DNA of 64,000 nt, from IMG/VR virus record IMGVR_UViG_3300026549_000002; one strand, 5' to 3'. The notes beneath the pieces were generated by a model. It was given only the letters and a program-made list of their open reading frames with translations, searched no databases and was not told where the DNA came from. Below, piece after piece: positions 1 through 64,000 of the stretch. Each line of letters starts with the position of its first letter. Positions within the stretch are counted from its first letter, which is position 1. The translations under genes and the position numbers were made by a program. Source of the stretch: an uncultured virus (IMG/VR IMGVR_UViG_3300026549_000002) (Duplodnaviria; Heunggongvirae; Uroviricota; Caudoviricetes).

Positions 1-364
1 TCAAAAGGCTATTGTGTTTGAGGGTGAAAAATCAAGTTTGCTATTCGCAAGTTATTTTGGGGTTAATAATGATATATCTGTTGCTTGCTGCGGCAGTAGC
101 TTAATTTCATACCAGGTTGAACTACTCCTTTCGCTCGGTGTCCAGGAGATTATCATAGGCTTTGATAAACAGTATAAAGAAATTGGTGATAAAGAATGGA
201 AGGCCTGGACTAAAAAGTTATATAAAATCCATGACAAATATGGAAAATATGTACAAATAAGTTATTTATTTGATAAAGGTGATTTATTAGGATATAAAGA
301 TTCACCAGTTGATAAAGGACAAGATATATTTCTGGAATTATTTAAGAATAGGATAATAATATGA
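1..364 (+). CDS. DNA primase, C-terminal TOPRIM region (partial, begins before window)
   Basis: FEGEKS and IIIGFDK resemble TOPRIM acidic motifs; replication-module context. Confidence 0.7.
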   Translation, partial: QKAIVFEGEKSSLLFASYFGVNNDISVACCGSSLISYQVELLLSLGVQEIIIGFDKQYKEIGDKEWKAWTKKLYKIHDKYGKYVQISYLFDKGDLLGYKDSPVDKGQDIFLELFKNRIII

Positions 365-780
365 GAGAATTAGATAAATTAGCTGAATATTTACATGAAA
401 TAAAGATGCCTTTTATGCAATATGAATGTAATAAAGAATATGATGAAGATGGTCTTATTATTATATTAGACCGTCATCAAATTTGCGTTCCAGACCAAGA
501 TACTCCTGTCTGGGATGTTATTTGTCAATATGGTTCATATGGATATGAATCTGGACTTCTTGAAGCATATGGTGCAATTGTTGATGAAGAAGAAGATGGC
601 AATACTGTAGCAGGATACTTAACTGCTGATGATGTGATTGCAAGAATGAAGAAATATCATTTAGATGATGCTCGTTCTATGATTCATAAGATGGAAGAAG
701 AGTATCCTTCTAAAGCAACAAAAATGCTTCAAGCATACGATAAAATGTATCCTATGAATGTAGATTGTGGATGGAAGTAG
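361..780 (+). CDS. hypothetical protein (139 aa)
   Basis: ORF start overlaps primase stop; GSYGYESGLLE motif of small phage proteins. Confidence 0.65.
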   Translation: MRELDKLAEYLHEIKMPFMQYECNKEYDEDGLIIILDRHQICVPDQDTPVWDVICQYGSYGYESGLLEAYGAIVDEEEDGNTVAGYLTADDVIARMKKYHLDDARSMIHKMEEEYPSKATKMLQAYDKMYPMNVDCGWK

Positions 781-787
781 CGCCATC

Positions 788-816
788 TTGACAAGCTCAA
801 AAATTTGTGATATAAT
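788..816 (+). promoter_or_regulatory. SigA-type promoter
   Basis: TTGACA-17 bp-TATAAT with extended TG, upstream of recJ. Confidence 0.85.
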
Positions 817-857
817 AATATATATGCGAAATTGATAAAAGAAATAGAGGTTAGAAT

Positions 858-2624
858 ATGAAATATAAGCTAATAGCACCTGTGAATCCTTCATATTCTG
901 CGATTGAACAGGTGCTAACTAATAGAGGTATTCCTCATGATATGATTCAACATTATTTGAATACAACAGATGAGGATATAAATTCATTTAAAAGTTTTGG
1001 AGAAGATAAATTAAAGGCTGCGGCGGCCGCGCTGATAAGATGCATTCAGCAAGACCAGAGGGCGCTTGTAATTGTGGACTGTGATTGTGATGGTTATACT
1101 TCCGCCGCAGTATTAATTAATTATCTACATGATTATTTTCCGACTTGGGTTGAAACTAGATTAGACTCAGTAATGCACGATGGAAAACAACATGGTATCA
1201 ATGATCAAATGGAACTAATTGAAGAATGTGATTATCAGCTTTTATTAGTGCCAGACGCAGGAAGTAATGATGTAGATGCTTGTACTGAATTAGTACGGAA
1301 CAAAGGAATGGATATTATTATCCTAGACCACCATATATGTGATTTTGATAACCCTGATGCAGTAGTAATCAACAACCAACTCAGTGACTATCCAAATAAG
1401 GCACTATCTGGTGTGGGAGTAGTTTGGCAGTTCTGTCGGTACCTAGATACATTACTTGGCGGCAGCGCCGCCGCACAGTACATAGACCTAGTTGCATTAG
1501 GACTTGATGGTGATATGATGAGTATGACCTCATTAGAAACTAAACACTTAATCCAAAAAGGTCTTGCCGCAGTAACAAACCCATTCATATATTATATGCA
1601 CGAAAAAAACAAGTTTTCCTTAGGTGAAACACTCACCCCGATTGGAGTAACTTTTTATATAGTACCTTTTGTTAATGCAATTACTCGTTCTGGTACTCTT
1701 GAGGAAAAAGAACTAGTGTTTGCTTCAATGCTAAAACATAAAGCATTTCAAGAAGTACCATCAACCAAGCGAGGTCATAGCTTTGGTGAAACTGAAAAAG
1801 TAGTAGAACAAGCAGTACGAGTAGCACATAATGTCAAGGCCAGGCAAACTCGTGTACAAGACGCCGCCATGGAGTTCTTAGATAGACAAATTGAGTCTAA
1901 TAATATGCTTGATCACCAAGTTCTATTGTTCTTATTAGAACCAGGTCAGGTTGATAGGAATATAGCTGGTCTTGTTGCAAACAAAATTATGGCAAAATAT
2001 CAGCGTCCTACTTGTGTATTAACAAGAGTAATAGATGAAGATGGTATTCTATCATATCAAGGTTCAGCCAGAGGATGCGATAAAGTTGGAATTAATGAAT
2101 TTAAGTCAATTTGCGAGTCTACAGGTGTAACAATGTATACAGCAGGTCATGAAGGTGCATTTGGATTAGGTATTTTATCATCCAACATTGAAGCATTTTT
2201 AGATAAAACGGACGAAATATTAAAAGATACACCTAAAGAACCTTTATATTATGTAGACTACATTTATAGAGAAGAAGAAGTAAATCCTCAAAACATTTTA
2301 GACATAGCTAATATGGTTATGCTCTGGGGTAAAGATATTGATGAAGCGATTGTAGCTGTTGAAGGATTGCGTATTTTTCCAGAAATGGTTACAGTTTATG
2401 CAAAAAAGAATCTAACTCTTAAAATTACTCTCCCTAATGGAGTAACTATTATGAAATTTAATGCAACAGAAGAAGAATGTGAGCTATTCCAAGCAAAAAA
2501 TACTGGTTATGTAGAAATTAATCTAGTAGGTAAGTGTAATGCCAATGAATGGATGGGTAATATTACTGCTCAAATCTTCTGTGAAGAATATGAAGTGGTA
2601 GATAGCAATAAATACTTTTTTTAA
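858..2624 (+). CDS. recJ: RecJ-like single-stranded DNA exonuclease (DHH family)
   Basis: DCDCDG, PDAGS, LDHH, LSGVGV, GSARG and GHEGAFG motifs. Confidence 0.9.
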   Translation: MKYKLIAPVNPSYSAIEQVLTNRGIPHDMIQHYLNTTDEDINSFKSFGEDKLKAAAAALIRCIQQDQRALVIVDCDCDGYTSAAVLINYLHDYFPTWVETRLDSVMHDGKQHGINDQMELIEECDYQLLLVPDAGSNDVDACTELVRNKGMDIIILDHHICDFDNPDAVVINNQLSDYPNKALSGVGVVWQFCRYLDTLLGGSAAAQYIDLVALGLDGDMMSMTSLETKHLIQKGLAAVTNPFIYYMHEKNKFSLGETLTPIGVTFYIVPFVNAITRSGTLEEKELVFASMLKHKAFQEVPSTKRGHSFGETEKVVEQAVRVAHNVKARQTRVQDAAMEFLDRQIESNNMLDHQVLLFLLEPGQVDRNIAGLVANKIMAKYQRPTCVLTRVIDEDGILSYQGSARGCDKVGINEFKSICESTGVTMYTAGHEGAFGLGILSSNIEAFLDKTDEILKDTPKEPLYYVDYIYREEEVNPQNILDIANMVMLWGKDIDEAIVAVEGLRIFPEMVTVYAKKNLTLKITLPNGVTIMKFNATEEECELFQAKNTGYVEINLVGKCNANEWMGNITAQIFCEEYEVVDSNKYFF

Positions 2625-2747
2625 CATATAGGCTCACACGCCACAGCCGAGAGGAAAAATTAGACTAATAGCGCGCGCACGACCGAGTTTCAAGAGGAAA
2701 AATAACTCTAGGATTTTTTAAAACCGATTTTACATATAAGGAAGAAA

Positions 2748-3932
2748 ATGATATTAACTCAAAAGCAAGAAGAAGGATTAAGAATAGCTGTAGAACGTCA
2801 CAGGGCTGGTGAAAAATATACTGTAATATCTGGCTATGCTGGATCTGGTAAGTCTACTCTGGTACGATTTATTATAGACGCACTTGATGTAGAAGAAGAT
2901 AGAGTATGTTATTGTGCTTTTACTGGCAAGGCGGCGGAGGTGCTCCGGAAGAAAGGTAACAAGAACGTAAGCACTTTACACCGACTACTTTATGAACATA
3001 TTCCTAGACCAGCAGGTGGATTTTTCCGCAAGCCAAAGCCAAGAATTGATTATGATATAGTAGTAGTCGATGAGGTATCAATGGCGCCAAAGTCACTAAT
3101 TGATTTGCTCTTTTCACATAATAGACCTTATATCGTATGTCTTGGTGACCCATTCCAGTTGCCACCAATTGATAAGGATGAGGATAATCACCTACTTGAC
3201 CATCCGCACGTATTCTTAGATGAAATTGTGCGACAGGCCCAGGAATCTGAAATTATTAGACTGACTATGCAGATTCGTAATCAAGATCCAATTGATTATA
3301 TTGATGGTAATGAAGTCAAAGTAATGCCATATAGTCAGCTTAATACAGGGGTACTACAGTGGGGTGACCAGATACTTACAGCAACTAATGCGAAACGTCA
3401 TTCAATCAACAACCAAATGAGAGCATTAATGGGTAGAACTGGTGGACCTATTGATGGAGATAAGATTATCTGTTTGAGAAATTATTGGGAAGATTCAAGT
3501 ATAAATGGTGATGCTTTGGTTAATGGCACTATAGGCATCTTATCAAATAGTTTTCAGACTTGGAGAGAATTGCCAAGATTTATAAAAAGTGATGTATCTC
3601 GATTTGATGTATTGGTTGGTGACTTAGTAGTACCAGATACACAAGATATATATCCTATGGTGGATATAGACCATCATATGATGTTAACAGGTGATAAATG
3701 TTGCGATTGGCGTTTATCATATAAATTAGGTAAGTTAAAACATAAATATGGAGAAATAGTTCCAAAAGAATTTACTTATGCTTATGCTATTACTTGTCAT
3801 AAGAGCCAAGGTTCAGAATGGGATAAAGTATTAGTTCTTGAAGAAAATTTCCCATTTGATAAAACAGAGCATGCACGCTGGCTATATACTGCTGCAACGC
3901 GTGCTTCAGATAAACTAGTATTAGTGAGATAA
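2748..3932 (+). CDS. Dda/RecD-like SF1B DNA helicase
   Basis: Walker A GYAGSGKST, DEVSM, GDPFQLPP, TCHKSQGSEW, YTAATRA. Confidence 0.9.
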   Translation: MILTQKQEEGLRIAVERHRAGEKYTVISGYAGSGKSTLVRFIIDALDVEEDRVCYCAFTGKAAEVLRKKGNKNVSTLHRLLYEHIPRPAGGFFRKPKPRIDYDIVVVDEVSMAPKSLIDLLFSHNRPYIVCLGDPFQLPPIDKDEDNHLLDHPHVFLDEIVRQAQESEIIRLTMQIRNQDPIDYIDGNEVKVMPYSQLNTGVLQWGDQILTATNAKRHSINNQMRALMGRTGGPIDGDKIICLRNYWEDSSINGDALVNGTIGILSNSFQTWRELPRFIKSDVSRFDVLVGDLVVPDTQDIYPMVDIDHHMMLTGDKCCDWRLSYKLGKLKHKYGEIVPKEFTYAYAITCHKSQGSEWDKVLVLEENFPFDKTEHARWLYTAATRASDKLVLVR

Positions 3933-3943
3933 AAGGAGGTAAT

Positions 3944-4390
3944 ATGGCTTTATTTGTACAAGACCTAGAGGAATATAATATTTTACAATTAAATTCTGGG
4001 CAAGAACTAAAAATAACCACAAATGGTTTTGGTTATGGAAATGAAGATGCTTTTTTTTATATTTTTCCAGAGGAACGCACAATAGAAGAAATTGAAGAAT
4101 TATTTATGTCTCCTCAAAATACAAAATTAATAATTATTACAGATAATAATAAACGTGATATATATGGCAGACTACATAATTATGTTATTTTGCAAGAGAT
4201 TAATAAATTATATCAAGAAGCCTATCATGAAGGATATGATGAACAGGGTAATTATTATAAGTTAACCACTGATTTAATTAAAGTGACTATGAGAAGACCT
4301 AATACTGAGGATAAAATTCCTCAAATGCAAGCAACAATGGAATATATCGCTATTATGTCTGATATTGATATAGATATGAATAAGGAGTAA
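3944..4390 (+). CDS. hypothetical protein; C-terminus EYIAIMSDI shared with tail-module gene 19177-19578
   Basis: AGGAGG RBS; shared C-terminal motif. Confidence 0.7.
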   Translation: MALFVQDLEEYNILQLNSGQELKITTNGFGYGNEDAFFYIFPEERTIEEIEELFMSPQNTKLIIITDNNKRDIYGRLHNYVILQEINKLYQEAYHEGYDEQGNYYKLTTDLIKVTMRRPNTEDKIPQMQATMEYIAIMSDIDIDMNKE

Positions 4391-4392
4391 TT

Positions 4393-4650
4393 ATGCTAAT
4401 CTACACAGATGTAACTTATGCAGCAGAAATTTATGGCACAAGAGAATATGATACAGCTGAAGTTCTAAGCGCAGATGAAGAAGATAGACTAAGAGACCTC
4501 GTTGAAAAAGAAAGCAAAACAACAGAAGAATTTGATGAGATGCATGAGCTTATTTCAAGAGTGCTGACTAATGGTTCAATCTATGATGAATGGGAAGATG
4601 ATGTTTCTTATTATGATTTAGTTGATGAAGAATTTAGAGAACTTGATTAA
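4393..4650 (+). CDS. acidic hypothetical protein (85 aa)
   Basis: AAGGAG RBS; highly Asp/Glu-rich. Confidence 0.7.
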   Translation: MLIYTDVTYAAEIYGTREYDTAEVLSADEEDRLRDLVEKESKTTEEFDEMHELISRVLTNGSIYDEWEDDVSYYDLVDEEFRELD

Positions 4651-4659
4651 TAATTAAAG

Positions 4660-4695
4660 ATGGGGGATAGTAATATCCCCCATTTGATTTTTTTT
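4660..4695 (+). terminator. rho-independent terminator
   Basis: ATGGGGGATA-gtaa-TATCCCCCAT hairpin followed by T tract. Confidence 0.8.
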
Positions 4696-4712
4696 ATTTT
4701 ATATGATATAAT
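4684..4712 (+). promoter_or_regulatory. SigA-type promoter for DNA polymerase
   Basis: TTGATT-17 bp-TATAAT with extended TG. Confidence 0.7.
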
Positions 4713-4741
4713 ATAAATAAGAAAGATTATGAAAGGATAAA

Positions 4742-7700
4742 TTGTTAATGAATCGTTTTGAGTGTCACAGTCATACAGAATACTCGAATCTACGCCTACT
4801 TGATTGCATCAACAAGCCAAAGAATCTGGTTCAAAGAGCAATAGACATAGGGTTGAGTGGTATAGTAATCACAGACCATGAATGTTTAAGTGCGGCAATT
4901 AAATTAAATCAGATTCAAAGTGATTGTCCAGAAGGATTTAAGATAGCATTGGGAAATGAGATATACTTGGTTGATTCAAGAATGAATGGACAGAAGTATT
5001 ATCATTTCATTTTGATTGCAAAAGATAAAATAGGATTTAGACAATTAAGAGAATTATCTTCAAGAGCATGGATGCAAAGTTATTTTGATAGAGGACTTGA
5101 AAGAGTTCCAACTTTAAAGTCTGAAGTTGAAGAAGTTATAGGGCGGCAGCCGGGTCATGTTATCGCTACAACCGCGTGTATAGGTGGTGAATTGTCCAGT
5201 TCAGTTTTAAGAATGGAAAAGGCAAGAACAGTTAGTGACATGAATGAAGCCACGGCTGCATATAATCAGATAACCACATTTATTGATTGGTGTAAGTCAA
5301 TCTTTAATGATGATTTTTATATTGAGTGCGCTCCCGCCGCAAGTAAAGACCAAATTATCGTAAATAAAAAACTTGTACAGATAGCACAGGTTTATAATAT
5401 CAAAATGGTTATTGGATGCGATGCACATTATCTGACAAAAGCAGATAGATATGTACATAAAGCATATCTGAACTCAAAGGGCGGCGAGAGAGAAGTAGAT
5501 GAATTTTATGAATATTCATATCTACAAACAGAAGAAGAAATAAAACAGAATTTAACTCCATCTATTGTTGAATTATATGAAACAATGTGTAATAATAGTA
5601 TGGAGATTTATGATAAAATAGAAATATATGATTTATCTGGAGCACAGAAAGTTCCATCAGTTCCGATTAAGGATTATCCAAAAATAAATAAGAAACTTGA
5701 TTCTTATCCAACTCTTGAATATTTATTTAATAGTGATGATGAATATGATAGAAACTGGATAAATCAATGTTGGAATAAACTTGAAGAGAAAAATATTCTT
5801 AATGATGAATATTTAAAAGAACTTGAATATGAAGCAGATATTAAGAAAGCGGTCGGAGATAAATTAGGAACAAATGTTTTTAAATATCCGATAACTCTTC
5901 AATATTATATCGACTTGATGTGGGATAGTGGCAGCCTCATAGGGGCCGGCCGCGGTAGTTCGATGGCAGGTTTAAATCATTATCTTTTAGGTGTAACTCA
6001 GATTGATCCAGTTAAGACAAAGCTGAATTATTTTTGGCGTTATATGAATAAAGATAGAGTAGAACTTCCAGATATTGATATTGACCTTTGTCCAAGTAAG
6101 CGTCCATTAATTTTGAATAAAATTAAAAAGGAAAGAGGACAGAGATTTAATAGTAATATAGATGAATTATCAAGAAATAATCTTGGTTGCACATTAGTTG
6201 CAACTTTTGGAACTGAAACAGCGAAATCAACAATCTTAACTGCGTGTCGTGGTTATAGAAGTGAAGTATATCCAGATGGTATTGATACAGATAATGCTCA
6301 ATATTTATCTTCTCTTGTTCCACAGGAAAGAGGAGCATTATGGTCAATAGATGAAATGGTTTATGGCAATAAAGAAAAAGGACGTAAACCAGTTCAATTA
6401 TTTAATCAAGAGTTAAAAAAGTATCCTGGATTAATTGAAATTATGTTCGGTATTCAGGGTTTGATTAATAAGCGTAGTTCGCATGCGTCTGGTGTAATCT
6501 TTTTTGATGAAGACCCATATGAAGTTGGTTGTTTTATGAGAACACCGAAAGGTGAGATTATAACTCAGTGGGACTTACATGATTGTGAGTGGGCTTCAAT
6601 GGTTAAGTATGATTTTCTTGTAACTGAAATTGAAGATAAACTTTGTCAGACAATTAAATTCTTACAGGAAGATGGTCAAATTGAAAAAGATTTAACTTTA
6701 AGAGAAGTATATGATAAATATTTTCACCCAGACGTTTTACCAATAGAAGATGAAGAAACTTGGTTAAACATTCGCGGCGGCCGCGTTCTGAATTTATTCC
6801 AGTTCGATAGTATGTCTGGTAGCCAGGGTATTAAAAAGGTCCAGCCGCAAAATATTCAAGAACTCGCAGATACAAATGGCCTGATTCGTCTTATGGCGGG
6901 AGAAGGCCAGGAGCTGCCGATGGATAAGTATGTAAGGTTTAAGAAGAATCTCCATCTGTGGTATGATGAAATGCGTCAGTATGGTTTGACAAAAGAACAA
7001 CAAGCTGTGTTGGAGCCATACTTTAAACCATTTTATGGAGTTCCAATTAGCCAAGAAGTTCTTATGAGAATGGTAATGGATGAAAAAACTTGCGGCTTCT
7101 CATTAAAAGAAGCAAATGAACTTAGAAAGGTTCTCGCAAAGAAGCAGGTTCAAAAAATTCCAATTATGAAAGATAAGATTATTGAAAGAGCAGAAACACC
7201 TCAGATGGGTAAGTATATCTGGGAGTGTGGAGCTGGTCCGCAGATGTCTTATTCATTCTCAGTTCTTCATGCAACAGCATATAGCTATATTGGTTATCAA
7301 ACAGCTTATATTGCAACAAGATGGAATCCAATTTATTGGAACACAGCTTGTTTGGTTGTTAATTCTGGTTCTCTTGAAGAAGATAATATTGAATTTTTTG
7401 AGGATGAAGATGGAGATATTATTGGTTCTGGAAAAAAAGAATCAACAACTGATTATGCAAAGTTAGCAACAGCGTTAGGTGAAATTATTGAACAGGGTAT
7501 TAAAGTATCTTTAGTAGATATTAATAAGTCCGATTATAGTTTCAAACCAGATGTTGATAATAATCAGATATTATTTGGTATGAAGGCATTAAGTAATGTC
7601 AATAGTTCAGCAATAGAAGAGATTAAAGCGAATAGACCTTATACAAGTATTAAGGACTTTATGAATAAGTGTAACCTTAAGAAAACTGCGATGATTAGTT

Positions 7701-8683
7701 TGATTAAGGGCGGAGCGTTTGATAATCTTGAAACTGAATGGGCGGCGGCGGTGAATGTCAATCCCCGTATCCTGGTCATGTCGTATTATATATCTAAGAT
7801 TAGCGAACCAAAATCCAGGTTAACATTGCAGAACTTCAACGGGTTAATGGAAAGACAACTTATTCCTGCGAGTTTGAATAAGCAGAAAGATATATTCATT
7901 TTAAACAAATGGTTAAAGAATTATAAGATGAAAGATTATTATTCTTTAGAATTTGATAAAATGTATAGAATATATTGTCATTATTGTGATGAAGAGTTGT
8001 TAGAAGTAATAAATGGTGTTCCATGTATTCAGCAGAAAGTTTGGGATAAAGTATATAAAGCAATTATGGAAGATGCGAAAGTATGGATGAAATCGCATCA
8101 GAAAGAATTGTTAGATATGTATAACACAGAACTTTTTAAAGAGATGTGGGATAAATATGCAACTGGTAATATTTCATCTTGGGAAATGGATGCATTATGT
8201 TTTTATTATAATGACCATGAATTAAAAGATGTAGATATGAGTAAGTATGGAATTGTTGATTTTAATACTTTACCAAGAGAACCAAGAATAGCATATAGAT
8301 ATAAGAGAAATGGTCAGAATTTGCCAGTATTTGAATTAACTCGAATAGCTGGAACAGTTGTTAGTAAGAATGATATGCGTCATACAATTTCATTATTAAC
8401 AACTTCTGGTGTAGTAACAGTTAAGTTTACGAAAGACTATTATGCGCGGGCGGGCAGACAGATTTCTGAGGTTGGATCCGATGGAAAGAAACATGTTCAG
8501 GAAAAGGGATGGTTTGTACGTGGTACAAAACTGATGGTTACCGGGTTCCGCCGCGAGGATACATTCGTAGCAAAAACATATAAGAATAGTTCTGGTCATC
8601 AGTTATATAAAATAACAGATGTATATGGTAATAATCTTGAATTAATTCATACAAGATATGGAGAGGAATCAGATGACGATTGA
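4742..8683 (+). CDS. dnaE: DNA polymerase III alpha subunit (DnaE-type, family C); start may be ATG 4748
   Basis: PHP domain HSHTEYS and ITDHE; GAGRGS; catalytic PDIDID; SSHASG; KYDFL. Confidence 0.93.
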   Translation: MLMNRFECHSHTEYSNLRLLDCINKPKNLVQRAIDIGLSGIVITDHECLSAAIKLNQIQSDCPEGFKIALGNEIYLVDSRMNGQKYYHFILIAKDKIGFRQLRELSSRAWMQSYFDRGLERVPTLKSEVEEVIGRQPGHVIATTACIGGELSSSVLRMEKARTVSDMNEATAAYNQITTFIDWCKSIFNDDFYIECAPAASKDQIIVNKKLVQIAQVYNIKMVIGCDAHYLTKADRYVHKAYLNSKGGEREVDEFYEYSYLQTEEEIKQNLTPSIVELYETMCNNSMEIYDKIEIYDLSGAQKVPSVPIKDYPKINKKLDSYPTLEYLFNSDDEYDRNWINQCWNKLEEKNILNDEYLKELEYEADIKKAVGDKLGTNVFKYPITLQYYIDLMWDSGSLIGAGRGSSMAGLNHYLLGVTQIDPVKTKLNYFWRYMNKDRVELPDIDIDLCPSKRPLILNKIKKERGQRFNSNIDELSRNNLGCTLVATFGTETAKSTILTACRGYRSEVYPDGIDTDNAQYLSSLVPQERGALWSIDEMVYGNKEKGRKPVQLFNQELKKYPGLIEIMFGIQGLINKRSSHASGVIFFDEDPYEVGCFMRTPKGEIITQWDLHDCEWASMVKYDFLVTEIEDKLCQTIKFLQEDGQIEKDLTLREVYDKYFHPDVLPIEDEETWLNIRGGRVLNLFQFDSMSGSQGIKKVQPQNIQELADTNGLIRLMAGEGQELPMDKYVRFKKNLHLWYDEMRQYGLTKEQQAVLEPYFKPFYGVPISQEVLMRMVMDEKTCGFSLKEANELRKVLAKKQVQKIPIMKDKIIERAETPQMGKYIWECGAGPQMSYSFSVLHATAYSYIGYQTAYIATRWNPIYWNTACLVVNSGSLEEDNIEFFEDEDGDIIGSGKKESTTDYAKLATALGEIIEQGIKVSLVDINKSDYSFKPDVDNNQILFGMKALSNVNSSAIEEIKANRPYTSIKDFMNKCNLKKTAMISLIKGGAFDNLETEWAAAVNVNPRILVMSYYISKISEPKSRLTLQNFNGLMERQLIPASLNKQKDIFILNKWLKNYKMKDYYSLEFDKMYRIYCHYCDEELLEVINGVPCIQQKVWDKVYKAIMEDAKVWMKSHQKELLDMYNTELFKEMWDKYATGNISSWEMDALCFYYNDHELKDVDMSKYGIVDFNTLPREPRIAYRYKRNGQNLPVFELTRIAGTVVSKNDMRHTISLLTTSGVVTVKFTKDYYARAGRQISEVGSDGKKHVQEKGWFVRGTKLMVTGFRREDTFVAKTYKNSSGHQLYKITDVYGNNLELIHTRYGEESDDD

Positions 8684-8915
8684 TAACACTTGGATATATT
8701 ACCCTGAACAATGTAAGTATTGTAAAAATAATGATGGGTCCTGTGGGTACTACCACGGGACTCAGGTTGCAATAGAAGCATTGCAATGGTTAGATAGAAA
8801 TATAAAAGCATATGGTTCATATCAGTTTAAATGTGATTATTTCATAATGGATATGGATAAATATCATAACGAATTATATAAGAATTATACTATGGAGGTT
8901 ATGTGTAGTGATTAA
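8673..8915 (+). CDS. small Cys-containing hypothetical protein
   Basis: GGAGAGG RBS before ATG 8673; CxxC motif. Confidence 0.6.
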   Translation: MTIDNTWIYYPEQCKYCKNNDGSCGYYHGTQVAIEALQWLDRNIKAYGSYQFKCDYFIMDMDKYHNELYKNYTMEVMCSD

Positions 8916-9465
8916 AATTGTTGCATTATTTGGGGCGGCGGGCTCCGGTAAGGATACTCTTCAGAATCTAGTTACAGAATGTCTTGATGTTAATCCTCTT
9001 GTAAGTACCACAACGCGGCCGCCGCGAGGGGATGAAATAGAAGGAGATGCATATCATTTTGTAACAGAAGAGGATTTCATGAATGAACCGATGCTAGAAT
9101 ACACAACTTTTCGTGGATGGTGGTATGGTACACCTTATTCTGCTATTGATAAGCATAAACTTAATATAGGCGTATTTAACATATCAGGCATCAAACAAAT
9201 GATGCAATATAATAAAATCATTAAAATTTTTCCAATCTATATTAAATGTGAAGATAGGGTTCGTCTTGAGCGTCAACTTAGTAGAGAAGAATATCCAGAT
9301 TGTGAAGAGATTTGTAGACGTTATCTTACAGATAAAAAAGACTTTAAAGAAGAGAATATCACCTTCGATTATCATTGGATAGATAACTCTGAAGATCTGG
9401 GTGACACACTTGAAAATCTTGTATCAACTATTACTGAATGGGACAAAACAATTGATGATAAATAA
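8908..9465 (+). CDS. gmk: guanylate kinase-like protein
   Basis: P-loop GAAGSGKDT; STTTRPPR; YHFVT; WWYGT. Confidence 0.85.
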   Translation: MIKIVALFGAAGSGKDTLQNLVTECLDVNPLVSTTTRPPRGDEIEGDAYHFVTEEDFMNEPMLEYTTFRGWWYGTPYSAIDKHKLNIGVFNISGIKQMMQYNKIIKIFPIYIKCEDRVRLERQLSREEYPDCEEICRRYLTDKKDFKEENITFDYHWIDNSEDLGDTLENLVSTITEWDKTIDDK

Positions 9466-9542
9466 AGTAATTTTCATATATAATAGGTCTGGCATACTTT
9501 GCCAGACCTCCTTAAAATATTTAAATAATTAGGAGAGTATAT

Positions 9543-10465
9543 ATGTATATAGTAAAAAGAGATGGACGTAAAGTTCCTTTTAATCAAAACAAAATTATTG
9601 ATGCAATTCTCAGCGCATTTATAGAAATTGATGGTCAGGTATCAGAATATGCCCTCATCAAAGCTGGTAATATTGCAGATTACATTCTTGAATATGCAAA
9701 GAAAGCAGACCATCTACTTGATGTAGAAGAAGTTCAAGATATGGTAGAAACAGGACTTATGTCCACTAAAAGAAAAGATGTAGCTAAAGCATATATTAGT
9801 TACAGGCAGGAAAGAACAAAAGAACGTAATAGACGTGATGAAGTACAGCAACTGGTTCGTGAAAAACTTTATGCTCTGAATGTGCAGAACCAAAATGCTA
9901 ATGTCGATGAGCACTCATTCGGCGGCCGCAAAGGTGAAGTAGATTCAGTAGTTATGAAAAATATTGCTTTAAGTGATTTAATCTCACCAAAAGCAGTAAA
10001 GAATCATGTTGAAAATAGAGTTTATATTCATGACCTTGATGCTTATGCAGTAGGTATGCACAACTGCTTATCTGTTCCTTTTGATAAAATTCTTGCTAAT
10101 GGATTTTTTGATGGAAAACAAACAGATGTTCGTGGTGCTAATTCTGTAAATACTGCATTTCAACTTGTTGCTGTTGTATTCCAGCTTCAATCACTTCAGC
10201 AATTTGGTGGAGTATCTGCTACACACTTAGACTGGACAATGGTTCCATATGTAAGAAAGTCATTTTATAAACATTATGCAGACGGATGTAAGTACATAGG
10301 CAATCTTGACGAGGATAATTTAGATAAAATTATCACATATGCAAGAAATGAACAGTTAAGTATTGATGATGATTATTTCAAAGAAGATAGTAAGATTTAT
10401 CAATATGCTCTTGATATGACAAAGAAGGAAGTACATCAAGCTGTTGAGGGTATGTATCATAACCT
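9543..10465 (+). CDS. nrdD: anaerobic ribonucleoside-triphosphate reductase, exon 1 (N-terminal ATP cone)
   Basis: IVKRDGRKVPF ATP cone; QNANVDE; YIHDLD; HNC; joins exon 2 to give MYHNLNTLQSRSGNQ. Confidence 0.9.
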
Positions 10466-11415
10466 TAATTATTAGGGCGACTTAATAGTAATATTAAGAA
10501 CATAGCTGCCTAAACGGGGAAACTCTTATTAAGACAATCCCGTGCTAAATTTGTATCATCATATATATAGAGGAGGCAACTCTATGTATACAGTATACCA
10601 ACATAAAAATAAAATTAATAATAAAGTATATATAGGCATTACAAGTCAAAACCCTCAAATTCGATGGGGAAGTCAAGGATGTAATTATAAATCTAGTCCT
10701 TATTTTTATAATGCTATTCAAAAATATGGTTGAGATAATTTTGAACATAATATTTTATATACTAATTTGACCAAAGAGCAAGCCTGTGAATTAGAACAAA
10801 AATTAATTCAAGACTATAATGCCATGGATAGAAATTTTGGTTATAATTCTACTTCTGGTGGAGAAGCTTTCACCATGAATAAAGAAACTAAACAAAAAAT
10901 ATCACAAGCATTAATGGGTAATCAGAATGGATTAGGTCATCCTTGTTCTGAAGAAAAGAAAAGAAAAATAAGTGAAGCTCAAAAAGGTAGACAATTTACT
11001 GAAGAGCATAAACAAAAATTATCTGAAGCCGCACAGAAGCGTCATGTACCTTGCTCAGAAGAAAAGAAAGAAATATTAAAACAAAAAGCCAAAAAGAAAC
11101 CTGTGTATTGTTTGGAACTTGATACTATATTTGAATCGGTTCAAGAATGTAGCAGACAATTGGGTATTCCAGCAACTAATATTTCAAAATTATGCGGTGG
11201 AAGAGGTAAAACATTAAAAGGTTATCACCTAAGTTATTATGATGATACAATAAATGCCTAACGACTATCCTTATAAAATGAGGAGTAGAATCAAGCGATT
11301 CGAAATGGTAGCCCCCTCTATTTAGAGGGTGAAGATATAGTCTAATCTTTATAGTGATATAAAGAAGTTCATAAGAGAACTGCATAAGATTAGCGACCTT
11401 ATGTGAATATAAATG
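10466..11415 (+). mobile_element. group I intron 1 in nrdD (950 nt)
   Basis: P1 with U-G pair (exon CCU / GGG 10475-77), P10 AUUA/UAAU, AAACGGG..AAUCCCGU, AACGACU, GAAGAUAUAGUCUA, terminal G at 11415; removal restores the reading frame. Confidence 0.9.
10584..11261 (+). pseudogene. GIY-YIG homing endonuclease with NUMOD-type DNA-binding repeats, interrupted by in-frame TGA at 10731-10733
   Basis: VYQH..KVYIGIT; YG*DNFEH where YGW is expected; downstream ORF is in the same frame; HKQKLSE repeats and C-terminal HTH-like FESVQECSRQLG. Confidence 0.8.
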
Positions 11416-12247
11416 TAATACATTACAAAGCAGAAGTGGTAACCAACTTCCTTTCACAAGTATTAACTATGGTACTTGTACACTTCCAGAAGGTAGAATG
11501 GTAACTGAAGCACTGCTTACAGTATCTATGGAAGGTGTTGGTAAACTTGGTCTTACCCCTATTTTCCCTTGTGGTATATTCCAGTATTGGAAAGGTGTAA
11601 ATGATAAGCCAGGTACATCGAATTATGACCTGTTCAAAATGGCACTCAAGAGCACATCTATGAGATTATATCCAAACTATGCTAATGTAGATTGGTCAGG
11701 CAACGCTGGGTATGATCCTAAGGACCCGAAAACATACTTCTCAACAATGGGATGCAGAACTGCCAATGGATGGGATATTAATGGATTCGGTCAACTGAAG
11801 GATGGTAGAGGAAATATCTGCCCAGTTACTATAATTATGCCAACCATTGCTATGGAAGCAAAAGAAGAAGTAGAGAAGAGCGATGGTGCTGACTTAATTG
11901 ATGTATTCATGGAAAAGCTAGATAATGCAATTCATGATGCTAAAGATATTCTGATTGAAAGATTTGACTGGATTTGTAGTCAAGATGCAACAAGTGCTAA
12001 ATTTATGTGGATGAATGGTACTATGGAGGGATATGATCCTGAAGAAGGACCAAGGTCCGCACTTAAGCATGGTACACTTGCTCTTGGTCAATTAGGATTA
12101 GCAGAAACTCTTCAGATTCTCATAGGCTGCGATCACACAGACGAGAGAGGAATGGAACTCGCGAAGCGAATAGAACAACTGTTTAAAGACCGCTGTGCCC
12201 AGTTCAAGGAAGAGGAAAGACTTAACTTTGGTGTATACTACACGCCT
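11416..12247 (+). CDS. nrdD: nrdD exon 2
   Basis: LQSRSGNQLPFTSINYG; STMGCRT; GRGNICPVT; ends GVYYTP. Confidence 0.9.
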
Positions 12248-13220
12248 AAGAATTATTGGGCGGCATAAGAGTAATCTTATGTACAAATTCTTTACTAAAC
12301 GGGCAATCGTAATAAGATGGTAAGAAAGCCTAAACCTTATAATAAGGCATGGTAATCCCGTAGGATAAAACCAAAAAATATTGGACAGAAGTGTGTATTT
12401 GTGTTCAGTAGATTTTCAATATATATAACAGAAAATTTAGAAAAGGAGTACACACAAATGGCTAGAAGAAAATTATCAGATAAATTAATAGATAGAGCAG
12501 ACATACCTGAAGAATTATTCTTAATTGAAGGTAGTGAAACAGATTATATTACAAAAAGTGGTAAAATTTATAAAGACTATGGTGATAATAAATTTTTCCC
12601 TAAACAAAATTTCCAAAATTGGGGATATTGGTATTGTAATATAACTTATCCAGAAGGGCAAAAACAAAAAAGAGTTCATAGATTATTAGCTCAAACTTTT
12701 ATTCCTAATCCAAACAATTATCCAATTGTACTTCATATAGATAGCGATAAAAGTAATATGAGTTTAGATAATTTAAAATGGGGAACCATTAAAGAAAATA
12801 CATTACAAGCCTATGAAGAAGGTATGGCTCATAATGATAAAAGTTGGGAAGACTCTCAATCAATCCATGTTTGTCAATTTGATTTAGATGGCAACTTATT
12901 AAATAAATATGGTTCTGTTAGTGAAGCATCAAGACAAACAGGATTAACAAAAACTGCTATTTTAAATCAATGCAATCATGGTATTAAAACTAAACCAAGA
13001 TGTGGATATTGGTTTAGATATTTATCTGAATATGAAAAAGATGGTTTTGTTCTCTAACGACTATCGAAAGTATAATATAAGAGAAATACTTATATGAATA
13101 AACGAGTAGAGTAGCTTTTTTAAAGCGAAATGTAAAGCTCCTATTATTTGGTCAAAGAATAATAGGATGAAGATATAGTCTAGTCCCCTAATAAATATCG
13201 GGAAACCGAGGGTAGAATCG
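12248..13220 (+). mobile_element. group I intron 2 in nrdD (973 nt)
   Basis: P1 CGCCU/GGGCG with U-G pair; AAACGGG, AAUCCCGU, AACGACUA, GAAGAUAUAGUCUA; terminal G at 13220; splicing gives YYTP|AENLC. Confidence 0.9.
12458..13057 (+). CDS. intron-encoded HNH homing endonuclease (I-HmuI-like architecture)
   Basis: RVHRLLAQTFIPNP..VLHIDSDKSN..NLKW..EN; C-terminal YGSVSEASRQTG; AAGGAG RBS. Confidence 0.85.
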   Translation: MARRKLSDKLIDRADIPEELFLIEGSETDYITKSGKIYKDYGDNKFFPKQNFQNWGYWYCNITYPEGQKQKRVHRLLAQTFIPNPNNYPIVLHIDSDKSNMSLDNLKWGTIKENTLQAYEEGMAHNDKSWEDSQSIHVCQFDLDGNLLNKYGSVSEASRQTGLTKTAILNQCNHGIKTKPRCGYWFRYLSEYEKDGFVL

Positions 13221-13712
13221 GCAGAAAATCTATGTTATACCGCGATGAAGAAGTTTAAGGCTAAGTATGGGGAGATTCCAAATGTCAGTGATAGAGAATA
13301 TTTCACAAATTCGATGCATGTACCGGTCTGGAAAGAAATATCTCCGTTTGACAAAATTGATATTGAATCACAGCTTACTGGCTACAGTAGTGCTGGTTGT
13401 ATTACTTATGTGGAACTCGACGGAGCAGTGCAGCATAACTTAGATGCTTTAGAAACATTAGTAAATTATGCTATGGATAAGGATATTCCTTATTTTGCTA
13501 TTAATATTCCTAATGACCAGTGCTTAGATTGCGGCTGGACTGGAGAAATTAATGAAACATGCCCTAAGTGTGGTGGTAACCATATTCAAAGGCTTAGAAG
13601 AGTTACAGGCTATTTAACTGGTAACTATACAACTGCGTTTAATCTGGGCAAACAAGCTGAAGTTAAGGATAGATATAAGCATAGCAACAGACTAGTAAAT
13701 TGGAGGCATTAA
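13221..13712 (+). CDS. nrdD: nrdD exon 3 (spliced product about 748 aa)
   Basis: YFTNSMH; CxxC..CPKCG zinc site; glycyl-radical motif RRVTGYL. Confidence 0.9.
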   Translation, partial: AENLCYTAMKKFKAKYGEIPNVSDREYFTNSMHVPVWKEISPFDKIDIESQLTGYSSAGCITYVELDGAVQHNLDALETLVNYAMDKDIPYFAINIPNDQCLDCGWTGEINETCPKCGGNHIQRLRRVTGYLTGNYTTAFNLGKQAEVKDRYKHSNRLVNWRH

Positions 13713-14218
13713 TGTTAATACATATAAATGGTATTAATGGTAATGATATGGTTAATGGAGAGGGAGTTTCAGTCTCCCTCTTCATGCAAGGATGCCCCCA
13801 TCATTGTCCTGGGTGCTTTAATCCAGAATCTTGGGATTTTGACGGTGGATATACAATAGAGCAGGATGAATTGTTTAAGGATATTTTAAATAAAATGACT
13901 GCTAATGATTTGCAGAGGAATTTTAGTTTTCTTGGCGGCGAGCCTTTGGCGCCTCAGAACCTGGCTCTAACGCAGCATATCATTCACTATTTAAGAGATA
14001 ATTTAGACTATATACCTAAAATTTATATTTGGTCTGGTTATACTTTGCAGGAATTGGTAGAAAGAAGTAAAACAGAACTAGCTATTAAAGATATATTGAT
14101 TTATACATATTGTTTAATAGATGGCCCTTATAAATATGAAGAAAGAGATTTGACTTTAGAGTTAAGAGGAAGTGCAAATCAAAATATTATCTACCACCCT
14201 GGTGATTACATAAATTGA
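13712..14218 (+). CDS. nrdG: anaerobic RNR activase (radical SAM)
   Basis: GCPHHCPGC (CxxxCxxC); GGEP; LRGSANQ; ATG overlaps nrdD stop. Confidence 0.92.
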   Translation: MLIHINGINGNDMVNGEGVSVSLFMQGCPHHCPGCFNPESWDFDGGYTIEQDELFKDILNKMTANDLQRNFSFLGGEPLAPQNLALTQHIIHYLRDNLDYIPKIYIWSGYTLQELVERSKTELAIKDILIYTYCLIDGPYKYEERDLTLELRGSANQNIIYHPGDYIN

Positions 14219-14243
14219 CAAGATTGTAAAATTTTGATATAAT
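14215..14243 (+). promoter_or_regulatory. SigA-type promoter
   Basis: TTGACA-17 bp-TATAAT with extended TG. Confidence 0.85.
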
Positions 14244-14279
14244 ATATAGAGAATGAGAGATAAAAGGAGAGGATGTAAT

Positions 14280-14654
14280 ATGGCTGAACTAACTATGGGG
14301 AATCTTCACGATATGAATAAGCAACTGAGTGAGCAGATGCCAGTGAAGAGTATTCCTGAGATATTAGCTCTATATCCTAAATTAGAAAATTGGTTTGAGT
14401 ATAGTATAGATAGATATGCTATGCTACTTTGTCATGAGCAAAGAGACTTTACTATTTTTAATAAAGTGTCTGATATGGCTGATATGGCAAAAGAAGCAAC
14501 AAAAGCATTGTTTGAATGTATAGAGAACCGCGGCGGCCTTGTCTCAATGGATCCTGCCGACGGCGATGCATGGGAGATTTGGATTAGAGATGAAGATAAT
14601 GCTGACCATTGCTATTATCTGTTTAATTATGACAATGCAGTAATAGAGGTGTAA
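14280..14654 (+). CDS. hypothetical protein
   Basis: AAGGAGAGG RBS before ATG 14280. Confidence 0.7.
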   Translation: MAELTMGNLHDMNKQLSEQMPVKSIPEILALYPKLENWFEYSIDRYAMLLCHEQRDFTIFNKVSDMADMAKEATKALFECIENRGGLVSMDPADGDAWEIWIRDEDNADHCYYLFNYDNAVIEV

Positions 14655-14655
14655 G

Positions 14656-14904
14656 ATGAGAAAAAAGACCATAGAGATATTTATGAGTCCCGTCAAATTA
14701 TCTTCTTCTGTTTTTATTAGAGATGAGCAAGGATTATTAACTTCTTATAAAGTTGACAATAAAAAACTTGTTGATTTTGTTAGTAAACAAGAAAATGTAG
14801 AAGAAGTAACAATTAGCGGAGCTAAAATATATACAAGTAAATTTAAAGACCAAATGCAAAAACATATGAATAAGAATTGCAAATTCACATTAAGGAGTAA
14901 ATAA
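14656..14904 (+). CDS. hypothetical protein (82 aa)
   Basis: GAGGTG RBS; operon spacing. Confidence 0.65.
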   Translation: MRKKTIEIFMSPVKLSSSVFIRDEQGLLTSYKVDNKKLVDFVSKQENVEEVTISGAKIYTSKFKDQMQKHMNKNCKFTLRSK

Positions 14905-15143
14905 TGGCACATCTAATTAAAACAACAGAAGTATATAGAGTAGAGACTGAGGACGAAGCTAAAAAATTTATTGAAGAACAAAAACAGAATGATTCCTATG
15001 AGATGATAAAATATTCTTCAGAATATAAAATCAAAAAGGCAAAAGGTGAAATAGAAGATGAATGGTTTAGAGTAACCCTTGTGAAGAGTTTCGATGACGA
15101 AAAAAGTCCTATAGGAAGTGTGAAGATTAGCTATGAAGATTAA
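14904..15143 (+). CDS. hypothetical protein (79 aa)
   Basis: AAGGAG RBS; translational coupling. Confidence 0.7.
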   Translation: MAHLIKTTEVYRVETEDEAKKFIEEQKQNDSYEMIKYSSEYKIKKAKGEIEDEWFRVTLVKSFDDEKSPIGSVKISYED

Positions 15144-15561
15144 TATTAAGAAATTAGAACCAGATGCAATAATACCTACAAAGGGAAGTGATGCTGCGGC
15201 AGGTGTGGACCTTTACGCACGTAGTCCCTTGGTAATTCATCCTGGGTGTAATGGAGTTGTTGACACTGGACTTGCTGTGGAAATACCAGATGGTTATTTT
15301 GGCGCAGTGTTTGCAAGATCTGGTATGGCTGTCCGCAAAGGACTCCGCCCGGCTAATTGTGTGGGTGTTATAGATTCAGATTATAGAGGACCGATTAAAG
15401 TAGTTTTACACAATGATACTGATATAATTAGACCTGTTCAAGAAGGTGATAGAATTGCACAACTTGTTATTTTACCTTACGAGAAAATTGAGTTTAGTGA
15501 GGTGGAAAAGCTTACTGATACAGAGCGCGCTGACGGCGGCTTTGGTAGTACTGGTAACTAA
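15133..15561 (+). CDS. dut: trimeric dUTPase
   Basis: AAGVDL, ARSG, GVIDSDYRG, RIAQL, RADGGFGSTG. Confidence 0.95.
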   Translation: MKINIKKLEPDAIIPTKGSDAAAGVDLYARSPLVIHPGCNGVVDTGLAVEIPDGYFGAVFARSGMAVRKGLRPANCVGVIDSDYRGPIKVVLHNDTDIIRPVQEGDRIAQLVILPYEKIEFSEVEKLTDTERADGGFGSTGN

Positions 15562-15595
15562 AATAATGCGGAGGCACTAGCCTCCGCTTTTTATT
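15560..15595. terminator. bidirectional terminator between convergent arms
   Basis: GCGGAGGC-acta-GCCTCCGC flanked by A and T tracts. Confidence 0.8.
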
Positions 15596-16106
15596 CCCAA
15601 TTATATTCTCTTTCTTCTTTTGCGGTATGCTCTAAATAATAACTATAACCAATTAAAATAGCATCTGCTTTATCATCATTGTTTTTTATATCATTAGTAA
15701 ATTTAGGAAATAACTCTTTTGCTTTTTCTATATCCTTTGGTTTAAGCATAGCTCTAGTTATACCCCTACCCGTTTTTATACCAACCATTTTACGCCAATG
15801 GCTAGCAGTACACAGTTGCATTTCTAGTTTATATTGATCTAACATAATAGTTATATCACCATGTGCTATTGTTAATTTTCTATATACATCAATATTATTC
15901 TTAACAAAAGCTGGCTCTGGTTCTTCCGCTATAACAGCTTGTGGTTTATATTGTATTACAAGTTCTTCTATTCTATTTGTTATTTTACGTATACGCTTCC
16001 ACACATTCCCCGTGGGTGCAATACATTCTACTAGAACTAGATGATTATCTTCAAGTATTGCAACACCCGTTGATGTAGTAGATATATCTAAAGACATAAT
16101 TGTCAT
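15591..16106 (-). CDS. RuvC-like Holliday junction resolvase
   Basis: SLDISTTSTG, VIAEE, DDKADAILIG (RNase H-fold acidic residues). Confidence 0.8.
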   Translation of the reverse strand: MTIMSLDISTTSTGVAILEDNHLVLVECIAPTGNVWKRIRKITNRIEELVIQYKPQAVIAEEPEPAFVKNNIDVYRKLTIAHGDITIMLDQYKLEMQLCTASHWRKMVGIKTGRGITRAMLKPKDIEKAKELFPKFTNDIKNNDDKADAILIGYSYYLEHTAKEEREYNWE

Positions 16107-16140
16107 TTTTATTTTCTCCTTATTAATCCTATCTAACTAC

Positions 16141-16169
16141 AGTGTAACAAAATTTTTTTCAAGAGTCAA
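16141..16169 (-). promoter_or_regulatory. SigA-type promoter for resolvase
   Basis: TTGACT-17 bp-TACACT with extended TG. Confidence 0.7.
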
Positions 16170-16190
16170 GGACAATTTGGGTTAATCAAT

Positions 16191-16230
16191 AAAAAAAAAT
16201 GGGATTGTCTAAAAAATAAGACAATCCCAT
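16191..16230 (-). terminator. rho-independent terminator of accessory cassette
   Basis: ATGGGATTGTCT/AGACAATCCCAT stem with A9 tract (U tract on - strand). Confidence 0.8.
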
Positions 16231-16234
16231 ATAA

Positions 16235-16369
16235 TCATTTGGTTATAACAGGTTTATAATGTTCTCGAACTATATATAATATTGCTAATTTTTCACATAC
16301 TGAGAAATTAGTATCATCACATTGTTCTAATTCTGTTATTGTTTCTTCTATTGTTTCCAAATCTAGCAT
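16235..16369 (-). CDS. small protein (44 aa, MLDLETIEETITELEQCDDTNFSVCEKLAILYIVREHYKPVITK), not in ORF track
   Basis: Start overlaps upstream stop; AAGGAG upstream; ends just before the terminator. Confidence 0.6.
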   Translation of the reverse strand: MLDLETIEETITELEQCDDTNFSVCEKLAILYIVREHYKPVITK

Positions 16370-16923
16370 AATACTTTAGCAATCTCCTTTGTATAATATT
16401 CAGTTTTTTTAGATTGCTCTACCATAATGGTCGGTATATCAAAATTGATAGCCGTTAATTGTAATAATTCTTTTTGTGCTTCAGCAATCTCGTTATCTAC
16501 ATCACAAATAAACATTTTAATAAAACAAGCATCAGCAACTTCATTAGTTTCCATTAATGTTTTATACATTTTAGTATATAAAGTTTTTGTATCTTGTTCC
16601 CATTTAATCCAATCTTCTAATCCAGACTTAATACTTTCTCTAATTGTATTACTTCCTACATCTTCTCTTGTATATTGATACCAACTACTCGGAATTATTT
16701 CTGGTACAATAATTTTAGATTCTTTAATTAATTTATTGTGATGACGCATATAATAATTACATAAACACCTATAATTATATGTTTCTTCATAAAAATGATA
16801 TTCATGACAGGTTTTATATCCATCCAAATTTAAAAAATAATAATAATTAGCATAGTGTTCATGAATCATCATGCCTATAACCATATGCTGGGCAATTTCA
16901 CTATATATTTCCTCAATAGTCAT
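16363..16923 (-). CDS. ferritin-like four-helix-bundle protein
   Basis: GMMIHE, HEYHFYEE, WIKWEQDT, DVDNEI pattern of ferritin-like folds; start ATG 16923 after AGGTG. Confidence 0.55.
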   Translation of the reverse strand: MTIEEIYSEIAQHMVIGMMIHEHYANYYYFLNLDGYKTCHEYHFYEETYNYRCLCNYYMRHHNKLIKESKIIVPEIIPSSWYQYTREDVGSNTIRESIKSGLEDWIKWEQDTKTLYTKMYKTLMETNEVADACFIKMFICDVDNEIAEAQKELLQLTAINFDIPTIMVEQSKKTEYYTKEIAKVLC

Positions 16924-16930
16924 AACACAC

Positions 16931-17323
16931 CTAGCATAATTTTGTAACACATAAATTAGTATCACCAGTTGCTTCTGGCCCTGTATACATAACTTGAATT
17001 ACAACAGGTTCTTTACAACATACATTCTGTACTCTAACAAGAGTAGTGAAATATAAAGGAACTGTTGAATCTGCGGCGGCGGTGCTAACACTCTTTGCTT
17101 CTGGTACCACTACACCATTCCTATATAACTGGATCTGTGCATCTCCAGCCGCAGTAGCAGTTATATTTGCATTACAATATATCATATATACGCCAGGTTT
17201 ATTTAACTGTACTGTATTTGGAGTGAGTTGAATACTAGTGCATCCCTTTTCCACAGTTTTATTAATAAAATTTACATAAGTATTATTAGTTAAAGTTTGT
17301 GCTATACTATATACTTGAAGCAT
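16931..17323 (-). CDS. beta-sandwich protein (BclA-C/C1q-like, tentative)
   Basis: NTVQLNKPGVYMIYCNANI..IQLYRNGVVVP pattern. Confidence 0.5.
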   Translation of the reverse strand: MLQVYSIAQTLTNNTYVNFINKTVEKGCTSIQLTPNTVQLNKPGVYMIYCNANITATAAGDAQIQLYRNGVVVPEAKSVSTAAADSTVPLYFTTLVRVQNVCCKEPVVIQVMYTGPEATGDTNLCVTKLC

Positions 17324-17485
17324 AACTATTGTATCTCCCTTAATCTAAAATTTTTTAAGGGTATCCATTTTTAAGTAAAAAAAATATGTACACCCTTTTT
17401 TGTAAGATAATTCAAAAAAAGGCATACTATATATGCTCAAAAAATATTAAAGGCATACTAAATATGCTCGTTTTACAGCTAGAAA

Positions 17486-18112
17486 CTACATTCCGCAGTT
17501 ACATCCCCCACTGCAGAATGGACTCATACCCGCATTATATGTCCAACTATTTGGGTATCTTAAAACATTGCTAGTAGCATTAGCAAGCTGCAGTTCATTA
17601 ATCTGATTCTGCATATCTGCCATTCTATTACTATTAATAGCGTCTAAAATTTTCTGTGTTTGTGCTGTGGTATTAGCGTTAATACTTGCAGTGTTCAGAG
17701 CAGCATTGTAATTAACTGCATCAATATTTCTCTGAACTTCGCAGCAGCATGTTTGTTGTTGCTGAATAGCTGTAGCTAAAGCAGACTCAACATTACCAAA
17801 CTCTCTGATAGTAGCTGCATTACCATCTTTAATAGCGGTAATAGTATCAGCAGTATCTTTAGAGATAGCATTTAAAATATCTCTATTCTGGTCAAGAAGA
17901 TTGTTAAAATTAAAACCATTTTGAACAAAATCCTGAGTTGCATACTGTGGCTGATAACCAAATCCATTGCCCCAGCCAAATCCGTTAAATCCGCCGCCAG
18001 CAAGAATTAGTAATGCAAAAATCCACATGAAAGAGCCATCGCCCCACATACCATTATTTCCACTTAATAAAGCCACATCACTAGCACTTAACGTTCCATT
18101 TTCCATAGCCAT
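17486..18112 (-). CDS. hypothetical protein with TM/Gly-rich N-terminus, coiled coil and Cys-rich ends
   Basis: WIFALLILAGGGFNGFGWG; TCCCE; C-terminal CSGGCNCGM; GGGAGG RBS. Confidence 0.75.
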   Translation of the reverse strand: MAMENGTLSASDVALLSGNNGMWGDGSFMWIFALLILAGGGFNGFGWGNGFGYQPQYATQDFVQNGFNFNNLLDQNRDILNAISKDTADTITAIKDGNAATIREFGNVESALATAIQQQQTCCCEVQRNIDAVNYNAALNTASINANTTAQTQKILDAINSNRMADMQNQINELQLANATSNVLRYPNSWTYNAGMSPFCSGGCNCGM

Positions 18113-18196
18113 AAAACTATGCCTCCCTTATTATTTTATTTCCCGTTAGTTTATATATATAAAAGTATTATAATATATAATACTGATATATCTCTA

Positions 18197-18463
18197 TTAG
18201 TGTTGTAACATTTGTAGAATTTGTTGAGGATCTACACCTCTTTGTTGTGCCATTTCAAAAAATAAATCTTTTGGACTTTTTTGACTTGTTTGAATTAAAT
18301 TTAATATACTTTGTAATTGAGGATTGCTTTGTGCCATTGTTTGCATTAATTGCATTGGGTTGTTACTACGACTAACCATATTTATCATTTGTTGCAATCC
18401 GCCATTACTGTTATTATTTCTTGATAATTGTGACTGGTTTAGTTGCTGATATAGTTTTGTCAT
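18197..18463 (-). CDS. Gln/Met-rich hypothetical protein (88 aa)
   Basis: NPMQLMQ..FFEMAQQRGVDP; operon context. Confidence 0.7.
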   Translation of the reverse strand: MTKLYQQLNQSQLSRNNNSNGGLQQMINMVSRSNNPMQLMQTMAQSNPQLQSILNLIQTSQKSPKDLFFEMAQQRGVDPQQILQMLQH

Positions 18464-18842
18464 TTTGCATCAACCTTTCATCTATCATTTGAGCTATTTC
18501 ATCTTTGGTTACAAATTGTGAGAAATCTATATTATTAGTTTGCTGTTGTAAGCTATCGTTTAAATTTTTTTGTTCTCCAATCTCTGTTACCTCTGTGAAA
18601 TTAAAAACTCTTAAATTTGACATGCCTATGTTATCACATACCTTAATATAGAAAAATCCTTCATCTCGTTGATCTAACATAAGTAAGATTTCATTAGGCT
18701 GAATAGGATAATTCTTCGCACTATCTATGCCTTGCACCCATATAATATTTGTGGGAGGTTCATTATAATTTTTATTTCCATAGGGTTGCATAAACTGTGC
18801 TTGTGAATTATTTTGAGCCATCATTGGATTATATCTCATCAT
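18414..18842 (-). CDS. hypothetical protein (142 aa)
   Basis: IIWVQG..AKNYP..LMLD..FYIK..D..G pattern; first gene of cassette. Confidence 0.7.
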   Translation of the reverse strand: MMRYNPMMAQNNSQAQFMQPYGNKNYNEPPTNIIWVQGIDSAKNYPIQPNEILLMLDQRDEGFFYIKVCDNIGMSNLRVFNFTEVTEIGEQKNLNDSLQQQTNNIDFSQFVTKDEIAQMIDERLMQNDKTISATKPVTIIKK

Positions 18843-18970
18843 AATAATATCCTTTTCTTTACAATGCGCATGTAAAATTGTTTTAACTTTTTTTCGCTAC
18901 CATATATAATTTTAGCATTAAGATTGTTAATTAAAATTGTCCAAGGTGTGGGGCGGTACTAGGTAAGGAG

Positions 18971-19006
18971 AAAAAAATTTTGGGGTACCTAAGTATAGGT
19001 ACCCCA
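18971..19006 (-). terminator. terminator at end of tail operon
   Basis: TGGGGTACCTA-agta-TAGGTACCCCA hairpin with nearby A tract. Confidence 0.7.
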
Positions 19007-19018
19007 TCTATAACTAAT

Positions 19019-19162
19019 CTAGAAAGGCTCTCCTGTAATTTCTGTAAACTCTGCTTCAGTAATTCCGAGATGCTTACCAACAACGGCTCTTACTCTCTCA
19101 ATACTCCAGAGTCCTTTATCATAGAAACCTTTAATCTTTTCAAAATTTTTGCTATGATTCAT
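19019..19162 (-). CDS. XkdX-family small protein (47 aa), not in ORF track
   Basis: FEKIKGFYDKGLWS..V...V....ITEAEFTEITG; AAGGAGG RBS; typical position after fibre genes. Confidence 0.8.
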   Translation of the reverse strand: MNHSKNFEKIKGFYDKGLWSIERVRAVVGKHLGITEAEFTEITGEPF

Positions 19163-19176
19163 AACATTCCTCCTTG

Positions 19177-19578
19177 TTACAGTTCAATATCAGACATAAT
19201 AGCAATGTACTCAATATCAGATGTGTTCTTTGCTGTCTGTTCTTTCAGACCTGGCTTAGCAAGTTCTACAAGAACAACATCACATTTGCTTTCTGTTGAT
19301 TCGCCTGTCTCTTCATCTACGCTTGTATCATATACATAGTCAAAGATTTTTTCAAGCTTTGCAACTACGCTATATCCAGTTACAATACGCAGAGTTTCTG
19401 TTTCAGTTTCATTTTTAATTTCAATATGAGCGACATTTGCGGCGTCACTAACAACGTTCTCAATCTCGCCCAGTTGGATTCCGTCAGCTTTGATCAGAGC
19501 GCGGAATACATCACTGTGAACGCTGAATCCACTTGGAACAACGTCATATTTAAAGTTTCCGAAAACAATTTTATTCAT
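19177..19578 (-). CDS. putative tail-fibre assembly protein (XkdW-position)
   Basis: C-terminal DIEYIAIMSDIEL directly before XkdX-like gene; AAGGAG RBS. Confidence 0.6.
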   Translation of the reverse strand: MNKIVFGNFKYDVVPSGFSVHSDVFRALIKADGIQLGEIENVVSDAANVAHIEIKNETETETLRIVTGYSVVAKLEKIFDYVYDTSVDEETGESTESKCDVVLVELAKPGLKEQTAKNTSDIEYIAIMSDIEL

Positions 19579-19701
19579 GTTTAATTTCTCCTTTGCGGCG
19601 GCCTAGGTGACCGCCATCTTTGTATATCTAGATAAAGCGGGATGTTTTTAACGACCTCCCGCAATTACAAACTTTTTATATATAGGTTTAAAAACGTATT
19701 T

Positions 19702-19726
19702 ATCTGTTATTTCACTAAATAATAAT
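19702..19726 (+). repeat. putative recombination site A1 (ATCTGTTATTTCACTAAATAATAAT)
   Basis: Exact 25-bp copy at 20974-20998; core inverted relative to 20327-20349. Confidence 0.85.
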
Positions 19727-19975
19727 CTCAGTGATTCAATATTAATCGAAACAGAGAATTTAACCTTTTCAGGTGGAGCAGCGGTTGTAAATGGTAAAGA
19801 CGATTATATTCTTGTAAACGCAATTGTTATAAACAGGCCCACATCCGAGAATAATAGTTATGCAATAAGTTCCATCTATGGCAGAACTAACGGAACATAC
19901 CGTTTGCAAAATGTATATACAGAATTAAATTCGGGTGCGATTGTCAAACTTATATGGGTGCATAAGTTAACTTAA
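19715..19975 (+). other. silent, start-less alternative fibre C-terminal cassette 1 (86 codons, LNNNLSDSILIETENL...VKLIWVHKLT*)
   Basis: Open frame begins at site A1 in the LNN frame; no in-frame start codon between upstream TAA (19649) and the site; converges on stop of 20002-20871. Confidence 0.8.
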
Positions 19976-20001
19976 CTTCTAAAATCTATTATAAATAATA
20001 A

Positions 20002-20871
20002 TTATTTTCCAATGATTAAAGTTGGTATACTATAAGTTCCAGTAATAGATTCTGCATTAGCTGTACCATGATAAGTAACTACAGAGGTTGTTGCTGTGCA
20101 CCAACCAAATATACCATATGTATTAAAAGTGCATTGAGCTAATAATATAGAAGCAAATAATGAAGTGGGTAAATTTTCTGTAGCAGCTGCATTTTCTGCA
20201 TAGTGAGCATTAGACCATAAACCTCCAAAAGCAAACCATTTTGAAGCTGTGCCATGACATAGAATTAAACCATTATAAAATTTTTCCCAAGTCCATATAC
20301 CAGTTTTTCCTGTATCAATTATTAACTTATTATTTAATGTACTTAATTGCTGAGCGATAGTACTTGTCGCGTCCGGTAGATCCGAAGCACTAGCATAACC
20401 AACTACATGAGCAAAATAATCATTCAAAGCAGATTGAGAATATGTCTTATAGTCACTAGGACTTGCAACATCCTCAACACTACTTAAAAATACGTCTTTA
20501 AACTTGTTATCTACTCTTTTTCTAAACCTATTAAATTTTGTCCACATACTAGATGTAACCTCGGTTGCATTAGTAACGCGAACACTAGTATCTAATAGTT
20601 CAGTTGATGTTTCACTACTAGACGAATCAAAATTCTGTATACCACTTGAAACTGTGGTGTTACCAATATTACCACCTGATGCGGTAACCTTGGTGTTGAT
20701 CTGACTCTGTATTGGTGCGGCGGCGCTTGGTATATCGCCGAGCACAGTCTGGAGATCTTTAGTACTAGAGTCAGACATTTCTACATCTACGTTTGAAGCA
20801 TCAGCACCAATGGGTGTTTCTGTACCCCATATGCCGTCTTCAAACTGAGATACTGATTTAATTTTTGACAT
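20002..20871 (-). CDS. tail fibre / receptor-binding protein A (178-aa constant part + 111-aa variable tip)
   Basis: N-terminus paralogous to 21294-22238 up to QLSTLNN, then unrelated; tip GIWTWEKFYNGLILCHG resembles fibre C-terminal motifs. Confidence 0.7.
   Translation of the reverse strand: MSKIKSVSQFEDGIWGTETPIGADASNVDVEMSDSSTKDLQTVLGDIPSAAAPIQSQINTKVTASGGNIGNTTVSSGIQNFDSSSSETSTELLDTSVRVTNATEVTSSMWTKFNRFRKRVDNKFKDVFLSSVEDVASPSDYKTYSQSALNDYFAHVVGYASASDLPDATSTIAQQLSTLNNKLIIDTGKTGIWTWEKFYNGLILCHGTASKWFAFGGLWSNAHYAENAAATENLPTSLFASILLAQCTFNTYGIFGWCTATTSVVTYHGTANAESITGTYSIPTLIIGK
20327..20349 (-). repeat. putative recombination site B1 (CAATTAAGTACATTAAATAATAA)
   Basis: Exact 23-bp copy at 21706-21728; encodes QLSTLNN. 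Confidence 0.85.
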
Positions 20872-20973
20872 AATTTAATCTCTCCTTTTGTCTCGCGGCG
20901 GTCCCGCCGCAGGATATGTAAGCGGTGCCTGGTGAAAGACACCGCGGGACTGGTTTCATTAAAATTGGGTTTC

Positions 20974-20998
20974 ATCTGTTATTTCACTAAATAATAAT
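20974..20998 (+). repeat. putative recombination site A2
   Basis: Identical to A1. Confidence 0.85.
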
Positions 20999-21280
20999 GT
21001 CATAATGCTTCATGATTTAACTCGCGTACATTTTTTAGAAGGTACAAAAGTTAGTATGACTTGTCCCGCTTCTGGAGACGCTCAAGTTACATTTCATTAT
21101 GCCCAATCATATAGTTATGTTCGGCCTATAGTAACGCAAGTAAATGATGCTTCTCGTTGGCAATATATTATTTTGGCAGTTACTAATGACAGTTTAAATT
21201 ATTGTATAGTTCATGGACATAATCTTTTAAATCAACAAGTTACTTTTCAAATACAAATAATAGTATTAGGTTATTTATAA
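20987..21280 (+). other. silent alternative fibre C-terminal cassette 2 (97 codons, LNNNVIMLHDL...QIIVLGYL*)
   Basis: In frame with LNN at site A2; internal ATG 21005 lacks a Shine-Dalgarno; converges on stop of 21294-22238. Confidence 0.8.
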
Positions 21281-21293
21281 TAAATTGAATAAT

Positions 21294-22238
21294 TTAAAAT
21301 TGAACCGTTTTAAACCCAATTACTTGTGTAATATTTATATAATCACCATATGTAAAAGCCATTGTAATATTTGTTGAACCAGAAGAAGACATGACACCAA
21401 AACCATGTTGTCCTGTGCTATAACTGTGATTGCCATCTGTAACTTGATATGTACGAATAGTATTATTTTTAATAATACAGCTCTTAACTTTATAATATGT
21501 AGCCCCCGTTTGATTTGTAGAAACAGTTACAGCACTCATAAACAAACTAATTGTTTTTCCATTCGGATGCATTACCGACATTGAATTAAATTGTCTGTCA
21601 TTATCTTTATAGCATATAACAAACATTTCATAGTTTGCTGCTGAGTCAGATAAAGTTATAGGACTATTTATTGCCACATTATCGTCATCAAAGAGAATAA
21701 TAGCATTATTATTTAATGTACTTAATTGGTCTGCTACCGAACCAACGGTAGCTACATCCGCATCTGTTTTATATCCAATTACATCAGCAAAATAACTATT
21801 CAGCGCTGCTTGAGAATATGTTTTAGTATCACTAGGTGTAACCACATCCTCAACAGAACTAATTAAAAAGTTACTAAATTTATTTGAAACCCTTTTTCTA
21901 AACATATTAAATTTTGACCACATAGTAGTCTGGCTTTCACCTGCCGCAACCACTACGTCTGTGCCGTCAATATCCTCTGATGTGTCTGTCTCTGAAGCAG
22001 GATCAAGGACACTGACCACAGTATCTTTTATATCTCCGCCGCTGGCATTTACTTTACCAGTCAGTTGTGTTTTCATACTAGGATCGGAAACTGAAACATT
22101 ACCAAGTACTGTCTGCAAATCTTTAGTAGAAGTAGAATCACTTAAAGCTACATCTACATTACTTGCATCAGCACCAATAGGAGTTCCATTTGCCCAGCTT
22201 CCGTTATTATATTCATAAACTTCTTTAATTTTTGGCAT
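21294..22238 (-). CDS. tail fibre / receptor-binding protein B (174-aa constant part + 140-aa variable tip)
   Basis: Paralog of fibre A (TPIGADASNVDV, KDLQTVLG, MWSKFN.FRKRV, KTYSQ); tip ITLSDSAANY..ITQVIG. Confidence 0.7.
   Translation of the reverse strand: MPKIKEVYEYNNGSWANGTPIGADASNVDVALSDSTSTKDLQTVLGNVSVSDPSMKTQLTGKVNASGGDIKDTVVSVLDPASETDTSEDIDGTDVVVAAGESQTTMWSKFNMFRKRVSNKFSNFLISSVEDVVTPSDTKTYSQAALNSYFADVIGYKTDADVATVGSVADQLSTLNNNAIILFDDDNVAINSPITLSDSAANYEMFVICYKDNDRQFNSMSVMHPNGKTISLFMSAVTVSTNQTGATYYKVKSCIIKNNTIRTYQVTDGNHSYSTGQHGFGVMSSSGSTNITMAFTYGDYINITQVIGFKTVQF
21706..21728 (-). repeat. putative recombination site B2
   Basis: Identical to B1. Confidence 0.85.
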
Positions 22239-22250
22239 TTAATGGCCTCC

Positions 22251-23504
22251 TCATCTTAATTCTAAGTAACCGTTTTCGCCTGCATGGGCTTTAGCACCAG
22301 TCACATCAGTTGCATCATAGTTAGGTAATAATTTATCATCTGTAAATACATCAGTAGCGCTACTAATCTTACTAACATCCCAAAGACTTGAAACATAAAT
22401 ATGCTCTAAGCTAGAACAACCACTAAATAAATTATTAGCACTAACTGAAGTTGCATCAAATTTAAATTCCCAACTACGTAAATCTAGCGATACTAGACCA
22501 ATACAATCAGCAAACATACCTTCAACAGTAGTAGCTGCAATAGGCATTACTGTAGGTAAACTTAATGCGGTAAGTGCATTACAACCACTAAACATTTGAT
22601 ACATATCTGTGACTCTACTTGTGTTAAAACTTGTTAAATCAAAAGAAGTACAAGCACGGCAAGCATAAAACATTTGTCTCATTGTAGTCACTTTGCTAGT
22701 ATCAAAACTGGTTAAACTCAGTGATGTTAAGCTAGTACATAGGTTAAACATTAATGCCATTGATGTAGCATTACTAGTAATAAAATTACCTAATGTTAAT
22801 GTAGCTAAATCATAACATTCACTAAACATACCTGCAAATGTGGTTACATTACTTGTATCAAACATAGATACATCAAGAGAGGCTAAAGTCATACAAGAGT
22901 CAAACATGTATGACATATTTGTTACTGCGGCGGTGTTGAAATTTGTTAACACACAATTATATAATGCAGTACATCCACTAAACATATATGACATATCAGT
23001 TACTGCGGCGGTGTTGTGGGCCGTCATGATAACTGAACCCAGCTTTGCACAACCCCCAAACATATGTGCAAAACTAGTACATTTTGATGTATCTAATCTA
23101 TCTAAATTATTAATGGTAGCCAGGTTCTTACATCCATCAAACCAATATGCTATAGATATTGGTTGAATCTCACCCATAAAGTTTACAGTTGTAATGTTGG
23201 CAACACGACTAGTCCATGGAATGTCCGTAGGTGCGGCCGCCGCAACATTTTCAACTCCTTTATAATAAGTTTTCGAACCAACGACTTGACCATTATTATA
23301 TTTATTCTTTTCTAATCTAATAAAATTTAAACTTGTATCTGAAGTATCATAATAAGCATACGCTTCAGTATCTACATATGCATCATCACTTACCTTAAAA
23401 CAAGTAGTACCATCTGATTTGGTAGTGTAATCATTCAAAGAACCTTTATAATAGTGTCTATTTAAAAGTTCATTTACTTTTGTAATATCTGAACTTATAC
23501 TCAT
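22251..23504 (-). CDS. BspA-like / DUF285 leucine-rich-repeat protein
   Basis: About 8-9 repeats of ~26 aa, F(D/N)TSxVTxMxxMFxxCxxLxxL. Confidence 0.85.
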   Translation of the reverse strand: MSISSDITKVNELLNRHYYKGSLNDYTTKSDGTTCFKVSDDAYVDTEAYAYYDTSDTSLNFIRLEKNKYNNGQVVGSKTYYKGVENVAAAAPTDIPWTSRVANITTVNFMGEIQPISIAYWFDGCKNLATINNLDRLDTSKCTSFAHMFGGCAKLGSVIMTAHNTAAVTDMSYMFSGCTALYNCVLTNFNTAAVTNMSYMFDSCMTLASLDVSMFDTSNVTTFAGMFSECYDLATLTLGNFITSNATSMALMFNLCTSLTSLSLTSFDTSKVTTMRQMFYACRACTSFDLTSFNTSRVTDMYQMFSGCNALTALSLPTVMPIAATTVEGMFADCIGLVSLDLRSWEFKFDATSVSANNLFSGCSSLEHIYVSSLWDVSKISSATDVFTDDKLLPNYDATDVTGAKAHAGENGYLELR

Positions 23505-23517
23505 AAAGGCCTCCTTT

Positions 23518-23706
23518 CTAATCTGTCACTACAAACCAAAGAGCACCTTCTCCCGATACTACCGTAGTATCAGGACTACGTGTATCGCCTACCTCTGCGG
23601 CTGCAATAACTAAATTTCTTTTATCTAAATAATCTATATTAGCTTCAAGGCTACGAATGTTAGATAACTCATTCTTAACCCAAACAGCTTCAGGCCATGC
23701 ACTCAT
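23518..23706 (-). CDS. small tail-module protein (62 aa)
   Basis: GGAGG RBS; MSAWPEAVW; ends ALWFVV. Confidence 0.65.
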   Translation of the reverse strand: MSAWPEAVWVKNELSNIRSLEANIDYLDKRNLVIAAAEVGDTRSPDTTVVSGEGALWFVVTD

Positions 23707-24080
23707 GCTATTACCTCCCTAATAATTGTTCCTGTACTTTGATCTATTGTTGTTGTCTTAGTCTTCAAAGTAGTCTGAGAACTAGTTGTTCCATAAGACA
23801 GCACCGCAGTAATAGTAGTCAGCGTATCACTAGTCTCGGTAATAGTTGTAACCATCTTATAGAAGTTTCCACTAGGAGCTGCGTTAGCATCATAATGTTC
23901 AGTAATAACGATACTCGAACCACTATCATCAATACTTACATAGTGAGGAGTACCAATTTTTACTTCATATTCGAGATTGAGTCCACTAGCCATATCTACA
24001 AGCTGTCCATCCGTACCAAAAGGCATAAATGCACTATAAGATGAACCTTGTTTTTCATGTAGACCTTTTATTCTATCCAT
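23703..24080 (-). CDS. tail-module protein (125 aa)
   Basis: AAGGAG RBS; N-terminal PFGTDGQLVD resembles fibre N-termini. Confidence 0.65.
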   Translation of the reverse strand: MDRIKGLHEKQGSSYSAFMPFGTDGQLVDMASGLNLEYEVKIGTPHYVSIDDSGSSIVITEHYDANAAPSGNFYKMVTTITETSDTLTTITAVLSYGTTSSQTTLKTKTTTIDQSTGTIIREVIA

Positions 24081-24101
24081 AATGACTCCTTTTAATCTCC
24101 A

Positions 24102-24461
24102 TTAATTTACTTCTGCATAAATTGTATAATCAATTAAAACACTTGGCGGCGCGCCATCAGGAAACTCTATACTAGTTAAATTCACGCAATCATCTGATTC
24201 GTACATATTAGTTACGCCAAACCAAATCGTTTTATTCTCTGTATCCCCATTAATTACCATTCTAAAACGATGGTCTAATGTAGGATTACTACCTTGCGTC
24301 CAAGTCTCAAATATCATATCATCTTTCTCTGCTACGACTACTCCAAACTTAACAACTACAGAATTACCGCCGTCTGGAATAATAGATGCTATGGCATTTT
24401 CACCTGGACTAAAAGGACCAGTTATCTGGCCAAAAATTCCACTTGATACATATTCTGCCAT
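24102..24461 (-). CDS. tail-module hypothetical protein
   Basis: ORF with RBS in tail operon. Confidence 0.65.
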   Translation of the reverse strand: MAEYVSSGIFGQITGPFSPGENAIASIIPDGGNSVVVKFGVVVAEKDDMIFETWTQGSNPTLDHRFRMVINGDTENKTIWFGVTNMYESDDCVNLTSIEFPDGAPPSVLIDYTIYAEVN

Positions 24462-24540
24462 AATAAAATCCTTTCTAGAATAGAAGAAAAAACGCTATAA
24501 AAAATTATAGCGTTTTGACCATTCTTCTATTATCTATAAA

Positions 24541-27120
24541 CTAAAGTGCATCTTCCGCAACAGGAATATTAACTATTTTAAACCAAAAACCTTTGTTTTG
24601 TAAATTCGCAGCTTTGTTTGTATCTACTGGTGTACCATTTGCATTAGCATAATCTTTAATCACAGCTTGTGAAGGGTCAATACCAGAAGTTTCAAATGAA
24701 CTGATAGCATACCAGTTATTCTGTGCTACACTTGCCGCAGGTGAAGTAATATTACCTTGACTGTCAAATATAAAGTGGGCATTAGCATTATTATAATCAT
24801 AACCATAAATAGTTAATGTTGTACTTGTACTTGTATCACCAACAGAAGTAACCCAACCTAAAGCATGTGTTTCAGTTGGATTAACTGTACCATCTGCATT
24901 ATAACCAAAACCATAAGGTTTTTGTGATTTTAATATTGCTTCAGTAGTAAAATTACCAAACAGGTGATTAGATGTAAAGATACTACCCATTGTAGTCCAT
25001 TTAAACTGACCACCAGTAGTTCTTGAAGTACCCGTATCATCCTGTTCATAGGTCCAATATACACCATCTTTAATCCTTAATTCTTCAAGGGTAGGCTCAA
25101 GTAACTGATAGTTACCAGTTGTTAATCCTTGTCTATATACTGGGTCACTGTATAAAATTACTAATGTATCACCTACGTTTCTAATGGCTACAATATTATT
25201 AACAGGTGTTTCACTTATTCGAACATCTGTTGAACTCTCACCATCTGGGATAACATCATATTTATTATACCAATAACTTACTTCATCAAGTTTATTTTCA
25301 TTGCTTACATAAGTATCAACAACACTAGCAACTTGAATAGGTAACGTCTTAGTATCTCTAACACCAGCAATTTCTGTTTCAGTATTGTACTGTAATACAA
25401 AATGTTGGTCACTATTGAAATAAATATCTTCAACTACTTGTAATCTACCAACTGTTTGTCTTGGTAAATCAGTTGTTCCAGAAGTATAGTAAGCATATAC
25501 GTTACCATCGCTCTCTAACCTAATATGTGAAATAGTAGGTATAGCAATAGACTCAGTAACATTAGCACTTGTTTCTGGATGTTCTGGATCAACAAGAGTA
25601 TAGTAAGTAACGACTAAATAACTACGTTCTGCTTGGTCTACAACAGAAATATCTGGAGTAATTTGCTTAACTACTTTCAAGCGGCCAAGCGAAATATAAT
25701 CTCCTACAGTTCCAGTTTCTTTATTGCTTTGATCGCTGCTGTAATCTCTTAATCTGTAACGCAGTTCAAAATCATTTGTTACATCACAATTCTCAAAATC
25801 AATACCATGTATTCCTCTTGGAATAAACATTTGATAATCTTTATAGAAAGTATGACCTTGAGAATCTGCATATTCACGCATCATATTGGTGTAGTTATAT
25901 CCACCTTCACCATCTGATTCAGCTGCCCAAATTTCAGTCTTAACAAAACCAGGGTCATCTATATAAGTAACAGGATATACTGTATTATCAATTACCTTTC
26001 TTGTTTCATCCCAAAGATAATAGTCATCACCAACTTTATAATAAGCCTTTGGATTAGTAGGCTTAGTACTAGGAAGAGTGGCAACCTCAATTACATCTGG
26101 TCCATAAGCTGATACTGACTCAGCAGTATAGTTAAATACTGTATAAGGGAAATCAAATCCTATCTTTGCTCCAACAATATTGCCTTGAGCATCGCGAAGG
26201 TTACAATAGCCATATTGAATGTCATCATAAAATCCTTCGCCTTCTACATAACCAGCTTGTCTTGAAGCACGTAACTCACCCTTTGCGGCATCTACATTAT
26301 CACCATGAACATATTCATCTATGAAACTAGTCCAATCAATTAATTCAACCTCAGGTGAATCTCCTTCAGGACCAACTATCTGTCCCACGTAAACAGCGCC
26401 GCCGCCAGGATTCAAAACGAACTCACTCCATACTCTTGCGAATATAGTTAAAGGTGCTTCATCTTTATCTTTTAAAGCGGTTATTGCGGCGTTGGTGTCT
26501 CCCGCGTTATCAACCAGGACATAACTGTAGTGTGTATACTTAGGTACATATCCAGTCCATGACAAAGCACTGCCACCGCTTTCACCTGGATCAGTATCAG
26601 TATACTTTACACCAGCTTCACCATAGAGAGTAACTACTTCTCTATCATCTTCTCTTTTTAAATCTTTAAATCTAACATCTGCTGCTAAAACACCATCAAC
26701 TCTGCTAATTTTATATTCATAGTGTTTATATTTCGGCACTTGAGCTGTTACGCGGTAACTACCGGTAGTAGGTGCATCATAATCTTCATATACAATATCT
26801 AGTGCCGCCGCAATCAGTGTTACACTTTCTGTATCATTTTCAGTAATGGTATTATCATCATTAACATAATAACCTTCAATTGGTTGTCTGTTGAAAGGTT
26901 CATTATAATTTAAACCTCTTCTGAATATAATACCATTCTCTCTATTATACTTTTCATTTTTATTAACAAGTGTATCTATAATGACATACTCATTATAATT
27001 AGCATCTACATAAGACCCGCCTTTTTGAAAGAGGTCAACCATGTCTTTAATGCTATCATAGTGAGCTACTAGGTCATAAGTACGTCCTTGTTTTCCACCA
27101 TAGAAGCTATACATACTCAT
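24541..27120 (-). CDS. putative tail/baseplate structural protein (859 aa)
   Basis: MYSFYGG N-terminus; beta-rich; GGAGG RBS. Confidence 0.55.
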   Translation of the reverse strand: MSMYSFYGGKQGRTYDLVAHYDSIKDMVDLFQKGGSYVDANYNEYVIIDTLVNKNEKYNRENGIIFRRGLNYNEPFNRQPIEGYYVNDDNTITENDTESVTLIAAALDIVYEDYDAPTTGSYRVTAQVPKYKHYEYKISRVDGVLAADVRFKDLKREDDREVVTLYGEAGVKYTDTDPGESGGSALSWTGYVPKYTHYSYVLVDNAGDTNAAITALKDKDEAPLTIFARVWSEFVLNPGGGAVYVGQIVGPEGDSPEVELIDWTSFIDEYVHGDNVDAAKGELRASRQAGYVEGEGFYDDIQYGYCNLRDAQGNIVGAKIGFDFPYTVFNYTAESVSAYGPDVIEVATLPSTKPTNPKAYYKVGDDYYLWDETRKVIDNTVYPVTYIDDPGFVKTEIWAAESDGEGGYNYTNMMREYADSQGHTFYKDYQMFIPRGIHGIDFENCDVTNDFELRYRLRDYSSDQSNKETGTVGDYISLGRLKVVKQITPDISVVDQAERSYLVVTYYTLVDPEHPETSANVTESIAIPTISHIRLESDGNVYAYYTSGTTDLPRQTVGRLQVVEDIYFNSDQHFVLQYNTETEIAGVRDTKTLPIQVASVVDTYVSNENKLDEVSYWYNKYDVIPDGESSTDVRISETPVNNIVAIRNVGDTLVILYSDPVYRQGLTTGNYQLLEPTLEELRIKDGVYWTYEQDDTGTSRTTGGQFKWTTMGSIFTSNHLFGNFTTEAILKSQKPYGFGYNADGTVNPTETHALGWVTSVGDTSTSTTLTIYGYDYNNANAHFIFDSQGNITSPAASVAQNNWYAISSFETSGIDPSQAVIKDYANANGTPVDTNKAANLQNKGFWFKIVNIPVAEDAL

Positions 27121-27138
27121 TATCTAATCTTAACCTCC

Positions 27139-27915
27139 TTAAACCGTATAAGCGTAATCTAAAATGAAATCTTGTATCTTAGTAGTATCATCTCCATTAG
27201 GAGCCATTACACCAACAAAGCTAATTTGAGTTCCATTATTGATTTCATATACTCCACTACGACCCAATCTAATTGGTTCTCTATTAACACAGAACAATGC
27301 TCCTGGTCTAGATTGTATTCCAATTTTATCTACTGCCGAAACACCGACTTCTAAAATTGAATTAACAATACATACATCACCATTATCATCAAAATCTAAT
27401 GTATTATCTGCCGCACCTGGGCCATTATATACAAAAGGATTTCTAGCCTGCACAATATAGTCATAACCAATTCTTCCTAATTTGAAGCATAAATAGTTAT
27501 AATCTTCATTAGGAGTAAATACTATAGTAAACTCTTTTGTTCTATTATTTACTCCCTCTTGATAAGGGCCTAGATTTAATGATTTCTCGATAGTCTGAGT
27601 TTTTTCACCGGTATGACTAGCCTCTCTAATTGAACCTCTTTCCTTATATAAAACAAGAGAAAAATCAAAATTACTAATTTCACCACCATAGGCTGGCTGT
27701 AAATTAGAATCTTGTCTAGTTGCAGAGAATCTTAAATAATAAGTAGTTTTTGCTTTAAACTGCGCTGGATTCGCGGCCGTGCCTAAGTGCAGCGCATAGT
27801 CTTCAAAAACTTGACCATTATCATACCAACTAATATAAACTGAAGAACTATACTTAGATAGCGGAGAAAGATATGTTCCACTTGCATTTTTTCTTATTTG
27901 TCCAATTTGTAACAT
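27139..27915 (-). CDS. putative baseplate/tail protein (258 aa)
   Basis: KIGIQSRPG..VNREPIRLGRSGVYEI; context. Confidence 0.55.
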   Translation of the reverse strand: MLQIGQIRKNASGTYLSPLSKYSSSVYISWYDNGQVFEDYALHLGTAANPAQFKAKTTYYLRFSATRQDSNLQPAYGGEISNFDFSLVLYKERGSIREASHTGEKTQTIEKSLNLGPYQEGVNNRTKEFTIVFTPNEDYNYLCFKLGRIGYDYIVQARNPFVYNGPGAADNTLDFDDNGDVCIVNSILEVGVSAVDKIGIQSRPGALFCVNREPIRLGRSGVYEINNGTQISFVGVMAPNGDDTTKIQDFILDYAYTV

Positions 27916-27927
27916 CCTTTTATCTCC

Positions 27928-30111
27928 TTAAATTTTTTGTAATGCTTTACTTGCGGTTATACTCATCATAGAGTTCACATCTAAAGGAATAGAAATAGTT
28001 TGAATCATATAATCGCCATATATACCAGAAGCGGGGTCATTAACAGTAATTCTTGTATTAGGCTCTAAATAATAAATAGGTAAGGCACTAATAGTAATAC
28101 TATTATTCATATTAGTATATTGATATAGCATTTCACATACTCTTTGATAAGCTGAGTTCTGCCAGCCGCCCATAATCATCAAATCATAAATGGTTGGTGT
28201 TACTTGCGCCCAGGCTTGTCCCATTGAGTCACATTCTTCTCTCAATCTTTTCTGTTGTTCAGAATCTAACTCATTATCAATAAATACTATATCTGGAACT
28301 TCTTGTTCAAATACACAATTAATCCCATCCTCTGAAACAGCAATACTACGTCTTCCAATATTCTGTACATTATACTTTCCAACTTCTGCATCGCTGTCTA
28401 TTATATCTAAATAAAAATCAATAGAACTAGGGTCTTCTGCAATAGCAGAAACAAATTGTTGATTTTCCAAATCATAAATCTTAGGTAATTCTTCAATTAA
28501 CTCAGTATAATAATAAGGAAAATCTGTTCCTGTTTGCCAAGCCTCTAATCCTTGATAGTACAACTCCTCACGCCAATCTCTTGAATAAATAGTTTGTCCT
28601 ACATTAACAGTAGTAGGAACATATTCACCAGAAGTATTATCCCAAGCATAATATTGATTATTATTTATATCATAATAAAATCTATCATCATGTCCTTCAC
28701 GTGGGAAACTCATAGCATTATCGAATACCATTACATAACTTCTTGCTCTAACTACACCAAATTCATCAGTATATAAACTAATACCTTTGTGTTCACCATA
28801 AACATAATCTGGATTTTCATCTGTTCCTATGTTTAATGTTTTTTGCGGTTTTTTATCAATAGCTAAATGGTATCTAATAGGAATCTGATTACCTAATGTA
28901 TCAGTTCTAACTCCCCATACTACATAATCATTTTTAATATTACTATATAAAGGCGCATTACTAAAGCTATTAACTAACTTTGTTCCTTCAAAAGTATAAA
29001 CAGACATACCGCCCGAAAGGTCAATTGTATAATCTTGAATGGCATCTGCTTCTAATGTTTCTGCGGGAGTCTTGCCGCCATGATTAGCTTCATAAGATTG
29101 ATATGAAGTATAAGTTGTATTTAAATAATTCTTAATTTCTTGGAATCTAAATCTACCATATACATCATAAAAGTATTCATAGTTACCTAATAACTGTACA
29201 ATCTGATCTAGCACTCCAGTAACAGTTTGTCCAACATCACCAATCAACTCACCTGGGTAAGTAAAATCAGTTAAAAAGAAACCTACATCTTGACCTGCTT
29301 CATAAGGTGTAATCGCGGCGGCGTCGCCTTCGGCCGCATCTAACGCGTCCGCATAGTCGATATAGTAACTATGTGTAGTTTCTCCAGTATCACTAGATAG
29401 CTTCACATAATACAACGGAGTATCTCCACTCCATTGAACAACCTGTTTAATTCTTTCATCAACATCAGAAATAATAATATTAGCCATAGCTTCTTCACCC
29501 CAATGATTAACTACTTCCATAATAATTTGCTTAATCGTTGGGTTGTCTATATAATAAGTCCCATCTTCGCCTTCTTGGTCTCTTGTATGAAACTCGACGG
29601 CGGAAGGAATTACTCCTCCCGCATCGCCATTTAATAAACACATTTTATCTTTCAAAGTTAAACTAATATTAACTCCTGTTGTTGAGTGAGTAATGTTAGG
29701 GTCAAATATAACAAAGATTCCCATTGGAAACCAAATTATATTGCCATACTCTTTTTTATAATCAATGGTATAATGGAATGTCTGGTCTTTTAAACCATGA
29801 ATAGCATCATAAGTATAGTTAGGAACAGTATTCTTTATACCAATTTCTAATTTAATTTTTCTATTAATTGATAATAAATCATCAATTTCTGTTAAGTCGT
29901 TTACTAATTCCTCAGCAAAGACTGTTAAATTTGCGGTTCTTCTTAAACTTGAATTACCATCAAGATTTAAAGTACCGCTAATTACTTTTCCTTGTATCTC
30001 TTGAACTGGGTCTTCTTTCCAAGATAAAACAGTTATTCTTACAAACTGTTCTTTGACTCTTAAATTATCAAGCTGATTCAGAAAAAGTTTATCTTGTAAA
30101 AACTCATACAT
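27928..30111 (-). CDS. putative baseplate hub / minor tail protein
   Basis: GTLNLDGNSSLRRT; YEYFYDVYGRFRF; LPIYYLEPNTRI; start ATG 30111. Confidence 0.6.
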   Translation of the reverse strand: MYEFLQDKLFLNQLDNLRVKEQFVRITVLSWKEDPVQEIQGKVISGTLNLDGNSSLRRTANLTVFAEELVNDLTEIDDLLSINRKIKLEIGIKNTVPNYTYDAIHGLKDQTFHYTIDYKKEYGNIIWFPMGIFVIFDPNITHSTTGVNISLTLKDKMCLLNGDAGGVIPSAVEFHTRDQEGEDGTYYIDNPTIKQIIMEVVNHWGEEAMANIIISDVDERIKQVVQWSGDTPLYYVKLSSDTGETTHSYYIDYADALDAAEGDAAAITPYEAGQDVGFFLTDFTYPGELIGDVGQTVTGVLDQIVQLLGNYEYFYDVYGRFRFQEIKNYLNTTYTSYQSYEANHGGKTPAETLEADAIQDYTIDLSGGMSVYTFEGTKLVNSFSNAPLYSNIKNDYVVWGVRTDTLGNQIPIRYHLAIDKKPQKTLNIGTDENPDYVYGEHKGISLYTDEFGVVRARSYVMVFDNAMSFPREGHDDRFYYDINNNQYYAWDNTSGEYVPTTVNVGQTIYSRDWREELYYQGLEAWQTGTDFPYYYTELIEELPKIYDLENQQFVSAIAEDPSSIDFYLDIIDSDAEVGKYNVQNIGRRSIAVSEDGINCVFEQEVPDIVFIDNELDSEQQKRLREECDSMGQAWAQVTPTIYDLMIMGGWQNSAYQRVCEMLYQYTNMNNSITISALPIYYLEPNTRITVNDPASGIYGDYMIQTISIPLDVNSMMSITASKALQKI

Positions 30112-30113
30112 TT

Positions 30114-32966
30114 TTAATAAATTCCTTTCACAGCTTGTAAGAAGTAAAATATCATAGCATCTACAGGACAACTAATATCAAATAAAGTATTTACGCCTTC
30201 AATTTGAATAATATCAACTGGATACCATTTACCATTATAATACATCTTTGCCCCATCTGCGGAAGTGTAGTAGTCGTATTGGCGCGGAACCTCAGGCGCT
30301 GCCGCACCTTTATTATGACTTAAATTCCATTCTTCCAAGGTAGGATTGCTAGCTTGATTTAAAGCCTCTGGAACACTTCTCGTATTATACTTATTAATTA
30401 AATATCTAGCATCTACTCTTGTACCTGCAACATACATTTCTTCAATTGTATATTCTTCAGAACCTGGATCTAATAGTAATCTACCTGTTTCACCTATAAT
30501 AAATGTAGTTAAATTAGTTCCACTTTCACTAGATTCCACTCCAGAACTTCTTGCCTTTAAAATAGTCCCTGGTTCAGCTTCGACATCTAGATTAATAACT
30601 GTAATAATCTGAGTATAATAAGTTTCATTAGTAGTACCGCTAGCTTCTTCATCATAATAGTCTACATAATATTTATACCATAGTGTCTTAACAACATCTT
30701 CACTAGGTTCAAATGTATTAATATATTGACCATTAATTTTAGTATAAATTTTCTTATAAGCAGTATGTGTACTATCTTTTTGAGAAGAGGTAGTAATTAC
30801 CATATCAATTGCCATTTCTGTATCTGCTAATGGAATAATAGGAGTGTTCTCAGTTAAGAAAACTCCATCGCCCTTTAATTCATAAATATTATTAGGAGGT
30901 TCTATAATAATATTGGCTGTACCAATTTTGAATCCCCATCCTAATACAATATCATCTATATCATCTTCGGTAGTGATTTGTTCTCTTGAATCTTCATCAT
31001 CAATATCATCTACTGTTGTCATTGTTCTGCTATGAATTAAATATGGGTCAGACTCCATTTCTAATCTTAAATAATTTAATGTATATCCGACTACTTTATT
31101 ATCATCAATAATTTTATTAAAGTTATAAGCATCTTTAATGAAATTATTAATATCTACATTAGCTGGATATGTTGTAGGTTCACCACCTAATCTTGCAATC
31201 TGAGGATCTGCTTCAAGAGTAATATTAGGATTGTAAGTTCCTACAGTAATAATACCATATTTATTTAAATTTGGAATAGTAGGTTCATCAACCTCAACAA
31301 GAGTAGCAGAGAAATCATAAATTAATCTTCCTAATTCTTGTTTCGGTGTTAAAGTTACATTCATTACTTTGACAAGAATGTTTCCCTCTTGTAATGATTT
31401 AAACAACTTTACCTTACCATTATATAAAAATTCTTCTACAGCTTTTCTGAACTCACGCTCATAGGTATAATCATAATCATTAACAAATACTTCTATTTGG
31501 TCACGAATTGCTTGATACCTATCTTGATTATGGTCATATAAATCTGTGTCAGAAATAAATAATCTAGCATTTGCATCCATATACGCAGTAATTAATCCAG
31601 TACATTGTAATTCTCTATAATACATATTTCCATTTCGTCTAACAAAAGGAAATTGAGAACCGATAGTATCTGTCTTAGATTCTGCTATTGTACGTACAAA
31701 ATTAGATATTTTAAAATCATAGCGTAATTTTAATTGTTTAGCATTTGATAAAGATTCACTTGCTTCTACTAAGAACGCATCTTCAAACTCTCCCATAACT
31801 GCTGGAGTAATAATAATTAATCCTCTACGACCATAGGCATCTTTAGTCTGAACACCATACTGATACCAAACACCTGATTCAATAGTAAAATCACAATAAG
31901 TCCAATCTATAGCTTGCAATTTAATAGTTTCATGTGCTATATCTTCCCATACTGTAAAATTGCTTCTAGAAGAAGACCTACGAAGAACTAGGTTACCTGT
32001 GAAAGTGTTTTCTAATCCTTTAATTTTAATTTCAGCATAACCTTCTTCTTCTATTACTTCTGCTTTTATTGTTGCGGCAAGTCTATCGTCACTATTAATA
32101 GTTACATTAAATGGAACAATTTTTGTTTCTTGATAGTTATTCTTTGTAAGTATTGAAATAGCAAGATTATAATTATTTTCATTACTCATCTGATATGGAA
32201 GAATAACTTCAAATTGTACTGAACCATTATCTTCAAGAATAACATTATTATAACTATCAAATGTAGTCCATTCAGAATCAGATAAAACTTGCGATTGATC
32301 TGCATTTAATAGTTGCACTCGCCACTGAGAAAGTGTTTCTTCTTTAGACCCTGGTGTATATGAAATAATAAAATCAGAATCTACTGAAGCTACAATCAAT
32401 TCAACTTCTTCATCATCAAAAGCAGATGAAGTGTTCTCTAATCCAACTACATAAAAATCTGGTCTTAATACTCCTCTGATACAACAAACAGTTGACCATT
32501 CTGAGAAGTAATTTAAATGGCTAGAAAAATATGATAATTTTTGTGGATTCGTAACTGTATCTGTACTTAATCTAATTTGTACTTTATATGTAACATCTGG
32601 AATAAATCCAGGCTTTGATTGAGTCGTTGCTTTTTCTAAATCAGAATCACTTAACTCAATATAAAATCTTGCGGCAGTAGCTGCTATAACTGGATCTTCT
32701 TCAGGTGTTACTGAATTTACTGCACATATTTTGATTTGAGCAGGATATTTTTCAGTACTTAAAGCATTTGCATTGTTCTGTTGATAACGAACTGTTACAT
32801 GTGCTGTATTAAAGTCTGACCTTCTGTTATATGACGAGAGAGCAAAATATACTCTTACAGTATTATCAGAAGATTGCCCAGTTACTGCACTAGTTCCCTG
32901 CTCATCCACCGCAAAAGCTGGCATAGAGTAAGCCACAATAGGTGGATATAAATTAGAACTCGCCAT
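30114..32966 (-). CDS. putative distal tail/baseplate protein with FN3-like region (950 aa)
   Basis: DFTIESGVWYQYGVQ; KTDTIGSQFP; context. Confidence 0.55.
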   Translation of the reverse strand: MASSNLYPPIVAYSMPAFAVDEQGTSAVTGQSSDNTVRVYFALSSYNRRSDFNTAHVTVRYQQNNANALSTEKYPAQIKICAVNSVTPEEDPVIAATAARFYIELSDSDLEKATTQSKPGFIPDVTYKVQIRLSTDTVTNPQKLSYFSSHLNYFSEWSTVCCIRGVLRPDFYVVGLENTSSAFDDEEVELIVASVDSDFIISYTPGSKEETLSQWRVQLLNADQSQVLSDSEWTTFDSYNNVILEDNGSVQFEVILPYQMSNENNYNLAISILTKNNYQETKIVPFNVTINSDDRLAATIKAEVIEEEGYAEIKIKGLENTFTGNLVLRRSSSRSNFTVWEDIAHETIKLQAIDWTYCDFTIESGVWYQYGVQTKDAYGRRGLIIITPAVMGEFEDAFLVEASESLSNAKQLKLRYDFKISNFVRTIAESKTDTIGSQFPFVRRNGNMYYRELQCTGLITAYMDANARLFISDTDLYDHNQDRYQAIRDQIEVFVNDYDYTYEREFRKAVEEFLYNGKVKLFKSLQEGNILVKVMNVTLTPKQELGRLIYDFSATLVEVDEPTIPNLNKYGIITVGTYNPNITLEADPQIARLGGEPTTYPANVDINNFIKDAYNFNKIIDDNKVVGYTLNYLRLEMESDPYLIHSRTMTTVDDIDDEDSREQITTEDDIDDIVLGWGFKIGTANIIIEPPNNIYELKGDGVFLTENTPIIPLADTEMAIDMVITTSSQKDSTHTAYKKIYTKINGQYINTFEPSEDVVKTLWYKYYVDYYDEEASGTTNETYYTQIITVINLDVEAEPGTILKARSSGVESSESGTNLTTFIIGETGRLLLDPGSEEYTIEEMYVAGTRVDARYLINKYNTRSVPEALNQASNPTLEEWNLSHNKGAAAPEVPRQYDYYTSADGAKMYYNGKWYPVDIIQIEGVNTLFDISCPVDAMIFYFLQAVKGIY

Positions 32967-33064
32967 ACTTTGCTTCCTCCTTGTATCACTGCGGCGGTCC
33001 AGTTAAAAACATCTTTTTGATCTAGGTATTACTGGATGTTTTTAACGGGACCGCCGCGTTTTTA

Positions 33065-33547
33065 TTATTTATCTTTTCTAATTATTCGATCTTCATACTT
33101 TCTAGGCAATGCCCGCAAAGCTTTCATTAACTCACCAACGAATGTGTTTCCCCTATAAGCCACATAATGAGCGTATCGCTTTTCAAGACAATCCATACTA
33201 TAGTCATCAATCCAACCTACTTGTTCAACAAAGTAGTGATATTCTCTAGTAATAAAAGCTTTTATATCGTCTTTATCGGATTCAGTAAGTGTATCCACTT
33301 GAGAACTTAATTTAACTAAAGATACTTTAATACCGCTTATATCTTCAGCTATTGAATTAACACTATCTTTTAATTCTTGTATATCATTAAATTCCTTTTC
33401 TTTATCCTGGCGTTTTTTATACGCTTCATTAGCGAATGATTGCATCCATGTTTTATAGTCCATAACTGCTTTAAAAGCAAGAAATATCATAATAATACAT
33501 AGGATTATAGTCATTGGGGAAAATGTTGTTAATAATTGTGTCAACAT
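33065..33547 (-). CDS. membrane protein with coiled coil (holin/antiholin-like, tentative)
   Basis: N-terminal TM helix; Y..Y...GN.F motif. Confidence 0.55.
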   Translation of the reverse strand: MLTQLLTTFSPMTIILCIIMIFLAFKAVMDYKTWMQSFANEAYKKRQDKEKEFNDIQELKDSVNSIAEDISGIKVSLVKLSSQVDTLTESDKDDIKAFITREYHYFVEQVGWIDDYSMDCLEKRYAHYVAYRGNTFVGELMKALRALPRKYEDRIIRKDK

Positions 33548-33649
33548 TTACCGAACCCCTCTTTCGTATTCAGAATTATCATTATCATTTATATTTAAAA
33601 AGTGGGTGGGTAAATGAATATATTTTGCCCAAAAAGAAAAAGGAGGATA

Positions 33650-33841
33650 TTACTCCTCCTCTTGTGTTTCTTTTTGTGCAATATCTACTTGACAACGCAC
33701 AAAATCATTATATTGTTGTTCAATTTCATGATTTATATCCTTTAAAATAAAATATACACATCCTACAGGTAATTGAGATTGATTAATAACCTGTAATAAT
33801 TGTTGATAGCATTGATCAATTTGTACATTTATATTATTCAT
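33650..33841 (-). CDS. small hypothetical protein (63 aa)
   Basis: AAGGA RBS; follows large tail protein. Confidence 0.6.
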   Translation of the reverse strand: MNNINVQIDQCYQQLLQVINQSQLPVGCVYFILKDINHEIEQQYNDFVRCQVDIAQKETQEEE

Positions 33842-33855
33842 TTTATATATCCTTT

Positions 33856-36800
33856 TTAACTTGTTTTATAAGGTTTTGATAATACTTTATTCCAACCATT
33901 TTCAACTGCACCAGTAATAAGATGACCAGTATAACCAGGGCAACTTCCTACAGATACGTCTGTAACAAATCCATCTTTGTCTTTTGTCACTTTTAAATTA
34001 ACATCTGTTATAAATTTAGCAGAACGTGATATACTTCCAATTTCTTTAACGTAATTTATAGTTCTCCATGTACCTGATCCATCTCCTACACCATACATGC
34101 TTCCACTATTATGTGCAAAACCACTAGCAGTTCCAGAATGAGATCCGCTATGCGAACCAGTATGCGAACCATGGCTAGTTCCACTAGAAGTTAAATATCC
34201 ATCACCAAATTTAATTTGACCGTTATCACTTGCACTTAAAATAAATTTACCATGTGATAAAGAATTAGAACCTATTGTCCATCCGCCAATTTTTCCACCG
34301 CTTGAAGCATTAAGAGTATTAGCAGTAATAGTACCAGTAACATTAACCCCAGAAGCACTCATAGTACCATCATTTTTAACAGTAAATGTGCCACCTTCTT
34401 CAGATGTCTTATTTCCTATTGAAATAATATCTTTTTGTGTGCTACCAGCATTAGTATTAGTAATAACTACATCTGAAAAAGTTGCTATACCAGTATTAGC
34501 AATACTCCAATGTGGTCCAGATAAACTACCATTACTATTTAAAGTGATAGTATTACCCTCACTACTGGCTGTTAAACGATCAGAACCTATATGCCATCCA
34601 CCAATAGTACCACCACCAGTAGCAGTTAAATTGCCATCTTTATCTACTTGAAATCTACCAGAAGTAAAACTAATACCTGGATTAGCACCTAAAGTAATAG
34701 TCATACCAGAGCCTTGAATAGAACCAGTTCCATCTGCTTCAATTTTAATTTGATTAACGCCTGCTTTACCAAAGGTAGCATTACCTGTGTTAGCATCTAA
34801 GAATATAGTCCTTTGTCCAGATTTATAACCAAATAATCCAGTATTTTGACTACCACCCTCCATAGAAGTACCAGTAACAATGCCAGTAAAACTACCATCA
34901 TTTTCTTTTTTACCAGCACCCATTTGAGGGGCAAGTATATAATTAGTACCATCAGAATTTAATTTTAATGATACTCCATCCCAACCATTCATTGCGGCAA
35001 GGCCATATCTATTTAAATAAAATTCAATAGGTATAACAGCAACAGGTGTGCCATCAACAGAACAAGTAATATAATTATTAACATTTGTTCCAATATAATA
35101 ACTTGGAGGTTCAATAATAATATTATTATATCCAGATAATGTGCTAATTGCCTCTGCTTTTGGTTCTCTAGTGTTTATATCAATAGCATCAGTATAAATG
35201 CGGCCGTCCCAAGTATTCATCCATGTAATTGTACTTGGATCAACTTCTTCACCGTTTACTTTTGTTAAAACAAATGGTTTCTGAGTAAAAGCACTTCTTG
35301 TACCGTCTGATTCATAATTACAACTTCTATATCCACCATTTATATTATACTGTAAATTTTGTAATAAGTCAAGTGGATAAATTGCATAAAATGGCTGACT
35401 TGAAATGCTATTGTCATTTACAGTAACTTTCAATGTATGGTTTTGAGTAACTGGTCTATTAACAGTAAAACTAATAGCGTCAGTTGTATTATTAACTATC
35501 ATATACTGACTAATATTTCTACCATCTAGTTCAGTAGACCAAGTCAAATGATTATCATTCGGTTGATATTCTTTTAATGGATTTACTCCACCATCCCAAA
35601 TCTGAACTTTAAATGGCATATTATCTGTTTTTTCATAAGTACCATTTGCAGTTAATCCATACAAACCATTAGGATGTCCAATTACTATTTTACTATATGT
35701 ACTAGACTTAGGTGTAATACGTGTAGTATATTTAGTACCATTAGTGCCCAATTCACCTTCTTTAGTGAAAGTGAAATTAGTAGTGGCTATTAAGTGTTGA
35801 CCTTGATAATCAACCTCAAGAATTATATTATTATTTGTTTTTTCTATATCGTATGTATTTTGTATGTTATAAGAAAGTTGTGCTTGATCTACAACTGCCC
35901 ATCTTTCAATAAATGAACCATCGGAAGGACTTTCCAAAGAATCTCTTACAAAAGTATAAATTGGAGTAATTTGTTCATCCGTGGTTATAGTCGCTGGCAA
36001 TAGCATAGAATCAAACCCTTCTGTTTGAGTATTTGGGTTTTCTTCACTATTACTAGGCCAAATCCATTTAATCTCTGCTTTACGAGTCTTTTCTTGTCCC
36101 TCACCAAGATTAACTAATTGACCTTTATCATTGTATATATCAAAAGATAAAGCTAAAGTAGATAAGTCAATTCTATCTAATTCATCAACAGAAGGAGAAG
36201 CAGGACTTACTCCATCTGCATTATATTTAAATACTTGTGTTCCATTATTCAGAACTAATCTAAATTGTCCTGACGGCTCACCGTTATTTAATGTTACTGC
36301 GGCGGTACCTACCAGATTATCATCTTGGTCATATACCGAACATGAATAAGTAACAAAATAATGAGCCTCACTAATATTTATATCATTTCTAAATCTTGTG
36401 GTATCTTCTGGTTGATATAACTCTTCAGAGCCTCCATCAATAGCTCTAGTCCAATGATATGAATAACTGTCTAACTCTTCTTGAGTTGCACCATTAATGC
36501 GGCAAGTTAAATCTGTCTTGCCTTCATTAAAAGTAAAATCATTACCCATTGAAGAATAAATCCATACATTATTAATATCTTCTTTAGTTAGATTTAAAAT
36601 AGATGTAATTACAGATAACGCAGTTGTTTCATTATCTTGTTTAAATAATGCAACACATTTATAAAAGTTCTCATAGGCTGGACAGTCACTAGCATTGATT
36701 GTCTTAATATAAGTATCTGCGGCAAAGCCAATCCCATTAGTTCCTGCTCCGGTAACTGGATTATTGAGACACCTCCAACCAACGCCGCCATATTGTTGAT

Positions 36801-37986
36801 AATAAGGACTTTTACTATCAACTCTTGCATCTTTTGCAAACCAATAAAAACTTACCTTCTGTTCACTATAATTAACCTTTTTTCCTTTAACTCTTAAATC
36901 AGCATAAAGTTGTAAAGATTCTGGCCTAACTAATCCACCATTAGTATAAAAGAATCCACCCAATGGAGTTGTTATTCTTAAAGCTAAACCTTGTAATTCT
37001 TTTTCACTAAGAGCATCAAGAAATTCGCATCTAATATTGGATATAACAATATCAGTAATGTTTGCATAGTATAATTCTCCAGAACTATTTTTTCTATATT
37101 GATACCACTCTTTTGTTATTTTATCATAAATACATTCATTGACATTAAAGGAAATGATATTACCTTCATCATCTTCAAAATGTCCATCTATATAATTATA
37201 CTGTGAGTTACCTGTCTTTTGATTAGGGAAATCTTCACAGAATACACTCACACTATCTATACTCGCTAAATGTTCAGAATCTATATCAAAAATAGCATAT
37301 TGGTCACTTCCTGCTACATAATTATAAGGTTGACCAGTCATTCTGTCTATATTTAAAATATATTCTCTAAATACATAAGCTCCTGCGGCAGCAGCATCTT
37401 CATTGGATTTATAACTAGGGTCATAGTATCTTGCGACTACTTTCACGCCATAATTACCGCCACCTATTTTCTGAGCTGAATCTAAACTAGTTTTTAATGT
37501 AGCACCAACTAATAAATATTCAGTATCTTCCTTATAAGTCGTAACTGCTAAGTCATCAACAGTAACAATACCTTCAGCTAAGAGGTCTCTTTGATTTGTT
37601 GCGGGGTTATTAGATTTATAACTCGCAAAACCGATAGAATTACTTTGTGTTAATACATTAGTACCAACTAAAGACATTCTATCTTCTGGATTTAATACTG
37701 CTTGTGTAGAACTAGCATTTTTAGTTACTGGACCCAGGATATAAGGATCTTTTTCAAAATCGCTTGAAGGAATTACTACATATACTTTAGTATTTTTTGC
37801 ATAACCTTTTAAATTTAAATCATACGCATAAAATGTACTATTTTGATATTTTACTTTATATTTGCCAATAGATTCATCAACTTTGTCAGCAATAGTCGCT
37901 CTAACTGTTTTGTCAAATTTGACAGAGGATACTTTGTCCGCAGCTAAAATATCTATACTGTCTAATAAATCTTTAGCTATACTCAT
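33856..37986 (-). CDS. large tail tip / central fibre-like protein (1376 aa)
   Basis: Directly after tape measure; C-terminal Gly-rich G.IGGW.IG repeats. Confidence 0.65.
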   Translation of the reverse strand: MSIAKDLLDSIDILAADKVSSVKFDKTVRATIADKVDESIGKYKVKYQNSTFYAYDLNLKGYAKNTKVYVVIPSSDFEKDPYILGPVTKNASSTQAVLNPEDRMSLVGTNVLTQSNSIGFASYKSNNPATNQRDLLAEGIVTVDDLAVTTYKEDTEYLLVGATLKTSLDSAQKIGGGNYGVKVVARYYDPSYKSNEDAAAAGAYVFREYILNIDRMTGQPYNYVAGSDQYAIFDIDSEHLASIDSVSVFCEDFPNQKTGNSQYNYIDGHFEDDEGNIISFNVNECIYDKITKEWYQYRKNSSGELYYANITDIVISNIRCEFLDALSEKELQGLALRITTPLGGFFYTNGGLVRPESLQLYADLRVKGKKVNYSEQKVSFYWFAKDARVDSKSPYYQQYGGVGWRCLNNPVTGAGTNGIGFAADTYIKTINASDCPAYENFYKCVALFKQDNETTALSVITSILNLTKEDINNVWIYSSMGNDFTFNEGKTDLTCRINGATQEELDSYSYHWTRAIDGGSEELYQPEDTTRFRNDINISEAHYFVTYSCSVYDQDDNLVGTAAVTLNNGEPSGQFRLVLNNGTQVFKYNADGVSPASPSVDELDRIDLSTLALSFDIYNDKGQLVNLGEGQEKTRKAEIKWIWPSNSEENPNTQTEGFDSMLLPATITTDEQITPIYTFVRDSLESPSDGSFIERWAVVDQAQLSYNIQNTYDIEKTNNNIILEVDYQGQHLIATTNFTFTKEGELGTNGTKYTTRITPKSSTYSKIVIGHPNGLYGLTANGTYEKTDNMPFKVQIWDGGVNPLKEYQPNDNHLTWSTELDGRNISQYMIVNNTTDAISFTVNRPVTQNHTLKVTVNDNSISSQPFYAIYPLDLLQNLQYNINGGYRSCNYESDGTRSAFTQKPFVLTKVNGEEVDPSTITWMNTWDGRIYTDAIDINTREPKAEAISTLSGYNNIIIEPPSYYIGTNVNNYITCSVDGTPVAVIPIEFYLNRYGLAAMNGWDGVSLKLNSDGTNYILAPQMGAGKKENDGSFTGIVTGTSMEGGSQNTGLFGYKSGQRTIFLDANTGNATFGKAGVNQIKIEADGTGSIQGSGMTITLGANPGISFTSGRFQVDKDGNLTATGGGTIGGWHIGSDRLTASSEGNTITLNSNGSLSGPHWSIANTGIATFSDVVITNTNAGSTQKDIISIGNKTSEEGGTFTVKNDGTMSASGVNVTGTITANTLNASSGGKIGGWTIGSNSLSHGKFILSASDNGQIKFGDGYLTSSGTSHGSHTGSHSGSHSGTASGFAHNSGSMYGVGDGSGTWRTINYVKEIGSISRSAKFITDVNLKVTKDKDGFVTDVSVGSCPGYTGHLITGAVENGWNKVLSKPYKTS

Positions 37987-38084
37987 CCTTGTATCTCCTT
38001 TCGCGGCGGGGCCGCCGCAATCTTCTTTTATCTAGGTACGACGGAGCCCGGAGGCCCCGCCGCATTTTCCTTTATATATATAAA

Positions 38085-41000
38085 CTAGTAAGTTCTGCGA
38101 TTACCGCTCGCTCTTTGACTTGCTAGATTAACTAATTCATTAAATGCTTGTTTAATTTCTCTTGCAGATTCAACCGCTGGGAAATCAGCATTAATAATAA
38201 TCTGTTGTTCATTTGTAGTACTATTATCTGCATTTGCAACTGAGCTAAACAATCCGCTAATGGCACCACCAACTTGTGACATAGCCGCCGCCTTGAAGTC
38301 AGCAACTCTATCCATAACTTGGCTAGCTATCTGTGCTGCTGCAAGCATGTTAGGAGCATCTGTTGAAGTTAGAACATATTCGTTTGGATGAACTACAGCC
38401 AACTCAGCGCCGCCGCCAGTCCAGCCGCCCTCATCATAAGAACTTAATTGTCTTAGTACCTGACTAATCGAGTCTACATTCTCATCAATGCTTCTAATAT
38501 CTTCTCCACCAACTCCATATCTTGCTACGCCAGTTGTACCATTTTGATAATATGCATTACCAAGTAATGTATTGGCAGTAGAATTAATTTGTGCTTCACT
38601 TAAAGCTTTATACTGTTCAACTACTTTAGCAATCGCATCAGCAAATTCTTGTACTTTATTAATAACATCACCATAAGATGTAATCAATTTATCATTATCA
38701 AGTAATAAATCTTCAGTAGCTTTAATAGTACCTTCCATATTAGTAGTTAAATCATCAAAGTGTTGTCCAGTTTCATTCTGTACATCCTCTAAATTCTTAA
38801 CATACTCTTGTTGATTATCACTTGCATCTGACATAAACTGTGCTAACATATCTCTAATACGTTCGCCCAAATTATTACCCAAATCAGCTACCGCCGCAGG
38901 CAATAAATTAGTTACATCATTAAATGTATCTTTTACATCTTCGGCAACGCCATCAAATGAACTTGTATAAATCTCTGTAATAAATCCATCAATTAAATCT
39001 ACATATTCTCCACCTGGTTTAAACATTTGTTCAAAAACTTTATAAGTATCTGAATCCATACCAAGTGCAGCCATAAACTCATCGCCCATTTGACCAAATA
39101 ATTCAGTAGCTTCAACTCCTGTAGCTTGAGATAATTTTCTCATCATTTCAGCATAATCATTTGCAGTTTTAGTAGTTTTCTTGATATACCTCTCTTGAAG
39201 TAATGCCATTTGATCATTCCATTCTTCAGTATTAAATCCATACTTTTCTGAAATATCAGCAGCTTCTTCTGCGAAACTATCCATTTGGTCATACATTCTA
39301 TCTACAGTATCTTTAAAGTCCTCTTTAACAAGTAGTCTTAAATCCTCTATTGCATCTCTTAATTCTTGTTGTTTTTGTGCAACATCATTGGTATCTGCAA
39401 TATACTGATACCTGTAGTTACCTTGACTATCTCTACGGAGCCTCATCTTAGTCTTATTATTCTGTGCATCTTCTAATGCTTGACGTTTAAGAATAATATC
39501 TAATTCTTTTTCAGCTATATCTAAATCTATTTGTCTTAATTCAGTTTGATTTTCAAGATTCTTAGTAGTAGCATCTAACCATTTATTTAATTCTTTTTGA
39601 TGCTTTAAGTTAGCATTACTAATAGCTTCTTGTGTCTTTTGAATCAAATTATAAGTACCATTAGCCCTAGATAATGAATCTAAATATCTATCATCATCAT
39701 CTAAGAAATCTTCCCAAAGTGTTTGACGTTTATCCCAATCGCCACCTGCGAAAGTATCCTTAAGTTGTTTAGCTAATTGATTAAAAATGGCTTCATATCT
39801 ATTATAGAAATAATCAGCAGTATCTTTAATACTACTATTTAAATCTTTAACAGCATCTTCCCAATTTTTGCGATATTCTTTCCAAGCATCACTACCCTCT
39901 GCAACAGAGTTCATTTGCTGGAACCAGAAATCTCTTTCCTTAGCAAGAAGTTGAATATTCTTCATACTATTATCAGCTTGTTGTTGATATAAATTAGCCA
40001 TTTGGCTATAGGCTTCATCACCATGAAGCATTTCAAGCATATCAAGATTATGCTCAATCAAATCATTAATTTGTTCATATTCATCTTTTTGTTCATCAAA
40101 AGCATCTTGAGCATCATCTATAGCATCCATCCAATTATCGTGAATATCTTCTTGAATATCTGCTATATCTTCACCACGCTTCATAAGTTCTTCAGTATAT
40201 TTCTGCAAGTCTTCCATTGCAGACTTCATATCATCATGGTAAGGTGAAGCATTATAATTACCTCTATTCATTTCTGCTATCGCATTTTGAATATCCTTAA
40301 CATGTTGAGCTAATTCTTTAGTATCTTCTAAAGCATCTTGTCCTATACTTAAACCATAAGAACTTAAATTAATATAATCATCTTCTTTGATTTGATCAAG
40401 TACGTTGCGTCTAAATTCCTTTAAATCTTTTTCAAAATCAGCCGTATCTAAATGCAAATCAATAGTATAATTGAAGCGTTTGATATTATTTTCAATCATT
40501 TCATTTAATGCATCTAAATCATCTTGAAGTTGCTTATTATAGATGTCTAAATCTTTTTCATAGGCATCTATAGCTTTCATCATAGCATCATAGTCTTCAG
40601 TAGCTTTTTGATATTTAGCATTATTATCTTCGCTTGGTTTCTTTTGTGCTTTATTATATAAATCTTCAACTTGTTGTTGATATTTAGCTAAAACACTAAA
40701 GTAATTAGAAATATCTCCATCACTATTGAAGCCAAAACCATAATTACGAGATAACTCTTGTTGTTGACGTTTAACTTCAGCAGTAGCAATATCAGCTTTT
40801 TGTTTGATTAACTTACGTTGTTTTTCTAATTGTTGATTCTGCTTAACAAGATTATCAAGATATTGTTTACCAGTTAATTTCTTTTCTTCTTTTTGAAGCT
40901 TCTTTAAATTATCTTCAACAATACCTAACTGACGATTAACATCATGGTAAGGGTCTTTTTTAATTTCTTTTTTCTTCGCTGGCTGAACTTTTTTACCTTT

Positions 41001-44000
41001 TCCGCCGCCTTTTTTACCTTTACCACCTTTTCCGCCACCGCCGCCGGATTTTCCACCGCCGCCGCCAGCGTTCTGATGTTTAAATCCACCACCAGATTTT
41101 TTATTTGCTGCAGTAACTTCTAAAGATGTTACTCCTTCTTGACTTGTTGCTGTTGCAGTGCTTTTTTGTCCTTCAAAAGTAATAACTGGTACTGGTACAT
41201 TTGTAAAATCAACAGTACCATCAGCAGCGATTTGTGGAACGGGCGCAGGGACAGAATCAATATGTGGTACAACATCAATTAATTCTTGTTTATTTTCTTT
41301 TGGAACTTTTTTCTCAATAACTTTAGCATCAACACCCATTGATGATAAATAATCAGTTGCTTGATCCGCAGTCATTCCTGCTGCATTAACCATATTAGTT
41401 AAAGCTGCTAAGAAATTTGCATCATTTAATTCTGCTCCAACCTCAATATCATCCCAATCTTGTCCAGTAAAACTTTCAATTTGACTTATAATATTAGCTT
41501 TATCTGTTTCAAATTGAGCATCATCAATACCAACTTGAGCAAGAATATCTTTGCCCGCTGCTTCAGCTAATTCATTATATGCTTCTTCATCGCCTTCAGC
41601 TGCCCTACGCATCAAATCCATATTTTCTGCGTTGGTAATAAAATCATCAGATAAGCTATCATATGGTAAATCAAGTAAATCACCCATAGCGTCTCTCATT
41701 TCATCTATGGTTTCTGCTTGATCCATTATATCACCATTTTCTAATGTATCTAGCCAATCATCATAACTTTCATTAATTTCTTCAACAGCATCTTTATAAC
41801 GAAGTAAAGATTCTGCAACTTCATCATAATCTGCGCTATCTAATCCATCTGCTAAACCATCTATTTTATCAGCAGATTGCTCAAGATAATCACTAAGCTT
41901 TTCTAAATCTTCAGTATCAATCTCTTCATCACGATGAGTCATATTATCAAGTTCTTCTCCTAACTCTTTGGCTCTATCTCGTGATTCAGATAATTCTGCT
42001 TTTAAAGCAGGAAACTGATCAATATATTCTTTAACTGCATCTGTTAAAGCACGCATGTCTTCTTCAGACATCGTACCATCTGCAATTTGATCTCTCCATT
42101 GGCCTAGCTGTTCTGTATCTTCATAACCTGCGGCAGCAAGGAAATTTAATTGAGATTCTTGTCCTTCTTGCGAAGTTTGTTTGCTAGTTAATCCTAACTC
42201 TCCTAAGCGAGTAGCATCAGCTAATCCTTCAATTTTCTTTTGTAACGCATCTGCTTCTTCAATAAAAGGTTGAGCAGATATACGTTCCATGGCGTTTTTA
42301 AACTCTTCTGCGGTTGTTTTAAGTTTATAAGTACCATCTGGCATTTTGGTGAAGAACTCATCCATATCACGGCCTGCAGTTGTTAATGCACCTTGAATAG
42401 CCGAAATATTATCCTCTCCACTTAAAACACCATCTTCTCCAACACTTTCAGTTGCAGATTTTATTTTTCCATAAGTTTCTTCATCTGCTTTTGGTGTTTC
42501 ATCACTAAATTTATCTATAAGTTGTTGACCATATCGTTCAAAAGCAGACATGGATTCTTCTGCTTCTCTTCCTGCGGCTTCACCAGCATTAATTATATCA
42601 TTTTCTTGTTTAGCTAATTCTTGAGTTTTTCTATATCCAGAAATACGATCTCTAATATCTTCTTTAGTAAGATTTTTTAATTCGTCTTCTTCTATTGTAA
42701 TACCAGTTAATTCAGAATATATTTCAGCTAAAGCATCTTTAGAAGCACGCATTTCTTCTTCAGTAAGCATGCTTCCCAATTCATTATAACGCTTATTATA
42801 TTCTGCATTAATTTCATCTTTATATTCACTATTTTGATAACGACTATTATCTCCTAATTCACTACTAGCTCGATTACTTTCTAATGCTTCAATGCCTTGA
42901 GCAGTAGTATTTAATTCTAATAATCCAGAAGTATTTTCTAATAATGCAGCTGCTTGACGCTCACTAATTCCTTCTAATCCAGGAACTTGATTAAGAAGTT
43001 CTTTAAATACTGCTGCACTATCAGCATTGCTATCCATAATGGCGCCCATATTTTGAGCAAATACTTGAGCAGCATCATAGATTTGGTTTGAAGTCATACC
43101 CGCGCCAGTATCACGACCTAATTGCTCTGCATCAACCAATGCTTGTTGTTTGGTTGCATTTGCTTGTGCTGAAATTGCTGTATTCTGTGCAGCTTGAACT
43201 TTATTTAATTGATTATCAAGAAGTTGATCAATACCTTCTTGATCAATTTCTAAAATACCATTTTTATTATTTAAAAATTCAGCTAATTCTGGATATTTAT
43301 CTACTAAAGCAAGAACCTGTTCATTTAATTCTAAAACAGCTTCTTTCCATTCTTGTGTACCCTCTTTTAATCCATCAAGTGTGGTACGAGCATTTTTTAA
43401 ACCATCAAGAGAATTTTGTAATTCTACATATTCATCTGCTAATTCAGACGCTGTTTCTTTAGCATCATGCGCCGCTTGTGTTGCTGCTTTAGCGCGATCT
43501 TCTTGTGCACTGAATGCTTTAACTAATAAATATATTCCAGCGCCAGCTGCAGCTACCGCCGCAACAATAGCCCAAATTGGGATCAAAAGACCCGCGGTTG
43601 CAACCGTTGCCGTCCCTGCAGCTACAGCCTCAGCCTCTTCAGCTGCAGCTAAAGCTGTAGTAGCTCCTGTCTCAGCCGTTTTAGCTCCTATAGCAACAGT
43701 TCTTGTTGCAACTTCTTTTACTTTAACACCAACATTTACTAAAACAGCTTTACTATTTGCAAGAAGACCTGCTGTTTCAGCATTTTCTAAAGTACTTAAA
43801 GTAGCCATTGCTCCACTTAAAGTTTTATATTGGCTAACTAGCATTGGAATTGCGAAACCTAAAGACATTATCACTTGTGATAATTTATCCATAGCACTCG
43901 CATTTTCATCAGTCAAAGTTCTAAATAATGATGAAAAAGTTCCCCATGTAGTTGTTAGAATACCAACACTACTTGTCCAAGCATCAGTACGTGCTTTGGC

Positions 44001-46214
44001 TTGAGCAATGGTTGCTGCATAATCGGTTTGTCTGTCAAAACTACCTTGACGTTGATCTTGATCACTACGAATTTCTTTAGCTTTATCTTCGGCGGCATCA
44101 GCAGCTTCAGCTGCATTTAATCTTCTCTGCATTTCTTGAGTAATACCCTCTTGAATATGCAAAACTTTTTCTTCAGAAGCAGCTACAGCATCACTTAAAC
44201 GCTTAATTTCTTCTTGCGATCCACCTTCAGATTTTAAAATATCAATTCGTGCTTTTAATACTTGCTGAATTGTCTCTTCTTTTTGGATTCTAGCATTAGA
44301 AGCCATCATATTTTTTTCAATTTGACCAGCTTCAGCTTCTAGAGCTTGTAAATATCCTTGACCAGGCTCACGCATTTCTTTAGAAATACCTGCACGTCTA
44401 GCTTGAATTTTTTCAATTGCTTCTTGTTGAGTAGCTTCTTTTTCTAAAGTACCAATATATGCTTGTTCCTCAATTAATTGCTGTTGTTGTTCAGCCGTTA
44501 ATCCTCTACGAACTTCTAATAATTTTTCAGCATTCTGTTGATTAATAGTAGCTTCTGCAACATCTCCCTGTAACTGCGGAGTCGCAGACATACTTAAATT
44601 ACCTAAATCAGCTTTAATTTGATTTACTTTTGCTGTCCATTTATCTAGATTTTGTTGAGCAATTTGAGAATTAACCTGAAATTGTCCAATTGCTTGACCA
44701 ATTTGATCTCTAAATACATAAGCAACAATAGAACCAAAAGCGGTAACAGATTTAATTCCACCACCAAAACCTTCAAGAAAATTATCTAAAACTTGTACAA
44801 GATTTCTAATAGTATCAATACCAGCATTAATTTCGCTACTATTAATTAATGTAGCATATAAATCTTGATAAGTAGATTTTAATTCATTTAAATGTGCTTG
44901 TGTAGATTCTAAATATCTATTATTCTTTTCATCTAATGCACCTTGAGCATTTAATGAAACATTTAACATATCAGAATACTGCGTCCAGTTATCGAATAAC
45001 GCAACTAAGTTATTCATTTGACGTTGGCCTGCCATGGTTTGCGCTAAGTAGATTTGTTGTTCTCTACCCATTGTTCCCCATTTTTCACCAATCTCTTCCA
45101 TAACTTCGCCAGTATCTCTTAAATGTCCCGTAGCATCAAGTACATTTATTCCCAAACTGGCCATTTTGCCAGTATAATTACCGAGAGATATTTCAGCTTC
45201 ATCAGAACCTGTTTTAATATCATTAATACGAGCATAAATAGTTTTTAATGCATTACCAACTGTTTCTGGTGCTTGTCTTGTTGTTGCAATAATTGTTGAA
45301 ATCTGAGCGGTAAGTTGATCCATATCAACACCCATATTATTAGCAACAGATGCAACCTTAGACATAGCTGTAGCTAATTCTGCCAAGTTTGATGCAGAAC
45401 TATCAGCTACTGCCGCAAGTTTATCAACATAATCAGTTTCAGTACCAATTTGTGCTTGGAAACCATTCCATACAGCAGTTAAGTTTTCAGCAACTTCAGA
45501 TGCTCTTGCTCCAGTTACATTAGCTGCTTTAATAGTAGCTTCTGTTCTATTTACAACAGCTTCATCACCTAAACCCTGTTGATAATATGCAAGAGCTGCT
45601 TTAGTATAATCTAAAGTATTAGCTCCCATATTCTTTGCGGCAGCATTAGCTTGTTCAGCAAATCTAGACATTTGATCTGCCGAGTCACCAGTAACAATCC
45701 TAATATCTGTTAATGAAGTATCTAATTGTTTTGCATAATTATAAGCATCACGAATTGCACCTGTCATAGTATTTAAAACACTAGATGCAACGCCCCATTT
45801 AACAGTATTAGTCATAGTAGTTGCCATATCATTTAACAACTTATTCTGTTCTTTTAATTGAACATTTGTGTTTAAAATAGAAGTTGCTAATTTACTATAA
45901 GCAGCTACACCGGCATTACCTTGCCCAATTAAGCTAGCTCTTACCTGTTCACTAGTAATACCCGCTTGTTTTAATCCTTCATTAAATTTAGTAATATTTA
46001 AAGTTCCTAAATCTTTATTAAAACTAGATTCTAAAATTGATGATAGCTGTCTAGCCATAGTGCCGGCTTCTCTTAACTCATCTGTTAACTTACCACTTGC
46101 TTTAGCATTATTCATAGTGGTAGTTATTTGAGTCAATTGTTTTTGAAGGTCTCTCAAATTATTACTATTAATTTGAAAGCCAACTTCAAAATTAATTTTA
46201 TTTTGACCAGCCAT
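38085..46214 (-). CDS. tail tape measure protein (2709 aa)
   Basis: TP901-type core (LDTSLTDIRIVTG, VDKLAAV, VGNALKTIYAR, AGQRQ); TM-like Ala-rich stretch; long coiled coils; C-terminal YDEGG..LAVVHPNEYVL. Confidence 0.9.
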   Translation of the reverse strand: MAGQNKINFEVGFQINSNNLRDLQKQLTQITTTMNNAKASGKLTDELREAGTMARQLSSILESSFNKDLGTLNITKFNEGLKQAGITSEQVRASLIGQGNAGVAAYSKLATSILNTNVQLKEQNKLLNDMATTMTNTVKWGVASSVLNTMTGAIRDAYNYAKQLDTSLTDIRIVTGDSADQMSRFAEQANAAAKNMGANTLDYTKAALAYYQQGLGDEAVVNRTEATIKAANVTGARASEVAENLTAVWNGFQAQIGTETDYVDKLAAVADSSASNLAELATAMSKVASVANNMGVDMDQLTAQISTIIATTRQAPETVGNALKTIYARINDIKTGSDEAEISLGNYTGKMASLGINVLDATGHLRDTGEVMEEIGEKWGTMGREQQIYLAQTMAGQRQMNNLVALFDNWTQYSDMLNVSLNAQGALDEKNNRYLESTQAHLNELKSTYQDLYATLINSSEINAGIDTIRNLVQVLDNFLEGFGGGIKSVTAFGSIVAYVFRDQIGQAIGQFQVNSQIAQQNLDKWTAKVNQIKADLGNLSMSATPQLQGDVAEATINQQNAEKLLEVRRGLTAEQQQQLIEEQAYIGTLEKEATQQEAIEKIQARRAGISKEMREPGQGYLQALEAEAGQIEKNMMASNARIQKEETIQQVLKARIDILKSEGGSQEEIKRLSDAVAASEEKVLHIQEGITQEMQRRLNAAEAADAAEDKAKEIRSDQDQRQGSFDRQTDYAATIAQAKARTDAWTSSVGILTTTWGTFSSLFRTLTDENASAMDKLSQVIMSLGFAIPMLVSQYKTLSGAMATLSTLENAETAGLLANSKAVLVNVGVKVKEVATRTVAIGAKTAETGATTALAAAEEAEAVAAGTATVATAGLLIPIWAIVAAVAAAGAGIYLLVKAFSAQEDRAKAATQAAHDAKETASELADEYVELQNSLDGLKNARTTLDGLKEGTQEWKEAVLELNEQVLALVDKYPELAEFLNNKNGILEIDQEGIDQLLDNQLNKVQAAQNTAISAQANATKQQALVDAEQLGRDTGAGMTSNQIYDAAQVFAQNMGAIMDSNADSAAVFKELLNQVPGLEGISERQAAALLENTSGLLELNTTAQGIEALESNRASSELGDNSRYQNSEYKDEINAEYNKRYNELGSMLTEEEMRASKDALAEIYSELTGITIEEDELKNLTKEDIRDRISGYRKTQELAKQENDIINAGEAAGREAEESMSAFERYGQQLIDKFSDETPKADEETYGKIKSATESVGEDGVLSGEDNISAIQGALTTAGRDMDEFFTKMPDGTYKLKTTAEEFKNAMERISAQPFIEEADALQKKIEGLADATRLGELGLTSKQTSQEGQESQLNFLAAAGYEDTEQLGQWRDQIADGTMSEEDMRALTDAVKEYIDQFPALKAELSESRDRAKELGEELDNMTHRDEEIDTEDLEKLSDYLEQSADKIDGLADGLDSADYDEVAESLLRYKDAVEEINESYDDWLDTLENGDIMDQAETIDEMRDAMGDLLDLPYDSLSDDFITNAENMDLMRRAAEGDEEAYNELAEAAGKDILAQVGIDDAQFETDKANIISQIESFTGQDWDDIEVGAELNDANFLAALTNMVNAAGMTADQATDYLSSMGVDAKVIEKKVPKENKQELIDVVPHIDSVPAPVPQIAADGTVDFTNVPVPVITFEGQKSTATATSQEGVTSLEVTAANKKSGGGFKHQNAGGGGGKSGGGGGKGGKGKKGGGKGKKVQPAKKKEIKKDPYHDVNRQLGIVEDNLKKLQKEEKKLTGKQYLDNLVKQNQQLEKQRKLIKQKADIATAEVKRQQQELSRNYGFGFNSDGDISNYFSVLAKYQQQVEDLYNKAQKKPSEDNNAKYQKATEDYDAMMKAIDAYEKDLDIYNKQLQDDLDALNEMIENNIKRFNYTIDLHLDTADFEKDLKEFRRNVLDQIKEDDYINLSSYGLSIGQDALEDTKELAQHVKDIQNAIAEMNRGNYNASPYHDDMKSAMEDLQKYTEELMKRGEDIADIQEDIHDNWMDAIDDAQDAFDEQKDEYEQINDLIEHNLDMLEMLHGDEAYSQMANLYQQQADNSMKNIQLLAKERDFWFQQMNSVAEGSDAWKEYRKNWEDAVKDLNSSIKDTADYFYNRYEAIFNQLAKQLKDTFAGGDWDKRQTLWEDFLDDDDRYLDSLSRANGTYNLIQKTQEAISNANLKHQKELNKWLDATTKNLENQTELRQIDLDIAEKELDIILKRQALEDAQNNKTKMRLRRDSQGNYRYQYIADTNDVAQKQQELRDAIEDLRLLVKEDFKDTVDRMYDQMDSFAEEAADISEKYGFNTEEWNDQMALLQERYIKKTTKTANDYAEMMRKLSQATGVEATELFGQMGDEFMAALGMDSDTYKVFEQMFKPGGEYVDLIDGFITEIYTSSFDGVAEDVKDTFNDVTNLLPAAVADLGNNLGERIRDMLAQFMSDASDNQQEYVKNLEDVQNETGQHFDDLTTNMEGTIKATEDLLLDNDKLITSYGDVINKVQEFADAIAKVVEQYKALSEAQINSTANTLLGNAYYQNGTTGVARYGVGGEDIRSIDENVDSISQVLRQLSSYDEGGWTGGGAELAVVHPNEYVLTSTDAPNMLAAAQIASQVMDRVADFKAAAMSQVGGAISGLFSSVANADNSTTNEQQIIINADFPAVESAREIKQAFNELVNLASQRASGNRRTY

Positions 46215-46337
46215 CGTTTCCTCCTTTTAATCTCTTATATAAATTATTTATGTTTTTTCACATAAATAAAAAATTGTCTTTACTATCAAAACATGATAAT
46301 AAAGACAATTCAATTAACTTAATCTGGCCTTATTAAA

Positions 46338-46874
46338 TTACTTAATATCTCTTCCGCCATTAGCCGCACGTGCAAAATCCACTACATTTTGATATTGCTC
46401 TGGATTAAAATTATCTACTATTTGTGCGGCAGCCTCTGCATTCGCAGGAAGATCTCCAATAATAGACTGCAGCACTGCAGCCGCAGTCTGTTTATATTTA
46501 AGTCTATCTTCCCTAATTCTTTCCATATAGTCAAGAAGCATATGATATTCAGATTCTTCCATATTAGCAATTACTTTTGGAATTAATCCATTACATTGCA
46601 TTAAATCATATAATTTAGCTAAATCTTCTTTCTGTTTATCTGTAAAACTAATATTAGTATAAAGAAATACTATGTAAAGATTAAAATACATATCAAGAAG
46701 TGCTTCATTATAAATCCCATCTTCTTCAGACCTTTGAAGAGCAATCTGAACTAAATCAATTTTATCTTCAATAGGAAGATATTTTTTTACTTCAATTTTA
46801 TGGTCATTAAATTCAAACTCATTAACCTCTTTATCAAGAGCGAGTTTAAGACTAGCAAATGTTGTTTTCGCCAT
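46338..46874 (-). CDS. putative tail assembly chaperone
   Basis: Immediately upstream of tape measure; IEVKKYLPIEDK. Confidence 0.5.
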   Translation of the reverse strand: MAKTTFASLKLALDKEVNEFEFNDHKIEVKKYLPIEDKIDLVQIALQRSEEDGIYNEALLDMYFNLYIVFLYTNISFTDKQKEDLAKLYDLMQCNGLIPKVIANMEESEYHMLLDYMERIREDRLKYKQTAAAVLQSIIGDLPANAEAAAQIVDNFNPEQYQNVVDFARAANGGRDIK

Positions 46875-46905
46875 ATCTAATTCTCCTTTTATCTCATATA
46901 TATAA

Positions 46906-46934
46906 AGTATAACATAATTTTTGAATTATGTCAA
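46906..46934 (-). promoter_or_regulatory. SigA-type promoter
   Basis: TTGACA-17 bp-TATACT with extended TG. Confidence 0.75.
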
Positions 46935-46935
46935 A

Positions 46936-47979
46936 TTATCCAACTTTAATGGTAAGTTTAAATTTAGTAGCTATTTCTTGTGCAATTTTATCTATTTCTT
47001 CTGTAGCACCTTCTTTTGATAGTTCTGCAATTTGTCTAGCAATCTTACTCATCTGCACTAATTTCGGTAAAGCCTGTCTAAATTGTTCTGTCGTTAAGGC
47101 AGGAATTTTAGTAATATTAATAGCTAAACGTACATACTGACCAAAACGAGCCGTAGAAAAGCTACCTGTTTTTACTGCAAATTGTATATTTCCATCTTCT
47201 TGCCAAACTATATCACCTTTAACCACTGCGGGAATGGAATCAAATTCAATATGATTCCAATATAAAGCCTTTAAACTGCGATACCATGCTTGTGAAGTTG
47301 CACCGGCATTAGTAACTGCTCCATCTTCATTAATAACAGCACCAACATATCCTTCTGCGATAGGCCCCATATTAGTAAAACGTACTGTATATTGTCTAGC
47401 CCTTTTATGATTTTCATTTAACTCATGCCAGTAAAAACGTCTATCATTATCAGGATTATTAACCATACCTAAAATTGTAGTATATACATCTTTGCGTTGA
47501 GCGATAGAATTTTGAACCCTTTGTAATAAATCTTGTTCCAAATCTTGCGTTTCCATCACGTTTCCAGCACTAATATTACCACGTCCATAGGCTTTAGTAG
47601 CTGTTTGATATAATTGTCCAATATGCGCTTCATCTAAAAAACTCATGTTACCATCGGTCATTACATAAGTCAAATAGATAGTTCTGCCTAAAAAAGAATT
47701 TACTCGCTCTTCAAATTGATGTTGCAATAAAACCGCTTGAGATGAAAAATTATCAACTGTTCGCATAGCATAATAAATAGCTTGTAATTCTGAAGATATA
47801 GTTCTTTGAGATTTTACCATTCTAGCAAGTTCTCCAATTTGATGAACTCTTTCTAAAAAAGCATTCGCAGTTAATTGTAAAGCTTGCCAATCTCCTTTTT
47901 CTACTTCTGGTAAGGCCTGGCTAGTTATGTCTAAAAGTCCTTCTTGAATAATTTGTTCATTCGTCGCCATAGGCTTCAC
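46936..47979 (-). CDS. hypothetical protein (347 aa)
   Basis: Long ORF; GAGGTG RBS. Confidence 0.7.
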   Translation of the reverse strand: MKPMATNEQIIQEGLLDITSQALPEVEKGDWQALQLTANAFLERVHQIGELARMVKSQRTISSELQAIYYAMRTVDNFSSQAVLLQHQFEERVNSFLGRTIYLTYVMTDGNMSFLDEAHIGQLYQTATKAYGRGNISAGNVMETQDLEQDLLQRVQNSIAQRKDVYTTILGMVNNPDNDRRFYWHELNENHKRARQYTVRFTNMGPIAEGYVGAVINEDGAVTNAGATSQAWYRSLKALYWNHIEFDSIPAVVKGDIVWQEDGNIQFAVKTGSFSTARFGQYVRLAINITKIPALTTEQFRQALPKLVQMSKIARQIAELSKEGATEEIDKIAQEIATKFKLTIKVG

Positions 47980-48011
47980 TCACCTCATTTCTGCGGCGGT
48001 CCTGCCGCAAT

Positions 48012-48043
48012 AAAAAAATGGGGAGGGTATAAAACCCTCCCCA
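48012..48043 (-). terminator. terminator after major tail gene
   Basis: TGGGGAGGGT/ACCCTCCCCA stem with A7 tract. Confidence 0.8.
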
Positions 48044-48055
48044 CTAACCTCAGTT

Positions 48056-48343
48056 TTATATATCGATCTGTACATCAACAGGAATTTGTACACTTTTATC
48101 CCCAGCCGAAACCGTGATAATGGTAGACCCATGAGCCATACCAGTAATTAATCCAGTAGAATCTACTGAAGCAATACTTGAGTCGGCAGAACTAAAGGTC
48201 ACTACTGCATCTGCGGGATCAACAGTTACAGAGATCCGTTGAGTTCCTCTAACTGCCATTCTCCTAATCTCGGTAGGAGCTACTACGAGGCTTTTAACGG
48301 ATGGTTCATCATCATCACCACTTGGTGGTTCCGGTGGAACTAT
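48056..48343 (-). CDS. Ig-like (Big_2) domain, probably fused to the major tail protein by -1 frameshift
   Basis: VTFSSADSSIASVDSTGLITG..GSTIITV; open -1 frame extends back across the MTP stop. Confidence 0.75.
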   Translation of the reverse strand: MVPPEPPSGDDDEPSVKSLVVAPTEIRRMAVRGTQRISVTVDPADAVVTFSSADSSIASVDSTGLITGMAHGSTIITVSAGDKSVQIPVDVQIDI

Positions 48344-49296
48344 TCCCCCTCGTTTGCGTCAGTGCTATCCTGTGCCATAGGCTCAGTATGTTCCTTAGCA
48401 GCTGTATGTGGCATTACGATGTGGTCATCTGTACCACCACTAGCACTGTTGTCAATGTCGGCAGCAATTTGCAGTACACAAAGAACTTGCTTTGTCTTAT
48501 CGAAATATGTGTAACCTGGGAATGCGTCCATTGTGAAATCAAATGTTGAAGGGTCTCCAGTACCAGCCATTGTGATAGTGAAGTTACTCTGAATCTTAAC
48601 ATTAGGGAATGTTAAGTTAGCAGGCAGGTCTTTACCAGTAGCCTGTTCTCTGAACAGAGTATCAGCCTCAACATAGTATGAACCACCGAATGTACCAGCT
48701 GTGATGTCTGCTTCCCAAACGCTTGTTCCTGGGAGATCAACATAATAATCAATCATAGCATTAACATTCTTTGCGGCGGTAACAGTAATCTTTTTACCAG
48801 ATGCATCAACAGTTGCACCTGTAAGGATTTCACCTGTAAGAGAACCATCGTCCTCAGTCTTCATAACATAAAGTGGAGCATCCTCAGCACAAATTTTTGC
48901 ACTTGCACCAAACTGAGCAACAGCATCAGTCATATCAAATTCACCACTTGCATTGGAAGAAGCCATACTTGTCATATGGAAATGAACATTAGGTTCATCT
49001 TTAGAAAGACCTTCTTTGAAAAGGCCAGCACCAGAAAGGATAGAGAATCCAATAGGTGAAAGCAGAGCGTCTGTTACTGTAAATGTAAGAGTCTTGTCGC
49101 CTTCCCAAGCGATAAGTCTAGAGTTACCTCTTCCGCCTTGAGCATAAGTAGTTGTAGCTGCCTGCTCAAGAGTAGAAGTAGTTGCTGTATCAATATAAAG
49201 CACTGGTTGTCCAACTTGGAATGTTGCTGTACCAATCTTTGTTGCCTGTTTTGCACGGAAAACAATATTAGCACATTCACGAATACCAAACTTCAT
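48340..49296 (-). CDS. major tail protein
   Basis: YAQGGRGN..LIAW; DPSTFDFTMDA; high-expression codon bias; position. Confidence 0.75.
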   Translation of the reverse strand: MKFGIRECANIVFRAKQATKIGTATFQVGQPVLYIDTATTSTLEQAATTTYAQGGRGNSRLIAWEGDKTLTFTVTDALLSPIGFSILSGAGLFKEGLSKDEPNVHFHMTSMASSNASGEFDMTDAVAQFGASAKICAEDAPLYVMKTEDDGSLTGEILTGATVDASGKKITVTAAKNVNAMIDYYVDLPGTSVWEADITAGTFGGSYYVEADTLFREQATGKDLPANLTFPNVKIQSNFTITMAGTGDPSTFDFTMDAFPGYTYFDKTKQVLCVLQIAADIDNSASGGTDDHIVMPHTAAKEHTEPMAQDSTDANEGE

Positions 49297-49329
49297 AAAT
49301 GCATTTCCTCCTTAAATTATATCTCCTGA

Positions 49330-50091
49330 TTAGTTAGATGAATATAAATTCTTCATCCAATCTTCAGGCTGTTGTAAATCTTGTGCCCCAGCCAATCTGA
49401 AACTCAAATTCTGGTCGAATTGTTGCTTTAAGCTGAAGCGGTTAAATTCATCAAATAATTGAAAGACAGTATAATTCTTAAATGAATTTATGTCTTTTTG
49501 TTCCCCTACTGCTAATATTGAAATATATCTTGACAAAATTGATTCACTTTGTCCTTCAGAATTTTGACTTTTTATTTCTTTTACTTTTTGGCGGCCGCAT
49601 TTAATTTTATCCACAATTGCTTTTGCGGCGGGATTAGCAGGATTATATTCCCGTTCTCCCTCTGCTTCGCCACCTAGAGAATACATTTTTGCAACAATTT
49701 CTCTAAACTCATCAAAGTTCTCTTGATTTATAATATGATTTACACCATCTATTACTATGGCTATCATATTTGGCATTAATAACACCTTTCCTTCTGGAAA
49801 CATAAGTGTTAATACCATTTCAATATTTACTCGTTGTAATTGAGATGCAGGGTCTTTACGATTATGTAATAAAGACATTAATAATGTAAAATCATCTAAT
49901 TGCTCTATTTGTTTAGCTGCTCCTTCATCTAATGTTAATTTATCCTTACTAAAATTTAAAAAATTAGCACCATTTAAAAAAGCATCCTCTCCAATATAAG
50001 CAATTTCTTGTATTGTTGGCTGATGGATTGTTATTTCAGCAGGAACAAATGGTATATCATTACCCGTTATAAGTAACAATTCATCTACCAT
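49330..50091 (-). CDS. hypothetical tail/neck-module protein
   Basis: ORF in structural operon. Confidence 0.6.
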   Translation of the reverse strand: MVDELLLITGNDIPFVPAEITIHQPTIQEIAYIGEDAFLNGANFLNFSKDKLTLDEGAAKQIEQLDDFTLLMSLLHNRKDPASQLQRVNIEMVLTLMFPEGKVLLMPNMIAIVIDGVNHIINQENFDEFREIVAKMYSLGGEAEGEREYNPANPAAKAIVDKIKCGRQKVKEIKSQNSEGQSESILSRYISILAVGEQKDINSFKNYTVFQLFDEFNRFSLKQQFDQNLSFRLAGAQDLQQPEDWMKNLYSSN

Positions 50092-50729
50092 TATGAGATA
50101 GCCACCTCTCCTATTTGTTCTGTATCTTCAGTGAAGTGTTCTGCTCTATATGATAAAGTATACATTGATATATCTTCATTTAGAACTGCTAAATTGCAAC
50201 CCAAAAACTTATAAGTACCATAACCAGACATTTTAATATTATTACCAGTACTTCTAACAGTTAATTTATTCTTATTCGTTAAAGAATTAAGAATACCATC
50301 TATATAACCTACAATAGCTAAAGGACGAACTTTATAATCATCCAAACACCATTCATCCATATAACAAATAATATCAAAATTAACTGTACAATCTCTAAAT
50401 TCTGGATTACTTCTATTTGGTGAAAAGTTATCAAAAGTAATAAGAATAAAAGAACGAATATCTTCAAATTCTGTTCTTGCGATTTTTGGATTTAATCTAA
50501 TGTATCCCTCTTCAATTAAAGTTCCAAGAGACTTAGAATCAATTAACTTTTGATAATCAGTATTTTCAGTATCTAAACAATCTGGTTTATTAACAACTAA
50601 AAGTCTTTTTAAAATGTCACTATATGGTTTAGAATCAACAAACAATGTTTTAATTATTGTTTCTGTATCTTTATCACAAGAGAGAAAAGAACTGTAAATA
50701 GGCTGTGTCTTAACTAAATCTTTTCTCAT
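50091..50729 (-). CDS. putative tail terminator / neck protein
   Basis: Position before MTP; F...TVNFDIIC..RP pattern. Confidence 0.45.
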   Translation of the reverse strand: MRKDLVKTQPIYSSFLSCDKDTETIIKTLFVDSKPYSDILKRLLVVNKPDCLDTENTDYQKLIDSKSLGTLIEEGYIRLNPKIARTEFEDIRSFILITFDNFSPNRSNPEFRDCTVNFDIICYMDEWCLDDYKVRPLAIVGYIDGILNSLTNKNKLTVRSTGNNIKMSGYGTYKFLGCNLAVLNEDISMYTLSYRAEHFTEDTEQIGEVAIS

Positions 50730-50747
50730 AATTTAACTCCTTGTATC

Positions 50748-52049
50748 TCACAGTGATTTAATAGTAATATGTTTTTTCAAATCACCATATTTTATATCAA
50801 ACCCTTTTCTATATGCTTTTGTAGTTAACACTACAATGTTTAAATCATTATTATCATCAATAGAATAAGAAATGATATTATTATCAGCAATGCTAACTTC
50901 CCACTCTGCGGCGGCAGCACCCTTGGCGCTGAACCTTACCTCATCATAAGGAGCTAATACATCTGGGCCAGTTATCTCACTGTCAGTGGACTGGTCCGCC
51001 GCATTCATCTCTCTTATCTGTTGGTCAGTACTTGTATAAGTTTCCTTAAGTGCAACTCTTATAATACCAGAGTCTGGATTACTTGCGCTACTACTATAAT
51101 TATCATTATAAGCTTGTACTTCCCAACTTTTTCCATTAATAATAACTCTATCAAACCGCTTAAAATAAGCTAATGTATCCGCATCTTTTGTGATGTAAAG
51201 TTTCTTAGTATAGTTCATATCATTCCAAACTACACCTTTCTTTACATTCCACATCAGGGTTTCTTCATTAGGACCAGTCATCCAACCTCTATAGGTCTTC
51301 TCTGACTCAGTTCCATCATCATTAATTACTATAATAGTAATTTCTTCATCAGCTTTTCTAATTTCCCCTCTAAAATAAGCGGTTTCTTCTGAATACTGCA
51401 TATAAACAATCCAATATGTATCTGGAACCCATTCTTCTTTATTGCCATGAATCCATTTAAACACAGTTCCATTATGAAAATTAGTTTCAACCCAATCATC
51501 ATTATCTTGAACTGGATCTATTGATACAGTATTCTCTATAAAAGGAATGGAAATTATCTTATCTTCATAATCAACTTTTAATTTATCATGATTAATTAAA
51601 CATCTAAAATAATCTCCTTCTTTATCAGAAATTATATTATTTAATGCCGCAATATATTCAGCACTAGTTCTTCCAAATTCTGCACCTGCCGCAGCCAACT
51701 CTTCATATTGACTTTCTAAAGCGTCTAAAGTAGCAAGTTGATTTTCTGTCAACTCAATTTGATCTTGGATACTAGTAATAATAGCCACAATAGCTTTTAT
51801 TAGAGCATCATCACTTGCACTATAAGGCTGACATATTGCCGCTTGATAAGAATAATAAAGAGCTTTCCTTAAACCTCTTAACTTATCCTCTCTCATACGA
51901 GTCCATTGGTCATGAACTCTTGTTACTTTTTTATATTTTCCTTTGCCAGATACTTCTGTGCCAGATTCATCGACCCTTTTTACCTCACCATAGTATCCAA
52001 CTCTATTTCGCATATTATTAATACTATCCAACATTTCGATCAATATCAT
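50748..52049 (-). CDS. putative head-closure / neck protein
   Basis: Position in neck region; start uncertain. Confidence 0.45.
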   Translation of the reverse strand: MILIEMLDSINNMRNRVGYYGEVKRVDESGTEVSGKGKYKKVTRVHDQWTRMREDKLRGLRKALYYSYQAAICQPYSASDDALIKAIVAIITSIQDQIELTENQLATLDALESQYEELAAAGAEFGRTSAEYIAALNNIISDKEGDYFRCLINHDKLKVDYEDKIISIPFIENTVSIDPVQDNDDWVETNFHNGTVFKWIHGNKEEWVPDTYWIVYMQYSEETAYFRGEIRKADEEITIIVINDDGTESEKTYRGWMTGPNEETLMWNVKKGVVWNDMNYTKKLYITKDADTLAYFKRFDRVIINGKSWEVQAYNDNYSSSASNPDSGIIRVALKETYTSTDQQIREMNAADQSTDSEITGPDVLAPYDEVRFSAKGAAAAEWEVSIADNNIISYSIDDNNDLNIVVLTTKAYRKGFDIKYGDLKKHITIKSL

Positions 52050-52341
52050 TGAGTAAACTTAAACATTCAAAAATTGTACATCTATAGCGTTCAAAATCAT
52101 TTTGTTCAGTTAACTCAAATAATCCTTCCATCTTACATAATAAGGAAAAGAAGGTTCTATGTTGGCCGATAAGTAACCTATCCATTCCTTTAAGTTCCTC
52201 AAGAAGAGTGTCCAATGGTTTTTCCCAATTGGACCCCTCTTCTCTCATAGGTAATAGTTTATATACTTGATTAATAATACGTTTAATATTATCATGTACA
52301 GCGACTGCTTCAATTTCAATGCCATTTTTAAGTATTACCAT
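52024..52341 (-). CDS. hypothetical protein (105 aa)
   Basis: INQVYKLLPMREE..R.TIFECLSL; overlaps neighbours. Confidence 0.65.
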   Translation of the reverse strand: MVILKNGIEIEAVAVHDNIKRIINQVYKLLPMREEGSNWEKPLDTLLEELKGMDRLLIGQHRTFFSLLCKMEGLFELTEQNDFERYRCTIFECLSLLNDIDRNVG

Positions 52342-52961
52342 TCTTCATCCTCCTCATCAGTAGGATACCAAATAATACCATCGGCAATCCATTCATCATC
52401 GTCGCCCTCTTCATTAACTGGCCAACCATCACCAATTGTCCATCTTCTATCTTCTGGCTCCATAATCTTAGACATAGTAGAATGAAATATTCCATGTCTA
52501 TCTCTGACCCTACGTTTATAAAGTCTTTGTAAATGGAACCCCTCTCTCTCATAATCTTTCTTAAGCATTAATAGCTTTTGCATATGATTTGCTTGAGAGG
52601 TAAATTTAAAATCAGAACCACTATACTTCATGCGAGTATTTTCAATAGAAGCAAGTTGTTGACCAAGCCATTCAACTACCATGTATGTAGCAAGAATATT
52701 AATTTCTTCTGGAATTAATCTTCCCTTAAAAGCGCCTTCCATATAAGTATTACCATTTGCATCAGTTTCCTCATGATGGTTTAACTTATATACAAGCGGC
52801 GTTCTAGGAAATTCAAACTTGTGAACCGCGGTAAGTAGCAGCTCCCTAGCTATCGCCGCAGTTTCTTCTTCAGTTAATTCCATATACATATCATCAGTAA
52901 TTTTAGCATAAAAACTATCATATATTTTTGAGAAGGACGTATATTTTACTTTTTCACTCAT
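52335..52961 (-). CDS. putative head-tail adaptor
   Basis: FSKIYDSFYAKITD..EINILA..DFK..SQANH; position. Confidence 0.55.
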   Translation of the reverse strand: MSEKVKYTSFSKIYDSFYAKITDDMYMELTEEETAAIARELLLTAVHKFEFPRTPLVYKLNHHEETDANGNTYMEGAFKGRLIPEEINILATYMVVEWLGQQLASIENTRMKYSGSDFKFTSQANHMQKLLMLKKDYEREGFHLQRLYKRRVRDRHGIFHSTMSKIMEPEDRRWTIGDGWPVNEEGDDDEWIADGIIWYPTDEEDEEW

Positions 52962-52982
52962 ATTATCCTTCCTTTCGTATAG

Positions 52983-53558
52983 TTATTTATCCTCTATAAC
53001 TTTAACAACCCTACGAGCAGGAGCCTTTTCTTCTTTCTTTTCTTCCATCTTCGGAACTGCTGCTCTTCTCTTGCCATTTTCATGTTCTTTATTAGAACCT
53101 TCATTAGCATTTCTTTCCATTTCAACAGCAAAATCTACATCAAATCCAAGTTTATCTCTAATAACTTCTCTCTTCTGAACATCATTAAGCGGAAGTTCTA
53201 CAGCTAAATCTTTAATCATGTCAAGTACACCAGCAGGTGCAAAATCAAGACAGTCTAAAAATTCATCTAAAGTACCATACTGAAGAAGATACTTTACATT
53301 CTTCTCGCCATAATAATACTCAGGTTCTACTTCACCGAGAAGCTCTTCTACTGCGGCCGCATCATCAAGAACTAAACAATTCTGTAACATATACATACCA
53401 CCAGGAATCCAGGACAGCTTCTGTAGTTCCTCGAAAGTTAGATCCTTAGTCTCGCCAGGCTGAAATTGTCTATTTAAATTTCCTAAATCTGGAATGATAT
53501 AGCCTACACTACCTTTATCCCTATTCGTAACCTTGATAATCTTATCCTTATCTACCAT
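52983..53558 (-). CDS. hypothetical protein downstream of capsid
   Basis: AAGGAG RBS. Confidence 0.7.
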   Translation of the reverse strand: MVDKDKIIKVTNRDKGSVGYIIPDLGNLNRQFQPGETKDLTFEELQKLSWIPGGMYMLQNCLVLDDAAAVEELLGEVEPEYYYGEKNVKYLLQYGTLDEFLDCLDFAPAGVLDMIKDLAVELPLNDVQKREVIRDKLGFDVDFAVEMERNANEGSNKEHENGKRRAAVPKMEEKKEEKAPARRVVKVIEDK

Positions 53559-53595
53559 TATCTTATAACTCCTTTTATCTCCTTAATATATAAAG

Positions 53596-53622
53596 AAAAG
53601 GGGAAGATTAAAAACCTTCCCC
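53596..53622 (-). terminator. hairpin/terminator after major capsid gene
   Basis: GGGGAAG/CTTCCCC stem with A tract. Confidence 0.65.
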
Positions 53623-53647
53623 GTATATATTGTATTTATTCAATCAA

Positions 53648-54688
53648 CTAATTAGTGATTTTAAGACTACTGTTAGTGTATACACAGATACCAGGGTTAA
53701 CCAGAAGAACACCAACACCGAACTTACGGTAAGTCTGGATCTCTCTTGACCAATCCTCTTGGCTCTCAACTTCACGTACAGCAGTTTCGCCCTCAAACGC
53801 AACCTTGACTGGCTTATCGCTACCAGTTGGGATAATGTAAGCCTTAGAAGGATCCATTACCTTAACTGCGTTATCAATGTCTGTGAATGACTGAGGCAGG
53901 ATAATAACATTATGTCCCTTATAAGTAGCATAATATCCAACATCCCAACGCTCTTGCTTCATTTCATTAGAAGCCCATCTGTCATCTGGAATCATTGTTG
54001 CAGCGAACTCAAATGTGCAGTAAATAGTAGACTTACCATAAACATCAGCTGTCTGGATCAGTCTATCCATCTGAGCTTCTACGAAACCAGTTTGGCTAGT
54101 CTTGTTCTTAGCAGTTACCTTAGCAACAGCAGCATCAAGACCCTTAGCGATTTCTCTGTAAACAGCTTCGTCCATACCCTCAAGAATGAGGTCATAAACA
54201 TCACTCATCTGGATTCTGCCATCAAGGAACTCTTCGAATCCAATCTGAGCAGCTCCGCCCCAAGCGCTCGTAGGAATTTCATAAGTATCTCCATCAAGCT
54301 TGAAGACTTCATATCTACCAGCAAGACCAACTCTTGTTACGAAGTTGTTCTTAGCTCTAATTCTGGATTTAGCACTGATTCTTGTTGAGAATACAGGCTT
54401 ATCTCCCTGTGCATATGTCTTAACTTCTGCGAACTGTCCGTAGTTCTGCATAACTCTTGCAGGAAGAATTTCATCAACACCAACCTCGATAAGTTCGAAG
54501 ATGAGGTCTCTGTTTCTTCTATACTCACGGAAGTTAGAAGCAAGTTCATTCATTTCTTTTCTAAATGTCTCATTTAAAGCCTCGAATGTAAGATTCTTTC
54601 CTTCATAAGAGAAGTTAGCAGAAGGATTTAAAGAGGCTTTTGCAGTAGCCTTAGCTAATGCGATTAAATTTGTTCTATCTAAAGCCAT
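53648..54688 (-). CDS. major capsid protein
   Basis: 346 aa; follows protease/scaffold and decoration genes; high-expression codon bias; followed by terminator. Confidence 0.75.
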   Translation of the reverse strand: MALDRTNLIALAKATAKASLNPSANFSYEGKNLTFEALNETFRKEMNELASNFREYRRNRDLIFELIEVGVDEILPARVMQNYGQFAEVKTYAQGDKPVFSTRISAKSRIRAKNNFVTRVGLAGRYEVFKLDGDTYEIPTSAWGGAAQIGFEEFLDGRIQMSDVYDLILEGMDEAVYREIAKGLDAAVAKVTAKNKTSQTGFVEAQMDRLIQTADVYGKSTIYCTFEFAATMIPDDRWASNEMKQERWDVGYYATYKGHNVIILPQSFTDIDNAVKVMDPSKAYIIPTGSDKPVKVAFEGETAVREVESQEDWSREIQTYRKFGVGVLLVNPGICVYTNSSLKITN

Positions 54689-54704
54689 TAATCTCTCTCC
54701 TTTC

Positions 54705-55265
54705 TTACTTTACTCTCTGAATCTTAACACCTGGCTGTCCATCAGGCATTGTGTACTCTTTAACAACCTGGAAGCAAGGAACAGATGCGTTAGCAAGGCT
54801 TGCAGCTTTCTTAAGGTATCCTGTAGTAGCATCTACTTCAAGGTAATCCTTAACGCTTAATGTAAGTCCAGCAACCTCTGCACTATCACTTGTATTTGCT
54901 CCAAATGTATTTGTTGTATAAATATCTCCAATATTTGTTTTGAAAAGTCTTGGATAAATAAAACCATCTGAGAAGTCAGTAGCTCTTAAAACAAAGTCCC
55001 TATGCATTTGCTTACGAGGATCGTAAAGCTTTTCTTCACAATAAACAAGGCACCATTCGCCGTCACCTGTTAATCCTGCAAATCCATCAGCATAGTTATA
55101 TTTTAAAAACTGGCCTTGCTCAAGCTGAGCAATAGCAACCAGCTTACCATCACTTACAGATGCTGCAGGAAGCTGTGCATAAATCTGGCCTGTCTTTTGA
55201 GCAGAAAGATGGTTAGGCTCTACTTGTCCAAAACCGATTCTCTTAATTTGTGCCATATTAGACAA
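54705..55265 (-). CDS. putative capsid decoration / minor head protein
   Basis: GFGQVEPNHLSAQ..GQIYAQLP; YTMPDGQPGVK; position. Confidence 0.55.
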   Translation of the reverse strand: MSNMAQIKRIGFGQVEPNHLSAQKTGQIYAQLPAASVSDGKLVAIAQLEQGQFLKYNYADGFAGLTGDGEWCLVYCEEKLYDPRKQMHRDFVLRATDFSDGFIYPRLFKTNIGDIYTTNTFGANTSDSAEVAGLTLSVKDYLEVDATTGYLKKAASLANASVPCFQVVKEYTMPDGQPGVKIQRVK

Positions 55266-55274
55266 CCCTCCTAA

Positions 55275-56711
55275 TTAATTTCTATTCTGAACTTCTTCAA
55301 CTGATTTTATCCAATCTGGAGTTGAATCGTTCATATCTAAACTAAAAGTAGTAACAGTTTTCTCTGTCATATCTTTATCATTTTTTGATGTATTATCTAA
55401 ATCAAAATTGACCTTTTTTCTATAACAAATTACTGCTAATTTTGCTTCAATATCTTCAAGAGAATAATTTCTCTTATTCTCCATTACGTCTTTCTTATCT
55501 TCATCAGAAAGCATAGAGAACTGAGCAATTAAAGCATCCTTTTCTTTATCTTCTACATCATTTTTGAAAGCAACGAGTTCATTATAAGATTCTTGAAGTG
55601 CAGTATACTTAGCCTCAAGTGCTTCATATTCTGCATCAGTATGAAGTGTGCTGTTTGCAACAGGAGTAGGATCTGATTTCGGTTCAGCATTCTCCTCTTC
55701 TTCCTCTTCTTCTTCTCTTTCTGGAGCACCACCAACTTCGTTACCAAGTTTAGTACGCTCTGTATGAGATTCAGCAGAATCATCTTCTACCTTTACTTCA
55801 AATTTCTTCTTATCTTCGTCATCTTCCTCTTCTTCATCATTTGCATCTTCTTTAGATTCTTCTTGAGCGTCTTCTTGCTCCTCTTCTTCTTTTTTAACAA
55901 ATTCTGAAGAGCTTGATGTATCTTCTGCTTCTTCTTGAGTTTCTGTAAATTCAGTTTGAACGATTTCGTCCTCTGTCTTTACTTCATCTACAATGATATT
56001 AGCATTGTCCACTGTATGCTCTCCTTTCAATGCAAATTCTAAATCCTTCATCATACTATATAAAGTACGGTTAAAGTTTTCATCAAGAGTGAATTTAGGT
56101 GCTGTAACTGCGGCGCCTTCGAAACAAGGCTCAACATCTTCACCTAAAATACAAAGCTTTGACACTACTGCGTCAGTAATAATAAAGAACTCTGCACCGG
56201 TTGCTGAGTTCACACTCCAATGACCATCAAGATGCTCATCGTCTAGTTCCATAGATTGTGGGCGGCCGCCATTCTCTAAAGCTGATTTAGCTTCTGGGAA
56301 CTGCTCTGTCCACAGGTAACCAGTTGTCATAAGATATTCTCTCTCAACAGCATTACCAAAATCATCAAAGTCATTAAACTTTTGGAACCAAACTTCTGCA
56401 TCTGGTGAGACAAAACCATAAGGCTTTGTCAAACAATTAAAATGAATACCATCTGCATCAAGAATTAATTGGTCACCATGGTCTCTGAAGTCCTGCTTAT
56501 CATCACTATAATAACCAACGATAGGAGCGCCGCGTAATGTCTTAGCCATTTCTGTAGCTACATCTTTATTAATATAGCTACCATTACGATTTTCACCTAT
56601 GTAAAATACCTTAATTTCACATTTTGACATTAACGGATTAATATCAAGAGGTTGAAGATTAATGAATTGTGGTGATTCAATCGTCGCTATAGATTTATGT
56701 GGTAAACTCAT
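55275..56711 (-). CDS. prohead protease / scaffold fusion
   Basis: NRNGS, PIVG, QSME, LCILG..VEPCFEGA; acidic linker; C-terminal coiled coil. Confidence 0.7.
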   Translation of the reverse strand: MSLPHKSIATIESPQFINLQPLDINPLMSKCEIKVFYIGENRNGSYINKDVATEMAKTLRGAPIVGYYSDDKQDFRDHGDQLILDADGIHFNCLTKPYGFVSPDAEVWFQKFNDFDDFGNAVEREYLMTTGYLWTEQFPEAKSALENGGRPQSMELDDEHLDGHWSVNSATGAEFFIITDAVVSKLCILGEDVEPCFEGAAVTAPKFTLDENFNRTLYSMMKDLEFALKGEHTVDNANIIVDEVKTEDEIVQTEFTETQEEAEDTSSSSEFVKKEEEEQEDAQEESKEDANDEEEEDDEDKKKFEVKVEDDSAESHTERTKLGNEVGGAPEREEEEEEEENAEPKSDPTPVANSTLHTDAEYEALEAKYTALQESYNELVAFKNDVEDKEKDALIAQFSMLSDEDKKDVMENKRNYSLEDIEAKLAVICYRKKVNFDLDNTSKNDKDMTEKTVTTFSLDMNDSTPDWIKSVEEVQNRN

Positions 56712-56725
56712 TTTCTATCTCCCTC

Positions 56726-58399
56726 TTACATAGACTCTCTATTTGCTAATGTTTTATCCGATTTTTCGTTGTCTGGTTTCTCTGGGCGGCCAGCCTCAGA
56801 GTCACTTGAACTAGAACTTGAGGATCCGTTAGACGAGCCCGCGCCATTCTTGTTTCCATTTCTCTGTGCCAGTGCTTCAGCGTTCATAGTATTTGATGTA
56901 AGTGGAGGAACAAATACGCTGACCAGATCCAGAACATCGTTCTCGAAGTAAGCAGTAGCTAAAATAGAACTTTGAGATTGGCCTAACGCAATCTGAGGTA
57001 ACATCTTTGAGTAACCCATCTGTGCTTGCTCTTTATATAATTTAGCCATCTCTTTGTAATTATAAATCGTAGTAGTTAACACTTGCGCTTTATAATAACA
57101 CTTTCTATCATTCTTATTATAAGGCTCTAATAATAAGTTTAAGAACCCTTCAAACTGTTGAATTAAATTATAAAGCGATGCTTCATCATTAAGAATAGAA
57201 TTATTTAAAGCAGTATTACTATTGCTATTAAATTGCATCTGAGATACACCAGCTTCATTATAAACTGCTCTTTCTACCCTTGTTAAATCATCAGTTTGAG
57301 TAGTATTACTTTTGTCTGACATATCAGCCACATCTACATCAGCAAATGTAGTTAATACATCAATACCTATTGCACGACTCAACATTCTTACTGCATTATT
57401 ATGAAGTGCTTGCGCTTCATCAACATCAAACACTAAATCGCCATTCTTATCTATAGGCATCTTCTGAATAATAATTTTCAGTAATTTTTGAGCCATTCTT
57501 CTTTTGTCAAGGTCCTTCGCTTCATCTAAATCAATAATAGCGAGTATAACTGAAATAAATGGAGGAAAATCCTCACCATTAAGATTAAACTTTATAACAC
57601 TTTTAATATCTAATAGATACCAACCAGATGAATCACCTGGATCAAGCTTTAAAGTACCATCTTTATACGCCTTATATCCTTTTTTAAATTCAGCAGGGAA
57701 TAAATTTAATACTTTTGCCCTCTGCTCACTATTAGAATACATATCGTCAAAGAAAGCCATATTAAATTCTACTGCGGGTCTACCGTTTACACTATATCTA
57801 GACCTACAATAAGCTGGCGGCAGCTCTTGAACAGACATTCTATTGCCATTAGGAATTAAATATCCATAATAGCAACCGAATCTAATAACTTTTAAAGCAA
57901 CATCACCAAAAAATTTCTTTACTTCAAATTCATCAAGATATTTTAATGCTTTAAAAAAGTTTGTAAGTATTTTATTTCTATTATTATTACTTAAGCTAAC
58001 ATCTGCATCTGCTGCAACACCTAAACCGCCATTAATATAAGGTGTTACCACCCAGTCATATCTATATAAATATGCCATATATCTACATAATCTATTATAA
58101 ATACCGCTTGTCTTATAATAGAAATTAGAAATTTCTCTTAATTTTGGTAAGTCTTGGTTTGCAATAGCCTTTAATATATAGCTTTTGGTTCCGAATTGCT
58201 TATTCGCTTTCTTGAAACTACCTAAATCATTAATAGTAGCATCTTGAAGTATCTGCGCACCAACTCGAATTTTAGAAAAAGCATGATTTCCTACTAAAGT
58301 AGGTGATACATCTTCGGTGTTATCACCAACAGCCAAAGGAATATTAAATCCTTTGTTCCTAATCTCTTCAATTCTGTTTATCAAAATAACACCTCTCAC
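56726..58399 (-). CDS. portal protein
   Basis: 557 aa upstream of protease; Ser/Gly tail ending GRPEK; position; start may be slightly downstream. Confidence 0.7.
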   Translation of the reverse strand: MRGVILINRIEEIRNKGFNIPLAVGDNTEDVSPTLVGNHAFSKIRVGAQILQDATINDLGSFKKANKQFGTKSYILKAIANQDLPKLREISNFYYKTSGIYNRLCRYMAYLYRYDWVVTPYINGGLGVAADADVSLSNNNRNKILTNFFKALKYLDEFEVKKFFGDVALKVIRFGCYYGYLIPNGNRMSVQELPPAYCRSRYSVNGRPAVEFNMAFFDDMYSNSEQRAKVLNLFPAEFKKGYKAYKDGTLKLDPGDSSGWYLLDIKSVIKFNLNGEDFPPFISVILAIIDLDEAKDLDKRRMAQKLLKIIIQKMPIDKNGDLVFDVDEAQALHNNAVRMLSRAIGIDVLTTFADVDVADMSDKSNTTQTDDLTRVERAVYNEAGVSQMQFNSNSNTALNNSILNDEASLYNLIQQFEGFLNLLLEPYNKNDRKCYYKAQVLTTTIYNYKEMAKLYKEQAQMGYSKMLPQIALGQSQSSILATAYFENDVLDLVSVFVPPLTSNTMNAEALAQRNGNKNGAGSSNGSSSSSSSDSEAGRPEKPDNEKSDKTLANRESM

Positions 58400-58410
58400 T
58401 TTTTAACTTT

Positions 58411-58439
58411 ATTGTATCAAAATTTTTTAGTTTTGTCCA
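58411..58439 (-). promoter_or_regulatory. SigA-type promoter for portal
   Basis: TGGACA-17 bp-TACAAT with extended TG. Confidence 0.6.
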
Positions 58440-58442
58440 ATT

Positions 58443-58799
58443 TTAATAACCAGCTAAACTAAAAATATAATCATAGTTTATTCGATGCTCATCGGTGTAT
58501 GGGATAGCAATCAGTTTAATGCCATGCTCTTCACAATAAATGCGCTTCCGCATGTCATTAAACTGTTGCTTACGTAATCCTTCATATCCACCAAACTTAC
58601 TTTTAGCTTGGTAATGTTGTATTCCTTGATATTCAATCAAGAAATCTATATCTCCATTGTCATCGAATACACAAAAGTCAAATCTAAGAGGTCTCCCAGA
58701 AGAAGAAACTAAATCTGGAAAAGAATATTCCTCAACGAAATCTACTCCCGCCGCAACAAGAATATCCTCTATTTTAATTTCTCCTCTACTTGCTCTCAT
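58443..58799 (-). CDS. PD-(D/E)XK / Vsr-like endonuclease domain protein
   Basis: SRGE..I; LRFDF; IEYQGIQHY; D..K..YC; LIAIPY. Confidence 0.75.
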   Translation of the reverse strand: MRASRGEIKIEDILVAAGVDFVEEYSFPDLVSSSGRPLRFDFCVFDDNGDIDFLIEYQGIQHYQAKSKFGGYEGLRKQQFNDMRKRIYCEEHGIKLIAIPYTDEHRINYDYIFSLAGY

Positions 58800-58869
58800 T
58801 TTATCTCCTTCTTTTGTGTTTGCTATTGTATTTTTAAAATCAAGTTAATCTAATTTTTGAAAAATGTCC

Positions 58870-61278
58870 TTACTTTTTCACTATAGCTGCGGCCGCAAGC
58901 GTTCTAGGACCAACCCAACCATCGCCTTGACCTTTGCCAACTTCTTTTTCTTGGAACTGCTTAGTATACTTTAATGTAGTGTCACCATAAATTCCATCAA
59001 CAGTAACAACTGTCTTGCCAAAATACCAATTCAGATATTTCTGCCACAGTTCAACTCTGCTGCCAACTTCACCATAATACATAGTGATAGTAGCATTAAC
59101 TGAAGAATTATATCTATGCACTCTTGGGAATCCTTTATATCTTGCATCAGTTAGTGTAGTAACTCTAATAGAATTATTCCATTTTGTAGAATTTCTAATA
59201 TTATCATCTCCGCTACCAGCTTCAACAATCTTTCCATTGCCAATATATAAAGCTACATGAGTATCTTTACAAAGTACATCGCCAGGTTTTAAACTTGATT
59301 TAGCAGGATGACCAAGATTGGTAAATAAACTAGATTTAGCATATCCACTGTTCTTACCAAAATCCCAAGAACTAGTATTTCTACATAAACTAAGTGCCTT
59401 AGGTACACATCCACCATGTGCCCAAGCTGCACCTACAAATGGATTACAACAATATGTAAACTTAGGATCTAACATATTACGTTTTTGTTTACCATTTGTT
59501 CCACAGAAATAACATCCATTGTGGTGAGCATTAGCATCTTTAGCTTTATTAGTATATCCATAATGGAATCTGTTATCTCCCGCAATCCATTTTGCCCATT
59601 TAATTGTATCTGCAATAACTTGAGCATTAGATTTTCTTACTGTTGTTGTTGGTAATATTCCAGAATATCCTACTTTTTCGACGGGGGCTTGATTCTCCAG
59701 TAATTCATTAACCTTTGCCTGCACTGCATCATAATCATAACCTGCTGCAATAAGTTTTTCTTTTCTAGTTTTACCGCTTCCCCATTTGCCATCTAGAACC
59801 TCCTGTGCAAGTCTTGCAATTAATTCTTCTTTGGCTTTCTTCTTAGCCTTTTCTGCTTCAAGCCTTACTTTTTCATTTGCAATAGCTTTATTAACAGAAG
59901 TTTTTTCATTAGTAGCTGCTTCAAGTAAAGCATCTACTTGAGATTGAATTGCATTATAACCATATTCAGGTTTCTCTAAATTTAATGTTTCAGGTTTCTC
60001 TGATAGCCAATCTCCATCAGCAATTTCTTGTCCTAAAAGTTGTAATAATTTACCTTGTTCTTTAATTCTAACAAGCGCAGCTAAACGAGCTTCTTCAGCT
60101 TCACGTCTTAATTTTTCTTCTTCTTCAGCTTTTTTACGAGCTTCTTCTTCTGCAGCTAATCTAGCTGCCTCTTCTGCTGCCTTAGCCTCTGCTTCAAGAC
60201 GTGCCTGTTCAGCTGCCACCACATTATCTTTAGCTTTCAAGATTTCATTAACTTTAGTTTGAACTGCATCATAATTATATCCTGCATTAGTTAAATTAGT
60301 CTTTCTAGCAGCACCAGAACCCCACTTACCAGCGATTACTTCTTGAGCAACCTCATCAACGGTTTTCTTTTTAACTGCATCACATACAACTTCAATAATA
60401 TGATGTGAATCAATTTTACTAATAATGTAAGAAGTTGTAACACCAACTGCTTTACCATCTACTTTAATGCTTTGTACACTCATGCCGGCACTAGGTTTAA
60501 TGGTAATGATTGCATTTTGTCCCGCCATATAGCGATCACTATAAGTAATTGTACCATTAGTACAAGAGGTAAGAACAATGAATGTATTAACACTAAATAC
60601 ACCATACACTTTTCTATTAGACATATGTGATGATCTTACATTAAGTGCAGCTCTATTAGAACCAGGTTTGTTATTATCATAGATTCCTGCGGCATGACCT
60701 GCGTGATTGAACAGTAAATTACCTTTACTGTCTTTATAAGCATAGGAAGCAGTATGTCCCATAAAACCGATAATGTCACCTTCTTTAATTTTTCCCTCTT
60801 TAACTAACTGTGCCGTAGTTTTTTCAGGATATTTAATACTACTCCAATACTTACCATTAATACTATTCATAGCTTTTATAGATGCGTTATAAAAACTATT
60901 CTGAACAGCTTTGCTATCATTGTTACTACCACTAGAAGTAATTTTATATCCCTCTTTAATTAAGCCACAGCGCATAGCAACTACACTAGGAAATGTAATA
61001 CAAGTTCCATAATCCTTACTTTTATTAATAGTTTTTGGACTCCATTTGTTCCAACTATACTTAGCATTATAAGACCAATTATATTGAGCTTTGCATGCAT
61101 CAAACCAAGGCTTCATAGCTTCTTTGCGGGATTTCATATGCGCAGAGACTTCATTAATTCTTTTTTGAATTATATCATAATTATATCCCGCAGCTTGGAG
61201 TTTCTTTTTCCGTTCATCACCGGAACCCCATTTTCCATCAAATATTTCTAATACAATTTGATCAGTTGTTTTAGCCAT
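58870..61278 (-). CDS. multidomain cell-wall hydrolase: three CW_7 (Cpl-7) repeats, two NlpC/P60-like regions, C-terminal PG-binding domain
   Basis: GKWGSG..RK..L..AGY.YD.VQ x3; LKPGDVL..HVALYIGNGKIVEA; VDGIYG.TT...K.FQ. Confidence 0.75.
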   Translation of the reverse strand: MAKTTDQIVLEIFDGKWGSGDERKKKLQAAGYNYDIIQKRINEVSAHMKSRKEAMKPWFDACKAQYNWSYNAKYSWNKWSPKTINKSKDYGTCITFPSVVAMRCGLIKEGYKITSSGSNNDSKAVQNSFYNASIKAMNSINGKYWSSIKYPEKTTAQLVKEGKIKEGDIIGFMGHTASYAYKDSKGNLLFNHAGHAAGIYDNNKPGSNRAALNVRSSHMSNRKVYGVFSVNTFIVLTSCTNGTITYSDRYMAGQNAIITIKPSAGMSVQSIKVDGKAVGVTTSYIISKIDSHHIIEVVCDAVKKKTVDEVAQEVIAGKWGSGAARKTNLTNAGYNYDAVQTKVNEILKAKDNVVAAEQARLEAEAKAAEEAARLAAEEEARKKAEEEEKLRREAEEARLAALVRIKEQGKLLQLLGQEIADGDWLSEKPETLNLEKPEYGYNAIQSQVDALLEAATNEKTSVNKAIANEKVRLEAEKAKKKAKEELIARLAQEVLDGKWGSGKTRKEKLIAAGYDYDAVQAKVNELLENQAPVEKVGYSGILPTTTVRKSNAQVIADTIKWAKWIAGDNRFHYGYTNKAKDANAHHNGCYFCGTNGKQKRNMLDPKFTYCCNPFVGAAWAHGGCVPKALSLCRNTSSWDFGKNSGYAKSSLFTNLGHPAKSSLKPGDVLCKDTHVALYIGNGKIVEAGSGDDNIRNSTKWNNSIRVTTLTDARYKGFPRVHRYNSSVNATITMYYGEVGSRVELWQKYLNWYFGKTVVTVDGIYGDTTLKYTKQFQEKEVGKGQGDGWVGPRTLAAAAIVKK

Positions 61279-61292
61279 ATTTTTCTCTCCTT

Positions 61293-62855
61293 TTATTTCT
61301 GATTCCAATAGGCAACATAGCATTTATTCATATCTACTCTGCCTTTAATTCCTTTTACAGAACCACTAGAACTATATTGCCATATTCCAAACCAGTTAGG
61401 ATGTTTATGTGTAATTTTTGAATTATACTGTGCAATCCAAAGTGGATAACTTGTATAATTCGCAGTTTTAATATAATTATTAAACCAATTTAAATTAGCA
61501 TAGATTCCAGGCTTGCCGCCAAGAGCCTTCATTTTATTAATAAAAGCAGATGCAGATTGATTTGCATAGCTACTTAATGAACTAGCTTCTAAATCAATAT
61601 ATAATGGCATGTCTGGATTATATTGCTTACAGGCATTATAAAGTCTTTCAGCTTCTTTTTCTGCGGCCGCCTTAGTTTTAGCTCTACTAAAGATATAGGC
61701 ACCAACATGAAGTCCTTGTGCTTTTGCAGCCTTCATATTCTTATCAAATTTACTATCAAGAGTATTTCCATCTGCATATCTAATAATAGCACCATCTACT
61801 CCATCAGCTTTTACTTTTGCCCAATCAATATCTCCTTGCCACACAGAAACATCAATAACTTTATATACAGACTTTGTTGGAGTTGCGGCAGGAGTGCTTG
61901 GCGTCTTATTAGCACTAGAACTACTAGAGCTATTTGTAGCTGGTTTTAAGTCACCATTAAGCCATTTTTGTACAGCTTTTGAAGTATTTGGTCCCCAGTA
62001 TCCATCTGGATTACTTAAACCGAGATATTTCTGAAATGCTTTAATTGTATTTGGGCCAAGTTCACCGTCTGGACCACTTAACTTTAGCATTTTTTGTAAT
62101 GCTTTAATACAATTACTGCCGCCGCTACCATAGGAGATACCACTACTGAATCCACTATGATACTTCTTTAAAGATTTACTTTGTCCACTAATTTTTCCAT
62201 CCTGTGTTGTTCCCATCTTCTTCTGTAAAGCCTTAATGGAAGCTGGACCAAATTTACCATCAACAGTTAACTTACCTGGAGTCGGAGTTGGATCAACAGA
62301 AGGAACTGGAGTATCACCGCCGCCAATACTGCCAGCTGGTGGATTAGCAGTCCAAATCTGCGGAATTAATCCTGCCATAGTAGTTTCATAACAGTACCAA
62401 CCATCATGATGTCTACCGCCTGAATCTTTGCAATAAAAATAGTGTTTTCCATTCTGAACCTTATAATCAACAAAAGCTACATAGTGTCCACCTGTTGTCC
62501 AAGTAACACCGCCTCTGCTACCGCCTCTGAATAGAATAACACCAAATTTATATTTTCTATCTTTTAATGTCTCCCAAACACTTTTCATATTTGGGTGATT
62601 AATAACACTAAAACCATAATGTTGAAGTGTCTTTGTAATTCCTGCCCAAAGAGTTCCTTGATTCCTAATGGCGAATCCTTGATTTACCATATAAGGTCTT
62701 AAATCTTTAGGAGTCCAATTTTTATATTTATCTAATTCTATCATTACATGCAGACAAGCACAACAACCGCATCCGCATCCACCAAATGTAGAACCTTTTG
62801 GATAAGGTAAACTTGCCCATCTAGAATCAGCTTGTCTATAAATATTTTTATTCAT
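61293..62855 (-). CDS. endolysin: C39-like peptidase + PG-binding + GH25 muramidase
   Basis: YRQADSRW..GCG..GGHYV; DGKFGP repeats; IDVSVWQGDIDW..YIDLE..LWIAQY..WQYSS..VDMN. Confidence 0.85.
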   Translation of the reverse strand: MNKNIYRQADSRWASLPYPKGSTFGGCGCGCCACLHVMIELDKYKNWTPKDLRPYMVNQGFAIRNQGTLWAGITKTLQHYGFSVINHPNMKSVWETLKDRKYKFGVILFRGGSRGGVTWTTGGHYVAFVDYKVQNGKHYFYCKDSGGRHHDGWYCYETTMAGLIPQIWTANPPAGSIGGGDTPVPSVDPTPTPGKLTVDGKFGPASIKALQKKMGTTQDGKISGQSKSLKKYHSGFSSGISYGSGGSNCIKALQKMLKLSGPDGELGPNTIKAFQKYLGLSNPDGYWGPNTSKAVQKWLNGDLKPATNSSSSSSANKTPSTPAATPTKSVYKVIDVSVWQGDIDWAKVKADGVDGAIIRYADGNTLDSKFDKNMKAAKAQGLHVGAYIFSRAKTKAAAEKEAERLYNACKQYNPDMPLYIDLEASSLSSYANQSASAFINKMKALGGKPGIYANLNWFNNYIKTANYTSYPLWIAQYNSKITHKHPNWFGIWQYSSSGSVKGIKGRVDMNKCYVAYWNQK

Positions 62856-63147
62856 CTAATACCTCCACTTCTTCAATTATTTCATCACTAAGTGGTGCAG
62901 TATAGAATCTCTCGCCAATATAATCATCTTTTAGTTCTTCTTTAATTTGACGAGTTACACCTGTTCCATGACAGCTAGCTTCAGTAAAGTCTTCGTTGTA
63001 GTAATATCCTACTGCTGCAGCAAGCACCAGGAAGATATAAATAACTATCTTTGCTGAAAATACTATCATAATATCGAACAGAGCAAATCCAGTTAGAACA
63101 AGAGCAAGAATTAGAGCAATCCCTCTAATACGAGTACCTCTATTCAT
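62848..63147 (-). CDS. holin (SPP1-type, tentative)
   Basis: GTRIR start; two TM helices; YYNEDFTEA; directly upstream of endolysin. Confidence 0.7.
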   Translation of the reverse strand: MNRGTRIRGIALILALVLTGFALFDIMIVFSAKIVIYIFLVLAAAVGYYYNEDFTEASCHGTGVTRQIKEELKDDYIGERFYTAPLSDEIIEEVEVLDE

Positions 63148-63209
63148 TTAAACCTCCTAACTAAAATGCGGCCGGTGCTTGGGTTCCGCGCCCGAGCTGC
63201 CGCCGCAAT

Positions 63210-64000
63210 CTATGAGAAGAACAAGAAATCGTTAATATTTCTCTTTTTCCGCTTTCTCATTCTCTCTTCTTCTTTTTTTATGTAATACATTCCATATACA
63301 AAAGCTGAGAATCTATCCTTCTTTATGCTTCTGCTGGACTGTTTTAGAATAATATTAACTCCTTGATTCTCTTCAACTAAATTTAACATTTGCGCTTTGA
63401 GAGCTGTTGTAAGAACAAATGGCATCAACCTTTCATTTCTTTGTTCAGAAGTCATATTCTGACCAAGTTTAGTAGACATTAGTTTAGTTTTAGCTGTTGC
63501 TTCATCTATTAAGAACTGCACCCTGCCGCTACTCATTTGTGTCTGAGTATAACTATAGGCCTCAGTATTAATAGGAGCATTAGCTTTAATTAGATACATA
63601 GCATCTTTTTCTACATCGGGTGCTTTATTTACATCCTTATATTGATTTATAATATCTTCAAAAGTGCCACCCTCTACTCCAAATGGAGGAAGAATATCAC
63701 CATTATCTGGATCAACCTGTGCTTTTGTCATAAAATCAATAAGTCCAACACCTAAACCATTAGCATCTATTGCCATAGTTCTTGCTTTGTATCTATAATA
63801 TAACTTCTTTAAATTAATAGCTTGTTTTTCAAAATCTTCAGCTTCATAGCTGAACATATTTACCAAACTCTTAATTGCAGAGCCTTTTGGTTGTGGTGTA
63901 ACCTTAAAAATACAAGCCTCAGTTGTACATCCTATTCTACCAACGTCCACTCCAATAACATAGAAAGCAGTTTTGCTACTTCTATTGCTATATTCATCTT
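63210..64000 (-). CDS. terminase large subunit, C-terminal nuclease domain (partial)
   Basis: IGVDVGR, IDANGLGVG, KKDRFSAFVYG RNase H-like acidic motifs. Confidence 0.8.
   Translation of the reverse strand, partial: DEYSNRSSKTAFYVIGVDVGRIGCTTEACIFKVTPQPKGSAIKSLVNMFSYEAEDFEKQAINLKKLYYRYKARTMAIDANGLGVGLIDFMTKAQVDPDNGDILPPFGVEGGTFEDIINQYKDVNKAPDVEKDAMYLIKANAPINTEAYSYTQTQMSSGRVQFLIDEATAKTKLMSTKLGQNMTSEQRNERLMPFVLTTALKAQMLNLVEENQGVNIILKQSSRSIKKDRFSAFVYGMYYIKKEEERMRKRKKRNINDFLFFS

What the first reader, a model, noticed from the sequence alone, without database searches (positions are those of the whole stretch)
19702..22238. Twin tail-fibre shufflon: two tandem invertible tip switches with silent cassettes and no recombinase in view
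Seen in sequence: two paralogous fibre genes (21294-22238, 20002-20871, - strand) are similar up to the peptide QLSTLNN and unrelated afterwards. That peptide is encoded by an identical 23-bp DNA site in both (B1 20327-20349, B2 21706-21728). Beyond each gene's stop lies an opposite-strand open frame (19715-19975, 86 codons; 20987-21280, 97 codons) beginning at an identical 25-bp site (A1 19702-19726, A2 20974-20998). A and B sites share CA(T/C)TAAATAATAA in inverted orientation and in the same LNN reading frame. Cassette 1 has no start codon near its 5' end and is missed by the ORF track. Inference: inverting about 19.71-20.34 kb or 20.99-21.72 kb swaps each fibre tip (289 to about 264 aa; 314 to about 271 aa), giving four combinations. 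A1xB2 and B1xA2 crossovers could move tips between fibres. Established: this resembles Mu G-segment, P1 C-segment and R64 shufflon logic, but those carry an adjacent invertase, and none is recognisable in these 64 kb.
Basis: partly seen in the sequence, partly recalled or inferred. Interest (0 to 1): 0.92.

Follow-up and report, generated by a model that had tools for sequence, protein, structure and literature searches.

The report
Twin phage tail-fibre tip shufflon
A large rumen phage has two tail-fibre genes, each followed by a silent, upside-down spare tip between matching 10-base sites; this is a known kind of DNA-flipping host-range switch, but the enzyme that should flip it is missing from the stretch we can see.

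Summary
Two paralogous fibre genes (20002-20871, 21294-22238, minus strand) each break at the peptide QLSTLNN. Each is followed by a tail-to-tail open frame with no start codon or ribosome-binding site. That frame begins at an inverted copy of the same 10-bp core, TAAATAATAA, in the LNN reading frame.

Comparative evidence makes this a Rin-type tyrosine-recombinase shufflon for fibre tips:
- A 96-97% identical phage (G001) has different sequence in all four segments, with the breaks exactly at the sites.
- G001 carries eight such cassettes directly beside a Xer-like tyrosine recombinase.
- A distant phage lineage repeats the layout with a 33% identical recombinase.
- 107 related fibres carry tips of 53 families, and identical tips occur on both constant parts.
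- One relative's silent cassette is 95% identical to another phage's expressed tip.

Not shown:
- No flipped isomer of this phage's own cassettes was seen.
- The window holds no recombinase, and the syntenic recombinase and spare-cassette block are absent.

Switching here therefore needs an enzyme from the unseen half of the genome or from a co-infecting relative, or the switch is frozen.

The kind has been known since 2018. This scan has already reported the eight-cassette sibling on other DNA.

The parts
21294..22238 (-). Tail-fibre gene 2 (314 aa): constant part of 174 aa plus expressed tip 2 (140 aa, 21294-21716)
   Evidence: ORF. The split at QLSTLNN is shown. 116 relatives were found. 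Some relatives' tips match Pfam Gp53-like_C or Gp10_C.
21706..21715 (-). B2 core TAAATAATAA, inside the 23-bp repeat 21706-21728; encodes (L)NN at the neck-tip boundary of fibre 2
   Evidence: Identity to G001 resumes exactly here. Contigs of other runs join other sequence at 21706.
20987..21280 (+). Silent tip cassette 2 (97 codons starting LNN; 8 open codons upstream; no Shine-Dalgarno)
   Evidence: The model has pLDDT 83.7 and is a six-strand beta sandwich. Its best PDB match is the R1 pyocin tail-fibre foot. Its homologues are 88-107 aa free ORFs, not full fibres.
20988..20997 (+). A2 core TAAATAATAA, inside the 25-bp repeat 20974-20998, with a conserved non-coding left arm ATCTGTTATTTCAC
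   Evidence: The G001 match ends at 20997. Joints at 20997 appear in two other runs.
20002..20871 (-). Tail-fibre gene 1 (289 aa): constant part of 178 aa plus expressed tip 1 (111 aa, 20002-20337)
   Evidence: In the model a helix at 172-181 ends at the junction and a beta tip follows at 184-288. The top PDB matches are the R1 pyocin fibre and AP22 gp53.
20327..20336 (-). B1 core TAAATAATAA, inside the 23-bp repeat 20327-20349
   Evidence: G001 identity starts at 20324. In run X3 tip 1 is joined through this core to the fibre-2 constant part.
19992..20001 (+). Fifth core copy, between silent cassette 1 and the stop of tip 1; it bounds tip 1 as a 348-bp unit
   Evidence: In X2 and X3 the tip-1 unit starts at 19992 or 19995 with other sequence to its left. 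Whether this copy is functional was not tested.
19715..19975 (+). Silent tip cassette 1 (86 codons starting LNN; 21 open codons upstream; no start codon near its 5' end)
   Evidence: No homologue was found.
19716..19725 (+). A1 core TAAATAATAA, inside the 25-bp repeat 19702-19726
   Evidence: The G001 match ends at 19725. Contigs of three other runs leave the window sequence at 19726.

Best explanation
This is a tail-fibre tip shufflon of the Rin type, with two expression sites. Each fibre gene encodes a constant N-terminal part that ends in a helix (QLSTLNN), followed by a small beta-sandwich tip. The 10-bp core TAAATAATAA encodes the NN of that junction. An inverted copy of the core starts a promoterless spare tip that lies tail-to-tail behind the gene. 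A small Xer-like tyrosine recombinase exchanges strands inside the identical core. This inverts the 0.62-kb segment (19716-20336) or the 0.73-kb segment (20988-21715) and fuses the spare tip in frame. Because both loci use the same core, A1xB2 and A2xB1 inversions, or exchange with a co-infecting genome, can move tips between the two fibres. Shown here: the sites and frames; the cassettes behaving as units bounded by the cores; the same tips on both fibres; one cassette silent in one phage and expressed in another; and the recombinase linked to such loci in two lineages. Inferred: catalysis by that recombinase, crossover within the core, and an effect on host range. In this phage the recombinase is not in the 64 kb and is missing from its place in the relative, so it must come from the unseen half of the 132-kb genome or from a co-infecting relative.
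For: (1) Sites and frames are confirmed. (2) G001 is 96-97% identical in the flanks but unrelated in all four A-B segments, with breaks at 19725, 20324, 20997 and 21705. (3) In 14 kb of G001, 8 of 8 core copies start an in-frame cassette of 97-172 codons. Two are expressed and six are silent. A 331-aa tyrosine recombinase starts 95 nt from the first core. It matches PF00589 at 1e-40 and XerA NF040815 at 229 bits, above the cut-off, and it has no arm-binding domain. (4) The A and B cores match within 8 of 9 loci, although the core differs between lineages: TAAATAATAA in window x2, G001 x2 and L018; TAAATAGTAA in L019; TAAATGATGC in L027 and L028. L020 is the mismatch. (5) L027 and L028 belong to another lineage, with a recombinase 33% identical. 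They are 98.8% and 99.7% identical on the two sides of an unrelated pair of tip and inverted cassette, and the recombinase lies just beyond the A site. (6) Of 116 fibre relatives, 107 have the QLS[ST]L junction. Their tips fall into 53 clusters, and 15 of the 23 multi-member clusters hold both fibre-1-type and fibre-2-type constant parts. Tips are 100%, 100% and 99% identical across the two types in three pairs. (7) A contig of run X3 carries the window's tip 1 fused at the 23-bp B site to the fibre-2 constant part. (8) Silent cassettes are real tips. The L031 silent cassette is 94.9% identical over all 117 aa to the expressed tip of P0045. L019's is 73% identical to the tips of P0013 and P0062, and three more are 43-56% identical to expressed tips, aligned from the junction onward. 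That is 5 of 13 silent cassettes tested. (9) Silent cassette 2 and the expressed tip 1 both give the R1 pyocin fibre foot as their best PDB match.
Against: No isomer with a window segment flipped in place was seen. The one contig of run X1, which may be the source, is colinear, and contigs drop rare variants. Neither window cassette has an expressed homologue: there are no longer proteins and no hit among the 116 fibres. In 1.84 billion representatives, cassette 2 matches only 88-107 aa ORFs and Ig/DUF11 repeat proteins. The window has no recombinase. dUTPase and RuvC are 30 nt apart where G001 has the recombinase. The 15 listed of the 20 members of the recombinase's 90% cluster do not include the window's 132241-nt contig. 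Sharp mosaic boundaries alone cannot distinguish site-specific from homologous recombination. The Foldseek E-values for cassette 2 are borderline (1.7e-3).
Confidence: 0.62

Rival explanations
1. Frozen relic. The segments descend from an active shufflon, but this phage has lost the recombinase and the spare-cassette block. The two loci are now static, with one fixed tip each and two fossil spares that have not yet decayed.
For: There is no recombinase in the window and none at the syntenic site. The X1 contig runs straight through the locus. The window's contig is not among the 15 listed of the 20 members of the recombinase cluster. Other relatives show decay: L016 has two fibres and no spare cassette, L020 has mismatched cores, and L024 keeps only a 32-aa recombinase remnant.
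Against: All five cores, the 25-bp A arms and both spare frames (86 and 97 codons in 34% G+C DNA) are intact. Half of the 132-kb genome is unseen. L031 shares the window-type module at 89% identity and still has a spare cassette that is expressed elsewhere at 95% identity.
Confidence: 0.25
2. Mosaicism by homologous recombination only. Tips are replaced by ordinary recombination in the conserved flanks. The opposite-strand frames are leftovers of earlier replacements, and no site-specific inversion occurs.
For: Whole cassette pairs differ between near-identical phages, which inversion alone cannot produce. No flipped isomer was observed.
Against: This does not explain several observations. Every spare begins at an inverted in-frame core (8 of 8 in G001). 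A 12-14 bp non-coding left arm is conserved across loci whose fibres are 44-49% identical. The A and B cores co-vary. A Xer-like recombinase adjoins such loci in two lineages.
Confidence: 0.08
3. A Gin/Cin/Min-type switch run by a serine invertase encoded elsewhere.
For: The classical phage fibre switches (Mu G, P1 C, p15B Min) use serine invertases. This rests on passages of PMC6109161 and on recall.
Against: Resolvase PF00239 has no hit in the 89-kb G001 record or in the 54 window ORFs. No U-like assembly gene lies in the segments. A tyrosine recombinase adjoins the array instead.
Confidence: 0.03
4. The plus-strand frames are independent small genes, for example fibre chaperones.
For: Cassette 2 has an ATG at 21005, and gene callers record it and its relatives as 88-107 aa proteins.
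Against: There is no Shine-Dalgarno sequence, and cassette 1 has no start codon. Homologous spares in relatives are full C-termini of fibres, aligned from the junction. The fold resembles a fibre tip.
Confidence: 0.02

Closest known systems
Rin shufflon of Bifidobacterium breve/longum prophages (Mavrich et al. 2018, PMC6109161; passages read with 'find': abstract, introduction, results section 8, Fig. 5 legend, methods)
   Same: A constant N-terminal receptor-binding gene, several promoterless variable C-terminal cassettes, a short asymmetric repeat (11 bp there, 10 bp here) before each cassette and inside the gene, and an armless XerD-like tyrosine recombinase flanking the array (present in the sibling G001).
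   Different: Here there are two paralogous constant genes in tandem sharing one core. The cassettes are stored as tail-to-tail pairs. The host phage is about 132 kb with its own DnaE-type polymerase, not a small prophage. This genome has only four cassettes and no recombinase in view. Sequence relatedness of the G001 recombinase to Rin was not tested, because no Rin sequence was at hand.
Second inversion locus of bifidoprophages 689b-1 and Bb423phi2 (same paper, PMC6109161, passage read)
   Same: It is a single invertible segment holding a small gene and the 3' end of its neighbour, with a short 8-bp site and no flanking recombinase. The authors propose an invertase supplied in trans.
   Different: In that case the two prophages really differ by the inversion. 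Here no flipped pair was seen. Here there are two loci, and recombinase-bearing siblings are known.
Tail-fibre shufflon of BV01-like Phocaeicola phages (PMC13596623, preprint, passages read)
   Same: Directional 10-bp motifs separate non-homologous cassettes that overlap the distal end of a tail-fibre gene, with a recombinase flanking them.
   Different: That system has one fibre gene and three cassettes, and read data show all configurations. The motif and the host phylum are different.
Mu Gin/G, P1 Cin/C, p15B Min and the gin shufflon of phage FRphi (recalled; summarised in passages of PMC6109161 and PMC13418256)
   Same: Inversion swaps the C-terminal part of a tail fibre at a site inside the gene.
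   Different: Those systems use serine invertases and carry a paired assembly gene (U/U'). No serine recombinase and no U-like gene is present here.
R64 plasmid shufflon (Rci/sfx; recalled; cited as Komano 1999 in the reference list of PMC13418256)
   Same: A tyrosine recombinase acts on asymmetric sites with a conserved core plus one conserved arm, and several segments share one constant gene.
   Different: The target there is the pilV adhesin of a conjugative pilus. The site sequence is unrelated and there is a single expression site.

Membership tests
Rin-type (tyrosine-recombinase) phage receptor-binding-protein shufflon | Constant N-terminal fibre/RBP gene that ends at the crossover site | tested here: met
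   There are two such genes. Their constant parts are 55% identical to each other and 96-99% identical to relatives up to QLSTLNN.
Rin-type (tyrosine-recombinase) phage receptor-binding-protein shufflon | Promoterless variable C-terminal cassettes with mutually unrelated sequences | tested here: met
   The window has two silent and two expressed cassettes with no similarity between them. The silent ones lack a start codon or Shine-Dalgarno sequence.
Rin-type (tyrosine-recombinase) phage receptor-binding-protein shufflon | Short asymmetric repeat before every cassette and inside the constant gene, rare elsewhere | tested here: met
   The 13-mer occurs 4 of 4 times at the locus. Of 11 copies of the 10-mer in 64 kb, 5 are in the locus. 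In G001, 8 of 8 copies start cassettes.
Rin-type (tyrosine-recombinase) phage receptor-binding-protein shufflon | Armless Xer-like tyrosine recombinase flanking the array | tested here: not met
   It is absent from the window. It is present in the sibling G001 and in the L027/L028 lineage. The rest of this genome could not be searched.
Rin-type (tyrosine-recombinase) phage receptor-binding-protein shufflon | Inversion isomers observed at the sites | tested here: inconclusive
   The same cassette is silent in L031 and expressed in P0045 at 95% identity. Tip 1 sits on fibre 2 in X3 and in a non-coding context in X2. No in-place flip of a window segment was seen, and only contigs, not reads, were available.
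Gin/Cin/Min serine-invertase fibre switches | Serine (resolvase-family) invertase | tested here: not met
   PF00239 has 0 hits in G001 and none among the 54 window ORFs.
Gin/Cin/Min serine-invertase fibre switches | A variable fibre part paired with its own assembly gene (U/U') inside the segment | tested here: not met
   Each segment holds only two tail-to-tail tips, with 14-27 nt between them.
R64-type shufflon (Rci/sfx) | Rci recombinase and the 19-bp sfx site; pilV as target | tested here: not met
   The target is a phage fibre. The site sequence differs from sfx as recalled. Relatedness of the G001 recombinase to Rci was not tested.

The most novel reading that the evidence does not exclude
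The cores may act as docking sites shared across the phage population. In a mixed infection, a recombinase from one phage would exchange whole cassettes between genomes at paired inverted cores, a natural form of recombinase-mediated cassette exchange. That would maintain a common library of more than 50 tip families for two fibre genes. Phages without the recombinase, such as this one, would be clients that keep intact sites and spare tips and are re-tipped in trans. This would explain why near-identical genomes differ by entire cassette pairs, which inversion alone cannot produce.
Probability: 0.2. Interest if true: 0.8.

Novelty: new variant of a known kind. Interest (0 to 1): 0.52.

Why it matters
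Tail-fibre tips decide which bacteria a phage can infect. Tyrosine-recombinase tip shufflons have been described in only a few prophage groups since 2018. This case shows the same logic in a large rumen phage of about 132 kb that encodes its own replication genes. Two fibre genes draw on one pool of tips. The junction and core are conserved across lineages whose recombinases are only 33% identical. Public data hold at least 53 tip families for these fibres. The recombinase-less state of this genome raises a testable question: can such switches be driven in trans, or exchanged between co-infecting phages? The fixed in-frame junction (QLSTLNN) also marks a natural splice point for studying how tips are matched to hosts.

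Tried and rejected
- The window's own assembly is not held, so the other half of the genome could not be searched for a recombinase. The metagenome records behind L017, L019, L020 and L022 are not held either.
- blastn of 19400-22400 and tblastn of the constant part against 50,697 phage records gave no match.
- Silent cassettes 2 and 1, searched for longer proteins, gave none (the tool itself calls this weak evidence). Cassette 2 against 1.84 billion representatives gave 5 hits, none of them a fibre.
- phmmer of all silent cassettes against the 107 tips added nothing beyond BLAST.
- tblastn of all tips against the window found no further cassette remnants.
- A scan of genome contigs with the constant-part alignment found nothing.
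- Rfam found no family in 9400-22400.
- The terminator scan of 19400-22400 found none, and the promoter count was no higher than in shuffles.
- Laid contigs: in X2, X3 and X5 the stretches 19762-19888 and 21032-21666 have no cover. This is not evidence by itself; only the contigs that join across them are used.
- A diversity-generating retroelement was considered. No reverse-transcriptase family appeared among the 54 ORFs.
- The core copy at 15633 (+) lies inside RuvC codons (GYSYYLE), is followed by only 9 open codons, and is taken as chance.
- The scan's notes on this genome were empty.
Full report
**The window.** The 64 kb are phage DNA at about 34% G+C. One arm carries replication and nucleotide genes: RecJ-like exonuclease, Dda-like helicase, DnaE-type polymerase, a split NrdD with NrdG, and dUTPase. 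The other arm is a minus-strand structural and lysis block: a portal-like protein, a 2709-aa tape measure, large tail proteins, a holin, a GH25 endolysin and a CW_7-repeat endolysin. The protein collection records the fibre proteins on a contig of 132241 nt. [quoted passage not shown]

**Check of the observation.**
- The four sites are exactly as described (repeat families D3 and D8).
- CAYTAAATAATAA occurs four times without mismatch in 64 kb, all at the locus. With one mismatch there are 7 matches against a shuffle mean of 1.58, and 0 of 100 shuffles reach 7.
- Fibre 1 (289 aa) and fibre 2 (314 aa) are 55% identical up to QLSTLNN and unrelated after it.
- The plus-strand frames start at LNN and run 86 and 97 codons. 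Only 21 and 8 codons are open upstream.
- Cassette 1 has no start codon near its 5' end.
- Cassette 2 has an ATG seven codons in, with no purine-rich ribosome-binding run before it. Both fibre genes have AAGGAGAG or GAGGAGG.
- The minimal identical core is 10 bp, TAAATAATAA. A fifth copy lies at 19992-20001.

**The nearest relative.** The window's own assembly is not held. The nearest record is G001, 89 kb and estimated 68% complete.
- G001 matches 19400-22400 in three blocks at 96-97% identity: 19400-19725, 20324-20997 and 21705-22400 (confirmed). Identity is therefore lost in both A-B segments and returns exactly at the cores.
- G001 has the same two constant parts joined to two other tips, and two other silent cassettes.
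- In 14 kb of G001 the core occurs eight times. All eight copies begin an in-frame cassette of 97-172 codons. Two are expressed, two sit at the A positions, and four more lie in two tail-to-tail pairs further on.
- A 331-aa tyrosine recombinase starts 95 nt from the outermost core. It matches PF00589 at 1e-40 and has a SAM-like core-binding domain. It scores above the cut-off for the XerA model (229 vs 220 bits). Its best solved relatives are XerC-like, XerA and XerD proteins. By inspection it keeps the RxxSE and HxxRHT...GH...Y motifs (motif names recalled).
- No resolvase-family gene is present in G001.
- In the window the recombinase and the four extra cassettes are absent. dUTPase (15133-15561) and RuvC (15591-16106) are 30 nt apart, and RuvC is inverted relative to G001.
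- tblastn with the recombinase finds nothing in the window. tblastn with all known tips finds only the four cassettes.

**More distant relatives.** A scan of metagenome contigs with the constant-part alignment gave 8 loci, and IMG/VR gave one more besides G001.
- L018 (49% identical fibre) and L019 (44%) each have one fibre gene followed by an inverted, start-less cassette. L020 (45%) has the same layout.
- The cores of the two sites match within a locus but differ between lineages. L018 has TAAATAATAA at both sites, and L019 has TAAATAGTAA at both. L020 is the one mismatch.
- The non-coding left arm of the A sites, CT(G/A)TTATT(C/T)(C/T)AC, is conserved across these loci.
- L016 (73%) has two tandem fibres, no spare cassette, and junctions LNS and LQT.
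- L024 has neither a spare cassette nor a recombinase, only a 32-aa remnant of one behind the fibre gene.

**A second lineage with the recombinase.** Searching IMG/VR with the G001 recombinase gave L027 and L028 (33% identity).
- Their fibre is not significantly similar to the window's (E 0.03).
- The two records are 98.8% identical up to the peptide AVSTLND. They are then unrelated through the tip and an inverted cassette that starts LALNDA, and 99.7% identical afterwards.
- The sites are GTACATTAAATGATGC and GGCGCTAAATGATGC. The gene-side arm, GTACATTAAAT, is thus shared with the window.
- The recombinase gene begins a few hundred bases beyond the A site.
- Across the nine loci where both sites are known, eight have identical cores.

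**The tips across public data.**
- A protein search with fibre 1 gave 116 relatives. Of these, 107 contain the junction QLS[ST]L: 78 continue LNN, 20 LNS, 7 LND and 2 other. The 9 without the motif were left out of the tip analysis.
- The 107 tips form 53 clusters, 30 of them singletons. Fifteen of the 23 multi-member clusters contain both fibre-1-type and fibre-2-type constant parts.
- Three pairs have 100%, 100% and 99% identical tips on the two different constant parts.
- Some tips match Pfam tail-fibre ends: Gp53-like_C in P0005 and Gp10_C in P0060 and P0107.

**Are silent cassettes ever expressed?** Thirteen silent cassettes were compared with the 116 proteins: window 2, G001 6, L018, L019, L020 and L031 2.
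- Five have an expressed homologue aligned from the junction to the C-terminus:
  - L031's against P0045: 94.9% over all 117 residues, matching 175-291 of 291.
  - L019's against P0013 and P0062: 73% over 132 residues.
  - L020's and G001's cassette at 7048 against P0041: 43-48%.
  - G001's cassette at 5545 against P0089: 56%.
- A sixth, G001's A2 cassette, shares only its first 29-34 residues with expressed tips.
- The remaining seven have none. These are both window cassettes, the G001 A1 cassette, the G001 cassettes at 6248 and 7888, the L018 cassette, and the L031 cassette at 561.

**Laid contigs.** Only Logan contigs were available, so rare variants and true read junctions cannot be seen.
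- X1 may be the source sample and is not independent. It covers the stretch in one colinear contig.
- X3 has a 13.9-kb contig that follows the window to 19726. It then has 704 other letters, then 20323-21000, then 645 other letters, then the window's tip 1 (19995-20326, same strand). Tip 1 is joined through the 23-bp B site to 21706-22800. The window's fibre-1 tip therefore sits on fibre 2 there. The protein P0002, from a 13906-nt contig, shows the same arrangement.
- X5 has 287 and 754 other letters between the site pairs.
- In X2 the contigs break at the sites. One 849-nt contig carries the tip-1 unit (19992-20335, 8 differences) between flanks that are not fibre sequence. On the LNN side a stop codon replaces the L codon. 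On the other side the flank resembles the left arm of a G001 spare-cassette site (compare).
- No contig shows a window segment flipped in place.

**Structure.**
- The fibre-1 model is poor in the constant part, as expected for a monomer model of a fibre (mean pLDDT 59.8). It has a helix at 172-181 that ends at the junction, and a confident all-beta tip at 184-288.
- Silent cassette 2, modelled with its three small homologues, gives a six-strand beta sandwich with pLDDT 83.7.
- Both have the foot domain of the R1 pyocin tail fibre as their best PDB match. For cassette 2: 6cl5_A at E 1.7e-3 with TM 0.58. For fibre 1: 6cxb at 2e-4 and phage AP22 gp53 at 1.1e-3. The E-values for cassette 2 are borderline.

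**Interpretation.** The anatomy matches the Rin shufflon described in Bifidobacterium prophages (PMC6109161, passages read). That system has a constant gene, promoterless variable cassettes, an 11-bp asymmetric site before each, and a flanking XerD-like recombinase without an arm-binding domain. The same paper describes a simpler inverted locus with an 8-bp site and no adjacent recombinase, for which an enzyme acting in trans was proposed. This parallels the present genome. Further phage fibre shufflons are in print:
- BV01-like phages (PMC13596623, passages read).
- Phage FRphi, which uses gin (PMC13418256, passages read).
- Rin-like loci in Eggerthella prophages (PMC8778435, search listing only).

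The kind is therefore known. The differences here are:
- two tandem acceptor genes sharing one core;
- storage of cassettes as tail-to-tail pairs;
- a large host phage that encodes its own replication genes;
- absence of the recombinase and spare-cassette block from this genome.

The replacement of whole cassette pairs between 96-99% identical genomes cannot come from inversion alone. It could arise by homologous recombination in the flanks, or by recombinase-mediated exchange between co-infecting genomes. The data do not distinguish between these.

**What remains open.** Whether this phage switches is not known. Against it:
- no recombinase in view;
- a colinear source contig;
- spare tips never seen expressed;
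- among the 15 listed of the 20 members of the recombinase's 90% cluster, contigs of 132066, 89126 and 79720 nt appear, but not the window's 132241 nt.

For it:
- all cores, arms and spare frames are intact;
- L031 shares the window-type neighbouring module at 89% identity and holds a spare tip that is expressed in another phage.

**Earlier notes of this scan.** Two reports on another genome sharing 74 of 142 sequence words describe a two-acceptor, eight-tip shufflon with its own recombinase and RuvC as a passenger. This agrees with what I found independently in G001 before that look-up. Several other Rin-type shufflons and one orphan inversion cassette have also been reported by the scan.

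Noticed in passing
window 9543-13712: The anaerobic ribonucleotide reductase gene nrdD is in three pieces (9543-10475, 11498-12268, 13245-13712). They are separated by insertions that carry a NUMOD3-type and an HNH homing endonuclease (10767-11261, 12401-13057). G001 has one uninterrupted 748-aa gene. Rfam found no group I or II intron at gathering score, so the type of insertion is undetermined.
   Followed up: partly
window 15591-16186: The RuvC-like resolvase gene and its upstream region are inverted relative to G001 (83% identity) and relative to L019. In G001, RuvC lies between two inverted spare-cassette cores at L006 6248(-) and 7048(+). The inversion may therefore be a footprint of shufflon activity in an ancestor.
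   Followed up: partly
window 19992-20001: A fifth copy of the core lies just past the stop of tip 1, in the A orientation. Tip 1 travels in other samples as a unit that starts here. Recombination of this copy with B1 would fuse the constant part to a 14-codon stub.
   Followed up: partly
window 19585-19700 and 20880-20975 (minus strand): Each A site is followed, before the next gene's ribosome-binding site, by two G+C-rich hairpins (-27 and -29 kcal/mol, z -1.9 and -2.5) with no U tract. They are conserved in G001. Their function is unknown.
   Followed up: partly
window 22251-23504: A 417-aa protein made of DUF285 repeats (E 2e-44) lies directly upstream of fibre 2 and is conserved in G001 and L016. 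It is probably another adhesin of the tail tip.
   Followed up: no
L031 (5.1-kb contig; tool-given title: MAG of an uncultured Erysipelotrichaceae bacterium): This contig is colinear with window 16107-19726 at 89% identity and has its own A1/B1 pair. It also has a further spare cassette with a TAAATAGTAA core at position 561(-), where the window has RuvC. The binning gives only a weak hint of the host.
   Followed up: partly
L024 7495-7590 (= G002): A 32-aa remnant of the recombinase C-terminus (66% identity, E 2e-10; 36-aa open frame) lies behind a fibre gene that has no spare cassette. This looks like a decayed system.
   Followed up: no
L029 (Clostridium phage phiCp-D) and L030 (Terrisporobacter phage TPELB_ph1): The nearest homologues of the recombinase in cultured phages (33-35% identity) are annotated as integrase. 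They sit between the last tail gene and the holin. TPELB_ph1 has a second, larger integrase by its lysogeny genes. No inverted cassette is annotated there.
   Followed up: no
window 16931-17323: A 130-aa ORF with weak similarity to the BclA C-terminal (C1q-like) domain (E 1e-7, below the Pfam cut-off) lies in the block that replaces G001's recombinase and spare cassettes. It has no core site and is not related to any tip.
   Followed up: partly
window 38085-46214: The tape measure protein is 2709 aa, which implies a very long tail.
   Followed up: no
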